Assembly: GCA_002269645.1 (NCBI GenBank)
Contig: NIVC01000151.1
Location: forward strand, 62,001-126,000
Source of the DNA: Macrostomum lignano
Lineage: Eukaryota
Length of the DNA: 64,000 nt
Reading direction: 5' to 3'
A program made the position numbers and the translations under genes. The notes beneath the pieces are model-generated. The model saw only the letters and a program-made list of their open reading frames with translations, was not told where the DNA came from and did not search any database. Shown in pieces: positions 1 to 64,000 of this stretch (the stretch's first letter is position 1; each line of letters begins with the position of its first letter).

Positions 1-771
1 GGCAACTTTTCGCCGAAAAATACACTACAGAGATAGGAGGTTTTAATTTTTTTAGCACAAACATTGTTATTGCTTTTGATAAGAGACAGATCCAGTGTTC
101 ATCTTTTGATATGTTGTGCCTTTCTTATTGCTCTATCGATATTCATAAAGCTTTTCGTTCGGAAATAGTTTTAAAGGCAGGTTTCACCGGAAAAACACAC
201 TACGGAGATGGGAAATTTCACGATTTTCAACACCAAAACAGTGATTGGGTCTCTCAACAGTTTCAGAGAAAGTCTTTTTGTGCCTCACATGCTGCTCTAA
301 CGACGCATCAATCGATTTTTCATGTTAAATTGTTCTTGTCATTGTTTTAAAAGTTTTTTCAAGTGACAGACCAATTTAACATGAAAAATCGATCAATGCG
401 TCATTAGAGCAGCATGTGAGGCACAAATAGTGTGATTAGGACTTTCTCTGACACTGTTAAGAGACCCAATCACTGTTTTAGTGTTGAAAATCGTGGAATT
501 TCCTATCTCCATAGTGTATTTTTCCGATGAAACCTGCCTTTAAAACTATTTATAAACGAAAAGCTTTATGAATATCGATAAAGCAATGAGAAAGGCACAG
601 CATATCAAAAGATGAACACTGGATCTGCCTCCTATCAAAAGCAATAACAATTTTTGTGCTGAAAAAATGAAAACCTCCTATCTCAGTGGTGCATTTTTCG
701 GCGAAAAGTTGCCTTCAAAACATTTACCACAGATTTCGAATGTTGCGTCCTTCTACTTAAGTTGTCCTTGG
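1..771. mobile_element. Foldback/MITE-like DNA element with long inverted arms (left end outside window)
   Basis: 1-332 is an imperfect reverse complement of 372-713 (e.g. GGCAACTTTTCGCCGAAAAA at 1-20 vs TTTTTCGGCGAAAAGTTGCC at 694-713). It ends in GTCCTTCTACTTAAGTTGTCCTTGG, like the related copy at 20807-21390. Confidence 0.8.
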
Positions 772-1193
772 TCGAGCTCGCGCAGTCGGACGAGAAACGA
801 CAGGCCGAGTCAACTAAAGACGGCGACAGCAAAGAGCGCTCGAGTAAGCAAGAATCTAGCGCCAAGCTCGGTCTTGGACAAGCTGGCGCCAGTGTCGAGC
901 TCGCGCAGTCGGACGAGAAACGACAGGCCGAGTCAACTAAAGACGGCGACAGCAAAGAGCGCTCGAGTAAGCAAGAATCTAGCGCCAAGCTCGGTCTTGG
1001 ACAAGCTGGCGCCAGTGTCGAGCTCGCGCAGTCGGACGAGAAACGACAGGCCGAGTCAACTAAAGACGGCGACAGCAAAGAGCGCTCGAGTAAGCAAGAA
1101 TCTAGCGCCAAGCTCGGTCTTGGACAAGCTGGCGCCAGTGTCGAGCTCGCGCAGTCGGACGAGAAACGACAGGCCGAGTCAACTAAAGACGGC
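771..1193. repeat. 123-bp perfect tandem repeat, about 3.4 copies
   Basis: GTCGAGCTCGCGCAGTCGG recurs at 771, 894, 1017 and 1140. One + frame reads the 41-aa unit VELAQSDEKRQAESTKDGDSKERSSKQESSAKLGLGQAGAS. Confidence 0.95.
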
Positions 1194-1524
1194 TACTTCG
1201 GTTAATTTCGTTGAGGCCCTTTTTCTATTGAGTATAAGGTCGTTCAATGTTTTTCGGTTAACTGTCCTAGACCCGTTTGTCAAGTTTTTTTCGGTGGTGG
1301 ATGTGGTTGTTTTTTCGGTACAATACGTTTATTAGTGTTTTTTAAGACTTCCATTATGTTTTTACCTGGGGTATTAGTAAGCACTTACATTGCTTTTTAA
1401 AATTGGGTTTTAGTCGTAGGTATAGTTTTTTGGAAGTTAACAAGCTTGCATTCGGGGTTTCTGTGAAATAGATAAGTCATGTGCTAGTTACTTATGAAGA
1501 GATTTACGGTCAATCTGAGATGCA

Positions 1525-2281
1525 TGAGGTCCGGCCAAAATGGAACGAGAATTTAGCTACAAAAAAATTCAGAACAAATTATGCAAATTTAGTCAACTAC
1601 AGCCTTCAAATTAATTGCGGCCACTTTCAACCCATCGCCTCAATCGCTAGTGCCAGCTCCTGATGCAGCCCTGGAAGCCCTCCTTCATGACGCCCCTCAG
1701 CACCCTTGTCACACTCTCCTTGATGGCATCCTAGTTTTGAAATCTGGATCCTTTGAGGACCTGCTTCACCTTGTTAAAGAGCCAGGAATCACACAGCGCT
1801 ATATCTGGTGAATAAGGTGGGTGGCTCAACTCTGCGACCTATCTTTTGGCCAAAAACTGTCTCAATGTCTCGATGTTTAATTGCAGTTTTTTCTGACCGT
1901 CAGTGAGGAACTTTGGCCCCATCTTTGACGCTCTCCTATCCATCCTGGAATCGCTTGTGCCACTAATACACCCTTGCCTGAGACTTAGCATCTTCTCTAT
2001 ACACCTCGTGAAGCAGCTGGAGGCATTCCGATAGCTTCTTGCCGAGTTTCACCGGAAAATTGATGTTGATTAGTTGCTCATTGTTCATTTTGTGACATAC
2101 TCATAGCAGTATGACAGCTATTTAGAAAAATCATTAAAAAATCATTAAAACCAAAACTCTCCGACACAAGACTGCTTCCTATAAAAGCTGAGAAGCTGAG
2201 CTGCAAGAAGACATCGATTAATTTTAGTAAAAGCTCGTATTTTCAGAGTTAGACAGCAATTCTCGATACTTTTTGGCCTCG
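1525..2281 (-). mobile_element. Internally deleted, decayed mariner DNA transposon
   Basis: The minus strand encodes a mariner-type N-terminus (..KLGKKLSECLQLLHEVYREDAKSQARVY*WHKRFQDG) joined to the C-terminus HPPYSPDIALCDSWLFNKVKQVLKGSRF, with in-frame stops. Degenerate TIRs are TGAGGTCCGGCCAAAA (1525) and TTTTGGCCTCG (2271-2281), the latter followed by TA. Confidence 0.8.
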
Positions 2282-4042
2282 TAACTGGCTATTAGCGGGA
2301 TATACTCAACAGGTTCAATACTTCAATACTCAATAAAGCCTTAACAAGTCGACATGAGCCTCAAGATTTTTCTGGCACCCGGGATATTTTAGGGTTGAAA
2401 TAATTTGTCTGAAGTTTTTTTTGTTTTTGACATTGCCTGTAATTTTGATGACTCAGATGGGCTTACAGCCTGGATGCTTTTTTACTCATTTTGTTTTAAT
2501 TTTCTCTGTTGTGAAGTGTTATAACTGGACCAACTTACCGCGTAATGTTGATTGATTGGGAAGAATTTAATTTTTAACATTTGTAACTTTCAAAGGTATT
2601 TATTTTGTGAAATTTTATTTAAAAAATATAACTTGACGCGCATCGTGAATAAACTGAAAAACAATAGGCTCTACCGATACTTACCAGCATGTTTGTGTAT
2701 TGAGGACATCATTCAACCATTAAAGAGGTTGTAATATTAAGCGAAAAGACAACAAACAACAAAAACAACGCTAAAGCATGCTGCTCAGACCCTAAAAAAG
2801 AAGAGAAAACCCTTATTGATCCTCCTCCAAACAGCTTCTACAGAAGGGATGAATGGGAAGATGAGGATTCCATTTTAACTTAAATGGCAGCGGCGGCCGA
2901 TCGATCCGGTTCTTTATCGGATCGCACAACTGGGCCACAGTTGCCAGTCGCCTGAATTATGGCAACTGTAGGAGGGATGAAGAGAGTGACTGCCATTTTG
3001 CTGAAGGCAGTTTTGAAAAGCGTGTATTTGCATGCACATCCATCCGCTGTCGGCTTCTATTTTTATTCTATTGTTTAACGGCGTGGAAAAATTTACGGCG
3101 AAAATGCTCTGTTGGTGGGGCCTTAAATAGCTGGAGAACAGCATCCCTGGAGAGCGCGCCTGTCCTTGTCGGTGGGGAGCCTGCAGCGTCAGCAGCAGCG
3201 CCTCCTGCACCGGCTGTGAGCAGTGCGGCTCGGATGCTGTGGCATGGTCAGCTGGAGTCGCGACGGAGTTCTGCATTCTTGAACTGCTCGTAGCTTCAAC
3301 GCTTCAACCTTCTGTTCGAGCCAGTCCGTCAGCCTTCTGTGTGGATTCTGTGCAGTAATAAAATACTAAGAAAACCAACTCTAACAGAAACAGAATTTGT
3401 TTTGCCAACGCGTTCCGTCTCACACAGTGCCGAGCTTCTATCTTCCTTTCTACGTTCCTCTGTTTCTTTCTGTACGTTTGAATCTCTACCGGACTGAATC
3501 GACCCTACTCTGGACTTCGTACATTAAGTAATATACAATGTATTTTATACAAACATATGTATATATTTGCCGTTGTGTTAAAAGACGCTGGTGACGTTTG
3601 TGTGACAGAAAAGTTTTAAGTTTCTACGTGAAGAAACTTAATTCTTGCTATACTGATGAGAACAGAGAACTGATCTCACAGAACCGTGACTTCCCCAGTA
3701 AGTACTTTGAACCGGTGGCAGCTGGGAAACAAAATTTACTGATACCATGTGTGTCGAATGCAGAGACTCTGAGTGTCTGTCGACTCATCTTGATATGTAA
3801 TCTCCTAGAGCGTTTAGCATCCGAACACCGTGCACCTATTGAAAACGGAAGGACTGGCTAAACTCCATCATTGCATGCAACTTTATATTAGAAATTCGAT
3901 TCATCGAAACGCGCGTCTATGGCCTAAAAGCGTCAAACAGGGTCACGAGGCGCTGCCGACCAAAAGCCCAAAAGCAGAATATCAGTCTTTAGAAATGCGC
4001 GCAGCAAGCCAGCTGATTTTATTCTAGTGGTCAAGCAGAACG

Positions 4043-4927
4043 ATGGCAGAAAGCGGCGACAGCACGGAGCAGCAGCTCTTTCAAACGGCTGCTCAGCTGG
4101 CAGCGCAGTTCGAGAAGGTCATTAACAAGATAAAAGAGCAAGAGCCCAGCCCCGCACCTGCGGTGACAGCGGGAGCAGCCAGCGGCAAGGCTGGCGGGCA
4201 GCAGCAACAGCGAAAGAGGAAAACACAAAAAGCGGAAAGACACCACAAGCACGAGCAGCAGCAGCAGCAGCAGCATCAGCAGGAAGTGCAGCAGCTCTTC
4301 AACCAGATTGCAATGTACATGAAGAACTGCCAGCAGCTTCAGCAGCCGCCGCAGCAGCAGCAGGAACAACAGCAACAGCAGCAGCAGCCGCAGCAAAAGC
4401 GGGAAAAGCTTCAGACGCTTCAGCGCTCGCTTGAGCCGCAGCCGGTGGCCACCAACGCCAGCAACCTGGCGGGCAGTGGGCGGCGTGTCGTCACGGAGCC
4501 GAGCGAGCTGCGACTCGTCCTGCAGCTCGATTCCTGGATCGCCGAGAACGGCTCGCTGGTTGTGCGCCCCAGCGTGCGGCAGGACCGCGGCGGCAACTCG
4601 GTAGAGGCGGAGGACGCGGAGTTCAGTCTGCAGTTTCCCAGCGGCGCTCCCGCCAGGAGCTTCCCGGCGAGGCAGCAGCCGCAGCGACTTCGCGGCGGTC
4701 CGTTCGACGCGAGGCGCGCAACGCCGGGCTCTTCAGCCGCTGGCCGAAAGCTCGGACACGATTTTCCTCCGGCTGGCGACAACGGCTACCAGCTGAACAA
4801 CCATCACGACGACGACTATTCTGACGACGGCATCTCTTTCTCTGACCGCGTGGGCAGCAGCAGCGACTCCGAGAACGCTGGCGCCGCCTCTGCTGACGGC
4901 TCAGACGGTGATACGCACATGATGTAG
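4043..4927 (+). CDS. Gln-rich, low-complexity hypothetical protein (294 aa); may be an exon of a larger gene
   Basis: GC-rich 885-bp ORF with ATG and C/G-ending codons, poly-Q tracts and an acidic tail. No domain recognised. Confidence 0.5.
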   Translation: MAESGDSTEQQLFQTAAQLAAQFEKVINKIKEQEPSPAPAVTAGAASGKAGGQQQQRKRKTQKAERHHKHEQQQQQQHQQEVQQLFNQIAMYMKNCQQLQQPPQQQQEQQQQQQQPQQKREKLQTLQRSLEPQPVATNASNLAGSGRRVVTEPSELRLVLQLDSWIAENGSLVVRPSVRQDRGGNSVEAEDAEFSLQFPSGAPARSFPARQQPQRLRGGPFDARRATPGSSAAGRKLGHDFPPAGDNGYQLNNHHDDDYSDDGISFSDRVGSSSDSENAGAASADGSDGDTHMM

Positions 4928-5576
4928 AGACTGCTGCCTGCAGTGCTTGCTGAAGCCCTCGAGAGACTGAAGCTTTCTCGCCCATCTTGAACCAACTCCA
5001 GCTCAGTCCGTGCAATGCTGAGTTTTACAGACAGTAGGGCTTGCAGTCACCCACTTAGCTTACCTGCCTACCAAAATGCTCATACACGTATTTAGTTTAC
5101 CGATGAAGTAATCCCCAACACTGCTCATTTATTTGTAAGACTCAACGGGGCACTAAAGGACGACTTTAAATACAAAATGCCATCCCAGTGCTCAGAGCGC
5201 CTGCTGCGGCTGCATGGCCTGCAGAGCAATGGCTTGGATCTTCTGTTTCCAGTTGTTTGCCGGCATGTCAATCGGGTGCCGGCCTCTGCATGCGCGCTCA
5301 AAAGCGACCCGTGACGAGCTCCACTGGCTGTCACTGGCTCCACTTGCAAATATTGGCAGAATTCTAGTAGGCCGCTTTGAATGTACAGCTTGAGTTTTCG
5401 AAGTTTTCGAAGAAAACCAAGAGTGCATCCTTCCACTTCAGCTGTCCATAGTTGCACATCTGTCAGCTTTAATTTAGGTAAAATGCAAATTTCTATATGA
5501 GCTGACAGCAGGGTTACAGAATCTGTCAGATGCACTTTTTGATAGCGAGTGTTCTCGTCTCAGCTGACAGGTCCGC

Positions 5577-6246
5577 GACATTTGACTGCCACACATTGAC
5601 TGTCAACTCAAACCCTAACCAAAATCCTAACCTTAAACCCTAACCTAAATCCTAACCAAAAACCCTAACCTAAATCCTAACCAAAAACCCAAAGCTAAAT
5701 CCTAACCAAAAACCCTAACCTAAATCCTAACCAAAAACCCTAACCTAAATCCTAACCAAAAACCCTAACCTAAATCCTAACCAAAAACCCTAACCTAAAT
5801 CCTAACCAAAAACCCTAACCTAAATCCTAACCTAAAACCCTAACCTAAATCCTAACCTAAAACCCTAACCTAAATCCTAACCTAAAACCCTAACCTAAAT
5901 CCTAACCTAAAACCCTAACCTAAATCCTAACCAAAAACCCTAACCTAAATCCTAACCTAAAACGCTAACCTAAATCCTAACCAAAAACCCTAACCTAAAT
6001 CCTAACCTAAAACGCTAACCTAAATCCTAACCTAAAACCCTAACCTATATCCTAACCATAATCCTAACCTAACCTAAATCCTAGCCTAAAATTCATACAT
6101 AAGTCTAACCTAAAACCTATCCTAAATTCTAACCTAAAACCCAAACCTAAGTAACCAAAAAAACAAACCTAAGTCCTAACCGAAAACCCTAACCTAAATT
6201 CTAACCTAAACCGTAACCAAATTCGATTTGCTGGCGGTCAGATTTC
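5577..6246. repeat. Telomere-like 25-bp minisatellite (AACCCTAACCTAAATCCTAACCAAA)n bracketed by a short inverted repeat
   Basis: The array spans about 5610-6215. Flanks GACATTTGACTGCCA (5577-5591) and TGGCGGTCAGATTTC (6232-6246) are inverted with 12/15 matches. Confidence 0.85.
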
Positions 6247-6308
6247 AAGGCTCCCGTTCAAACTGGATTTGCATTTTCCTCTGTGATTTTCCCGGCAAAG
6301 GCAGTGGG

Positions 6309-6356
6309 CAGGGACTACTAAATACTACATACGCTCGTAGTATTTAGCAGTCCCTG
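6309..6356. mobile_element. 48-bp hAT-like micro-MITE
   Basis: CAGGGACTACTAAATACTAC...GTAGTATTTAGCAGTCCCTG hairpin with 1 mismatch. Flanks GCAGTGGG and GCACTGGG form a 7/8 8-bp TSD. Confidence 0.6.
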
Positions 6357-6724
6357 GCACTGGGTTGATTTCATACCGTCTGCACTCGGCTGCTTTTCTC
6401 TACTATATTATATGATGGAGGGAAGCCTCTGATCTGCATGGCTGCCAGGCCGGGCCATAGACCAATGGCTGCAGTGCATGACTGCCCCTTCGTCTTTCAT
6501 ATTGGGACCCCGCCCCCATGGCAACCGCTTGTCAAACTGCACTGAGAATTGAGAATTTGCCCGCGGGAGCTCACTTTGAGGATCAGCATTCGGCATCTGA
6601 AGTGTGTGAGTCATCGTCGCTGCTGTTTTTGCCGAAATTCGGTATTTTATAATTGATTTTTGCACCACCTTACTGGCTCACATCTCAGTCGCTGCCCCAC
6701 AGTCTCATCTGTAACACAGATGTT

Positions 6725-7125
6725 CTCATGTCTCACTCTCCGATTCTCATACATGCCTATCTGTAACTCGGATTCTCATGTTTAACTGCTTCTGATTCTC
6801 ATGCCTCATACTCTCTGATTCTCATGCCTCATACTCTCTGATTCTCATGCCTCACACTCTCCGATTCTCATGCCTCACACTCTCCGATTCTCATGCCTCA
6901 CACTCTCTGATTCTCATGCCTCACACTCTCATTTCCCTCACACTCTCTGATTCTCATGCCTCACACTCTCCGATTCTCATGCCTCACACTCTCCGATTCT
7001 CATGCCTCACACTCTCTGATTCTCATGCCTCACACTCTCTTATCCCTCACACTCTCTGCTTCTCATGCTTCACACTCTGATTCTGATGCCTCACACACTC
7101 TGATTCTCATGCCTCATACTCTGAG
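6725..7125. repeat. 23-bp minisatellite
   Basis: (ATTCTCATGCCTCACACTCTCCG)n, degenerate at the edges. Confidence 0.9.
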
Positions 7126-7159
7126 TCTCATTCCTCAAAAGTCTTTAAGATTATTTCAG

Positions 7160-9530
7160 TCTCAGCCGCAAGCCCTGCTCTCCAAAGGCCGATCTCCTCA
7201 CCGCAGTCAGCAAGCTCCTCAGTCAGCAGCAGCCCAACATGCAGCCCGCCTTCGCCTGTCCGCTGGCTTCCCAGTCCCGCTTCTGCCTCAGCGGGCCGAG
7301 CGTACAGAGAAACTGCAACGCCACGGACCTCCACCTGCAGGACTACTGCGGAGACAGCCAGCTGGTGCGACTCTGGGAGGATGAGAGATGGGCTAGCGGC
7401 TTTGGAGATTGGGGTTGGGCTAGCGGCTTTGGAGATTGGGGTTGGGCTAGCGGATTTAAAGATTGGGGTTGGGCTAGCGGCTTTGGAGATTGGGGTTGGG
7501 CTAGCGGCTTTGGAGATTGGGGTTGGGCTAGCGGCTTTGGAGATTGGGGTTGGGCTAGCGGCTTTGGAGATTGGGGTTGGGGTAGCGACTCGGGAACTGG
7601 AGGTTGGGTAGCAACCGGACCCCTCACTCCGCACCCCTCACTCCGCACCCCTCACTCCGCACCCCTCACTCTGCACCCCTCACTCCGCACCCCTCACTCC
7701 GCACCCCTCACTCTGCACCCCTCAATCCGCACCCCTCACTCCGCACCCCTCACTCTGCACCTCTCACTCTGCACCCCTCACGCCGCACCCCTCACTCTGC
7801 ACCTCTCACTCTGCACCCCTCACGCCGCACCCCTCACTCCGCACTCTTCACTCTGCACCCCTCACTCTGCACCCCTCACTCCGCACCCCTCACTCTGCAC
7901 CCCTCACTCCGCACCCCTCACTCTGCACCCCTCACTCCTCACCCCGCCCCCTCCCCGCACCCCTCACTCCGCACCCTCACCCGCCCTCTCTCAACCGCAC
8001 CCTCACCCCGCCCTCTCTCACCCCTCACCCTGCAACCCTCACCCCGCGCACCTCATCCTACACCCACGCCCCTCACATCGCAACCCTCACTCTCACCCCC
8101 CTCACATCTCACCTCGCAGCCGGCCAGTGAGAAGGACCAGCGCAGTTCGCACTTTGCCGCGCGCTCGGAGCGCACAGCTGGGACTGACGGCGCCGGCGGG
8201 GGCGGCGGCGGGAGGCGGGTCGAGTTTGCTTCAGGTAAGGAAGAGCGATTCTGCGCTTGGGGTGCTGCAAAATCGGAGAAATGAAGAGAGGGGACAAGAA
8301 ACACGATGAAACCAAAATATAATCGGGTCAAATGTTTATTTTTAGAATCGTCTGTTCTGAGGCTTCCAGACTTTCTTCACCAGAAGCTTCACAAGCGGCC
8401 ACCTCGTGGAAGTTATAGAATTCTCGAACTTTTCAAACAGGTACATTCGTCAAAAAAAGACGCGCGTCATCAACTCGCTTTCCCTCCTCATGAAGCAGCG
8501 CTTAAGACACAGAAAGTCTGCATGCCAACCTTAGGTTTTTATAAGAATAATTTTGGCTCAACTACTTTATGCTTTTCCCGTGTTGCTTGCCTGAACTTCA
8601 TTTGGGACGTGTGCACAAAAGTTGGCCGCCGAGGTTTGTCGTGCGATTCCAGCAAATTCGGGCCAACCCCCGAGACACAGGCAGAGTACAACATGCCTGA
8701 CAATTAGAAAGCCGCTGTACACCTTGAGTAAGCCTGTGTAATAAGTACGTGCCTGTGTAAATTATCCTTGTCAGCAGGAGTCAGTGCAAGGAGGTGCTCA
8801 AAACCTACTGCAAATATTTGTTTATCTACTAATACGCTCGTAGTAGAAATGTACGCACAACTCTTTCATGGACACAAATTCAAAATCGCGCACCCTAAAA
8901 TGCCGCTCGCCTGACAGGGGCTGCGGCCCGCAGCCAATCAAGGCGGAGCCGCGGCAGCCGCGGTCAGCTGAAGCAGCCAGCGCAGCCGCTGTCACTGTCG
9001 GCCTTGCTGGTGCCGCTGTCCTGCAGCAACCAGTCCAACAAGCGCCACCCGCTGCCCGGCTGCTGGTCAGCCAGCAACGCGCAGGTGAGTCTCTCAGTGA
9101 TGATGAATGAGACTGGGCAGCTCAAAGTACTGCTGGCTGTGTAGTCAAGACACTTGGACTGTTTATCAGTACACTCCACAATACTCTTAGCTGCTCTGCA
9201 ACACCGCCTCCCCCCACCGAACCTGCAGCTGAGCACCCAGACCGAGTCAGCGACTCCGAAGACGCAGCAGACTTCAAACAACCCATGCGGCGTTCCTGCG
9301 AGCAGCGGGGGCGGCGGTGGCGGCCAGGAGCTTATGAAGAACTGCGGCGTGCCCTATTGGAATGTGTACGAGTACGAGGAGTTCCGGGAACTGCAGCACG
9401 GCAACTCGCATCTGTTTGATCCACAAGTTGACATCAACCTGCATCGGGAGAATATAATTCTGGACAACTACAACCGCCTGCTGCGGAGCTGCTCCAACTT
9501 CCTGCCCCCGACATCCATGTATCACGTCAG
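7160..9530 (+). CDS. Unknown multi-exon gene, partial model: exons 7160-7364, 8120-8234, 8918-9084, 9229-9530
   Basis: GC-rich exons with AG acceptors and GT donors (GTGCGA, GTAAGG, GTGAGT, GTGATC) chain in phase 0/1/0. They include RFCLSGPSVQRNCNATDLHLQDYCG and KNCGVPYWNVYEYEEFRELQHGNSHLFDPQVDINLHRENIILDNYNRLL. Family not recognised and ends not defined. Confidence 0.5.
7387..7600. repeat. 27-bp intronic minisatellite
   Basis: (GGGCTAGCGGCTTTGGAGATTGGGGTT)n. Confidence 0.9.
7618..7980. repeat. 14-bp intronic minisatellite
   Basis: (CCCTCACTCCGCAC)n, degrading into a C-rich tract. Confidence 0.9.
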
Positions 9531-9603
9531 GTGATCGCTGCGCAGGTGGGTAAGTTTTGCTTTTACTCCAGCTACCTCCCATCTCAACTGTGCACTCTTA
9601 AGT

Positions 9604-10355
9604 GATTGCCCTCAGCCACCCCAACTGCTGGCTTCCTTCCCCCGAGTACGAGCGTACATTGGCGGTTTAAATCTCGTCCCTGTGATTGCCCTCACCCACC
9701 CCAACTGCTGGCTTCCTTCCTCCGCGTACATTGGCGCTCTAAATCTCGTCCCTGTGATTGCCCTCAACCCACCCCAACTGCTGGTTCCCGTCTCCTGTGT
9801 ACATTGGCGGTCTAAATCTCGTCCCCGTGATTGCCCTCACCCACCCCAACTGCTGGCTTCCTTCCCCCGAGTACATTGGCGGTTTAAATCTCGTCCCTGT
9901 GATTGCCCTCACTCACTCCAACTGCTGGCTTCCTTCCTCCGCGTACATTGGCGCTCTAAATCTCGTCCCTGTGATTTCCCTCACCCACCCCAACTGCTGG
10001 CTTCCTTCCCCCGAGTACATTGGCGGTTTAAATCTCGTCCCTGTGATTGCCCTCACCCACTCCAACTGCTGGCTTCCTTCCTCCGCGTACATTGGCGCTC
10101 TAAATCTCGTCCCTGTGATTGCCCTCACCCACCCCAACTGCTGGTTCCCGTCTCCTGTGTACATTGGCGGTCTAAATCTCGTCCCCGTGATTGCCCTCAC
10201 CCACCCCAACTGCTGGCTTCCTTCCCCCGAGTACATTGGCGGCTTAAATCTCGTCCCTGTGATTGCCCTCACCCACCCCAACTGCTGGCTCCCTTCTGCG
10301 TACATAGGCGCTCTAAATCTTGTCCCTGAAATTGCCCTCAGCCACCCCAACTGCG
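9604..10355. repeat. About 72-bp minisatellite with alternating variants
   Basis: GATTGCCCTCACCCACCCCAACTGCTGG... recurs at 9684, 9756, 9829, 9901 and onward. Confidence 0.9.
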
Positions 10356-11212
10356 GGCTCCCTTTCCCTTCGTGACCAAAAGCTGTTGAAAAAAAGAAAA
10401 ACAATTAAGTCGAAACTTCAAATTTCAGCATATCTCAACAGCCGAGAACAAAGTGGACGCAGCTGAGAATTCGAATCTGCTGAAGTGACTTAACTGAAAA
10501 CTGTGGGACAAGCTAGACAGCGCAGCAATGGGCAAACCTCTCTCACCATTTTAATCTCTATGCTTAAGTGGAGTTTTTAATTTCTGCTCAACACTCATTG
10601 TTTTCCCAACCTCGGTACGAGCAAAGCTAATTCTTATGATATTCCTTATAGTCTGCGTGTTACTTTTGCTGCAGCAGCTGAGAGGCCCGCTGTGAATAGC
10701 GGGCTTGAGGCAGAGCTCGTTAGCCTGCAGCCCCATTCCCTCTGCAATCATTGACTTAGTTCGCGCCATGCCGCAATATTCTTTAAGATTATAATTAAGC
10801 ACTGCTGTGAATGCGCGCTTGAGACAAGCGGCCCAGAAGCCGCTCCCCTAACTGATCCTTAAGGGTCACTTGAGGTCATTTGTCTAGATTTTATTTACCT
10901 TTCGCACCAAATTCAATCAAAATAGTTCACTGCTCATATGTTTGAAGGCCTGCAAAAAGTAGCGATCGAATCAAACCCTATAGACAGACTGTAGTCAGCT
11001 CATGCTCGCCCCCGGTGCTCAAATACACGGAGTTGATGGCTTCCGTTCACCAGCACAAGCGCACCGCGGAGTTCCGTCAGCCGAAAGCTTTTTTGCACTT
11101 TAACCGTAGGGATCTCAGCTCAATACCCGATCGCCTGCTTCTTTCTTTTCCCATTTCCGGACGCCGCCAACGCAGAAACAAATTTGCTGGACATACGACG
11201 CTTGACAGCCGA

Positions 11213-11345
11213 ACCTAACCCTACCTAAACCTAACCTAGACCCTATCCTAAGCTCAAATCCCTAAGCTCTAACACTAACCCTAACCCATAATCTAACTCC
11301 AACCTAAAACCTAGCCCTAACCTAAAACCTAGCCCTAACTAACTA
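11213..11345. repeat. Degenerate telomere-like CCTAAC tract
   Basis: Runs of CCTAACC, CCCTAA and CCTAAA. Confidence 0.7.
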
Positions 11346-12139
11346 TCTAGCTAGCTATATAGCCTCTTGCCCTACTAAAAGTCCTTTGGATACTCTTCTA
11401 GAAACACCAAGCCAAGGGACCCGGGGACACCTGCATGCAAATGAATGGTGTTGCATGCACGCATAACATGTGCATGAACATGTACAGGTTCATAACATGT
11501 ACACAGAGGTTCATAACATGTACAGAGTCTCGTAACATGGGCACATTTACTCGATTCTGCATGCGCATCGCGAAAATGAATGAAGTGAATCAATGAAAAA
11601 CTTCGCGATACATGACTACTAAGCAAGCTTTAGCTAGTTGGGCCTGGTGCAGATTACTAATGGGGAAACGAACTCAGTGAAGGGGATCGAGATCCCAGGT
11701 GCCTGACTAGGCTAGGCGAAGAATAAGAGCCAGAGAGCAAGTCGATCTTGAGAGAGCAACGTCGCTTATGGCTCATCACGGCTCTCAGCTTCTAGCCCGC
11801 GTCCAGCATGGGTTCACTGCTCAATGTGAGGAGATTGACGGCTCTGGAATTGCGAGCTCTCTGCAGCAGCGAGTTCATCGATGAGGTGGCACACTGTGGT
11901 GTATGGGAACAGCGAGCACTGGCGAGTGTCCGAGTCGAACTCGGCCACCTGCAGGCCGGGGAGCAGGGCTACCAGAATGAGGCCTGACATCGGCGTCTCT
12001 CTTGAGCCGAACATTTTTCTCCAACGGAGGCTTCGTGCCGCCAGAGCAGGTTGACTCAAATAGGCTCGTTTTCTGCATAAAGCATCCCAACTGCACCTGA
12101 CTTCGACATGGCGACTCACGAATGCTGAACGGCCGATGC

Positions 12140-12755
12140 AGGCGGTGGCCGTCATGAACGACACAATGACCGAGGCTGAGATCAGCAGCTTCTTTGGTGC
12201 GCTAAAATTCTGGTGAAAATTGGGTACCTGACTCTGAACTATGAAGGCTATACATAAATCCCAGTTGCTCTCATCATCGTTGATTTAATCCCAGTTGATT
12301 TAATCCCAGTTGCTCTAATATCGTGAGAGAAGCCTTCGCTTGGCGATCGTCTGGGCTGTAGAAAGAGCTAGGAAAAGGCTCCTCGGCAAGAGATTCACAC
12401 TGTAGACTGACCAAGCACATCAATTTAATTAATTAATTCTTTAATTAATTCGGTCATATAATTAATTCTTTGAAGAATCTACCGAAGACGGTCTTAGCCA
12501 TAGGCTGACCCGATGAGCGCTAAAACTGACAGAATTCAATTACAAAGTGCAGTACTGGGAAGAATTGATGCTGGATGTGGATGCCAGCTTGCCAAGGAGG
12601 AGCTATGGAATCAAGAACAATAACGCTACTGAAATCATTCTATCCGACACTATGGAAGTTTATAACTTTGGCTTGGTAGCTGATGGACGACTGGTGACAC
12701 TGGATGAACTCAAAGATGCCACTTGATGTGTTCCATACTACCAAGACTTTCTTAG
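12140..12755 (+). mobile_element. Decayed Ty3/gypsy pol remnant (RT connection and RNase H)
   Basis: Frameshifted + strand peptides EISSFFGALKFW*K, ERE..LAIVWAVERARKRLLGKRFTL*TD and RLTR*ALKLTEFNYKVQY match gypsy motifs. Confidence 0.7.
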
Positions 12756-12854
12756 TAATCAAGGAACAATCACTTCTAGGCCCTAGCTACTGCTAGGCAA
12801 CCCAATAATCAACTCGAGTTTTCTCTTACCTTGAAGGTAATGATTTTGGATGTG

Positions 12855-13318
12855 TCATTCTCTTCCTGAGTGTCGTTCTCTTCCTGAGTGTCGTTCTCTT
12901 CCTGAGTGTCGTTCTCTTCCTGAGTGTCGTTCTCTTCCTGAGTGTCGTTCTCTTCCTGAGTGTCGTTCTCTTCCTGAGTGTCGTTCTCTTCCTGAGTGTC
13001 GTTCTCTTCCTGAGTGTCGTTCTCTTCCTGAGTGTCGTTCTCTTCCTGAGTGTCGTTCTCTTCCTGAGTGTCGTTCTCTTCCTGAGTGTCGTTCTCTTCC
13101 TGAGTGTCGTTCTCTTCCTGAGTGTCGTTCTCTTCCTGAGTGTCGTTCTCTTCCTGAGTGTCGTTCTCTTCCTGAGTGTCGTTCTCTTCCTGAGTGTCGT
13201 TCTCTTCCTGAGTGTCGTTCTCTTCCTGAGTGTCGTTCTCTTCCTGAGTGTCGTTCTCTTCCTGAGTGTCGTTCTCTTCCTGAGTGTCATTCTCTTCCTG
13301 AGTGTCATTCTCTTCCTG
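12855..13318. repeat. 18-bp minisatellite
   Basis: (GAGTGTCGTTCTCTTCCT)n, nearly perfect. Confidence 0.95.
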
Positions 13319-13319
13319 A

Positions 13320-13583
13320 TCTTGCCTAGGCTTTGTATTTATGTTTCTTTGTTAGTTATAGTTGTAGATCTCATTTTAGTATATCGAAGATATGTACGTC
13401 TCCGGGCCCCGCCCCCCATCATCGCTTAGTGTACATGCAATCTCAGCCCCACCCCAATCTTTTGTGTGTCATTTAGAAGTTAAATATAAAGGTTCGATGG
13501 CTTGAATTTGTTCGTGAGAGTGCGTTGTGGCAATAGTCAAAACCTGCCGAGAGTTTGAGCAAAAGTTATTTGTCTTGAGAACA
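13320..13583 (+). mobile_element. Possible small solo LTR inserted in the 18-bp array
   Basis: Unique 264-bp insert flanked by CCTGA on both sides (13315-13319, 13584-13588). It ends in AACA and contains TATAAA, but starts TC rather than TG. Confidence 0.35.
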
Positions 13584-14192
13584 CCTGAGTGTCGTTCTCT
13601 TCATGAGTGTCGTTCCTGATCTTCCGGAAGTTCAGACGTCTTGATTTAGTTGTTCTGGTCCAGTTCCTTTTTACTTCCAACGAAGTTGTCTCCGGCCGGT
13701 ATAGCTGTAGTTCGGACCAATCAGAAGCTTCGAATCAACAATGGGGATCCCTGCGTCGCGCTGCGGTTTGAACAAGCCTTCTCCTTCTAGCAGTGTCTCA
13801 ACACGCTCTAGGTATAGCTCCGGTAATCACTGATAGTCTTCTAATGGCTATCAGGGTAGTCCTGAAGACTACAACCAATGGAGTCTCGAATAGACTCAGT
13901 CACAACAATAATCTTGAGTCGACTCTAACAACTGGCGCAAATGAATAAAATAAGGCTTACCGCAAGAACTCAGCTGTCTCGGTTGACTTGGTTTGAAGAC
14001 TCTGAAGGAAGTCCCTTGCCAACTTCCTCTTCGGAGCTCTTCTTCTCCCTGGAAGATTCTTTGTTGACTCCGGTCCGATTCGGACCACTTGTATTTATAG
14101 GCAAATTTGCGAATTATAAATAGCAACATGATTCATCTTTTTGATATAAATAGTAACATGATTCTTCTTTGCGTTATAAATACTCGTAGTAA

Positions 14193-14232
14193 CCAAGGCC
14201 CACTGAAGTCACTTCACTTAATTTGTCCTTGG
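14193..14232. mobile_element. 40-bp minimal CCAAGG...CCTTGG element with 6-bp direct flanks
   Basis: TAGTAA|CCAAGG...CTTAATTTGTCCTTGG|TAGTAA. The right end resembles the foldback termini at 755-771 and 21376-21390. Confidence 0.55.
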
Positions 14233-14408
14233 TAGTAATGATTCTTTTTGCGTTATAAATAGTAAGGTGATTCATTGTTCGTTATAGATAGTAACATGCC
14301 TCATAATTTTCGTTAAAATAGTAACTTGACTCACGTTTTAAGTTTTGCTGCGCATGCTTGCATTAGTCTACTTTCAGTAGCATTTTATGAATAAAGATAC
14401 TCTACACA

Positions 14409-14710
14409 CTGCACAATGCTCGTTTGTTAAGAGGCTGAAGCAAAGATCAGAACTGGGAGATGGCGTCTAGGTGTCACGGGCAGAGCGTCCGTACAAGACA
14501 TGCCGTAACGCGCTGTCAGCTGAGGAGGAGCGATCGCTATTCTCGCAGAGGGCCCCTCCCATCCTTTGCAGGCGCATTTTGGAAATTGCCCACAACGTTG
14601 TTCACCCGAGTGCAGAGAACACCAAGGCGCACATTGTGAAGGAGTTCTGGTTTCCTGGACTAGACCAAGATGGTGCGGCTGTTCGTTGAACGCTGAGTGT
14701 GTTGACAATC
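14409..14710 (+). mobile_element. Decayed gypsy integrase zinc-binding (H2C2) remnant
   Basis: PPILCRRILEIAHNVVHPSAENTKAHIVKEFWFPGLDQD resembles the IL..AH..H.G...TK...FWWPGM motif. Confidence 0.65.
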
Positions 14711-15989
14711 AAACACGACAGCTCATCGGATTGAATCCATTACATGTTCATTAATGGGCTCAATCACTTTCCAAAGTTTTTTTCATATACGTGTTCAATA
14801 AAGCCGTGCCAGACAGTCTCGTATCCAATATTTTATTACGCAACGTGTCCATCACGTACATTTATTTGTTGCGCAAAAATCAATACGTATAAAAATGACT
14901 TTGCGTATCTTTGTCTTCCCTTTGAGTTTTGCCGAAAGTTTAATTGCATGAAAGTTGGGGTCGACCATATTAGGCTTTGCAAGAACTAATCCAGTGTATT
15001 AAAGAAAGTTTCACTTATTGAGGAAGAAAATATAAAGCCGAATAACATAATAAACTGCTAAATCGACTATATGCTAAAAGATAAATAAGCAAATAAGTAA
15101 GAAATTAATTTATGAATAAACTTCTATCCCCTTTAATGCTTACCCTAACCAAGCAAATTTACCTCCCTTACCAGCCCTTTGAGGTGTGCAATTTGGTACA
15201 TATCCCTATTCATAGGGCCTACATGTACAGATACATTCATGCCTCTGCATCCCGGGATGATGTTTTAAAAAAATAAAAAAGATAGTATGTATTTGTAAAA
15301 TTTAACAAATTGACTTGTTGCTATAACTTAATCCATATACAGAGTAGCTTTAAGTAAAAATGGCGTCATTAAAGTCACATTTTTTTATTTGCTTTTTTGC
15401 GTGCAAAAATTTAAAATTAGAACTTGTAAGATATTTAAATTGCAAAAAATAATTAACATTTTTTATAAAATTCTTTTGTTTTAAACACAATATACAACAG
15501 GGTTGCAGACATTATTCATAATAATAATTTTTGCATTTGCGATCGTGCTTAATACCACATACCAGTACCAGTTTCTGTTTCATTGCCTAGTAATTCAAGA
15601 TTTTAGTAAAAGAGGGATATTCATCATATTCAACTTCAATCAATACAATATCTGCCTCATGAACAGGCTACTCTTGTACAAAGCTATTTGCCTGAAGAAA
15701 ATAAACCAGAGATCCGCCGTTCTAACATGGGGTGTGGACAGGGCAGATATATAGTTTGTATATATAAATATGGTCATTTTTCTTATGTATATTAAATTAT
15801 AATTTATCAATTCATTCAATCATATAGTAAAACAAAATAGAACTTAGTTTTGGCATCTTGCACAAATTTGATTTTTATAGTATGAGTAAAGTAATAGCAC
15901 TGCCTAATTATTATATACTATAAGAAGAATTTATTAATTGTATATTATTAATTTGCTATGTTATATTTTCAGGTTACTTCAATATGCTG

Positions 15990-16700
15990 GTATAGCCATA
16001 GGGCTGACCTGATGAGTGCTAAAACTGACAGAATTCAATTACAAAGTGCAGTACTAGGAAGAATTGATACTGGATATGGATTCTAGCTTGCCAAGGAGGA
16101 GCTATGGAATCAAGGACAATAACACTATTGAAATCATTCTATCCGATCTGATACTGGAAGTTTATAATTTTGGCTTGGTAGCTGATGGACAACTGGTGAC
16201 ACTGGATGAACTCAAAGATGCCACTTTATGTGTTCCTTGCTACCAAGACTTTCTTAGTAATCAAGGAACAATCACTTCTAGGCCCTAGCTACTGCTAGGC
16301 AACCTAGTAATCAACTTGAGTTTTCTCTTACCTTGAAGGTAATGATTTCAGATGTGTCATTCTCTTCCTGAGTGTTGTTCTCTTCCTGAGTGTCATTCTC
16401 TTCCTGAGTGTCATTCTCTTCCTGAGTGTTGTTTTCTTCCTGAGTGTCGTTCTCTTCCTGAGTGTCGTTTTCTTCCTGAGTGTCGTTCTCTTCCTGAGTG
16501 TCGTTCTCTTCCTGAGTGTCGTTCTCTTCTTGAGTGTCGTTTTCTTCTTGAGTGTCATTCTCTTCCTGAGTGTCGTTCTCTTCCTGAGTGTCGTTCTCTT
16601 CCTGAGTGTCGTTCTCTTCCTGAGTGTCGTTCTCTTCCTGAGTGTCGTTCTCTTCCTGAGTGTTTTTTCTTCTTGAGTGTCATTTTTTTCCTGAGTGTTG
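15990..16700 (+). repeat. Dispersed duplicate of about 12497-13318 (gypsy remnant, cassette end and 18-bp array)
   Basis: High-identity copy from TAGCCATAGG(G)CTGACC through TAATCAAGGAACAATC into a more degenerate 18-bp array (16355-16700). Confidence 0.85.
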
Positions 16701-17372
16701 TTCTAATTAATTCTAATCCTAAGTGTTATGTTTTCAGGTTATTTCAATATGTTGGTGTAGGACCAAGACTGCCAAACTTGGGGGAGCTAAGGGAGAAATT
16801 TGACTCAATGTGTTATTAGGTGATGCTAGAAAGGAGATGAGTAGGTAGGAGAGCCAGCAAGACAAGGCTGCCAAAAAAGAACCTATGAGCGGAATAGCAA
16901 TGCTAGAAGATTAGTAGCTCCCCCTCAATACTAGTAGCCAGTAATAGCTATAGTGGTCTTGGTGTGTGGCTATGGCAGTCTTAGTCATGCGTCAATATGC
17001 TAGTTCAATTATTAGTGTCTATCCAATGCAGTCCTAGTTTTTGAGCCAAAATTTTAAAGATATAGGTCACTGATGTACCTGAGTCCACTATCATAGCAAC
17101 ATCCTTATCATTCAGTTTTATATTGATCTAGATACTTGATCAGTCCCAGTCATTGCATAGGCTAAAAAGCTCATTATCTTTGGCTCATTTATCCTCTTCT
17201 TCAATTCCTGCACACTCTCACATTGACAGCTTTCTTTTAATGGAGCTGGATGACATCTTTCCATATGAGCTAGCTGGCTTGTTAAAGCTTATATGCAGCT
17301 TCAAAATGATTCATTTTTTACATTTTTGACATTTTGCTCTAAATGCAAGGCATGCATTTGGTGGGTGTCTTT

Positions 17373-18574
17373 TCATACAAAAATTACAAGCTTTGCTAAA
17401 TGTGTGTCCCTGAGCTTGAGCTGTTGTTCTTCAATGCCAGCTTGGTAAAGAGATGTAGCACACGTAGCACATAGACTATGATTAATATTGTGGCCAGAAA
17501 TCTTGGCTTCAGTGCACATTTCATGCAGAAACTTTGCCAGGGGGTTTTTGCCAATTGGATGATTTGAGTACCATTGCTTCTCCAATGGTTGCTTCAATGG
17601 CAGAAGGTAAAATCTATTACTTTAGCTAGGCCTGACTTTCTTAAAAAGCTTGAAAAGCCAACTGTGACAATGTTCCAGATTGGCTGCATTGGCAAAGTGA
17701 AGAACTTCCTTTGGTTTGAAGCAAATGTCACACAATCCACTAGCATTCATCTTCATGGCCATCTCTTGGTAAACAAGACATTTCTGTCTCTCTCGCTCTT
17801 GCACACTGAATTGCAAAATGCATAGGGCACTATGTTCCTGACTACCACGTAGAGCAAAATGCAAGCCATTAAGATAAAACAAAGTTCTGATCAGACTTGT
17901 AAGATCTTTGTTGCCTAACACTTTCTCCCAAAGTTTCTCCTCATCTTTGTAGCCAACAACTTCAGCAAATTTCCTGGCTAGTCCTAAGCCATTTCTTATC
18001 CCAATCTTTATGGTGGCATCTAGACTTTCATGTACAATGCTGAATCACTCATTGTAAAAGAAATCAACTTTATGCACCTTGTAGATAGTTTGTTGCAGAC
18101 CAGCAACAATTGACGGATATTTGGCGGATATTGAGTCCATTGGCATGGGTCACTTTGTGAATGAAAACAGGAAAGTATTCATTTAGCTTATCACCACTAA
18201 GTTCTTGCACAGCACAAATAGAATCATGGAATGCCTAGAGTGCCACCTATCAAAGACACCAATGGACTACTTGTTCCAATTGGTAGTATTGGCAGGCTTT
18301 GTCGACTTGTTAAGTGCTTGAACCATATCGAGAGTCAAGTCCTTTGGCAGCGTTGATAGACCAGGTTCTTCATGCAATGATCGCATCTCTTGCAATGTGT
18401 AGGGGTTCCACAAATATACACCAACATCCAGCAGTAGGTCTAAATTGTCCATCATAAGCACATTTGGATCATAGTCTTCAAATTGTCCATCATAAGCACA
18501 TTTGGATCATAGTCTTCAATGTAGTCTTTGGAATAATCAACCAATGGGTTTAAAATATGTCTTCGTTCTGCCAT
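17373..18574 (-). mobile_element. Decayed Crypton-type tyrosine-recombinase transposon (DUF3504, CryptonA-like)
   Basis: Frameshifted minus-strand peptides EEKLWEKVLGNKDLTSLIRTLFYLNGLHFALRGSQEH, QFS..LVYQE and WYSNHPIGKNPLAKFLHEMCTEAKISGHNINHSLCATCATSLYQAGIEEQ match the LG..P..L...G..FALRG..EH and WY...P.G.N...TNHSLRAT.AT motifs. Confidence 0.8.
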
Positions 18575-20407
18575 TATTTGTTTCAGTTAAAGTGAAATTA
18601 ACTAGAGTCAATTAATTGAAGTTAAATTTGTTTCAGTGAGGCTTTCCTGCTATTTATCTGTCTTCTGTCTCTTTTATAAAATATGTCTATGGTATAGAAT
18701 GTGGGGGCTTTGCCCCCACACCGCCAATACAGTATTGATGTCTATGGCCAATATGTGGGTTATAATTAAATACAACCTAAAGATTTCTTACTAGCTGTTA
18801 TATAAATTAGCGCATTGTATTTTTAGTGCATGAATTTAAGTGAGACACATAGAGTTGAGGGATGTATTTTTCTTAAACCCCTCGGGCCTTTGGAGTACTT
18901 ATTTCACAGTTCTCATATTGGGCTTTTAACCCAAGCCTGTTTTGCAGCTTCATTTAGTCTATCAATAAAGCAAAATGTGTCAAACTGTATATGCAATTAT
19001 AAATAATATCTATATTATAGTCATGTCATATCACTATGTCTATCAATTGATAAGTTTAGCTAAATATTGTGCTAATCATAAATGCCCAACACCTAGGTAA
19101 TTTGGCCATGTGATAAAGGGTCTAGCAAAAGTTACTTGCAAAATGCTGACTTAAAAATCTTTATATAGTACTACTTAGATGATGAGGTATTTAGCCTTAG
19201 TAATACCATCATAGTTACTTTTGCCATTTACCCAAAATTATATTAATTTTGCTGTATGGTTTCTTTCATAAGTAAGTCACATTTTGGTTAAAAAGTAAGT
19301 TGCACAGCCAGGTGAACTTTCAAAGTTGGGCATGTATTGTGCTAATTATGGTATTAAAGCAAAAATATAAATCACAGCACATGTCATAACACATGAAATA
19401 TCATTTTGGCATCTTCAATTCAAACCCAAATTCTAATTTGGCACCTTGTTTTTTCTAAACTTAAAAAAATTGTAATTAATATTGAATTTGAAGTAAAAAT
19501 GATTATAAAATTGTTGGGGCTCTTGGGACTTTCAAGACTTCTATTGACTATTGAATTTCTATGTCTGTTGGTCAGAGAGGCTTAGCACTATAAAGGGTTG
19601 TGTAAAGATGTTGGTATTTCAGTTGATTTTGAACTTTTTTAGCCAGCTGGCATCATTAATTTGAACCCAGGATGCCAGCTGGCACTGCAATTTTGATGCT
19701 TAAAAACCTAAGTCCTTGTCATTGTTTAGGTTATATCTTAAACACAAAGGTGTTATGTTATTAATAATTTGATAAAAAATTCATTCATGATTAAATCCAA
19801 GACTGGACTGCTTTTAAGGATAAAAGAATTACTATTTTGTTTTGCTGCTTGGGGACCTATAAAAGAAAATATTTGAATTGTGCTGGCCTGCATTTGCTGA
19901 TTTGCCAAACCATGACCTCACTTGGGCACAGGTCACAGTCTGACTCTGGGTAAGCAGCCCATGCTTTGCTTTGTGTGCTCTGTTGTCAAGAATCTTGTGC
20001 AAAAGGAAGGTCAAACAATCTGTTTTAAATAGTAGGGGAGTAAATAGATTTAATGAATTGATATCATGACTCATAGAATGGACTGAGTAACCTTATTTCC
20101 TATAATTAATAGCCTCGTTTCCAAGAACCAATATGCTTATTTCCTATAATCAATATGTTCGTTTCTAAGAATCAGCATTCTTGTTTCTATTTTATTTCTA
20201 AGAATTTCTATTTTCTAACCCTCGTTGTCCCCATTTCCTAGAATTTACACCAATTTTCTAAGAATTACAAACCTCATTTACAAGAATCGGTAAGGTGATT
20301 TCTAGCAATCGATATCCTCACAAAAAGCTTGAAATTGCCGCCCCCGATTTCGCAGAGCCGCAGCCGCCGCCTCCAGCGGGCCCCGCCAGCTGGACTTCTA
20401 CGAGGCG

Positions 20408-23400
20408 ATGTCGGACTTCCAGACGATGTTCCCCAGCCTGGACCCGCAGCTCATCGAGTGCGTGCTTCGCGACAACAACGGCGTGGTGCACACCACCGTG
20501 GACAGCCTGCTGCGCCTCAGCGAGTCCGCGCCCGGCTCCGCGGCCCTGGCGATGTCCAAGAGGCGCCAGGCGGCCGTGGACAGCAAGGCGGAGCCCGCCA
20601 TCGTCGGCTCCCCGGTGGCGGCTGCCGCCAAGCCGGACGACCTGCCGCCGTCCTATGAGCAGGTGAGCCTCGCTGTTTGGGGCAAGCGTCTGCCTGTCTG
20701 TTGTATTTTTTGCACAATTCATAGAGCTGCTGTCCGTATAAAATTGGTTGAGTTTTATTTATTTTTTTCTCTGTAAACTTTCTCCTGATTTTGGATCGCC
20801 TTCCAACCAAGGACGTCAAGGATTGCTTTTGATAGGAGGCAGATCCAGTCTTTACCTTTTGATATGTTGTGCCTTTCTTATTGCTCTATCGATATTCATA
20901 AAGCTTTTCGCTAGAAAAATTAGGATTCTATGTTAATTTTTTATTCAACGTACATTTGCTGCACCTAAAACTCATAAAAATGCATGGCACAGCTCCAATC
21001 TATGGTTTTATGAGTCTAATTTATTATCTCTGCTACACATATTTGTTACACAGTCAGCTAAGAATGATAAAATAGAATCATAGATCAATAGAGCCGAGCC
21101 GTGTCATTTTAATGGTATTTAGGCACAGGACACGTGCAAATGTACGTAGAATAAAAAACAATAAAAAACAAAACAAAACAAAACAATAAATAACATAGAA
21201 TCCTAATTTTCTGAACAAAAAGCTCTATGAATATCGATAGAGCAATAAAAAGACACAACATATTACAAGATTGTGCTGAAAAAACGAAAACTTCCTATCT
21301 TCGTAGTGTATTTTTTTTCGAAAAAAAACCTGCCTTCAAAAAGTTTCTAAGAAACGAGGTTTCCCGTCCTTCTACTTATGTCGTCCTTGCTTTTAACGTG
21401 TGTGCTCATTTAGTTGCTGAATGCTCAACGCCTCACTGTTGCATTCGTGTCCGTCTTCTCCGATCCCACCGCCAGGCTCTGCGAGCGAGTCAGCGGCCTG
21501 CCGGCAGCGGCCAGCAGGAGAGGCCGGACAAACAGGACCGGCCGGACAGGCACCACACGCACCCGCCCAAGCACTCCAGGCAGGGCGGCAGCGGCAGGCA
21601 TGGCGGCGGAATTCGTCACGGCCTGTCGTCACTGCAGCCGCAACAGCAGGCGCCTCCGCCGCCTCCACCGCCGCCTCCGCCAGCCTCAGCGGCAGCGCCA
21701 ATCGCCGCGGCAGCGCCAGCAACAGGCGGGCATCACCGGTCGCACTCGCAGCCTTCGGCGACAACATTCAGCAGCTACAACTTCCGAGCCTCCGCTGCCT
21801 GCGCCTCGTCCGCTGCCGCAGCTCCAGCGGCTGCCTCATCCGGCGGCTCCTCCGGCTACCGGCGCTGGAACCCCCCGCTGCTTGGCGCCCTGCCCGACGA
21901 TTTCCTGCGCATCTCGACGCCCGCCAGCGGCTCGGCCGGCGCCACCGCCTCCACCGCCTCTTCGGCCGCGTCTGTCACCGCCACCGCCGGACGGCAGGGC
22001 GGCGGGCGTAGCGGCGGCGCCTCCGGTCGCAGTCGCAGCCACCACCACAAGTGCAGCAACTGCGGCCGCTACCATCATCACCACAGGACCGGCGGCGGAG
22101 GCCACAGAAGCGCTGGCAGCGGCAGCGGGAGGCCCCGCGACCCCACCGACCAGCTGCCGGAGACGCCGCCTCAGCAGCTTCCGCGTCAAAGGCCGAGTGG
22201 AGTCTCCTGGCAGCAGCAGCAGCTTCTTCAGCAACCGCAGGCGATTTCTCCATCCTCTAGTTACCATAGCAACGGACTCTCGCACCAGCATCCGCAGAGC
22301 CACAGCGCGGTGTACAATCAGATTCTGGCAGACGAGCGGCTGGCCATCGCCCTGCAGAACGAAGAGTTTCTGTCCCTGCTGCGCAACGACAGCGACTTCA
22401 TGCGCACCCTGCAGCGGGACAGCAGCCGCCGCACCCGCCGCCTCATGCTGACGCAGCCGGCCGGGCACTGGCAGCAGCAGCCACAGCCGCATGCGCGCTC
22501 CTACTCGCAGCCCGCACCCGCCGCCGCGGTGCCGTCACCTCCGGCCTACCCGATGCAGCCGCCGCCGCAGCCGGCCTTCCCACCGCCGCCGTTCCTGCCG
22601 CCGCCGCCTCGACCGTCGATGCCGGTGACCTCCATAGTTGAAACTGGCCAGCTGGTGCCGGGCGGCCTGGCGCCAACGGGTAAGAAGTCAGAGACCGAAA
22701 TCTCCTCATCTCGGGCAGAGAGCTTTCCTTGTCTCAGTGAAAATCTCCAATCTCACCCTCTTTGCCGCGCAGATGGCTACGGCGCCGACCAGTCGCCCAT
22801 GGAGTCGTCGGGCAAGTCAGATGTCGGCGGCGCTGCCTCCCAGACAGGAGCTGCTGGCGGCGACGACCTCAATAGCCAGCTGCGGCACATGGGGAAAAGT
22901 GAGTTGGGCGAGCTCGATGTGTGAATTTTGGTAGCGTTTGCGGGCTGGAATCGGGTTCCAAGCGGGCTGGAATCGGGTTCCAATGTCGGAAGCTGGTATT
23001 GCGGGTGTAGAAGCTTTATTTAGAGTGTGGAAGTGGGCAGTAGTGAGTGTGGAGGCGGGCATTGGTGAGCGGGGAAGCGGGCAGTGGTGAGTGTGGAAGC
23101 GGGCAGTGGTGAGTGTGGAAGCGGGCAGTGGTGAGTGGGGAAGCGGGCAGTGGTGAGTGTGGAAGCGGGCAGTGGTGAGTGTGGAAGCGGGCAGTGGTGA
23201 GTGTGGAAGCGGGCAGTGGTTTGCAGAGGCCGCCATCGAATTCTCGCCACCCCCCACCGCAGTGTCGGGCCGCCGGTTCGCCGAGATGGCTCGCAAGTTC
23301 TTTGGCATGGCCCGGCAGTACAAGCAGCGCCGCCAGCAGCACCTGCTGCTCCATCAGCCGCAGCTGCTAACGATGAGCGCCCAGACGGAGAGCACGCTGA

Positions 23401-23549
23401 ACCTGCTGGAGAACGGCGACTTCGAAGCCGAGGACGACGGTGAAGTCAACCCGGTTGTCGGAACCTGCGGCGGCGGCTTCGGTGGCGAGCCGCTGGAGGA
23501 GGAGACGGCCGGGGAGGCGGAGGCGGCAGGCGGCATCGACCGGGTCTGA
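20408..23549 (+). CDS. CUEDC1: CUE domain-containing protein 1: exons 20408-20662 (open from 20356), 21476-22679, 22773-22898, 23263-23549
   Basis: N-terminal CUE domain RQLDFYEAMSDFQTMFPSLDPQLIECVLRDNNG, plus WNPPLLGALPDDFLRI, DERLAIALQNEEF and HMGKMSGRRFAEMARKF, match CUEDC1 blocks recalled from memory. GT-AG introns chain in phase 0/1/1. Confidence 0.9.
20807..21390. mobile_element. Foldback/MITE of the same family as 1-771, in CUEDC1 intron 1
   Basis: CCAAGGAC...GTCCTTGC termini. Internal blocks GCTCTATCGATATTCATAAAGCTTTTCG and ATGAATATCGATAGAGCAAT are shared with 1-771. Flanks TTCCAA and TTTTAA match 4/6. Confidence 0.7.
23025..23220. repeat. 22-bp minisatellite in CUEDC1 intron 3
   Basis: (GTGGAAGCGGGCAGTGGTGAGT)n. 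Confidence 0.9.
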
Positions 23550-24289
23550 GCGGGTGGTCGAAGCGGCCAGAATTGCCCAGCTGCAGTGCATGGATGATGC
23601 GGAACACGGTTATTTATGCATATTTATTGAACTGTAAATTTATCAGCACCGACTGTACTCTGCACATGTGCCCTGCTTCTGCTGTCAGATAAATGTAGCT
23701 CTATGAATAAATTATATGCGTGCCTCCTTAGTTTGCGGCGTTCGAGTCCAGGACCTGATATAATTGCCCCCCCCAACTGTCGAACAATCATTTTTAGCAA
23801 AGCTTGTGATACTGTTTTTTATAGAGAGTTCATTTTATCCCCATGGGATGCGAACTAACTGCACTCTGCTATGACAAATTCAACTGTGTAGGCACTCTTA
23901 CCCACTATTTAATTGCAAGCGAAGGCGTTCGGGCCAGCCGCGCAGTGCCTTCGCTTTGTCTATGCAGCACCTGGCTATTAGTGTGTACATTGTGACGCTT
24001 TATTAATTAGTCAGTCATGACCTGTCATCTCCTACCTCAGCAGCTGTTTTATTCGCTTGTCTGTTTTATCGCGTCCTAGTCGCCCGCCTGTGACCCGGAT
24101 GTTTTTATGGCACTCATCTGTCTCCGCTCATCATCCACCACCCACTGAGATCAGATTTGATGAGATTTCTTTCAGGTTTTTAACCTAACACTTCTGTTCG
24201 CTTTTGGTCTCAGCTCGGCCCCAGTTTTGCAGCTTTTTATTATCTTTGAAGAGTCACTACTTTACCTGTGTTTTCCTGCAAATTTTACC

Positions 24290-24925
24290 CCTGTGTACAG
24301 TCCGAAGTGCAGCCTGTGTGTACAGACTGAAGTGCATGCAGCCTGTGTACAGTCTGAAGTGCAGCCTGTGTGTACAGACTGAAGTGCATGCAGCCTGTGT
24401 ACAGTCTGAAGTGCATGCAGCCTGTGTACAGTCTGAAGTGCAGCCTGTGTGTACAGACTGAAGTGCATGCAGCCTGTGTACAGACTGAAGTGCATGCAGC
24501 CTGTGTACAGACTGAAGTGCATGCAGCCTGTGTACAGACTGAAGTGCATGCAGCCTGTGTACAGTCTGAAGTGCATGCAGCTTGTGTGTACAGACTGAAG
24601 TGCATGCAGCCTGTGTACAGTCTGAAGTGCAGCCTGTGTGTACAGACTGAAGTGCATGCAGCCTGTGTACAGTCTGAAGTGCAGCCTGTGTGTACAGACT
24701 GAAGTGCATGCAGCCTGTGTACAGTCTGAAGTGCAGCCTGTGTGTACAGACTGAAGTGCATGCAGCCTGTGTACAGTCTGAAGTGCAGCCTGTGTGTACA
24801 GACTGAAGTGCATGCAGCCTGTGTACAGTCTGAAGTGCATGCAGCCTGTGTACAGTCTGAAGTGCAGCCTGTGTGTACAGACTGAAGTGCAGCCTGTGTG
24901 TACAGACTGAAGTGCAGCCTGTGTA
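24290..24925. repeat. Composite 25-29 bp minisatellite
   Basis: Alternating GCAGCCTGTGTGTACAGACTGAAGT and GCATGCAGCCTGTGTACAGTCTGAAGT units. Confidence 0.9.
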
Positions 24926-25724
24926 CAGATTACGAGTACAGCCTATGCACAGACTAATACAGACTGAGTCTACCAGTCTGTGTGCAAAGCTGCACCCTGC
25001 TGCGGTGCGGGTCAGTGCAAATATGTATGAATATCGCTACACAGGTAACACAGCAAATATACACGATGCTGTCCGCCTCATGCTGCCCTGCATCCCCCTT
25101 CGCTCCATCGCTGTTTTGAGTGATAAGCAAATGCCCGCCCGGCTTAACTCCTTTATAATTCTTGAAAAGCCGCGCTGACCTCATCAATCAGGCTATGCAA
25201 ATTTTGGTTTGATTTGTCATAAAACAGCCAAGTCCGAACCGAGTGCTCGGGCCGGTGCTGGCCGGAGGGCTCGGTTGAATTTCAAGCAGTAAACACGAGA
25301 GAGCAGCTGCTCACAGCAGTGTATTTGGAATCTGTTATCATCATCATGTGCATCAAATCAATGAGGCACTTGGAGCAGTGACTATTATTATTATATTATA
25401 TGGAAAATGCAGCGAATAACAGCCAGATGAATAAAGCAAATCAGGAGCACGCGGCATTGCATTCACAGCTGTGAATCTGGCAAGCGTAATTTAGATTTGG
25501 ATTGACTATTAAGTCTGGTTATAGTGATATTACATAAAAATTCTGCTCATTAAGGACTTGAACAATAAATTGCGATCACAGTGATACTTATACAATATAC
25601 ATGCATATTCGGATCAATATAGGAATATTATAATCCAATCTGGGCATACTCGAATAAGGGCATTATTGCCAGCGTGCTTTATAATTTTTTCTGGTCATAG
25701 CGGCCGTATTAGGAATTCTAGTCA

Positions 25725-25850
25725 AAGCGGTCATATCATGATATCAGGAATTCTGGTCATAGCGGTCATATCAGGAATTCCGGTCATAGCGGTCATATCA
25801 GGAATTCCGGTCATAGCGGTCATATCAGGAATTCCGGTCATAGCGGAACT
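25725..25850. repeat. 27-bp minisatellite
   Basis: (ATCAGGAATTCCGGTCATAGCGGTCAT)n. Confidence 0.85.
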
Positions 25851-25975
25851 AAATCACAAATTCTGGTCATAATGGGAGTGAATCACAAACTCCGGTTACA
25901 TTAAGATGAACTGATGAATTCTGGTCATAATGAGCTCTGATAGCAGCAGGTGAGACAGCAACGCTCGCCGGGCCG

Positions 25976-27292
25976 TCAGCCGGACGCGGGCAGCTCGACC
26001 TGGAAGGCGGCCAGCAGGAAGCGGTAGCGCGGCAGCCGCAGCCTCTCCGGCGCCATCGCCACCCGCAGCAGGCAGCCGCGCTCCGGCTGCAGGCCCGACA
26101 GCCGGTGGACGCTGCCGGCCCGGCCGCCGCCCGGCCACTTCGGCATCGGCGTCAGCGCGTCGACGCCGCTGCTGTTGAGCTCGGCGAAGGCGACGCAGGG
26201 CCACAGGCGGATCAGCGGTGCGGGGTAGCCAGTGTAACCCACCAGGCAAGTCGCCAGCACCAGCAGCTGCTGGGAGCCGCCCGGAGCCCCGTCTGCGGCC
26301 GGAACGGCATCCAGGCAGAGGTCCACTGCGACGCGGTCGGGCTCCACTAGCACGGGACCGCGCGGGTGCTGGCCGGACAGCAGGTAGCGGAGGACGCGCA
26401 GACGGGGAATTGCGCGCCTGAGCTCGGCGACGCAGGCGGCCAGGTGCTGCGCTGACCAGTCCAGTAGCGCCTGCGGCTGCGGCCAGGTAGGGCAGCTCAG
26501 GCCGAAGCTGGGCGACTGGAAATTCGAAATTGGGCGGCAGGGATTGTCACTCCGCCAATCAGACTGTCACTCGGGCAACCAGACTGTCACTCGGCAAATA
26601 TCAGACTGTCACTCCGCCAATCAGACTGTCACTCGGGCAACCAGACTGTCACTGCAGTTACGAGCTCAATGGAAGGCCATTTCCAACGCAACCCACTCGC
26701 AGCCTTTCAGAATCCTCACCAGTCCAGATGCGCTGAAAGGCGCCCCTGCGCGCAGCAGCAGCAGGACGGTTGCTTGGCAACCGGACGCCAGCGCCAGACG
26801 CAGCGCAGGCTGACGCGGACGAACGCCGTGGCCCAGCAAGACGGCGCAGCTCACGACGGCGCCGGCCTCCGCAGCCGCCATCAGCGCAGCTTCGCGCCCC
26901 TCCTCGGTGGGCGGCGGCGTCAGCGACAGCAGCAGCTGGTGGCAGACTCCGGCCAGGCCGCGGCCGGCCGCCTCAGCCAGCAGGGCGTCCGCCTCCTTCG
27001 AGTCGGCTGCGACCGCGCCTTCCAGCAGAAGGCGGCTGAGTAGCGCCGCATCATCGGCGGCAACGGCCTCCGACAGCGACTTGATCGACTGCGACGTCGT
27101 TGGCGGCAGCGGCGGTGGTGGCAGTTGGCGGCAGGCACCCGGCCAGGTGCGGCAGTGCAGGTCGGCCACCGCCCACTCGCAGAGGCCCTCGACGGAGACC
27201 GCCATTGGCGACGTCCCGGCGCGCCGCAGAACGTCGGCGCAGCAGCAGGCCCGGCTGGCGTCATCGACAGACTCGTCGGCGGGTGACTGGGA
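25976..27292 (-). CDS. Ankyrin-repeat-like hypothetical protein: exons 27292-26720 and 26515-25976
   Basis: Two GC-rich open exons joined in phase 0 (CTG|GTGAGG ... TTTCCAG|TCG). Ankyrin-like helices include ALLAEAAGRGLAGVCHQLL, ALMAAAEAGAVVSCAVLLGHG and ALRLALASGCQATVLLLLRAGA. First in-frame ATG is at 27205. Confidence 0.6.
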
Positions 27293-27314
27293 CTGCGGAG
27301 AGAGCGGCGGAGTC

Positions 27315-27690
27315 TTTGTTCTGGTGAATATGTGACTGGTGCACTGCGGTCTTTGTTCTGGTGTGAGCCTGGGCACTGGTGAATATGTGACTGGTGCACT
27401 GCGGTCTTTGTTCTGGTGTGAGCCTGGGCACAGTTGAATATGTGACTGGTGCACTGTGGTCTTTGTTCTGGTGTAATCTTGGGCACTGGTGAATATGTGA
27501 CTGGTGCACTGCGGTCTTTGTTCTGGTGTGAGCCTGGGCACTGGTGAATATGTGACTGGTGCACTGCGGTCTTTGTTCTGGTGTGAGCCTGGGCACTGGT
27601 GAATAAGTGACTGGTGCACTGCGGTCTTTGTTCTGGTGTGAGCCTGGGCACTGGTGAATAAGTGACTGGTGCACTGCGGTCTTTGTTCTG
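27315..27690. repeat. 55-bp minisatellite
   Basis: TGTGACTGGTGCACTGCGGTCTTTGTTCTGG... recurs every 55 bp. Confidence 0.95.
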
Positions 27691-28059
27691 GAGGACTTAC
27701 TGAATAAGCGACTGATTAGAATTGGATTGAAAAACTAAATTGAACAAGTTGGTCTAAGTTGATGGTATATTTTTTTCTACTAAAATTAAGGTGAAAATGA
27801 AAAATTGAAGGTGAACCGCATTTATAAAAATTGGAAATCAGCTCCGGTCTTATCGATATCAAACAGTCCAGAAAACTCAACTCACAAAGAAGCCATGTAG
27901 GAGACAGGACTCAAATTTAATATCAAATCTCCGAGTGAATTTAAGCAGTGCGCATTGGGCCAATCATTCTAAAGCATTTCTCAGAACACAATTTTGAAGA
28001 AAACGTCAAAAACTTAAACGGATTCATCCTGACGATATAGAAACTCCAAACTGCCAGAT

Positions 28060-28225
28060 CTCACCCCAATCAGATGGGAACTTCAAAATCTCACCCAATC
28101 AGATGGGAACTTCAAAATCTCACCCCAATTACATAGGAACTTCAAAATCTCACCCCAATCACATAGGAACTTCAAAATCTCACCCCAATCAGATGGGAAC
28201 TTCAAAATCTCACCCCAATCAGATG
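28060..28225. repeat. 30-bp minisatellite
   Basis: (CACCCCAATCAGATGGGAACTTCAAAATCT)n. Confidence 0.85.
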
Positions 28226-28384
28226 GGAACTTCAAAATCTCACCCTTTTAAGAGAGTTGACTTAAAGATCTCATCAAAATCTCGACCCCCAGATAAATCA
28301 AGCATCAAAATCAAAGCCCGATCAGGATAAGAATCGTTTAAATCTACGCGGACACAGAAGTCTTGTCAGTGGAAGGTCAGCAGC

Positions 28385-29810
28385 CTAGAACAGGCGCGGC
28401 ACCAGCAGGGGAGTCCGGCTCTCGTACTCCTGGTAGGCGGGGTCGGAGCCCCAACGCTTCCTGGCCGCGGCCTCCAGCAGCGGCAGGCCGGACACGAACA
28501 GCACCAGGCAGGAGTTCAGCACCGGCCCGGCCAGGCTCGCCCAGTGCAGCGGCCGGCTGAAGCTTGCGGAGGCGGAGGCGGCGAGGCCCGCCCACAGGCA
28601 CAGCTCGCCAAAGTAGTTCGGGTGCCGGCTGCGAGCCCACAGCCCGCTGGAGATGAAGCGCCTGGCGTTGTCCGGGTCGGACCTGAAGGCCAGCTTCTGC
28701 CAGTCGGCCACGGCCTCGATGGTCAGGCCGAAGCAGAACAGCGCCCAGCCCAGCTGCTCGCGCAGGCACACCGGACGGCGGGCCGCTGCGGCACCGGCGG
28801 CCGACATGCAGGCCAGAGCGGTGAGGGTTGGCGCCAGGTTGCCCAGCGCCCACGCGCCCTGCATGGTCCAGGCGGCTAGGAAGGCGCCCGGCTGAGTCTG
28901 GCGATGGGGAGATGCCGGTTGGGGATAATTAGAGTTGGGGATAATTAAGGATGGGATTAGGGTTCGGGGTGATTAGATTTGGGGATAATTAAGTGTAGGA
29001 TTAGGGTTCGAGATGATTAGAGTTGAGGATAATTAAGGATGGGATTAGGGTTCGGGATCATTAGATTTGGGGATAATTAAGGGTAGGATTAGGGTTCGAG
29101 ATGATTAGAATTGAGGATAATTAAGGATGGGAATAGAGTTCGAGATGATTAGAGTTGGGGATAATTAAGGATAGGATTAGGGTTCGGGATGATTAGAGTT
29201 GGGGATAATTAAGGATAGGATTAGGGTTCGGGATGATTAGAGTTGGGGATAATTAAGGATGGGATTAGGGTTTGGGATGATAAGGGTTGGGGATAATTAA
29301 GGAAGGGATTAGGGCTGGGGATGATTAGGGTTCGGGAGATTAGGGTTAGGGATATTAGGGTTGGGGAGATTAGGGTTAGGGATAATTAGAGTTGGGGATG
29401 ATTAGGACCCCAATTAAGCTGGGGCTTGATTTGATTAGTTTGATATCATTGGAATTCAGGTAGATAATAAGACGTTTAAGCGAAATTAGGAAACAGGTAG
29501 TTAATATACACCACCTGAACTATGCCCTCACCTTGATCCGGTTGAATCGGCGGTCACCGGAGCGCAGGCCGCGGTAGCCCAGGAAGCATCCCAGCCGAAG
29601 GGTCCACAGGCCGGCCATGCAGACGGGCGCCCAGCCGCGCAGCCCAACTGGAGGGAACAGCCGCTTGGTGGCGAATCCCAGCAGGGCGAGGTGGGTGACA
29701 GCTCCGGCGATGTCGTAGAATTTCTCGGTGCCCAGGTAGTAGGCCACGGGAAAGCAGGCCCACTGGATCCCCATGCTGAGGCCTGTCAGCTTGATAACTG
29801 CGTTACCCAT
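28385..29810 (-). CDS. DUF1295 / steroid 5-alpha-reductase-like membrane protein: exons 29810-29532 and 28897-28385
   Basis: MGNAVIK..YYLGTEKFYDIAG..LWTLRLGCFL..GDRRFNRIK|TQPGAF..WTMQ..EAVADWQKLAFR..FISSGLWARSRHPNYFGELCLW..SGLPLLE..KRWGSDPAYQEY are DUF1295 hallmarks. Phase-0 GT-AG intron. Confidence 0.88.
28920..29410. repeat. Degenerate telomere-like (TTAGGG-containing) intronic minisatellite
   Basis: Repeats of GGATTAGGGTTCGGGATGATTAGAGTTGGGGATAATTAA. Confidence 0.85.
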
Positions 29811-29854
29811 TGCGGAGCTCAGGTGGGACAGCAGGAGGTGGGAAGGGAAAGTTT

Positions 29855-30200
29855 TATGGCTGATAGTGGCGAGTGTACATTGGGGGAGGGGCTGAGTGGC
29901 TGATAGTGGCGAGTGTACATTGGGGGAGGGGCTGAGTGGCTGATAGTGGCGAGTGTACATTGGGGGAGGGGCTGAGTGGCTGATAGTGGCGAGTGTACAT
30001 TGGGTGAGGGGCTGAGTGGCTGATAGTGGCGAGTGTACATTGGGGGAGGGGCTGAGTGGCTGATAGTGGCGAGTGTACATTGGGTGAGGGGCTGAGTGGC
30101 TGATAGTGGCGAGTGTACATTGGGGGAGGGGCTGAGTGGCTGATAGTGGCGAGTGTACATTGGGGGAGGGCTGGGTGGCTGATAGTGGCGGGTGTACATG
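29855..30200. repeat. 40-bp minisatellite upstream of the DUF1295 gene
   Basis: (GGCTGATAGTGGCGAGTGTACATTGGGGGAGGGGCTGAGT)n. Confidence 0.95.
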
Positions 30201-30719
30201 GGGGGATGGTCCGAGTGGATCGGACTGGCAGAATAAAAGCAACACAGATAAGGTGGCGAAATCCGATAAGGAAGCGATGCTGGAGTCGGCGCGAGACGCC
30301 ACATCGTGGATCCGTTTATTTGAGATTCTTGCCGACCTGTGTATACGAGTAAAAGGCAAAAATAAAAATACACTGTAGGCTGGGAATCACACAGTGCCTT
30401 AAATCTGTCTGGCTGCTAATGTCTGATAGTGCAAAGTACATTATGAATGAGATAAGTATATTGTATAAGTACAAAGACTCACGCACAGTCAGTCTTGTTC
30501 ACAGGTAGTTTAATCGAATTTATACTATTGTCAGTATTGAATGCCGCAAGAATGCAAAACTACTGACGCAACAGCTGCTAATGACACCATAGTTAAAAAT
30601 TGGTAAACTACTGACAGTAGACGCGTCGAATTTTAACAATAATATACGACAAAAACAACTATAAATTTTTAAAAAAAAATTTAGATCTGAGCGATTCGCG
30701 TCGCTTCAACTTGACTTCA

Positions 30720-30850
30720 TGGTCCTTCACTCCCTCAGCCACACCCTCACCACCAACCCCATGATCCTTCACTCCCTGAGCCGCACCCTCACCACCAACC
30801 CCATGATCCTTCACTCCCTGAGCCGCACCCTCACCACCAACCCCATGATC
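30720..30850. repeat. 42-bp repeat, about 3 copies, just 3' of PPM1K
   Basis: ATGATCCTTCACTCCCTGAGCCGCACCCTCACCACCAACCCC. Confidence 0.85.
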
Positions 30851-30934
30851 CCTCTCAGGGCAACGGACCAGCCCCTAGAAGTAAGCAATTGTTCAGAGCA
30901 GCAGAAGCAAGCAGAGCCGGCAAGCAGGGGCAGT

Positions 30935-33508
30935 TCAGCTGGAAGTGAAGCGGTTAGCCAGGAAGTTGCGGCCCATGGAGTAGGGCATGCAGCTCATCTG
31001 CTTGGCGTACTTGCCCCAGGAGCCGAACGGTAGGATCACCGCCGTGGTGTTGTCCTCGCTGCCGAACTGCATCGCCTGGTCAACGATGATCTCGGCGGCC
31101 TCCTGCGGCGTGGCGCAGGTCGACGCGATGTCCACCATCTCCTTGACGCTCATCACGAAGGCCACTCCGTCTGTCACCAGCAGCAGGAAGGCGTCGCGGC
31201 CGTGCCGAACCTCCAGACAGCGCAGGTGGGGCTGCGCCGTCACGCCGAAGGGCTTCATCTCGCAGTCTCCGATGGACCTGCGGATGGGGCAAAGTCGGAG
31301 GGGCGGATCAGATCTACATGTAAAAAGGGGGGCGGATCAGATCTACATGTAAAAAGGGGGGCGGATCAGATCTACATGTAAAAAGCAGTGGCGTAGGGAG
31401 GGGGGGGATCAGGGGGGATGTATCCCCCCCCGAAGAGCCTGACCAAAACTTTTTTGTTGCACTTTTTCGCTATACATGCTACCATGTGAGCACTTTTACC
31501 TTGGTGTATCCCCCCCCGTAGGAAATTCACCTTGGTGTATCCCCCCCCGTAGGAAATTCCTGGCTACGCCCCTGGTAAAAAGGGGGGCGGATCAGATCTA
31601 CATGTAAAAAGGGGGGCGGATCAGATCTACATGTAAAAAGGGGGGCGGATCAGATCTACATGTAAAAAGGGGGGCGGATCAGATCTACATGTAAAAAGGG
31701 GGGCGGATCAGATCTACATGTAAAAAGGGGGCGGATCAGATCTACATGTAAATGGGGGCGGATCAGATCTACATGTAAAAAGGGGGGCGGATCAGATCTA
31801 CATGTAAATGGGGACGGATCAGATCTAGATAGGGGCGGATCAGACACAGGTAGAGGCGGATCAGACACAGGGAGAGGCGGATCAGACACAGGTAGAGGCA
31901 GATCAGACACAGGTAGAGGCGGATCAGACACAGGTAGAGGCAGATCAGACACAGGGAGAGGCGGATCAGACACAGGATCAGACACAGGAGATCAGACATG
32001 GTCAAAGGCGAATCAGAATGCCCCAACCTCACCTGGTCATGCTGAGGCGGCCGTTGACCACGGGGTTGCCTAGACTGTTGGAGGTGACGACCCCGCCGCG
32101 GGCGTGAATGCGGGCCTGCTCCTCCTCCAGGGCGGGGTCGTGGTCCACCGACAGCAGCTCAGGCCGGCCGGAGCGGCACAGCACCGCTTTGGAGTCGCCG
32201 ACGTTGGCCACAGCCAGTTCGGTGGAGTTGCGCAGCAGGCAGACGGTGGCGGTGGAGCCGCTGGCGAAACGACCGGCCTGGCCGCTGCTGAGCCGCTGCA
32301 GGTGACGCTGGAACAGGTTGTTAGCCTCCACGAAGGAGCGGCGGAGCGCCACGTCCAAGCGCGGCTGCTGGCGGCACCAGAAGTGCGCGAGGTCCGGCAG
32401 GCGCTCCACCAGGAAGTCGGCGGCCGCAGCGTCGCCGTGACCGTCGAATATCCCGATGAACAGCAGGTTCTCCTGGGTGCGGCAGGGAGATTATCTGTAG
32501 CGATCTCCCACATTGCAAGCTGAAGTATCCGAACACTTCAATACGGGTTGGGGGAACCTGAAGACAGGGAGGTTACGGGCTGGGGGGACCTGAAGACGGA
32601 GGTTACGGGCTGGGGGGACCTGAAGACGGAGGTTACGGGCTGGGAGGACCTGAAGACAGGGTGGTTACGGGCTGGGGGGACCTGAAGACGGAGGTTACGG
32701 GCTGGGAGGACCTGAAGACAGGGTGGTTACGGGCTGGGGGACCTGAAGACAGGGAGGTAACGGGTTGGGGGAACCTGAAGACGGAGGTTACGGGTTGGGG
32801 AAACCTGAAGACAGGGAGGTTACGGGCTGGGGGGACCTGAAGACGGAGGTTACGGGCTGGGGGGACCTGAAGACAGGGAGGTAACGGGTTGGGGGAACCT
32901 GAAGACAGGGAGGTTACGGGCTGGGGGGACCTGAAGACAGGGAGGTTACGGGCTGGGGGAACCTGAAGACAGGGAGGTTACGGGCTGGGGGGACCTGAAG
33001 ACAGGGAGGTTACGGGCTGGGGGAACCTGAAGACGGAGGTTACGGGAAGCTGAAAGACCCGAATAGAACAGCGCACCTGCAGGTCTTTGTACACCAGCCG
33101 GTCCTCCTGGTACTGGCGCCGGCCCTGGGAGGTGCAGCTGCCGACATACTGGCAGGTGATGCGCGGCACCAACTTGCCCTGCCGCATGCTCTGCTGCTCC
33201 AGGATGGGATAGTTGATCCGCGTCTTCCAGCTGCCCAGCCCCATCAGCGAGTTGGTGAGCAGCCGAGTCGACCGGACGCCATCAGGCGAGGGGGCAGCGC
33301 CGACCGCAGCGGCTGCTGCGTCCGAGGCGGCGGCTGCGGCGGCCGCCGGCGACTGTCGGCGGGGGCGGCGCTGAGGCTCGGCCGGGGCGGGAGTGGCAGC
33401 GGGCGCGGATGAGGATGACGAAGAGCTGCCAGCAAGTCGGCGCCGTGGAAGAAGCAAAGCCAGCTGGCGGAGGGCAGCGGCCAGCTGCTGCTGTTGAAGG
33501 GATTGCCG
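30935..33508 (-). CDS. PPM1K: Mitochondrial PP2C-family phosphatase (BCKDH phosphatase-like): exons 33508-33077, 32472-32033, 31277-30935
   Basis: LGSWKTRINYPIL..GKLVPRI..GRRQYQEDR, IFDGHG, SGSTATV, ANVGDSKAVLCR, NSLGNPVVNGRLSMTRSIGD, LVTDG and QFGSEDNTTAVILPFGSWGKY match PPM1K as recalled. Introns are in phase 0 and 2. No in-frame ATG for the first 88 codons. Confidence 0.92.
31300..31990. repeat. 30-bp then 21-bp minisatellites in PPM1K intron 2
   Basis: (AAAAAGGGGGGCGGATCAGATCTACATGTA)n followed by (ATCAGACACAGGTAGAGGCGG)n. Confidence 0.9.
31386..31574. mobile_element. hAT-family MITE with perfect 8-bp TSD
   Basis: GTAAAAAG|CAGTGGCGTAG...CTACGCCCCTG|GTAAAAAG, inserted inside the 30-bp array. 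Confidence 0.9.
32545..33045. repeat. About 31-bp minisatellite in PPM1K intron 1
   Basis: (GGGGACCTGAAGACAGGGAGGTTACGGGCTGG)n with variants. Confidence 0.9.
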
Positions 33509-33549
33509 CTGCAAGAGTGAGGGGTGAGCTTCAGGTTGACGGCTTTTGA

Positions 33550-34015
33550 GGCAGACTCAGGGACTGATCAGGGATTGAGTGGACAGGTAGACTCAGGGAC
33601 TGATCAGGGATTGAGTGGACAGGCAGACTCAAAGACTGATCAGGGATTGAGTGGACAGGCAGACTCAGGGACTGATCAGGGATTGAGTGGACAGGTAGAC
33701 TCAGGGACTGATCAGGGATTGAGTGGACAGGCAGACTCTGGGACTGATCAGGGATTGAGTGGACAGGCAGACTCTGGGACTGATCAGGGATTGAGTGGAC
33801 AGGCAGACTCAGGGACTGATCAGGGATTGAGTGGACAGGCAGACTCAGGGACTGATCAGGGATTGAGTGGACAGGCAGACTCAGGGACTGATCAGGGATT
33901 GAGTGGACAGGCAGACTCAGGGACTGATCAGGGATTGAGTGGACAGGCAGACTCAAGGACTGATCAGGGATTGAGTGGACAGGCAGACTCAGGGACTGAT
34001 CAGGGATTGAGTGGC
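33550..34015. repeat. 33-bp minisatellite between TRMT12 and PPM1K
   Basis: (GACTCAGGGACTGATCAGGGATTGAGTGGACAG..)n. Confidence 0.95.
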
Positions 34016-34210
34016 AGTTTTAAATAAAAAACAAATGAAAGCATTATTTCATAGTGTAAAATATTTAAGGATGCATGAAGCATATATTTCAATTAAAATG
34101 CAAACAATTGCAAAAATTCGAGCATAATTAGAAAACCCACGCACTAATCAATCTACTATTAAAACTCAAAACGCCTGCTACGCTACTGACAGTAGGCAAA
34201 GCCGGTCGGG

Positions 34211-36009
34211 TCAGCCGGCCGGTCGGCACTCCACATCAAACACGAGATGCGCCACGCGGGGAGCGTACCATTTCACGAACTGGATGCGCGCCACTCTGAC
34301 GCGCCAGCCAGGCGGCATGTGGCGCCGAAGTTCGCGCGCCATCGAGGCGGCCATGGACAGCCAGGCCGGGTGCGGGCGCGACCGGCTGCAGACTGGTGGC
34401 GTCTCGGCCGCTTCCGCCAGCGGGTCCTCGTCGCAGTCAGCGGCGTCTGGCGGCGGCAGCTCCGCTGCAGGCGCATGCGGAGAGTTCAGGAAAGCCGCGT
34501 GTGCAGCGGCTGTTGCGGCGCGGTCTTTGTAGAAGCAATTAGAGGTGATTGCTAAGCCGCCAAAGGCGCCATCGCTGCTCCCGCGAACAGACAGGTCTTT
34601 GTCAGTTCTAGAAGCATCCTCGGAGTCTTTGTCGCTTCCATCAGCATTCGGATGGTCTTTGTTGCAGCCGGTCGCCTCCCTGGGCGAGTCGCAGTTCTCG
34701 TGCACGTGCAGCCAGCCGCCGGCGGGCCGCAGGCAGCGGCAGGCGGCTGGCCAGGACAGGCGGGAGCTGGGCACGAGGCCCAGGAGCACTCGGTCCGCCA
34801 GGCCGGCGGGCGCCACCAGCCGGTTGTCGCCCTGCAGGACGCGGCAGCGCGACTCGCCGATGCGATTGTTCTGCAGGTTGCGGCGCAGCCAGCGCAGGGC
34901 AGCCGGGTTCCAGTCGATGGCGATCACCTGGGCGATCCCGGTGCGGGCCAGCAGCGGCAGCGTGAAGTAACCGATGCCTGCCAGGGAGCCAGGGTGCGCA
35001 GGTGGTGCGGATACAAATGGAGGGATAACCTGAGGCTGTGGGAATGGGGATAACCTGAGGCTGTGGGAATGGGGATAACCTGAGGCTGTGGGAATGGGGA
35101 TAACCTGAGGCTGTGGGAATGGGGATAACCTGAGGCTGTGGGAATGGGGATAACCTGAGGCTGTGGGAATGGGGATAAACTGAGGCTGTGGGAATGGGGA
35201 TAACCTGAGGCTGTGGGAATGGGGATAACCTGAGGCTGTGGGAATGGGGATAACCTGAGGCTGTGGGAATGGGGATAACCTGAGGCTGTGGGAATGGGGA
35301 TAACCTGAGGCTGTGGGAATGGGGATAACCTGAGGCTGTGGGAATGGGGATAACCTGAGGCTGTGGGAATGGGGATAACCTGAGGCTGTGGGAATGGGGA
35401 TAACCTGAGGCAATGGGAATGGGGATAACCTAGTTAAGGCTGCGGGGATCGGGGCAACCTAAAGTTATAGCATAACTGAAGTCAGGAACGCCCTGATCTC
35501 ACCGGCAAACAGATCAACAATGCAGGACTCGCTGCCATCAGCAGCGGCCGCTGCCACCAGCGGCACCAGGCGATGCCTCTCGGCCGCGTTGCCCCGGCTG
35601 AACATGCAGTCGGCAATGTCCCAGGATAACGAGACTCCGTGCTCAACGCAGGTGGCCACGGTGGCGCTGGCGGGGTCGCAGCCGGGCTCGGTGTACAGCA
35701 AGCGGCTGCGCGAGCTCCGGACTCCATCGCGGGCGACGCGGCGAACGACGGCCAGCCGGCGAACTTTCAGTAAGCCGCAGACGGTCGGCCACAGCCGGCC
35801 CGAGGCGGCCAGCTCGGCGAAGCTGGGGTGGTCCAGGGTGCCCTCTGGGAACAGCGCCAGGTCGCCGTAGCGGCTGTAGCTGCGGGGCAGCTGCGCCAGC
35901 CAAGCCGGCTGGGGGGCCGCGCAGCCAGTGGCCTCAGCTGCTGCCGCCAGCAAGCTGTGGGCGAGCTGCTCACGCCAGGACTGCAGCGGGGATTTGGACC
36001 TTTGAGTGG
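34211..36009 (-). CDS. TRMT12: tRNA wybutosine-synthesizing protein 2 (Met10/Trm5-like SAM transferase): exons ~36009-35503 and 34977-34211, 5' end unresolved
   Basis: LPRSYSRYGDLALF, WDIADCMFSRGNAAERHR, IVDLFAG|IGYFTLP, IDWNPAA, QGDNR, ADRVLLGLVPSS..WP.AC..GGWLHVH and VKWYAPRVAHLVFDVEC match TYW2. Phase-1 GT-AG intron. Confidence 0.92.
35023..35435. repeat. 25-bp minisatellite in the TRMT12 intron
   Basis: (GGGATAACCTGAGGCTGTGGGAATG)n. Confidence 0.95.
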
Positions 36010-36029
36010 CTGCTTGGTTGTCAGGCAAC

Positions 36030-36515
36030 AGGGACAGGAATAGGAGCAATAACAGTGACAGGGACAGGGACAGGAATAGGAGCAATAACAGTGACAGGGA
36101 CAGGAATAGAAGCAATGACCGTGACAGGGACAGGGACAGGGATAGAAGCAATGATAGGGATAGGGATGGAGATATAAGCAATGACAGTGACAGGGACAGG
36201 GACAGGGATAGAAGCAATGATAGGGATAGGGATGGAGATATAAGCAATGACAGTGACAGGGACAGGAATAGAAGCAATGATGGGGACAGAGACAAGAATA
36301 GGAGCAATGACATGGACAAGGACAGGACAGGAATAGGAGCTATGAGAGTTACAGGGACAGGGATAAGAACAAGGTGGGGACAAGGATGGGTGCAGGAACA
36401 GAGACAAGGTGGACAAGGACAGGGATAAGGACAGAGATATGATAGAAACAAGGACAGGGATATGATAAAAACAAGGACAGGGATATGATAGAAACAAGGA
36501 CAGGGATAGGGACAA
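36030..36515. repeat. Purine-rich GACAGG/GATAGG-based minisatellite (related tract at 37160-37290)
   Basis: GACAGGGACAGGAATAGGAGCAATAACAGT-type units. Confidence 0.85.
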
Positions 36516-37859
36516 GGGTATTGTTTTGCCGTAGCTATGACTATGGCTATGGGATCCTATAGAAAATATAGTAAAATAGGTGCCTACGGCAACTATGGAT
36601 ACACCTACAGTAGCTAGCTGCTCTTATGGCTATGACTATAGAAATATGGTAGTTGCTGTCATATTCTGTAGATTCCCATAGCTATAGTTATTAATTTAAA
36701 AAAATTAAAAAATATTAGAAACACAAATAGGTAGAGTAAAACAAAGATACTTTGGTAAACTATATTATAGACTTAAAAACTTATAAATTATATCTAATAA
36801 AGTACAATAAAACATTAGCAAACTCTAACTTTTATTAATGTCAAAAAGTTCAGCAGTAGTACTTTTAATAGTGATTAAGTATCATTACTCTTTGTATAAA
36901 GATGAGTTATAATCTTATAAAGGCAACTGAGTGTTTGTTTTATTTTCTACCTTAATTTGCAGTTGTTTAAGTTCTAGGTTATCTTCGTGGTTCAAAATAT
37001 TTGTTTCTTAGACTTTTCTTAAAACTATAGCTAAGGCTATGGGAACTATAAGAATATAATAATATTGAGGTTTCTACAACTATGGAATATAGAAAATCGG
37101 AATAAGCCATAGTTTTGCTTATGGCTATGGCTATGGCACATGGACCCTCTTTATGGCAGAACACTAGACAAGGGCAAGGAAAGAAATAAAGACAAGCATA
37201 AGGATAGGGACACAGATAAGACAAAGATAAGCATAGGGATAGGGACACAGATAAGACAAAGACAAAGACAGAGACAAACACAAAGGTAGAGACAAATATC
37301 TTAGTCTAATTAAGAACATGAGCACTATCAGACGATCAGTATCACTTTTTGTTATGCAAAATGTTTTGCCTTGCATCAGGCATTGTCAGGCTCTTAAAAT
37401 TTAGTTACAATTTATTTGTTTATTTATTTATATTTAACAATTTAGACAAAAATGGGTTGGTAAAAGTTAGAAATGTATATATAGATTAACAGTAGATTGC
37501 ACAATCCAGCAGAGCACTCACAAAGTGCAATGAGGGGAGAGAGATAGAGAGAGAGGCTAGATATTTTTATTTTTTATTAATGAATAATAAATTATTTAAA
37601 AAAGAATATTTTATCTTTTCTAAATATTTCTAAAAAAAATTCTAAATATAATTCATTTATTAAGCCTACAAAGGTTGCTAATTGTATAAAAAGTTAGTGA
37701 TATAAAGATTGAAATAAAATTTTATTAAAGACTTAATAGATTGAAAAAGTAGGCCTACTTACTACCTGCTGGGCTAGGCTAGCTAGCAATATAATTGTTG
37801 CCTAGCCCAAATTCATTTAGTTTTCATATATTTAGGCCTAAACCTAGCCTTGTCCAGCT

Positions 37860-37982
37860 ATAATCGGCTTTCTTCAAGTTTCGTTCGTTTAATTCTAACA
37901 CCCACCCCCCACCACCCTTGAATAGAGGGCGAAATAATTCCGGAAATAATTAAACGAACGAAACTTGAAGATAGCCGATTAT
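37860..37982. mobile_element. Small MITE-like inverted repeat
   Basis: ATAATCGGCT..CTTCAAGTTTCGTTCGTTTAATT and AATTAAACGAACGAAACTTGAAG..AGCCGATTAT form arms of about 35 bp. No clear TSD. Confidence 0.6.
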
Positions 37983-40083
37983 CGGTATAGATTGATAGAT
38001 TGATATCGATATAGATTGCCCTATAATCTAACTATACTTCTAAATATACTTCATATCTAAGGTTTGCATGCTTTCTTGCTTGTACTATACTGTAAATAAA
38101 TGTTAATTAAATTTATAATATTAGGTCTCACTTCCCGTTCTAGGTCGATTTCTAAGAATGTGAAATTTAAAACAGATATCCTGAAATCGTGATATCTTAA
38201 TAGGACTGACAGAGTCATAGATGTCAAGTAAGAAACGGGGGGCTAGTGGAGCAATGCCTTTTGATGTTGGGGCTAGACATGCACCCATGCACGTTTATTA
38301 AAAAATCCTATATTTTCACTTCACCAGTCTATGCTTGGAAGCTTTATTTTGTCTTTCATTTATTACACGAATGCTTCTGGCCCCAAGCTTATCAAATCGT
38401 TTCTACTTCCATGTAAGGTGATTGTTCAAGTCGACCTTGGTCTTTTTTAGTCCTTATTTACAGGATCTTTAGCGTAGCTACAGACCGTAGCTTCATATTA
38501 TCTGCGGAAGTTCAGAGGTCAAATTTGAGAAATAACTGCATGGGAATTACTTTCTTGCATTTCACCTTTTTAAGCGATAGTTGGCCGTCGCCCGCGGCCA
38601 GCTTTAACCGAGACCGGCTCCACTACTATACCTCGCGGACCCAACGGCCCTCCCCGCGGGCCTGGACACGACGACGCTTGCGGGCCCGAAGAACATCCCC
38701 ATGGCTCATCATCCGCGGTTCCTTCAGGCTACTAAACCTCTGTCTTCACTACCTAGGACCACGCTGCAGACAGGTCTGGCGCAGAGACAACCCTGACCGG
38801 CCCCGCGCACAAGAATATGCACTTCCATTGATTAGCGGAATGGGCGACGCTCACCTCCCCGTTTGCGTCTTTTGACCGCGCCCTGCGGCTAAGTCAAATA
38901 AGTCAAGTAGCGTCAAATTAATTTTAGAACTTCTTTAAAAGAAAACAGCAATTCATCATTGATTCGATCATTTCTCGCGTCGGCCGTGCGAAAATTTTGA
39001 GTCAAGAAATCTAGTATACATGTACAGTACATGTGGCCGGTTCACTGTTGCTCGCCCCGGTCAGAAACCACCTCGATATATCAATAATTTTTACTCGTAA
39101 TTTAAATTTTTCATTTTTAAATCGATGAAATTTACTAGTTAGATGCATGGTTGTTTTTTTATTTCCGACCACATGTGCTGTTAATTCAGATTGAATCTTG
39201 AAGATGCATGCAAGTATGCCGACGGCGTCAGTGCAGCAAAAATAGTCTTTTGGCAATTTTTTATGAGGATGGCATGCGGCTAGATTTACGGGAGTTCACG
39301 AGGAAAATTTTGAAGGGAGGGGCAGATTACTAAGGTTACTTTTCCTTTGATTATTTATGTATTCGATAATGTATTGCCCATAGCTATAAAAAGTTTAAAA
39401 CAACAAACGCGCGTCCTTTGCGCCCCCTCACTAAATCCGCTACTATCGAGGCGCATGACTTGTTGCTGCAGTAGCGGGCAACTCGCAACAAACGAGGAGG
39501 AACTATAGTTGACTTTAAATTCCTATTCCATGTGATCCCTGAGCACAATTCAACGTAGGCAACAAGCACTGTGCACTGCCTAGGTGCACATGTACCCGGT
39601 ACAGCGGTCCTGATTTTCTCAAAGTCAGGCCAGGAATGCACACAGTCTTGAGGGCTAAATGGCCTTGCTCGGAAGTGAATCCCATAATGTCCGCGTGCAC
39701 GCACTCAAAATTGCTGCTTGCCGCGCTGAAGAAAATCCATGCCCAGGTACTTCGGAGCGAGAGTCAGCCTGCCGCGTACTTCCCGATATACCATAGGGCT
39801 ATATTCCCGCTCTTGTGACGGCGCTCGGCTGCTTAGGGATTGGAGCTAATTGTTACTCTTCTCTATTCCCTTGCGGACACGACTGTCAAGTTTTAGAGTC
39901 CTCAATGCCATCTCCCATATTCCCGCGCCAATAATTGCATTGCGTGCCCGAAATCCGCTGCTTCGCCTCTCGATCCTCATGCTAATTGAGCCTCTCAAAT
40001 ATTGAAACTCAGCCACAGCAGGCTGATTAGCAGCCGCTTGTGACCGACTTTCAGCGCCAAAGGCCAGGTGACGGAGCCGCCAG

Positions 40084-40472
40084 CATGGATGAATGAATAG
40101 AATGGATTGCTATTCTGGCTCTGGCTATTTTCGTTTTTGACTCTTTTGCATCCGGTTCCCCCCGTGCCTTTTCATTGGTTGATGATTGCCATAGACAATT
40201 TTCGGCCTTCGCCCCTTTCTTTCGATGCACAAGCGAAAAGAACTGAGAATGTCAGTTACTTGCAGAGAATATCGAGCGCTCGTAGGTCTTCCCCCTTTAT
40301 TTCAAAACACGAGCGAAAGCGCTTGTGCATCGAAAGAAAGGGGCGAAGGCCGAAAATTGTCTATGGCAATCATCAACCAATGAAAAGGCACGGGGGGGAA
40401 CCGGATGCAAAAGAGTCAAAAACGAAAATAGCCAGAGCCAGAATAGCAATCCATTCTATTCATTCATCCATG
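40084..40472. mobile_element. Young P-like/hAT-like MITE with ~152-bp near-perfect TIRs and 8-bp TSD
   Basis: Arms 40084-40235 and 40320-40472 start CATGGATGAATGAATAG. TSD GCCGCCAG lies at 40076-40083 and 40473-40480. Confidence 0.88.
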
Positions 40473-40780
40473 GCCGCCAGCGCCAGCCAAGCGGTGCGCC
40501 GCTGAGGTATTTGCGAGCGATGTTGCACCTTTAATTAATTATGAACTGCTTGGGGTCTCCAATCTCACTTATCCGATTTGACTTTTCTCCCTAGCAGGGT
40601 TTTCGATTTCGGCTGAGTAGCAAAGGGAATAATAGATTGATCTGCTTTCAATTTTAACGCAAAGATTCACTTTCCAGCTTTAATTAATTAAGGGCAGAGC
40701 AGCGCTGCGGTAAGCGCGTCTTATTCTCGAGCTGGTTCGAATCCGTTGGCGGCCACAACTCATTTGGGGTTGTGCACGAA

Positions 40781-42510
40781 CAGTGGCGGCGCAGGACCTC
40801 CAGCTGGGGGGGGGGGGCGGTGGTTGGGTGGTCACCCCCCCGGCTGGGTGGTCACCCCCAGAAAAAATTATCAAAAAAAATTATCATTAAAGTTGATCTA
40901 AGATCCTTAACTCTTCAATAATTAAATGTAATTATGTAAATACTTTCAAGCACATAGTAAAAATACTTTACAGACAATCAAATACCTTCAGTCTTCAGAT
41001 GACCCAATGATTGTCCTACAGGTTCCATCGTATGATCTTCATGCCCTCAGTTGAGGCGGTTCCACGGGCCATGGCCACTCCCATTGAGCCTGACAAGTGC
41101 AGTCGATCTCTTGGACGGTTGGGCCAACAGATGATCAGGATCCAGGTTGACTTGATGGACAGAAATATTTCAGTTTTCAGCAACTGCGAGTGCGACATAC
41201 TACTTGAACTAGAGTGCACCAAGGCGGGACTTCTTTTTGGCAAAGGTATTGATGATTTTGCTGAAGTCCAGAGCTTTGGCCTCTTCCTGCTCAATGGAAA
41301 GGATGGAGAGACCATCAAGCCGAGCTTGAGACATGGTTGACCGTAGGTAACTATTGATGAGCTTCAGCTTTGAAAAGCTTCTTTCGCAGGATGCAACAGA
41401 CACAGCCGAGGTCAAAAACAGCCGCAACAGCACAATGAGGTTAGGCAGGACATCCTGTAGCTCCATCCTGAGAGCCCATTGTAGCACTTCCTCTGCAGTG
41501 GACTTCTCATTGATCTCGCTAGGCACCAATCTTCGGAGTCGATGAACTTCGACCTCAATGTCTTTAGAGATATCCTTGGGGAAGGTCTCTACAACTTTTT
41601 CCACCTCCTCTCCAATGTTTCTTTTTGTGAAGAGGACGTCAATGAGGCAGAAAATATCGCAGGTCGATTTGATGGCGTCAAATCTGGAAGAAAGCTCCTG
41701 ACACAACCTGTCATGGGATGATAGTAATTGCCTTCGAATTTCTTCCTTTGGGGTCAAGCCCGCATCTTGGCGTTCTCTCCTGGCATCCTCTTTCGTCGTG
41801 GCATGCGTTTCTCCATCGTGACCCCCATTTTCTCACAGAGGGACTCTGCCTCATGGACTGCATCACTGACAACATCTTCTCGTGACTGATTCAAAAAGCG
41901 CTCAAGCCCAACAACACGAACCTTAGTTGAGTCAAGACCCAATCCTCTCTGTTGAAAAGCCTCTTGAACGACGTTGATCTCCTTCAGGATGGGCTCCCAA
42001 TAGTGCAGATGGGCAAAGAACGAGAAGGAGCAGATGCCCGTGGACAGAGAAATTGCCTCCGACCTTGTGTCGGCAGAGAAGGTTTGGTCTTTGCTCATGT
42101 TGTCCAGTACATCCAGGATATTCTCCAGTCGAGCCCGTAGAGCTCGTACGGCCTCATAGTGAGCATTCCATCTCGTCTCAACTAGCCTCTTTGGCTTGAG
42201 GCCTTGCCCATCAATGTCGATCTGGGCTTCCAAAGCAGCCCAACGACCAGTCGAAGCCGAGAAGAAAGTGAAGACTCTCTGAACAGTCCCGAAGAAGGTC
42301 ACAGCCCCTACAGTTGTGGAACATGCGTGTGATCCGGCGAGGTTGAGGCTGTGATTGGAGCAAGGGATAAACCTTGTGTTATGTCTTGAAGAAGCCACAC
42401 ACGATAATTGTAGCGATGGTATGCGAGTCTGGCTCGTCTTAGATATGATCAGCTCTGATCTTTCTCGCTTTATTATCTCCAAGCTCATCGACTTGGATTG
42501 CTTCACGACC
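40781..42510 (-). mobile_element. hAT DNA transposon, 3' part (ZMYM1-like transposase with a frameshift near 41757)
   Basis: ORFs 42506-41754 (FIPCSNHSLNL..RW..L..TRW..YEA) and 41757-41209 (SVASCERSFSKLKLINSYLRSTMSQARL..LSIE, hAT dimerisation domain). The terminus CAGTGGCGGC is at 40781. The 5' part is cut by the gypsy LTR. Confidence 0.9.
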
Positions 42511-42616
42511 TGTAGCCATAGCTTTTCATTAGAGTCTATGGCTCGACATGGCTATTCGTACGTAGCAAGAATAATAAATAAAACTCTGCCTTTATACTTA
42601 AGGCTAGTATGCAACA
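42511..42616 (-). repeat. 106-bp 3' LTR of the gypsy element
   Basis: Minus strand TGTTGCATAC...GGCTACA (TG...CA), directly preceded by the polypurine tract AAAAGAAGGGAGG (42629-42617). Confidence 0.8.
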
Positions 42617-45600
42617 CCTCCCTTCTTTTACAAAAATGAACTTGCACACTCTAACAGTTCAGATGCACTCGCAAGTTCACTCCTTGTAGTTGACGCGGGA
42701 CTTCCCACACAGACGGCGACTTCTCCTGGGGCCCAACTCCTCAGGCGTCAGTTCCAGCCGACCAGGCGTCAGCAGCTGTTGATGCTGCTGTGAGGGCTGT
42801 GTTCCGGAGTCCTCGGGGGGTGGTGGTAGCGGTTGTAAGTCTTCAGAAATGACACAGGAGCTTCTGCCGACGTTCTGACTGCTGTCCGACGCTCGCGCCC
42901 CGGCGGCTTGGTCTGTGTCAGCCTCGGTGTTGATCTCTGCTGCTTAACTATCGACTTGCATGGGACTATGCCTCTGGAGTTGATCCAGGTGGGCCTTCTT
43001 GTACAGATCGGGCCCCACCTTGATAGTGGCCATGTTTGAACCCGTTGGGCAAACTAGTGAAGCTTCTTGAGCCCGTCGGCCGGCTTTGTAGATTAGATGC
43101 TCGCCGGGTGCCCAGGTTGGCCTATTGGAGAGCAGTGGTGCTCGGATCTTTCTGCCGAACAGCAGTTCTGCGGGTGATGCTCTGCTCTTCCCACCAGATG
43201 CTCGATAGAACAACAGGTAGCGATCGATAACTGCTTGACTGAGTCCGTTTGCTTTGATGGCCTCCTTAATTGTCCGCACGAAACGTTCCGCCAAACCATT
43301 ACTTTGAGGGTGGTACGCCGGCGTTGTGATCAAGTTGCCACCGACTTTTGTCAGCCATTGACGGGTCTCATCACTGACGAAGCTCGGGCCGTTGTCTGAC
43401 ACCAGCTGATTTGGTACCCCTAGTTGAGAGAACGTTCGTCGCAGCCTACTCACAACTGTTGATGATAGCATGTCTTTCGTCAAGTGTACCTCCGGATAGC
43501 CCGAGTAAGCATCCACCAGTATCAGAAGATAACTTCCTTCAATGGGTCCTGCGAAATCCATATGCACTCTCGTCCATGGTCCTTCCGGTTCGGGCCACGA
43601 GATCCTGAAATTTCTGTTCTGAGGCTTGGCCATTCTACAAACACTGCAGCTCCCGACCTGCAGTTCCACCATTTTGTCCATGCCTGGCCACCAGTAGCCC
43701 TCCCGAAGCAACGACTTGGTTCGTGCAATGCCGAGGTGCACACTGTGTGCTGCAGAGACCGCTCTACTCCTCAGCGTCACGGGGACAACCAGCTTGTTTC
43801 CTCGAATTACTAAGCCGTCCTGAGTAGAAAGTTCACCAGCTAAAGGTTTGTACGCTCTGACCTCATCTGTACGGAAACGTCCTGTCTGGATAGCGTCAAC
43901 TAGTTTCGTTAGTTCTTGACACTTCCGGCTGTGACACCTTAACTCCTGTAGACTCAGCAGAGTTCCTTCGCAGACAGGGGCGTGTCCGACATGGTGAGTG
44001 GTCGCTGTGTTCGTCGGTTTAACCAATCTCGATAGTGCGTCGGACTTCATCTCGGCCGATCTTCTGTACGTGATGGTGTAACTGTATCCAGAGAGCGTGA
44101 TAGCCCACCTCTGAAGACGCGCCGACACACGCTCTGGTAGCTGGCTGTCGTGGCCGAAGATGAAGGTGAGTGGCCTGTGATCTGTCAGCAGCGAAAACTC
44201 GCGTCCGAATAGAAACCGGTGACAACGACGGACCGCCCACACGATAGCCAGAGCCTCTCGCTCGATCTGCGAATACTTCTTTTCTGCTGGTGACAGAACC
44301 TTGCTGACGAATATTATTGGCACGCCTTCTTGACTAAGAACTGCTCCGATTGCGACTTGTGAAGCATCACACTCAAGTTCAAGCTGCTTACTTGGGTCAT
44401 AGGTCGCCAGCATGGTCTCTTCAGTCAGGGCCGCCTTGATCCTTTGGAAGGCGGATTCTTCTGCGTTAGTCCACACGAACTCGCTATCCTTCCGCCTCAG
44501 CCTTGATAAAGGCTCGATCAGTTCAGCCAGATTTCTAATGAATCGACCGGAGAAGTTTATCATTCCTAGAAACGATTCCAGTTCGGCGATGCTTTTCGGA
44601 GCTGTCATCTCCCGGATGGCTCGAACTTTCTCCTCACTTGGCTTTATTACGCCAGATTCTAAGATGAAGCCCAGAAAGTGCACACGGTTCTTCGCCAACT
44701 GGCATTTAGACTCGTTGATCTTGAGCTTGTAGCATGCCAGCTGCTTTCTGACCGCCGACTCTCGTTGATTGAGCTCTTGCTTCGTTCGGCCGCCAATCAG
44801 GATATCGTCGACATACGCCACGGCCCCCGGGATGCCTAGAATCACCTCGGAGATAAACCGCTGGAAAATTGATGGCGCTGTTTTGATGCCGAAGACTAAC
44901 CGATTGAAGCGAAAATTCCCGAACGGGGTGGCCATCACTGTCAACTCCTTTGATGTTTCATCCAGCTCTATTTGATGGTACGCCTTCTTCAGGTCCAAAA
45001 TAGAGTAGAAATGACAACCGGTGACAGCTGAAAAAGCCTCCTCTGGGGTTGGCGATGGGTAACTGTCGTTCACAAGCTGAGGGTTTACTGTTTGCTTGTA
45101 GTCTACGCACAGTCGAATACCGCCATCTGACTTCTGGATGAGTACAATAGGAGACGCCCAGTTAGAGAACTTCACGGGTTCAATTATTCCGTCCCTCAGA
45201 AGCTCATCAAGTTCTGATCGAAGCTTGTACTTTAAAGCAAACGGAACTGAGCGTGCTTTCATGTACCTCGGTGTGGCGTCATCCTTGAGCTGTAGATGCG
45301 CCTTGAACCTGGTCTGAGCGTCGATCTCGGGCATCTCCTGTCCGGAATCCAGCACATGTGAGTGTCCAATCGATATTGCCTCCAGGTCAATGTGCACTAC
45401 ATCTCGCCCCAATAAGGCGAAGCTTCTGTTGGATGCCACAACATGGAACGTGACTTGAATCGGACCACCGTTCCAGACAGCTTGTAGCTCGAGTTGGCCT
45501 AGAAGGTCGAACTTATGGTCGTCCGTGTAGCCAATCAGTACAGCTTCACTGGGTTGCAGCCGCGGCTTACCCAAACTTCTCCACAAGCTGCTCGACATGA

Positions 45601-45910
45601 CAGATACAGTGGCCCCCGTATCGAGTTGACACTGAATCTGCCTGCTTTTACCCTTGACGGAGCACGGCAGCTGGATGGTCGGACAGGATCCTCCTCTGGT
45701 TGAGAGGGTGTTCGCGATCGCCAGGACATCTGCCGTCAGCACGTCTTCAGTCTTCGCTACGTGGTGTTGACTTCTGACTTTGGATCTGCACTGCTTTTCA
45801 AAATGGTTCGGCTTACCGCACTTGCGACAGGTTTTGCCGATGGCTGGACACTCTGATTTATTTGATCCACATGTGCATTTATAGTCCACAGATGCATTCA
45901 GATTCAGCAA
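42511..45910 (-). mobile_element. Ty3/gypsy LTR retrotransposon, 5'-truncated, with near-intact gag(end)-pol ORF 45910-42944
   Basis: One frame carries the zinc knuckle CRKCGKPNHFEKQC, protease LDTGA, RT YVDD, RNase H CDAS..EREALAIVWA..TDHRPL and integrase HSVH..CSVC, HMDFAGP, SDNGP, SNGLAERFV. A TAA at 42946-42944 is followed by 88 open codons ending RRSRR..NYKE*. Confidence 0.95.
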
Positions 45911-46285
45911 AGCAACAGAAAGCGCAGGTGACGCAGGTGCAAGTGGGGAAAAAACTGAATCTCAGTGAATTCAACGGTCTTTTCACTTAGCTTTTTTTAA
46001 AAAACTTGTGAGTTACTAGCTGTCACGAACTTTGCTCCGAGGGCTTCCAATATGTAGCCAGCGTAATTGGATAGCTTAAATAATTTTGATTGGGCAAGCA
46101 CAGCGGCCTCATGTCCGAAATGAGCGCAAAGCTGCTTCAACGTCCATCATCAATCCGGAGCGTAGTATGAGAGAAGCAAAATCGCCACTGTGAGGGCGGC
46201 CACCGCCATGCGGTAAAGAAAATACCACAGCCGCAGGGCCATCAGCTCTTCACAGATGATGTGTTCCTTATTACCCGACTTTCGA

Positions 46286-47114
46286 TAATCAAGGAACAAT
46301 CACTTCTAGCTCAGCAGCTAGGCAACCCAGTAAGTCAACAGAAGGTATTCAATTACCTTGAGTCCTTTGGAGATCTCTCGGAGTAGTTCTCGATTGTCTT
46401 CAGTTGCTCTCGTATAGTCACTTCTGACTTTCGTTTGTAGATCGGGTCCGATTCTTCTTTCTTCTTCAAATAGTTCCGGCCGGATTCTGTCGCTCGGACC
46501 AATGGGAAGCTTCCGAATTAACAGTGGGATCCCTGCGCCAAACTGCGGTCTAAATTAAGCCTCCTTCTTCTAGCAGTGCCTCTATGCACTCTAGGTATAG
46601 CTCCGGAAACCACTGATAGTCCTCTAAGATCTATCAGGGGCAGTCCTTCTGGAGACTGCAACCAATGGAGTCTAAACAGACTCAAGAGTCTCAACAGACT
46701 CAAATAGACTCAAGTCTCAATAGACTTGAGCGAGACGTCTCTAACACAACGGCGCAAATAAGGAAGGCTTACCGCAACAACTCGACCGAGTCTCGATTGA
46801 CTTGGTATATCAGGAAGTCCTCCTAAGGCTTCCTCTTCGGAGCGCTCCTCTTCCGTGGGGAGAATGGCTCCGGTACCGCTTCAGATCGCTTGTATTTATA
46901 GACAAGTTTTTGATCCAAAATAGTATCATGACAATTCACGTGTTGCGCTAAAAGGGGAAAATGGCTCATGGCGTATTATTCTGGTAACATCTTTTTCTGG
47001 TAGCGTGATTCATTCAAAGCTTAGGCGCACATGCGTGTACTTACTTACTTATAGTAGTATTATACGATTATCTTCTTTTTTCCTTTTTTAACGGGAGGTA
47101 GAACACTCTACACA
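46286..47114 (-). mobile_element. LTR-like non-coding cassette, copy 2
   Basis: Diverged homologue of 12756-14408 without the 18-bp expansion. TATAAATA on the minus strand at 46900-46893. Confidence 0.6.
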
Positions 47115-47429
47115 GACAGAGTTAAGACAGGAAACTGCCGGAACACCGTGCTGCAGGAGACTTCCTGGCAATCCCGAGTTCTCCTGCAATGACATGGGGT
47201 GCGGGGTACTCCGAAGTTGATGAAGCCAGTTGTGGAGAAATGTGATGCTGCAGGATCAGCTTGTACTGTTTCACTGCGAATTGCATAAGAGATTGTAACG
47301 TTGGAGCAGCTCTCAACGGTACACGCGTCTGACTGTCACGCCACCACCCCTGCTTCGATGCCGCCGCATTCATTTGGGGCCAAATTCACAGAGAGTGTAC
47401 ATGTCAGAGACTATTAAGAAAGTCAGGGC

Positions 47430-47580
47430 CGCTGTACACCCTCTGTGAGCGTGTGTGAGTGCGCACTGCATCCGTACACCCTGTGAGCGTGTGTGAGTGC
47501 GCACTGCATCCGTACACCCTGTGAGCGTGTGTGAGTGCGCACTGCATCCGCACACCCTGTGTGAGCGTGTGTGAGGGCGC
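47430..47580. repeat. 38-bp minisatellite
   Basis: (GCGCACTGCATCCGTACACCCTGTGAGCGTGTGTGAGT)n. Confidence 0.85.
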
Positions 47581-47599
47581 ACTGCTCCCGTACGATCAG

Positions 47600-47993
47600 A
47601 AGTCAGCGGATCGGGCAGAAGTGCCTCAGTGCAGTTGTAGGACCCTGTTGCCGAAGGCGTTGCACCCGGGCGCCCACCGCCTTCCTGCAAAAATTAGTTC
47701 TCATAAACCATATCGAACCCCATCGTTAAGCAAAAAAACCCGCACAGGAAACATGCACTTCTTTTGCTTGTTTCCTGTTTCACAAGCTGAGAATTTGCTA
47801 ATGCGGCTTGAATAAAAAGTAGTATTTCAAATATTGAAGAATCAAATTCCTTCACAGCTGAGCACTCGGACCTTACAGGCGAGTCGAGCTGTTCCAGGCC
47901 GAATGGCGACCCGTTGACCAGGCAGAAGGCGGACATGAGCAGCCCAAAAGTCAGTACCGCTGAGACCGAGCAACTGACTGCTGTCCTCAGCAT
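47600..47993 (-). CDS. Possible small secreted-protein gene: exon 47993-47877 and next exon from 47684, 3' end uncertain
   Basis: ATG followed by a signal-peptide-like MLRTAVSCSVSAVLTFGLLMSAFCLVNG-SP, donor CCT|GTAAGG and acceptor TTTTGCAG|GAA in phase 0. Confidence 0.3.
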
Positions 47994-48284
47994 GCTGCGA
48001 GGATTTTTGCAAAATAAAAGCTGCTTTTAACTCCCAGTTGATGGCCAGACATCGACTGAGCCCCCTCTTCCCAGCTTGCGTCCTGCTATTCAATGCTGCA
48101 ACAGGCCGTTGGTGCCTCATCTGGAATTGGTTGGCAATGCTGAGTCACCCACCCACCAATGAAATGTTTCTTTTGGAAGTAATTTTTCATCGCTGTATGC
48201 TCAATACATGATTGCAGAAGGTTGCTTTTACTGAGTGCATGAGAACAAAACATAGGCAGCTTGTCTTAACCAAGCCTTTGCTAC

Positions 48285-48840
<556 letters not shown>

Positions 48841-49524
48841 TGAGATGTACAGACACGTTAAAATACACATGTAGTGCCTGTCGTACAGACACAGATGCGT
48901 GTCCTCATGGCATCCATTGTACATTGCTCCTACTGGCAGTAGCATGATGAGTATCAGCAGTCAGATAACCGAATGCAACAGCTAATTTGTCCGCCAGCAC
49001 AGACGGACCGGACAAGCGAATTAAGAGCTGCCGAGGCGCTGATGAGCAACTGCTCGCCGCCGCCTCGATGACAGTTCGCGCAGGAAATTCGAATTTAGCA
49101 CGAAAGTTGTTGAAGGGGATCTACGGGGGGCTGCTGGTCCCTGCCCTTCCGCAGCCCGGATCGCTCGGCCCTCTGCACGCGAGCTGCTGACAGTCACGTG
49201 ATAATTGCGCCAGCTAATTGATGGAGTCATTCCGGGCTCGGGCTGCTGGGAGAACACGGCAAACACAACTCAGCTGCTGGGGGTTCGAAGTCACACTTTG
49301 TGACAGCAGGCCTGACCCCCAAGTGCACTGCAATTACTGTATTATTATTGCCCAGCTGCAACCAGACAGAACGCGGCGGGCAAATTAGACTCGATTGAGG
49401 CTCTCAGTTCAAACAGCGGTAGGGGGAGCAAGCATTGAGTTTTTTTTCGAAATTCCCAACCCGGATGTAGAATTATAACGCATCCCCGCGATCTGGATTT
49501 TTAGCTGTTCTGTTATTCAACAGT

Positions 49525-49680
49525 CTGCTGTCTGTGGGTCACACAGTCTGCTGTCTATGGTTCACACAGTCTGCTGTCTATGGTTCACACAGTCTACTGT
49601 CTATGGGTCACACAGTCTACTGTCTATGGGTCACACAGTCTACTGTCTATGGGTCACACAGTCTACTGTCTATGGGTCTG
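49525..49680. repeat. 23-bp minisatellite
   Basis: (CTATGGGTCACACAGTCTACTGT)n. Confidence 0.85.
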
Positions 49681-51251
49681 CAGTCTGTTATATGTCTCAA
49701 GCAGTTGCTGAAGCACTTAATTCCAGAGAAGACTGACTGCAAATGGCCAATATTTACGAGCTAGTACCCAGCAACTGACTATGATGGTGCGCAAATCCAG
49801 GAGCTTTGTGGCCCCTACGCCGGCAGTGAAGCGCTATTTAAAGACAATCAATGGCTTTCTTAGCTGCTGCTGAAATATTGAAGGCACCCTCGGTGGGTGG
49901 AGCCGGCAGTCGCGGCATTTACCGACATTTTTATGCCCGCACAAGCGGCAGCGCGGGGGCAATTAAAAGGCGCCCCACTTAAATGCCTCATCAACATGTT
50001 TTACTGTGGACAGGCAAACCCGGGGAAACTGGCCATTGTCCTGCCCGCCTTTGTTCGCTGAGCAGCCGAAGTTGAGAGCCGCTGAGAGTTCAGAGTCTCT
50101 GGACATTAAGCTGCCACCCCCTCCTCAGCTAATCCCCGCCCCTAATCTGCGATGCTGCGGATATGAGCATTTGCGCCGAGCGTGTGGGGCCGCTGCCCTC
50201 CGGATTAACAAGCTGGTCTGGGATTTGGGATGCCGCAGTGGGCGGGCAGCCGGCCGCTAACATGCCTACGGGGGGAGGGGCGGTGAGATAATCGGCCGGC
50301 CAGGTTAATCCCACAGCGCATTAACTGCCTGTCCGCATCAAAACGGGGCTGTTATGGTGGCTCACTGGTGAGGCCCTGTGATTCCCCCCTCAGTCACTCT
50401 CCCTTTCCGCTGAAATTTTATTCCCTCATCATGCGCAGCGCGGAAACCTCAGAAGCCACTCGCGCACCGCCGCGGCTCATGATTAATTCAGCGCCTGCGT
50501 CTCGGCGGGCCGATTCCCGCAATTCCAGCGGCCATTGCGGCTCAGCGCCCCCGGTTTTGTCAACTCGCCTCCCCCCGCTCGAGGATCAAATAAACACGGG
50601 GAGTAAAAAGCTGCCCCAGCTAATGCGGCCCTGGTTATCCCCGGTGGCTTCCCCGACTTTGTTCCCCGATAGCCCCGACAAAGAGGTCGGGGGCAGCGTA
50701 ACGACTTTTGCTACTCCGGCAGAGGCTCCCAGGAGAGCCGGCGGAGGCTGAAGACGCGATTTCGAGTTTCCCGCATCGAATTAAAGATCCGTCTCCCGTG
50801 CCTGAGATTTTTATGCCGCAGCCGCCGAGCTTTTTTTCGGGGGGGGGGGGGTGGAGGATCGATGGGTGCCGGCGGGCCGCAGTTTTTGTGCCGCTCAATA
50901 AGGCTGGCAAGTCAGGAGTATCGCATTTCCAGCTGCCTCGGCCAGGCATTGTGTTGATGAGGCAATGCCTTTCTAAGAAACTTAGAACCCCTATCAACTT
51001 GAGCAGTCACTTTTTTGCTCAGCCTCGTTATTGCTTCATCAAAGTCAGCGAGATCTCTGTCTCACTCTCCCTGCCTCCCTCTCCGTCACAATCTCAGCAG
51101 CAATCTGCGGCTTCGACTTGAATTTCCGGTGCGCGCTCGACATGCGGGGGCCACACAGAAGTCTCAGCTCCCCCGCGATACGCGACGGTGGCTCACTTCT
51201 GCTGCCTGATTGACAGATTGGCTGGTCTGATTGAAAATTGATACTTTTCAG

Positions 51252-51648
51252 CTGAGCTGAGTTGAGTTCAGCTGAGTTGAGCTGAGCTGAGTTGAGCTGA
51301 GTTGAGCTGAGTTGAGTTGAGCTGAGCTGAGTTGAGCTGAGTTGAGCTGAGTTGAGCTGAGCTGAGCTGAGCTGAGCTAAGTTGAGCTGAGCTGAGCTGA
51401 GCTGAGCTGAGTTGAGCTGAGCTGAGTTGAGTTGAGCTGAGCTGAGTTGAGCTAAGTTGAGCTGAGCTGAGTTGAGCTGAGTTGAGCTGAGCTGAGTTGA
51501 GCTGAGTTGAGCTGAGCTGAGTGAGCTGAGTTGAGTTGAGTTGAGCTGAGCTGAGCTGAGTTGAGCTGAGTTGAGCTGAGTTGAGCTGAGCTGAGCTGAG
51601 TTGAGCTGAGCTGAGCTGAGCTGAGCTGAGCTGAGCTGAGCTGAGTTG
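51252..51648. repeat. (GCTGA/GTTGA)n pentanucleotide repeat
   Basis: Mixed GAGCT/GAGTT pentamers. Confidence 0.95.
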
Positions 51649-52129
51649 AGATCCCCTCGCCAAAAAATCAGCTGCCCCCTGACTCGGCGCTCATCTTACA
51701 GGCCTAGAAACGCCAGCTCAGCTGCTGAGCTCCATCCCAGATCCTAGCAGCCAAGACGGGCCGTCAGCCCCGCGCGAGACATTTGGCGACTGGCCAAATC
51801 CCCGCCGCTCGCATTCTGATCCCCGCCAAGCCGTGTGAGCTGGGAGAATTCAATGGGGATCGCCTGGGAGATGAATGGCCGGCTTTGCCCCGCCCAGCTT
51901 CTTTTCAAGTCCCTGGAGGCGATGAAAGAAGGAGCGAAACACGACACGGAGCCTGCGGATATTCTCGGGATATTATCCCCTCCTGTCCGCCGTCTCTGCA
52001 GACAGCCTCTTCCCGCTCGCGCTTTTCGGGTGTCCGGTGCCGCTTGCTGCCTGTCGTTCAGCTGCTGCAACTTTCCCACATCTGGTTGACTGTGAAGCCA
52101 GGCATCTCTTCTCATCCCACTCGAGTCCC

Positions 52130-52575
52130 TTAAAACCAACCGAATCCCCAAAATCCTGCAGAATTCCCTCAGACCCGACCCAATTCCCAGAAAACCCTAC
52201 CGAATTCCCACAAAACCCAACCGAATTCCCACAAAACCCAACCTAATTCCCCTAAAACCCTACCGAATTCCCACAAAACCCAACCGAATTCCCACAAAAC
52301 CCAACCGAATTCCCACAAAACCCAACCTAATTCCCCTAAAACCCTACCGAATTCCCACAAAACTCTACCGAATTCCCACAAAACCCTACCGAATTCCCCA
52401 AAGCCTTACCGAATTCCCACAAAACCCTACCAAATTCCCCAAAACCCTACTGAATTCCCAAAACTATACTGAATTCCCGAAAACCCTATCGAATTCCTAT
52501 TCCTAAAAACCCTATCGAATTCCTAAAAACTCTACCGAATTCCCCAAAAACCCTACCGAATTCCCAGAATTCCCC
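52130..52575. repeat. About 20-bp minisatellite
   Basis: (AAACCCTACCGAATTCCCAC)n, degenerate. Confidence 0.9.
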
Positions 52576-53707
52576 CAGAATCTTGAAATCGCACCCCCAA
52601 GAATTCCCCGATTGCCCCAGCCCGGCAACAGCCCTGGCGCAATGTCACACAGCGGGGGTCAAGCAAACACAGCAGCGGCTCAGGCGGATTAATTAACTCG
52701 CACAGGCAGATTGGCTTGTCGGCGGCAGGAGAGCCGCAGCCCTCGCAGTGCTCGGTGTCGCAGTTTTGCTAACACAGAAACTGCAGTCAGCTTTTGCACT
52801 GCGGCTAATCACCGGATCAGCTGATAAGGGTCATTGCTTGCAGCGGAGGGATTTCGGAACCTGTGAAGGCCGCCGCTGAGCTTTTCACCTTATCAGTTAA
52901 TGACTCCGATCCCCCGCATCCGCGCTCCCAACAGCTCGGCCCGTTAGCAAATATTTGCTCAACTCTGCTGCTCAACTCTGCTACTAGGAGACTGCGGAGA
53001 GCGCGCAAGCCTCGACTCTCGGCATGTTGTCGTTTTTTTGACAAATCCCCTCTCCCAATTCTCCCAATCCGCCCGGAGTGTCAAGCGTGACTGGGGGGGG
53101 GGACTCGATCAGCTCCGAGCTCCGAAGCGAAAGCAGAAATTTCCCTCTGAATCCGAAGCCTTCGGGCCAAAGAAGTTGGCGGAGGCGCCTCGGCTTCGCT
53201 TCTCTCCCCAGCGCCTCCTCCCGCCGGGCCCGTCAGCATTTTTAATGCCATTCGCGCTGACACGCAGGCCGCAGAGTGAAGAGGAAGAAGGCCCGGAGAC
53301 CAGATTCCTCCATTACTTTGAGAAGCAGCTTCATCAAGTCATGAATCTTGATTTCTCCCTTCCTCTCCCCCCCCCCTTTTCCAGCTTCTCCGCTGCGCCG
53401 GGCCGCCTCACAGGCGGGCGGCTTCCTGAGCTCGAAGGCGGCGGCTGCAGCGCAGCAGACAGCGCGGGCCGCGTCGCTTCCGGTCAGCCTCGCCAATTCA
53501 AGCCGCTGCCGCTGCTGTTGTTATTGATGTCGCTGGTGAATTGTGCGAGCTCAATTGGCATTGTGATGGCGGAATTATTGAGCTGAATGAGCCCCAGCCC
53601 CCCGGTGCGTCAGCCGTCTCCGCCCCTGGCATCCGGTTGCTTTGAAGCTTTGGAACCGCCGCGATGCCCGACACACTCAGATCTGGCATGGCTCAGGCCG
53701 CCTGCAT

Positions 53708-53945
53708 CTGACACTGTCAGTAACATTCTACACTGTCAGTAACATTTGACACTGTCAGTAAAATTCTACACTGTCAGTAGCATCTGACACTGTTAGTAAC
53801 ATTCGACACTGTCAGTAACATTCGACACTGTCAGTAACATTTGACACTGTCAGTAACATTCTACACTGTCAGTAGCATCTGACACTGTTAGTAACATTCG
53901 ACACTGTCAGTAACATTTGACACTGTCAGTAGAATCTGACACTTT
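53708..53945. repeat. 20-bp minisatellite
   Basis: (GACACTGTCAGTAACATT(C/T)..)n. Confidence 0.9.
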
Positions 53946-54019
53946 GAGTTCTGTTGCTAACAGATCTGATTCAGTCAGCAAGATTTGTCCATGTAAACTA
54001 GCTCAGCTCAGCTCAGCTC

Positions 54020-55180
54020 ACTCAGCTCTGACACTATCACACTTAGCTCTGACACAATCACACTCAGCCCTGACACTATCACAATCAGCCCTGACACTAT
54101 CACAATCAGCTCTGACACTATCACAATCAGCTCTGACACTATCACACTCAGCCCTGACACTATCACAATCAGCCCTGACACTATCACAATCAGCTCTGAC
54201 ACTATCACAATCAGCTCTGACACTATCACACTCAGCCCTGACACTATCACAATCAGCCCTGACACTATCACAATCAGCTCTGACACTATCACAATCAGCT
54301 CTGACACTATCACAATCAGCTCTGACACAATCACACTCAGCTCTGACACTATCACACTCAGCCCTGACACTATCACACTCAGCTCTGACACTATCACACT
54401 CGTGCAGCTCTGACACAATCACACTCAGCCCTGACACTATCACAATCAGCTCTGACACTATCACACTCAGCTCTGACACTATCACAATCAGCTCTGACAC
54501 TATCACACTCAGCCCTGACACTATCACACTCAGCTCTGACACTATCACACTCAGCCCTGACACTATCACAATCAGCTCTGACACTATCACACTCAGCCCT
54601 GACACTATCACACTCAGCTCTGACACTATCAGACACATCAAGATTCTGACACTCAGCCCTGACACTATCACACTCAGCTCTGACACTATCACACTCAGCC
54701 CTGAAACTATCAGACTCAGCTCTGACACTATCACACTCAGCCCTGACACTATCACAATCAGCCCTGACACTATCACAATCAGCTCTGACACTATCACAAT
54801 CAGCTCTGACACTATCACACTCAGCCCTGACACTATCACAATCAGCCCTGACACTATCACAATCAGCTCTGACACTATCACAATCAGCTCTGACACTATC
54901 ACAATCAGCTCTGACACAATCACACTCAGCTCTGACACTATCACACTCAGCCCTGACACTATCACAATCAGCTCTGACACAATCACACTCAGCTCTGACA
55001 CTATCACACTCGTGCAGCTCTGACACAATCACACTCAGCCCTGACACTATCACAATCAGCCCTGACACTATCACAATCAGCTCTGACACTATCACAATCA
55101 GCTCTGACACTATCACAATCAGCTCTGACACAATCACACTCAGCTCTGACACTATCACACTCAGCCCTGACACTATCACG
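54020..55180. repeat. 21-bp minisatellite, about 1.15 kb
   Basis: (CTGACACTATCACAATCAGCT)n with CTC/ATC and CCT/CTC variants. Confidence 0.95.
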
Positions 55181-55919
55181 CCGAGCCGCTCGAAGCCGCC
55201 AAGAGAAAGCTCGCAGCTCCGCAGATCGGAGCCGCAGATTCGAGTCGGTCAGCCAGCAAAAGGTGGCACCTGCTGATGAAGCTGCCGGAAGGAGTCTGTC
55301 AATCCTACAGCGCAGAGCATGATGGATGTCTGATGCGCGGAGCTTTATGGTCATCGCCGCCAGACTGCTGGCTAAACAGCAGCTGCTGATTTGAGCTGCT
55401 GATAGCGAGCCCCAGCCTCTCAGCTTCATATTCGGTGATGCTGGGAGGGCAGCTGACAGAACGCAGGCTGAAGCCGCCTCGCCTTCCCCCCGCCCGAACC
55501 CCCCATCGGCCAGAGCGCGGCGCTGTTATGATAACTTTTTCAATCGGGCGACAGCGCGCAGAAAACACATTGCGGGAGAATTATTGAATATGATTTTATT
55601 TAAGTTCAATTGACTGCCTGTCAGTCAGGGCCTCCGCACCCCCAGTGTTTTGCTTTCCCCAGCCAGGGAGGGGGTTCAAAAGTGACTGGCAGAATCGAAG
55701 TGCTGGACGCGGAGAGGAATTACAAAAGTAAACTTTGATGCGGATGGCGGCGGCCTGCCTTTGGACTGGAGGGGGGGGAACAGCAGGAGACGCCCAACTG
55801 AGGGAGAGGCGAGAAGGGAGACAATTGAACCCAAATATATGCAGCAACAATTGAGTAATGAAGTGAGAATTTCATTAGCAGGAAATGTGGATCTTCTTTT
55901 AGTTCCTTCTGATTACAGA

Positions 55920-56500
55920 GAGAGAGAGATAATGCGAGAGAGTAGGAGAGAGTAGGAGAGAGTAGGAGAGAGTAGGAGAGAGTAGGAGAGAGTAGGAGAG
56001 AGTAGGAGAGAGTAGGAGAGAGTAGGAGAGAGTAGGAGAGAGTAGGAGAGAGTAGGAGAGAGTAGGAGAGAGTAGGAGAGAGTAGGAGAGAGTAGGAGAG
56101 AGTAGGAGAGAGTAGGAGAGAGTAGGAGAGAGTAGGAGAGAGTAGGAGAGAGTAGGAGAGAGTAGGAGAGAGTAGGAGAGAGTAGGAGAGAGTAGGAGAG
56201 AGTAGGAGAGAGTAGGAGAGAGCAGGAGAGAGTAGGAGAGAGCAGGAGAGAGTAGGAGAGAGCAGGAGAGAGTAGGAGAGAGCAGGAGAGAGTAGGAGAG
56301 AGCAGGAGAGAGTAGGAGAGAGCAGGAGAGAGTAGGAGAGAGCAGGAGAGAGTAGGAGAGAGTAGGAGAGAGCAGGAGAGAGTAGGAGAGAGTAGGAGAG
56401 AGTAGGAGAGAGCAGGAGAGAGTAGGAGAGAGCAGGAGAGAGTAGGAGAGAGCAGGAGAGAGTAGGAGAGAGCAGGAGAGAGTAGGAGAGAGCAGGAGAG
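55920..56500. repeat. 10-bp purine repeat
   Basis: (AGAGAGTAGG)n switching to alternating TAGG/CAGG units. Confidence 0.97.
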
Positions 56501-57579
56501 AGTGGTGAGAGTAGCAGAAAGCTGGAGAAAGAGAGAGTGGTGAGAGTAGCAGAAAGCTGGAGAAAGAGAGAGTGGTGAGAGTGGGAGAGCGGGATATTGC
56601 AAAGGACGAGAGGGCAAGCGGCTGCACGCAGCTCAGGCTCGGGTGCGGCTGGCACTGTTTGCAGCCCGGCAGGCAGGCAGCTGCTCAGAGCCGATGCGAT
56701 CTCCGTGCAGCTCTGAGTTGATCACCGGCAAGATCGGCAAGACTTGCAGCTCCTCCACCTGCTCGGAGAAGTGGAACAAGACGCTGAAGTGGCAAGCCAA
56801 GGGTGCGGAGACATTGGCAACAAAGACTTGATAGAATAGCAGTTGCCAGTTAGGTGGAGGGAGTTCGAGCAGAATGAGATGAAGAGGGGCTCAATTACAG
56901 GCGCTGGAGACTGGGCGGAGCCTGGCAGCGGCTCGGGCAGAATATTCGTGACCCCGGCCTATTCGGAATGGATCGTGAAAGCGAAGCGGCCTGGCGGGGG
57001 CCTCGGGTAGGCACTGGGAGGGGGAGAAGGGAACACAAAACAGTCATGTTTAAAAGTTGGGAATTGAGATCGAACAAGAATTGAGATCCCCAAATTTGAT
57101 CCGGGTTTGGGGGGCTGGGGGGGGGGGGTTTAAGCATCCGCGAAGGCCGCCACCTTAAATGCGGCACGCCTGAGCGGGCCCGGTGTGACCGATTGAGGCT
57201 GAGCAGGGGGGGGGGGCACGAGCCGGCCTCAGTAATTACAGGGCTCCATTACGGGCGTAGCCGGGCCTTTTTGCCGCAACTTTCACCATGTGAGCAGGGA
57301 GAACATGAGATTGCCATTGGCACAGACAGGCGGATCGGTGTCGGCTTGCTTTGCCTTTCTAGCCCGGGTCTTTGTTGCAAAACAATCGCGCCGCCAGTCC
57401 CCACCCCAGACAAAGACTCGAGTCATTAATTTGATCGCGCTGTATGAGACGTTCGCGGCTTAAAGAATTTCCCCGGCGTTGAAGTTGGGATAATTATTCC
57501 GAGGGGAGGACAGGACAGACTGCTAGCAGACAGGAAAATCTTGCAGGGAATTTGAGGGAAGGGGAGAGGAGAAAAGAGA

Positions 57580-57740
57580 GGAGAGAGCAGAGGGGGGAGT
57601 CGAGAGAGTAGAGAGAAGAGAAGAGAGATAAGAGAGTATAGAGTAGAGAATAGACAAAAGAAAGAGAGAGGAGAGTAGAGAAGAGAGAGAAGAAAGGAGA
57701 GAGTAGAGAAGAGAGAGAAGAGAGGAGAGAAAAAAGATGA
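57580..57740. repeat. AG-rich low-complexity tract
   Basis: Nearly all-purine GAGAGAAGAG-type tract. Confidence 0.8.
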
Positions 57741-59322
57741 GGAGTGAAGAGAAGCGGGAGCTGAACAGTCGGAGTTACTGAAGTAGAAGTAAATTTTGAA
57801 CTAATATGAAAAAATTAAAACGTGCAGGGATACCTGGGGCAGACAGAGAGCCGGTGGGAGCAGCAGCGCAGATTAGTGAATGATGAGATCTAAAATTCGA
57901 TTATCCTTGGCAAAACCGCCAAGCCAACTGCTTGGCAGATGCGGCACAAAGGGAGCCGGCTCTACGGATGAAGATACAACATTATGAAAATCGCCTACAG
58001 AATCCGCAAGTCCCAGGCAGTGTGCCTGTCTTTGTCTCAGCTGCAATCCGGCAGTGCGGGATATCCTGACCCGCCGCGATCGCCTGCAAGGCTTCGCCTG
58101 TCGAGTGTCTCCCCATCGAGGCTCGAGGCGCCGTAAAAGTCGCGCTAGGCTTCGGCGCTTCTCAGTCCGGGAGTGAAGAAGGAGCTGTTTGCTTAAGTGA
58201 GGCAGCCGCTGGATGACAAAAGTATTTGTAACGCGGGGTGGCGCAGGACGGGCAGCCACTCACATCATCCGGGGTTAATTATGGCCCCCAATCTACCCGA
58301 CTGGCCTGAGGAAACAATAATTGTTAATCATTGTTGTATTGCTGTTGTAACATGTCGGGCGGCCATTACAGAACAGGGGGGGAAGGGGAGCGCAACGCGA
58401 TGCCGATCTGCGCCCTTGGGTCACGGAATGGGCCGGGCTTGATGGAGGGCCGGGCCATAGACAATTGCAGGGCTTAATTTGACTTGACGCGCGGGCCCAG
58501 GCAGCCTTTACAGCCCCGGCATTAGCGGCTCACGGGTCAGTTCACCTGGCACAGGCGGTGATTGAGTCGGCAGGTTTCTCTGCTAAATTCCACAGCTTGC
58601 CGTCTGGCGCTGCAGTCTGCGTGCCGGCCGTGAATGCCTGAGCAAGCAGCGCCTGCTTGCGACAACATTTTAATTATCCATGCGCAGAGCAGGGAACAGT
58701 CAGCATTGTTATTAACCTGAATTTTTATAACTCCCCTCAAAACAAGTCTTTATAAAAAGCAGATAAAACAGGGAAGTCAGCCCAACTCGCACAACAACAA
58801 CAACAAAAACAACAGCGAACAGCGAACTCGACAGGACACGCCAATAAATTATTCCCAACCACTGCCGCAGTGGCGCCCAGGAAAGCGCAGTGGGAATTAT
58901 TATGATTTCTCCTGTTATCTCTGTTTCCCATCTATTGCTTGGGCTCTGCTTTTAGCCTTTTTTGTTGCACGCAAAAAGCAAGGAAAGAGCCTGGAGGGGT
59001 GGGTGGGCAGGCGGCAAGCGATACAATTTAGCGCCAAGGTGCGGGTGGGGGCAGCAGCGGCCTGGCGCCACTCTGCCGAATCTTGACGCCTGCAGGCCAT
59101 TGGGCTTCACGGGGGCGTCTGGCCCTCCCGCCAGCCAATCCGGGCCGCGCGTAGGGGGGGGGGCAGCCTCTGCAGTGCTCTGCAAAGCCGGCTATTAAAT
59201 AGGAAATGGAGGCCGCGGGATTCTCAGCAAAAACTCAACAATTTGTGCCGGAGCTCCTCTGGGAACCCCAGCCTGCCCAGCCAAGCCACTTCATCTCCGA
59301 GCAGCTGCAGTTCCCGCTGGCG

Positions 59323-59819
59323 ATGTCCTTCAACCCCTTCGTCGGCGGCTTCCCCAGCTCGGCCGCCGAGCTGCCGCTGCTGCCCGGCTACTTTGGCTTC
59401 CCGCCGCACCACCCGACCGGTGCCGCTGCCGCCCACCACCCGCACCCCGGCTTCATGGCCGCTGCCGCCGCCGCTGCCGCTGCAGCCGCCGCAGCCGCCG
59501 CTGCCAGCTCTGCCGCTTCTTCTGGCGGAGGCGGCGGCGGGGCCAGCGGCGGAGGAACTTCATCCACGGCAGGCTCGACGGCCATCAAGACGATCGGCGG
59601 CTTCTCTGGGCCGCCGCCGCTGATGCCGTCGGAGCTGTTCTCGCCCGCACATGCCGCCGCCGCCGGCCTGCTGAGGAACTTCGAGCCGCCGACCGCGGAG
59701 GAGCAGCAGCAGCAGCAGGCGGAGGTGACCGACGACCCGAAGGTGGAGCTGGTGGAGAAGGAGTTGTGGGATCAGTTCCACGGCTTCGGCACCGAGATGG
59801 TCATCACCAAGAGTGGCCG
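59323..59819 (+). CDS. TBX2/3: T-box transcription factor of the Tbx2/3 (optomotor-blind) subfamily, first coding exon; remainder lies beyond the window
   Basis: [30 protein letters not shown] matches the Tbx2/3 T-domain start. It ends at the conserved phase-2 intron (CG|GTGAGT). MSFNPF resembles the MAYHPF N-terminus and is followed by poly-Ala/Gly. The frame is also open from ATG 59206. Confidence 0.9.
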
Positions 59820-59984
59820 GTGAGTCTCGGGCCGCTGCACTGCCGGTTTTTTCTAGAATTGAATTTTTCCTCATAAAACCCAGACCCAGAGTGACGAGTC
59901 TCAGTTGCCGTCCCGGCAGACATTCAAGGCTTGGTATTAATAATCATTATTTGAGAGGGTAGAGCCAACTGGGGGTAACGCTAA

Positions 59985-60510
59985 CGGTAAAGGTAGCGCC
60001 AATTTCAAGGGGTAGCACGGTTGTAGGGGTAGCGCCAAAGATCTGGATAGCGCCACTTTCAATGGGTAGCGCCAACCCGCCAACTGTAGGGGTAGCGCCA
60101 AAGATCTGGATAGCGCCATTTTCAATGGGTAGCGCCAACCCGCCAACTGTAGGGGTAGCGCCAAAGATCTGGATAGCGCTATTTTCAATAGGTAGCGCCA
60201 AAGATCTCGATAGCGCCATTTTCAATGGGTAGCGTCAACCCGCCAACTATAGGGGTAGCGCCAACTATAGGGGTAGCGCCAACTATAGGGGTAGCGCCAA
60301 CTATAGGGGGTAGCGCCAACTATAGGGGGTAGCGCCAACTATAGGGGGTAGCGCCAACTATAGGGGGTAGCGCCAACTATAGGGGGTAGCGCCAACAATG
60401 GGGGGTAGCGCCAACTATAGAGGTAGCGCCAACTATAGGGGGTAGCGCCAACTGTAGGGGTAGCGCCAAATATAGGGGGTAGCGCCAACTGTAGGGGTAG
60501 CGCCAACTGA
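59985..60510. repeat. 20-21 bp minisatellite with ~62-bp higher-order units in Tbx2/3 intron 1
   Basis: (GGGGTAGCGCCAACTATAG)n and GTAGCGCCAAAGATCTGGATAGCGCC units. Confidence 0.9.
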
Positions 60511-63500
60511 AGGACATCAGGAGGTAATTGGGCTCAGCTAAGATTGCTAAGATGAGCATCAAGCTACTGTATAACATAAGCAGTGTTCGAAGCCTCATAA
60601 ACTCTCATCAACACGGGCAGTTTTATTAATACAGACTGCCATAGAAATCCAATGGCAGGCAATTCGAAATCGTCTCAGCAGTCAGAGTCCCGCCCCCCTG
60701 ATCCCGGAGATCTGGTGGGTGCATGCAGGTTCCCCCCGTCTTCAAGCGGATTAGAGAGCGGCAATCTGCCGCATCAATTCAGCGGCCGCTGGCGCCAACC
60801 GCCAAGCAGCTCAGGCGGGGGATTTTATTGCCTTCCCAAGCCCTGCTAACTCCATAAACAGCTCGAAGCAAACACTGGAATAGCGAAACCGCGGGTGCAG
60901 TTTCACTGCGCAGAACAAGTTGCTTCAGAAGATTGGCGTCTTGTTCTCTCGCAGTCTCACTCACCCCTGCCGCTCCGGAAGGCCCGGCACTTGCTTTCAC
61001 CGGCAGCCTCCGAGGCGCCGCCATTAAAAACCGACGACCTCGAAAACTTTTTAGAAGTTTGTCAGACACCCTCGGCCTTGCTCACCCGATTCTCTCCGCC
61101 TTGTTCTCTCGCTAGAGGACTCGGGAATCGCCCCCCCCCCTATCTCTGCTTGGCATCAGTGGGGGTTGGGCAAGTTTTCAAGTTTGAGAAATATACAGCC
61201 TTTTATATGCTGTGGAGCTTGAGCAATGAGCAGAGCAAGCCGGCTCGGTGACATTTATCTGCTTCTCTCTTGCCCGAGTGAGCCCATGGGCACAATGGGG
61301 TCACAATGGGACCCCTACAGCCGGGCCTTATCTGGCCACTAAATCTGCCCGGGCCCCGTGTCGGATTGTCGCCAAATCCGTTGATATTATCGCTTAAATT
61401 GTTAGAACTTGACGCCGGGGCAGACAGGGGGGGGGGCCGGGGCGCCTTCTGGCAGCTCACAGCCACCGCTTCCTTCATCCCCGCCGCCACTGCCACCGCC
61501 ACCTCATTCTGTCAAGTCGCCAGTCCAGACGGCGTCACCCCGGCGCAATCTGCGATGCTCCGCTTGCTGCTTTAGAGCTGCAGCTCTGGCTTCTTTTATA
61601 TGCAGGCTGTGAAGAGAGAGAGCAGAGATGTTGCAGAGGGCAGGGAGGCCCCGGCGCCGCGGGTGGCGCAGCTTTTGTGCTTCTTGACAAGCCTGTGTGA
61701 GCGTGTTCGAGAGTGTCCAATAGCTGCGCTCCACTTGTCAGACAACACAGCGCTGCTCAAGAGCTCACTCTGGGGCACTTGATGCCAGCAGCGGGGCGGC
61801 CAGGCGAGTTGCCTGTTTGTCCAACAAGCGAGCGCTGCAGAATTCGGGCAGGACAAACAGCCGTCTGTTGATGCTGCTGTCCTGAAACCCCGGGGAGTTT
61901 TCAGTTGGTGCCGAAGGGAGGCTGGCCAGGGAAGTTTATCCCAGCGTAAGTTCTGCGCCCAGACTAAAGAGATGGACGGCCACCAGCGCCACCCCCTCCC
62001 GGCTGGCGCCGCCCGGCTGCCAGCCTCCTGGAGCTGCGGGTTTTGTTTGCAGCCGGGGCTCCGTGGGGCCGTCGGAGCTTAGAGGGCCGGGCCGGGGCGT
62101 CACCCGCCTGAAGGAGAGGCTGGCGTGGCTCCGCCGTGCGGATGACAAACTCCATCAAAAAAGCATCAAAGATCTGACAGCGGTGAGAGTGAATAGCGCG
62201 ACCCGCGAACTGTTTGTGGCAAGTGCCGGAGTTTGGCAGCCCCGACATGCCGGGCACCCCAGTGCAAACAGACAGTGCTGGGTCTTTAATGCATTTGGTG
62301 AAGTGATTAAAACTCTTGAGCTGGCCTTGAGTCCTCACATATCAGAGCCTTATGGCCTCATCTGCAGAGATGTCGGCCCCGCAGACTCCGCCCCGCACAG
62401 TTGGGCACGCGAGCCCCGGCCGCCTGTGTTTATTTATTGTTCTCAGGTTCTGTCAACTCTCTTGGCTTTTTTCACCCCAGACAGACGAGCGGAGTTCAGG
62501 CACTCTGAGAAAATTTCAAGTGTCTCGAGATATTTTGAGCTCGCGGGAGGCCTCCTCAGGCGCCCCAGTCAAGTGGCTGGGCAAACAGCACCGCAGCGCC
62601 ACAGCTAAATGTCATCCCAATGGCGCCTTTGAGTCCCGATTGAGCAGCGCTTGATCTGGACAGCGATATCACTGCGGGCTCGTGTTTGCCAATGTCCCCC
62701 TTCCTTCCTCCAGAGAGGATCATCGGACCCGAGTGGGTATGCAGGCAGTTTTTAATCACTTCTCGGGTTGTGCGGGATGTGCCGAGAGCCACACCTGCTC
62801 CCCCCCCCCTGCTCGGCCCGGTATCGATCAGGTGCCGGACTCGCCTGAGATTGCGATCTGCCGGGCTGATGGGGGGTCGATGGTGCTGCGGGGAGTCTGC
62901 AGTTCGCTGCGATCCCAGCTGGCACAATGGGCGGGGGGATTAATGCGGCCCGATAGCCCCTCGATTTTCACCCCACCGCGGTGGTCATGCAGGAATTTGC
63001 GAATCCGAGCGGCCCGTGTTTTGCTTGCGGCCGGGCGGCTCCAGTCTGGCGGGAGACTTTTTAAATTGCTGCCCCCGCCGCTGCTTCCGCGCCGCTGCCG
63101 TGAAGAAGACAGGCGGCTGAGAGGCTGCTGGGGCGCCGCGGCCGACACTGCAAGTGCCACGGAGTGAAGCTGCATTGCGGCAAGGCAGCCAGAGGGAGGG
63201 GATGCAAGGGAGACAGGGGGAGGCCGCTATCTGCGGGAGGAGGGGAGGCCAACGCAAACAGATTGTCATCTTGAAGCGCCTCGCGGTCACAGGAGCGCCG
63301 AGTTGTCAAGCTAAAGCGCTAATCGAACCTGATAAGTGGCGTCCCCCTCGGTGCGGGACGGCGGCGGCTGCAGTGGGAGCGGAGGGGGGAAATTGATGGC
63401 CACCCGCCAATTCACTCGGCACAGCCAGCCTCCCGCATGTCTCCATCGCTCCCAGCAGCGCGTCTGTTTGCGTTCGCCTCTCCAGTTGTATGTCTTCTTC

Positions 63501-64000
63501 TTTTGCCCCTGTTTCTCTTTCTGTCTCTCTCAACGCGGGGGGGGGAGGCGAGGCGGACAGGTAAAGCGGGGGTCCCGCTGGTCCCGCAGTCAGCAGCTGT
63601 CATTCCCGGAGCTGTCGGCGTGGCGGCGCCGCCACCGCGGCCATTCAGCGGCTCGGCAGCCCGGCAGCAGCTCGTCCATCTTCGCCAGCGGCCTCCCGCG
63701 CCTTTTGTGCCCCCCCCCCTTGTTTCTCTCGTTGCCTTTTTTGCCTTTTAAATTTATAAATGAAGTGAAGCTGCAGATGCAGATTGGCCCATAGCCGGAT
63801 ATTTAGTCACCCAGTCTCCCGTGGATCTCCATCCTGAGAATGAGGTCAGGTGGCCCCCTGCAAGGGCCGCCCGCGGGCCCGCGAAGTGAAAGCAGAGGAG
63901 GAGAAACTGGCAGCCGCAGCCCTGAGCGATCACGAAAACATTTGCTCTGCTCTGCCCGGCTTCCCCACCTGGCGGATGCGCGCGGCTGAAAGGTGGAAGC

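What the first reader, a model, noticed from the sequence alone, without database searches (positions are those of the whole stretch)
33244..33530. PPM1K has no start codon for its mitochondrial presequence: candidate spliced-leader-donated AUG
Seen: the first exon is open for 88 codons before its first in-frame ATG (33244). It begins at a good 3' splice site (CTCACCCCTCACTCTTGCAG|CGG at 33508) in phase 0. The 702 bp back to the TRMT12 stop contain no ATG-bearing exon with a consensus donor. Adding one Met gives MRQSLQQQQLAAALRQLALLLPRRRLAGSSS, which is Arg/Leu/Ala/Ser-rich with no acidic residues, like a mitochondrial presequence. Known: PPM1K is a matrix enzyme, and flatworm spliced leaders end in AUG that can serve as the initiator (shown in Schistosoma). 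Inference: targeting of this enzyme depends on trans-splicing.
Basis: partly seen in the sequence, partly recalled or inferred. Interest (0 to 1): 0.7.

Follow-up and report, generated by a model that had tools for sequence, protein, structure and literature searches.

The report
Flatworm PPM1K borrows its start codon
In the flatworm Macrostomum lignano the gene for the mitochondrial phosphatase PPM1K has no start codon of its own for its import signal and almost certainly takes the AUG from the spliced leader added by trans-splicing, a mechanism already known in flatworms and shared by two neighbouring genes.

Summary
The window is Macrostomum lignano (Mlig_3_7, NIVC01000151.1:62001-126000). 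PPM1K lies on the minus strand. Its exon 1 starts at 33508 after ctcactcttgcag and runs 88 codons before the first in-frame ATG (33244). The 702-nt spacer holds no usable ATG exon.

M. lignano has a single 35-nt spliced leader ending in ATG, and 33508 is the only site in the spacer that fits its trans-splice acceptor motif YTNCAG. Public gene models agree:
- UniProt A0A1I8JGS7 (404 aa) starts at exactly this codon without a Met.
- The NCBI models are flagged "partial".

A diverged genomic copy differs from the window at six sites in the extension. Five are third positions of this frame (pN/pS 0.23). With a leader Met, the N-terminus looks like a mitochondrial presequence.

The gene sits in an operon-like, same-strand cluster. 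Two neighbours, TYW2 and an unnamed gene, have the same start-less layout.

No leader-containing read could be inspected, so the junction itself is inferred. Leader-donated AUGs were shown in Schistosoma in 2006 and are noted for Macrostomum. This is therefore a well-supported new example of a known mechanism. It is useful mainly as an annotation fix and as a clean test case.

The parts
34211..34213 (-). Stop codon (TGA) of the upstream same-strand gene TYW2/TRMT12
   Evidence: The protein is 100% identical to M. lignano UniProt A0A1I8JGH1.
34015..34210 (-). Unique A+T-rich spacer that presumably holds the TYW2 3'UTR. It contains all five ATGs of the intergenic region, none followed by a usable exon.
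   Evidence: The ORFs are 2-27 codons long, and the only phase-0 GT donor is TTT|GTTTTT at 34032.
33549..34014 (-). 36-bp minisatellite (12.9 units) filling most of the spacer (the outron). Copy number is 38.9 and 3.8 in the two other genomic copies.
   Evidence: Acceptor-like sites inside the units are out of frame and do not fit YTNCAG.
33509..33545 (-). Unique end of the outron: a polypyrimidine tract and the 3' splice site ...ctcacccctcactcttgcag. The last 37 nt are identical in all three genomic copies.
   Evidence: It is the only match to the M. lignano trans-splice acceptor motif [T/C]TNCAG in the region.
33434..33508 (-). Codons for residues 2-26 of the predicted presequence, (M)RQSLQQQQLAAALRQLALLLPRRRL. 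The predicted R-3 processing site is RRL|AG. The initiator Met is not in the genome.
   Evidence: 5 basic and 0 acidic residues in the first 30, hydrophobic moment 0.60, two TOM20-type motifs, R-3 motif; phase 0.
33245..33433 (-). Remainder of the ATG-less N-terminal extension (low-complexity Ser/Ala/Pro linker, codons 26-88)
   Evidence: substitutions between genomic copies fall on third positions of frame 0. SPDG aligns with the DPEN motif of orthologues.
33242..33244 (-). First in-frame genomic ATG, two codons before the conserved LGSW motif. Its context is poor (C at -3).
33077..33508 (-). PPM1K exon 1 (144 codons). The donor is CAG|gtgcgc, with GT at 33076-33075.
   Evidence: The model is identical to UniProt A0A1I8JGS7.
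32032..32472 (-). PPM1K exon 2 (147 codons, PP2C core ENLLFIGIFDGHGD...SMTR)
30935..31276 (-). PPM1K exon 3 (113 codons plus the stop at 30937-30935)
35605..35980 (-). TYW2 exon start with the same layout: acceptor ccgctgcag|TCCTGG in phase 0 and 125 codons to the first in-frame ATG, which lies inside the conserved domain
   Evidence: All public TYW2 models lack a Met or are flagged partial.
27205..27292 (-). Fourth gene of the cluster (unnamed, 367 aa) with the same layout: acceptor ctctctccgcag|TCCCAG in phase 0 and 29 codons to the first in-frame ATG
   Evidence: GC3 is 0.83 from the first codon.

Best explanation
PPM1K of Macrostomum lignano is a downstream gene in an operon-like, same-strand cluster (TYW2, PPM1K, DUF1295, an unnamed gene).

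Proposed mechanism:
1. The 35-nt spliced leader is trans-spliced to the acceptor at 33508.
2. The leader ends in AUG and the acceptor is in phase 0, so the mature mRNA reads ...UUGCAUG|CGG CAA UCC... The leader AUG is the first AUG, has G at -3, and opens the reading frame.
3. Translation gives a 405-aa protein. Its first 26 or so residues (MRQSLQQQQLAAALRQLALLLPRRRL|AG) act as a cleavable mitochondrial presequence.
4. Without the leader, the first in-frame AUG (33244) would give a protein starting two residues before the conserved mature region, with no presequence.

What is shown and what is inferred:
- Shown here: the sequence layout, the species, the coding frame of the extension, and the agreement of public gene models with the junction.
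- Taken from the literature: M. lignano has one leader ending in ATG, and flatworm leader AUGs can initiate translation.
- Inferred: that this particular junction carries the leader, that the leader AUG is the start used, and that the product is imported into mitochondria.
For: Species and leader:
- M. lignano is identified.
- Its leader is a single 35-nt sequence ending in ATG. The acceptor motif is [T/C]TNCAG, and 30% of genes are trans-spliced (PMC8629364).

Junction at 33508:
- It is the only YTNCAG site between the TYW2 stop and Met-33244, and no upstream ATG exon exists.
- UniProt A0A1I8JGS7 (4 identical entries) begins with RQSL, exactly at 33508.
- The fused model A0A1I8JFU2 has its junction ...HLVFD|RQSLQ at the same base.
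- NCBI PAA89411.1 and PAA48369.1 are 'partial' in the same frame, starting 21 and 12 nt further in.
- The 37 nt before the acceptor are identical in a copy that differs at four sites within the 23 nt just upstream of that stretch.

Frame of the extension:
- Five of six substitutions against copy L003 are at codon position 3 (p=0.018).
- Four are synonymous and two are not; pN/pS is 0.23, against 1.95 and undefined (no synonymous change) in the other frames.

Targeting:
- The first 30 residues have 5 basic and no acidic residues, and the first acidic residue is at position 45.
- There is an amphipathic Leu/Ala/Arg segment and an R-3 site, RRL|A.
- Jointly these features occur in 1.2% of shuffles and are absent from the other frames.
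- Orthologues have 75-135 residues before LGSW.

Operon context:
- The spacer of 702 nt minus 466 nt of minisatellite leaves 236 nt. The published criterion is a repeat-adjusted distance under 1 kb, with a mode near 100 bp.
- Minisatellite copy number varies from 3.8 to 38.9 between copies.
- Fused public models suggest polycistronic precursors.

Generality:
- TYW2 and the fourth gene start at phase-0 acceptors with 125 and 29 ATG-less codons.

Precedent:
- In S. mansoni the leader AUG is in frame in 28% of trans-spliced mRNAs, and more than 40 cDNAs need it (Cheng et al. 2006, quoted).
Against: - No leader-containing read or cDNA for this junction could be examined. The M+404-aa protein is not in the 15-billion-protein collection. 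Neither the gene name nor the locus tags appear in the paper supplements that were searched, each term in some of those papers only.
- GC3 in the extension is 0.60-0.77, against 0.93-1.0 in the rest of the exon and 0.80-0.97 at the start of the neighbouring genes. A codon-usage score does not prefer frame 0 there.
- All three frames are open, so openness alone is uninformative.
- The NCBI model starts are 12-21 nt inside the exon rather than at the acceptor. Why is not known.
- The comparison between copies rests on six substitutions, and copy L003 carries a premature stop.
- Presequence scoring used hand-made features, not TargetP or MitoFates.
Confidence: 0.8

Rival explanations
1. The 264 nt before Met-33244 are a 5' leader region. 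Translation starts at the genomic AUG at 33244, either on a capped transcript or by leaky scanning past the leader AUG. The protein then has no classical N-terminal presequence: it is cytosolic, or it is imported through an internal signal.
For: GC3 drops to 0.47-0.87 in the extension and rises sharply to 0.93-1.0 about 13 codons before Met-33244. All three frames are open there. The codon-usage score does not favour frame 0.
Against: Substitutions between genomic copies fit coding in frame 0 (pN/pS 0.23; 5 of 6 at position 3). The Met-33244 form begins two residues before the conserved LGSW motif, whereas all orthologues have 75-135 residues before it. Met-33244 has C at -3. In the window copy an out-of-frame ATG at 33282 precedes it. 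If the leader is added at 33508, its AUG comes first and is in frame.
Confidence: 0.1
2. A conventional first exon with its own ATG lies further upstream, inside or beyond TYW2, and is cis-spliced to the acceptor at 33508. It was missed by all annotations.
For: The acceptor at 33508 is a good general 3' splice site. One public model (A0A1I8JFU2) joins it in cis to a point inside the last TYW2 exon.
Against: No ATG exon with a usable donor lies in the 702-nt spacer. The fused model uses the non-consensus donor GAT|GTGGAG and would make a TYW2-PPM1K fusion with an internal presequence. It also skips a premature stop in that copy, which points to a gene-predictor artefact. Four identical UniProt entries and two NCBI models show no upstream exon.
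Confidence: 0.05
3. Translation starts at a near-cognate codon on an unspliced or differently spliced RNA, for example the in-frame TTG at 33514 two codons before the acceptor. Alternatively, the missing ATG is an assembly error.
For: TTG at 33514 is in frame and 16 codons are open upstream of the acceptor.
Against: The region from 37 nt upstream of the acceptor through the first 11 codons (nearest in-exon difference is codon 12) is identical in three independently assembled copies, so an assembly error is unlikely. The TTG lies inside the polypyrimidine/acceptor signal, which splicing would remove. Nothing here supports UUG initiation.
Confidence: 0.03

Closest known systems
[quoted passage not shown]
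   Same: It is a flatworm leader ending in AUG. The acceptor is in frame with the ORF, and no genomic AUG covers the conserved N-terminus. The leader supplies the initiator Met.
   Different: The species is different: a free-living macrostomid with a different 35-nt leader. Here the donated Met heads a mitochondrial presequence. Initiation at the leader AUG has been shown experimentally for Schistosoma but not for this gene or species.
M. lignano leader trans-splicing and operons (Ustyantsev and Berezikov 2021, PMC8629364; Wudarski et al. 2017, PMC5730564)
   Same: The acceptor fits YTNCAG. The gene is a conserved same-strand neighbour at a repeat-adjusted distance under 1 kb, and minisatellites inflate the intergenic spacers, exactly as described.
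   Different: In the passages read here, those papers do not discuss the leader AUG as a start codon. The resulting annotation lists such genes as 5'-partial.
Vertebrate PPM1K/PP2Cm, the mitochondrial matrix phosphatase of the branched-chain ketoacid dehydrogenase complex
   Same: It has a PP2C domain, a conserved LGSW..R...PI segment before the domain, and an N-terminal extension of similar length carrying a basic presequence. The function is from my own knowledge of the family.
   Different: In the 11 orthologues aligned, and in vertebrate PPM1K to my knowledge, the initiator Met is encoded in the gene. The M. lignano protein has DGHGD where relatives have DGHGG.
Alternative trans-splicing that sets mitochondrial or cytosolic location in trypanosomes (for example Trypanosoma brucei isoleucyl-tRNA synthetase; recalled from memory, not checked here)
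   Same: The choice of trans-splice site decides whether a presequence is translated.
   Different: In trypanosomes the AUGs are genomic and the leader adds none. Here the leader itself would provide the only AUG in front of the presequence.

Membership tests
PPM1K (PP2Cm) orthologue | PP2C catalytic domain (PF00481) | tested here: met
   PF00481 is precomputed on the NCBI product of this gene and on all top hits.
PPM1K (PP2Cm) orthologue | Closest named relatives are PPM1K rather than other PP2C subfamilies | tested here: met
   The named top hits are 'protein phosphatase 1K, mitochondrial-like' or unnamed PP2C-domain proteins at 45-52% identity, and none carries another subfamily's name. The full HMMER scan finds nothing closer than 47% over a full-length match.
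PPM1K (PP2Cm) orthologue | Conserved pre-domain segment (LGSW.nR...PI) and invariant catalytic residues | tested here: inconclusive
   The LGSW segment and most invariant columns are present, but the motif DGHGG reads DGHGD. The effect on activity is unknown.
PPM1K (PP2Cm) orthologue | Location in the mitochondrial matrix | not testable with these tools
   Only presequence-like features could be scored.
Leader trans-spliced gene of M. lignano | 3' acceptor at the start of the first exon, with no cis donor upstream | tested here: met
Leader trans-spliced gene of M. lignano | Acceptor motif [T/C]TNCAG | tested here: met
   TTGCAG|CGG is the only match in the spacer.
Leader trans-spliced gene of M. 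lignano | Leader-bearing reads or cDNAs at the junction | not testable with these tools
   No M. lignano reads are reachable. Indirect support only: gene models start or join exactly at 33508.
Leader-AUG-dependent ORF (slORF) | The leader ends in AUG directly before its donor site | tested here: met
   From the literature...TTGCATG followed by GTAAG in the leader RNA gene.
Leader-AUG-dependent ORF (slORF) | The leader AUG is in frame with the conserved ORF, which stays open | tested here: met
   Phase 0, with 88 open codons up to Met-33244. The frame is supported by substitutions between genomic copies.
Leader-AUG-dependent ORF (slORF) | Initiation at the leader AUG is observed (reporter, ribosome profiling or N-terminal peptide) | not testable with these tools
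   Shown only for S. mansoni in the literature.
M. lignano operon (criteria of PMC8629364) | Adjacent same-strand genes at a repeat-adjusted distance under 1 kb, with the downstream gene trans-spliced | tested here: inconclusive
   The distance criterion is met: 702 minus 466 leaves 236 nt. Trans-splicing of the downstream gene is inferred. Fused models hint at polycistronic precursors.
Cleavable mitochondrial presequence | Basic, non-acidic, amphipathic N-terminus with a processing-peptidase motif | tested here: met
   5 basic and 0 acidic residues, hydrophobic moment 0.60, RRL|A site, joint null 1.2%. The features were hand-made; TargetP and MitoFates were not run.

The most novel reading that the evidence does not exclude
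In M. lignano the spliced leader may be an obligatory start-codon donor for whole operons. Three of four consecutive genes here have lost their own initiator. If so, translation start is hard-wired to trans-splicing, and for nuclear-encoded mitochondrial proteins such as PPM1K so is organelle targeting. This could explain a large share of the 'partial' coding sequences in the public annotation. A regulated choice between the leader AUG and Met-33244 could also give mitochondrial and cytosolic isoforms.
Probability: 0.35. Interest if true: 0.5.

Novelty: new member of a known kind. Interest (0 to 1): 0.3.

Why it matters
- Annotation. Public M. lignano models of this gene and its neighbours are Met-less or flagged partial. 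Fused models even caused the PPM1K proteins to be clustered under TYW2, which hid them from a homology search. Adding the leader AUG at phase-0 trans-splice sites would complete these coding sequences and correct predictions of where the proteins go.
- Biology. This is a clean case in which a mitochondrial import signal can be translated only after trans-splicing. M. lignano can be made transgenic, so the role of a flatworm leader AUG could be tested directly in vivo.
- Limits. It opens no new principle. The mechanism has been known since 2006.

Tried and rejected
- Homology search with the full protein and an exhaustive HMMER scan found no Macrostomum PPM1K. That wrongly suggested the gene was unannotated. 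The entries were hidden as members of the TYW2 cluster and only appeared through the listing of cluster members.
- Rfam found nothing in the window, and no leader RNA gene lies in the window.
- Exact look-ups found nothing for the last-exon ORF, for P0056, or for the M+404, Met-33244 and M+TYW2 forms.
- Supplements of three M. lignano papers hold neither the gene name nor the locus tags, though not every term was tried in every paper. Wasik et al. 2015 is not held.
- A codon-usage score was confounded by the Leu/Ala/Arg-rich composition and did not identify the frame. I replaced it with the comparison between genomic copies.
- I considered a hidden frameshift, or an alternative acceptor at gaag|CTC that would serve frame +1. 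I rejected both: that frame has pN/pS 1.95, no basic residues in its first 30, and no YTNCAG site.
- Acceptor-like sites inside the minisatellite units are out of frame and lead into stops.
Full report
**What is there.** The feature lies on the minus strand.
- After a 36-bp minisatellite (33549-34014, 12.9 units) come 40 unique bases ending in ctcacccctcactcttgcag.
- An exon begins at 33508 with CGG CAA TCC.
- The frame is open for exactly 88 codons before its first ATG at 33244. The nearest upstream in-frame stop is 16 codons before the acceptor, with no ATG between them.
- The exons are 33508-33077, 32472-32032 and 31276-30938, with the stop at 30937-30935. Together they encode a 404-aa PP2C protein.
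- Its best named relatives are 'protein phosphatase 1K, mitochondrial-like' from molluscs, a nemertean and a priapulid, at 45-52% identity.
- The upstream same-strand gene is TYW2/TRMT12, with its stop at 34213-34211, which leaves 702 nt of spacer.
- The spacer has five ATGs, all followed by stops within 2-27 codons. The only phase-0 GT donor is TTT|GTTTTT. The species' donor consensus is GT[G/A]AG.

**Which organism.**
- A chimeric query made of the two neighbouring genes hit Macrostomum lignano UniProt entries at 100% and 93% identity.
- The NCBI locus recovered from a cluster member is 100% identical to window 24935-39487.
- The window is therefore Mlig_3_7 contig NIVC01000151.1, bases 62001-126000.
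- M. lignano trans-splices about 30% of its genes to a single 35-nt leader, CGGTCTCTTACTGCGAAGACTCAATTTATTGCATG. In the leader RNA gene this is followed by GTAAG. The motif at trans-splice acceptors is [T/C]TNCAG (PMC8629364).
- The site at 33508 (TTGCAG|) fits that motif. It is the only fit between the TYW2 stop and Met-33244.

**Public annotation agrees, and was hidden.** Neither my homology search nor the exhaustive HMMER scan returned a Macrostomum PPM1K. The reason is a clustering artefact: fused gene models pulled the PPM1K proteins into the cluster whose representative is TYW2. The members are informative:
- UniProt A0A1I8JGS7 (4 identical entries, 404 aa) begins RQSLQQQQ. This is exactly the first codon after the acceptor, there is no Met, and it is identical to my model.
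- The fused model A0A1I8JFU2 places an exon junction (...HLVFD|RQSLQ) at the same base.
- NCBI PAA89411.1 (this contig) and PAA48369.1 are flagged 'partial'. They start 21 and 12 nt inside the exon, in the same frame.
- No model has an upstream exon or a start codon.
- A transcript end or junction falling exactly after an AG with a strong polypyrimidine tract is what leader-trimmed or soft-clipped cDNA evidence would produce. This is an inference about how those models were made.

**Is the extension really coding?**
- Openness alone says little. All three frames are largely open in this 74% G+C stretch.
- GC3 is 0.47-0.87 in the extension, against 0.93-1.0 in the conserved part of the exon. 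A codon-usage score did not pick frame 0. That score is confounded by the Leu/Ala/Arg/Gln-rich composition.
- The assembly holds three copies of the locus. Copy L003 differs from the window at six sites in the 264-nt extension. Five are third positions of frame 0 (p=0.018). Four are synonymous, and the other two are Leu to Phe and Pro to Ala.
- pN/pS is 0.23 in frame 0, 1.95 in frame +1, and undefined (no synonymous change) in frame +2. There are no indels.
- The 37 nt before the acceptor are identical in all copies, although four differences fall in the 23 nt just upstream of that stretch.
- Orthologues carry 75-135 residues before the conserved LGSW motif, which begins two residues after Met-33244. 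The SPDG just upstream aligns with their DPEN motif.
- Taken together, the extension is translated in the frame that the leader AUG would open.

**Presequence.** With a Met added, the N-terminus is MRQSLQQQQLAAALRQLALLLPRRRLAGSSS.
- The first 30 residues contain 5 basic and no acidic residues. The first acidic residue is at position 45.
- 13 of the 30 are Leu or Ala, and the maximal helical hydrophobic moment is 0.60.
- There are two TOM20-type motifs, and an R-3 processing motif RRL|AG that predicts cleavage after residue 26.
- The joint occurrence of no acid plus at least 5 basic residues, an equal or higher moment, and an R-3 site is 1.2% in composition-matched shuffles. The other two frames have 0-1 basic residues.
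- These are hand-made features. TargetP and MitoFates were not available.

**Context: an operon-like cluster with the same layout repeated.**
- TYW2, PPM1K, a DUF1295 protein and an unnamed 367-aa gene follow each other on the minus strand.
- The published operon criterion is a repeat-adjusted distance under 1 kb, with a mode near 100 bp. The authors note that repeats inflate operon spacers.
- Here 702 minus 466 nt of minisatellite leaves 236 nt, which includes the TYW2 3'UTR.
- The minisatellite has 12.9, 38.9 and 3.8 units in the three copies. The spacer length is therefore unconstrained, and little unique sequence is left for a promoter.
- Fused public models (TYW2+PPM1K+DUF1295 and PPM1K+DUF1295) fit the polycistronic precursors reported for about 7% of assembled transcripts.
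- TYW2 starts at ccgctgcag|TCC (35980) in phase 0, with 125 codons before its first in-frame ATG, which lies inside the conserved domain.
- The fourth gene starts at ctctctccgcag|TCC (27292) in phase 0, with 29 ATG-less codons. Both have GC3 of 0.80 or more from the first codon, and all their NCBI models are 'partial'.
- DUF1295 has its own ATG 7 nt after its acceptor. A leader AUG there would open only a 5-codon overlapping ORF.

**Comparison with what is known.**
- Reported flatworm leaders end in AUG with few exceptions (PMC12582326).
- In S. mansoni the AUG is in frame in 28% of trans-spliced mRNAs, and more than 40 cDNAs need it for correct initiation (Cheng et al. 2006, quoted in PMC9851317).
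- The mechanism is therefore known, and its presence in this genus is already anticipated.
- Added here: a specific, well-supported case in which the donated Met heads a mitochondrial presequence, and the observation that three of four genes in one cluster share the layout and are consequently mis-annotated.

**What is missing.**
- No leader-containing read, cDNA or peptide could be examined.
- Gene names and locus tags were not found in the supplements searched.
- The low GC3 of the extension remains unexplained. So does the 12-21-nt offset of the NCBI model starts.

**Verdict.** This is a new member of a known kind. Interest is modest (0.3).

Noticed in passing
window 35605-35980 (minus strand): TYW2/TRMT12 has the same start-less layout. 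Its acceptor ccgctgcag|TCCTGG is in phase 0, and 125 codons precede the first in-frame ATG, which lies inside the conserved domain. All public models lack a Met or are flagged partial.
   Followed up: partly
window 27205-27292 (minus strand): The fourth gene of the cluster (367 aa, no Pfam hit on record) also starts at a phase-0 acceptor, ctctctccgcag|TCCCAG, with 29 ATG-less codons. The NCBI models in all three genomic copies start 3-9 nt inside the exon.
   Followed up: partly
window 29803-29817 (minus strand): DUF1295 has its own ATG at 29810, 7 nt after a putative acceptor (cccacctgag|CTCCGCAATGG). A leader AUG joined there would be out of frame and open a 5-codon ORF (MLRNG*) that overlaps the real start.
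   Followed up: no
L003 (NIVC01000514.1) about 10630; equivalent to window 33127: The third genomic copy of PPM1K carries a premature stop (CAG to TAG at codon 128 of exon 1). NCBI annotates only a 116-aa product there, and the fused UniProt model skips the stop. This copy is probably a decaying duplicate in this neopolyploid genome.
   Followed up: partly
window 33549-34014; L002 4547-5948; L003 10061-10205: The 36-bp minisatellite in the TYW2-PPM1K spacer has 12.9, 38.9 and 3.8 units in the three genomic copies. Introns and the other spacers of the cluster are filled with similar 25-44-bp arrays.
   Followed up: partly
protein cluster of P0056: Fused gene models (1072 aa and 680 aa) caused the M. 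lignano PPM1K and DUF1295 proteins to be clustered under a TYW2 representative. Searches that score only representatives therefore miss them. This is a trap for homology searches in this database.
   Followed up: yes
window about 32430-32445 (minus strand; residue 159 of the leader-AUG form): The near-invariant PP2C motif DGHGG reads DGHGD in all M. lignano copies. Whether the enzyme is fully active is unknown.
   Followed up: no
window 33280-33282 and 33241-33245 (minus strand): An out-of-frame ATG at 33282 opens a 13-codon ORF whose stop overlaps Met-33244 (cTGATGg). A synonymous GAT to GAC change removes this ATG in copy L003, so it is probably not functional.
   Followed up: partly
window 33300-33508 (minus strand): GC3 of the N-terminal extension (0.47-0.87) is well below that of the rest of the exon (0.93-1.0) and of the first codons of the neighbouring genes (0.80-0.97). 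The reason is unexplained.
   Followed up: partly
window 42947-45961 (minus strand): A 1005-aa open frame has a CCHC zinc knuckle near its start and looks like the gag-pol of a retrotransposon. It was not analysed further.
   Followed up: no
window 59203-59820 (plus strand): An open frame ends in ...[30 protein letters not shown], which looks like the start of a T-box DNA-binding domain.
   Followed up: no
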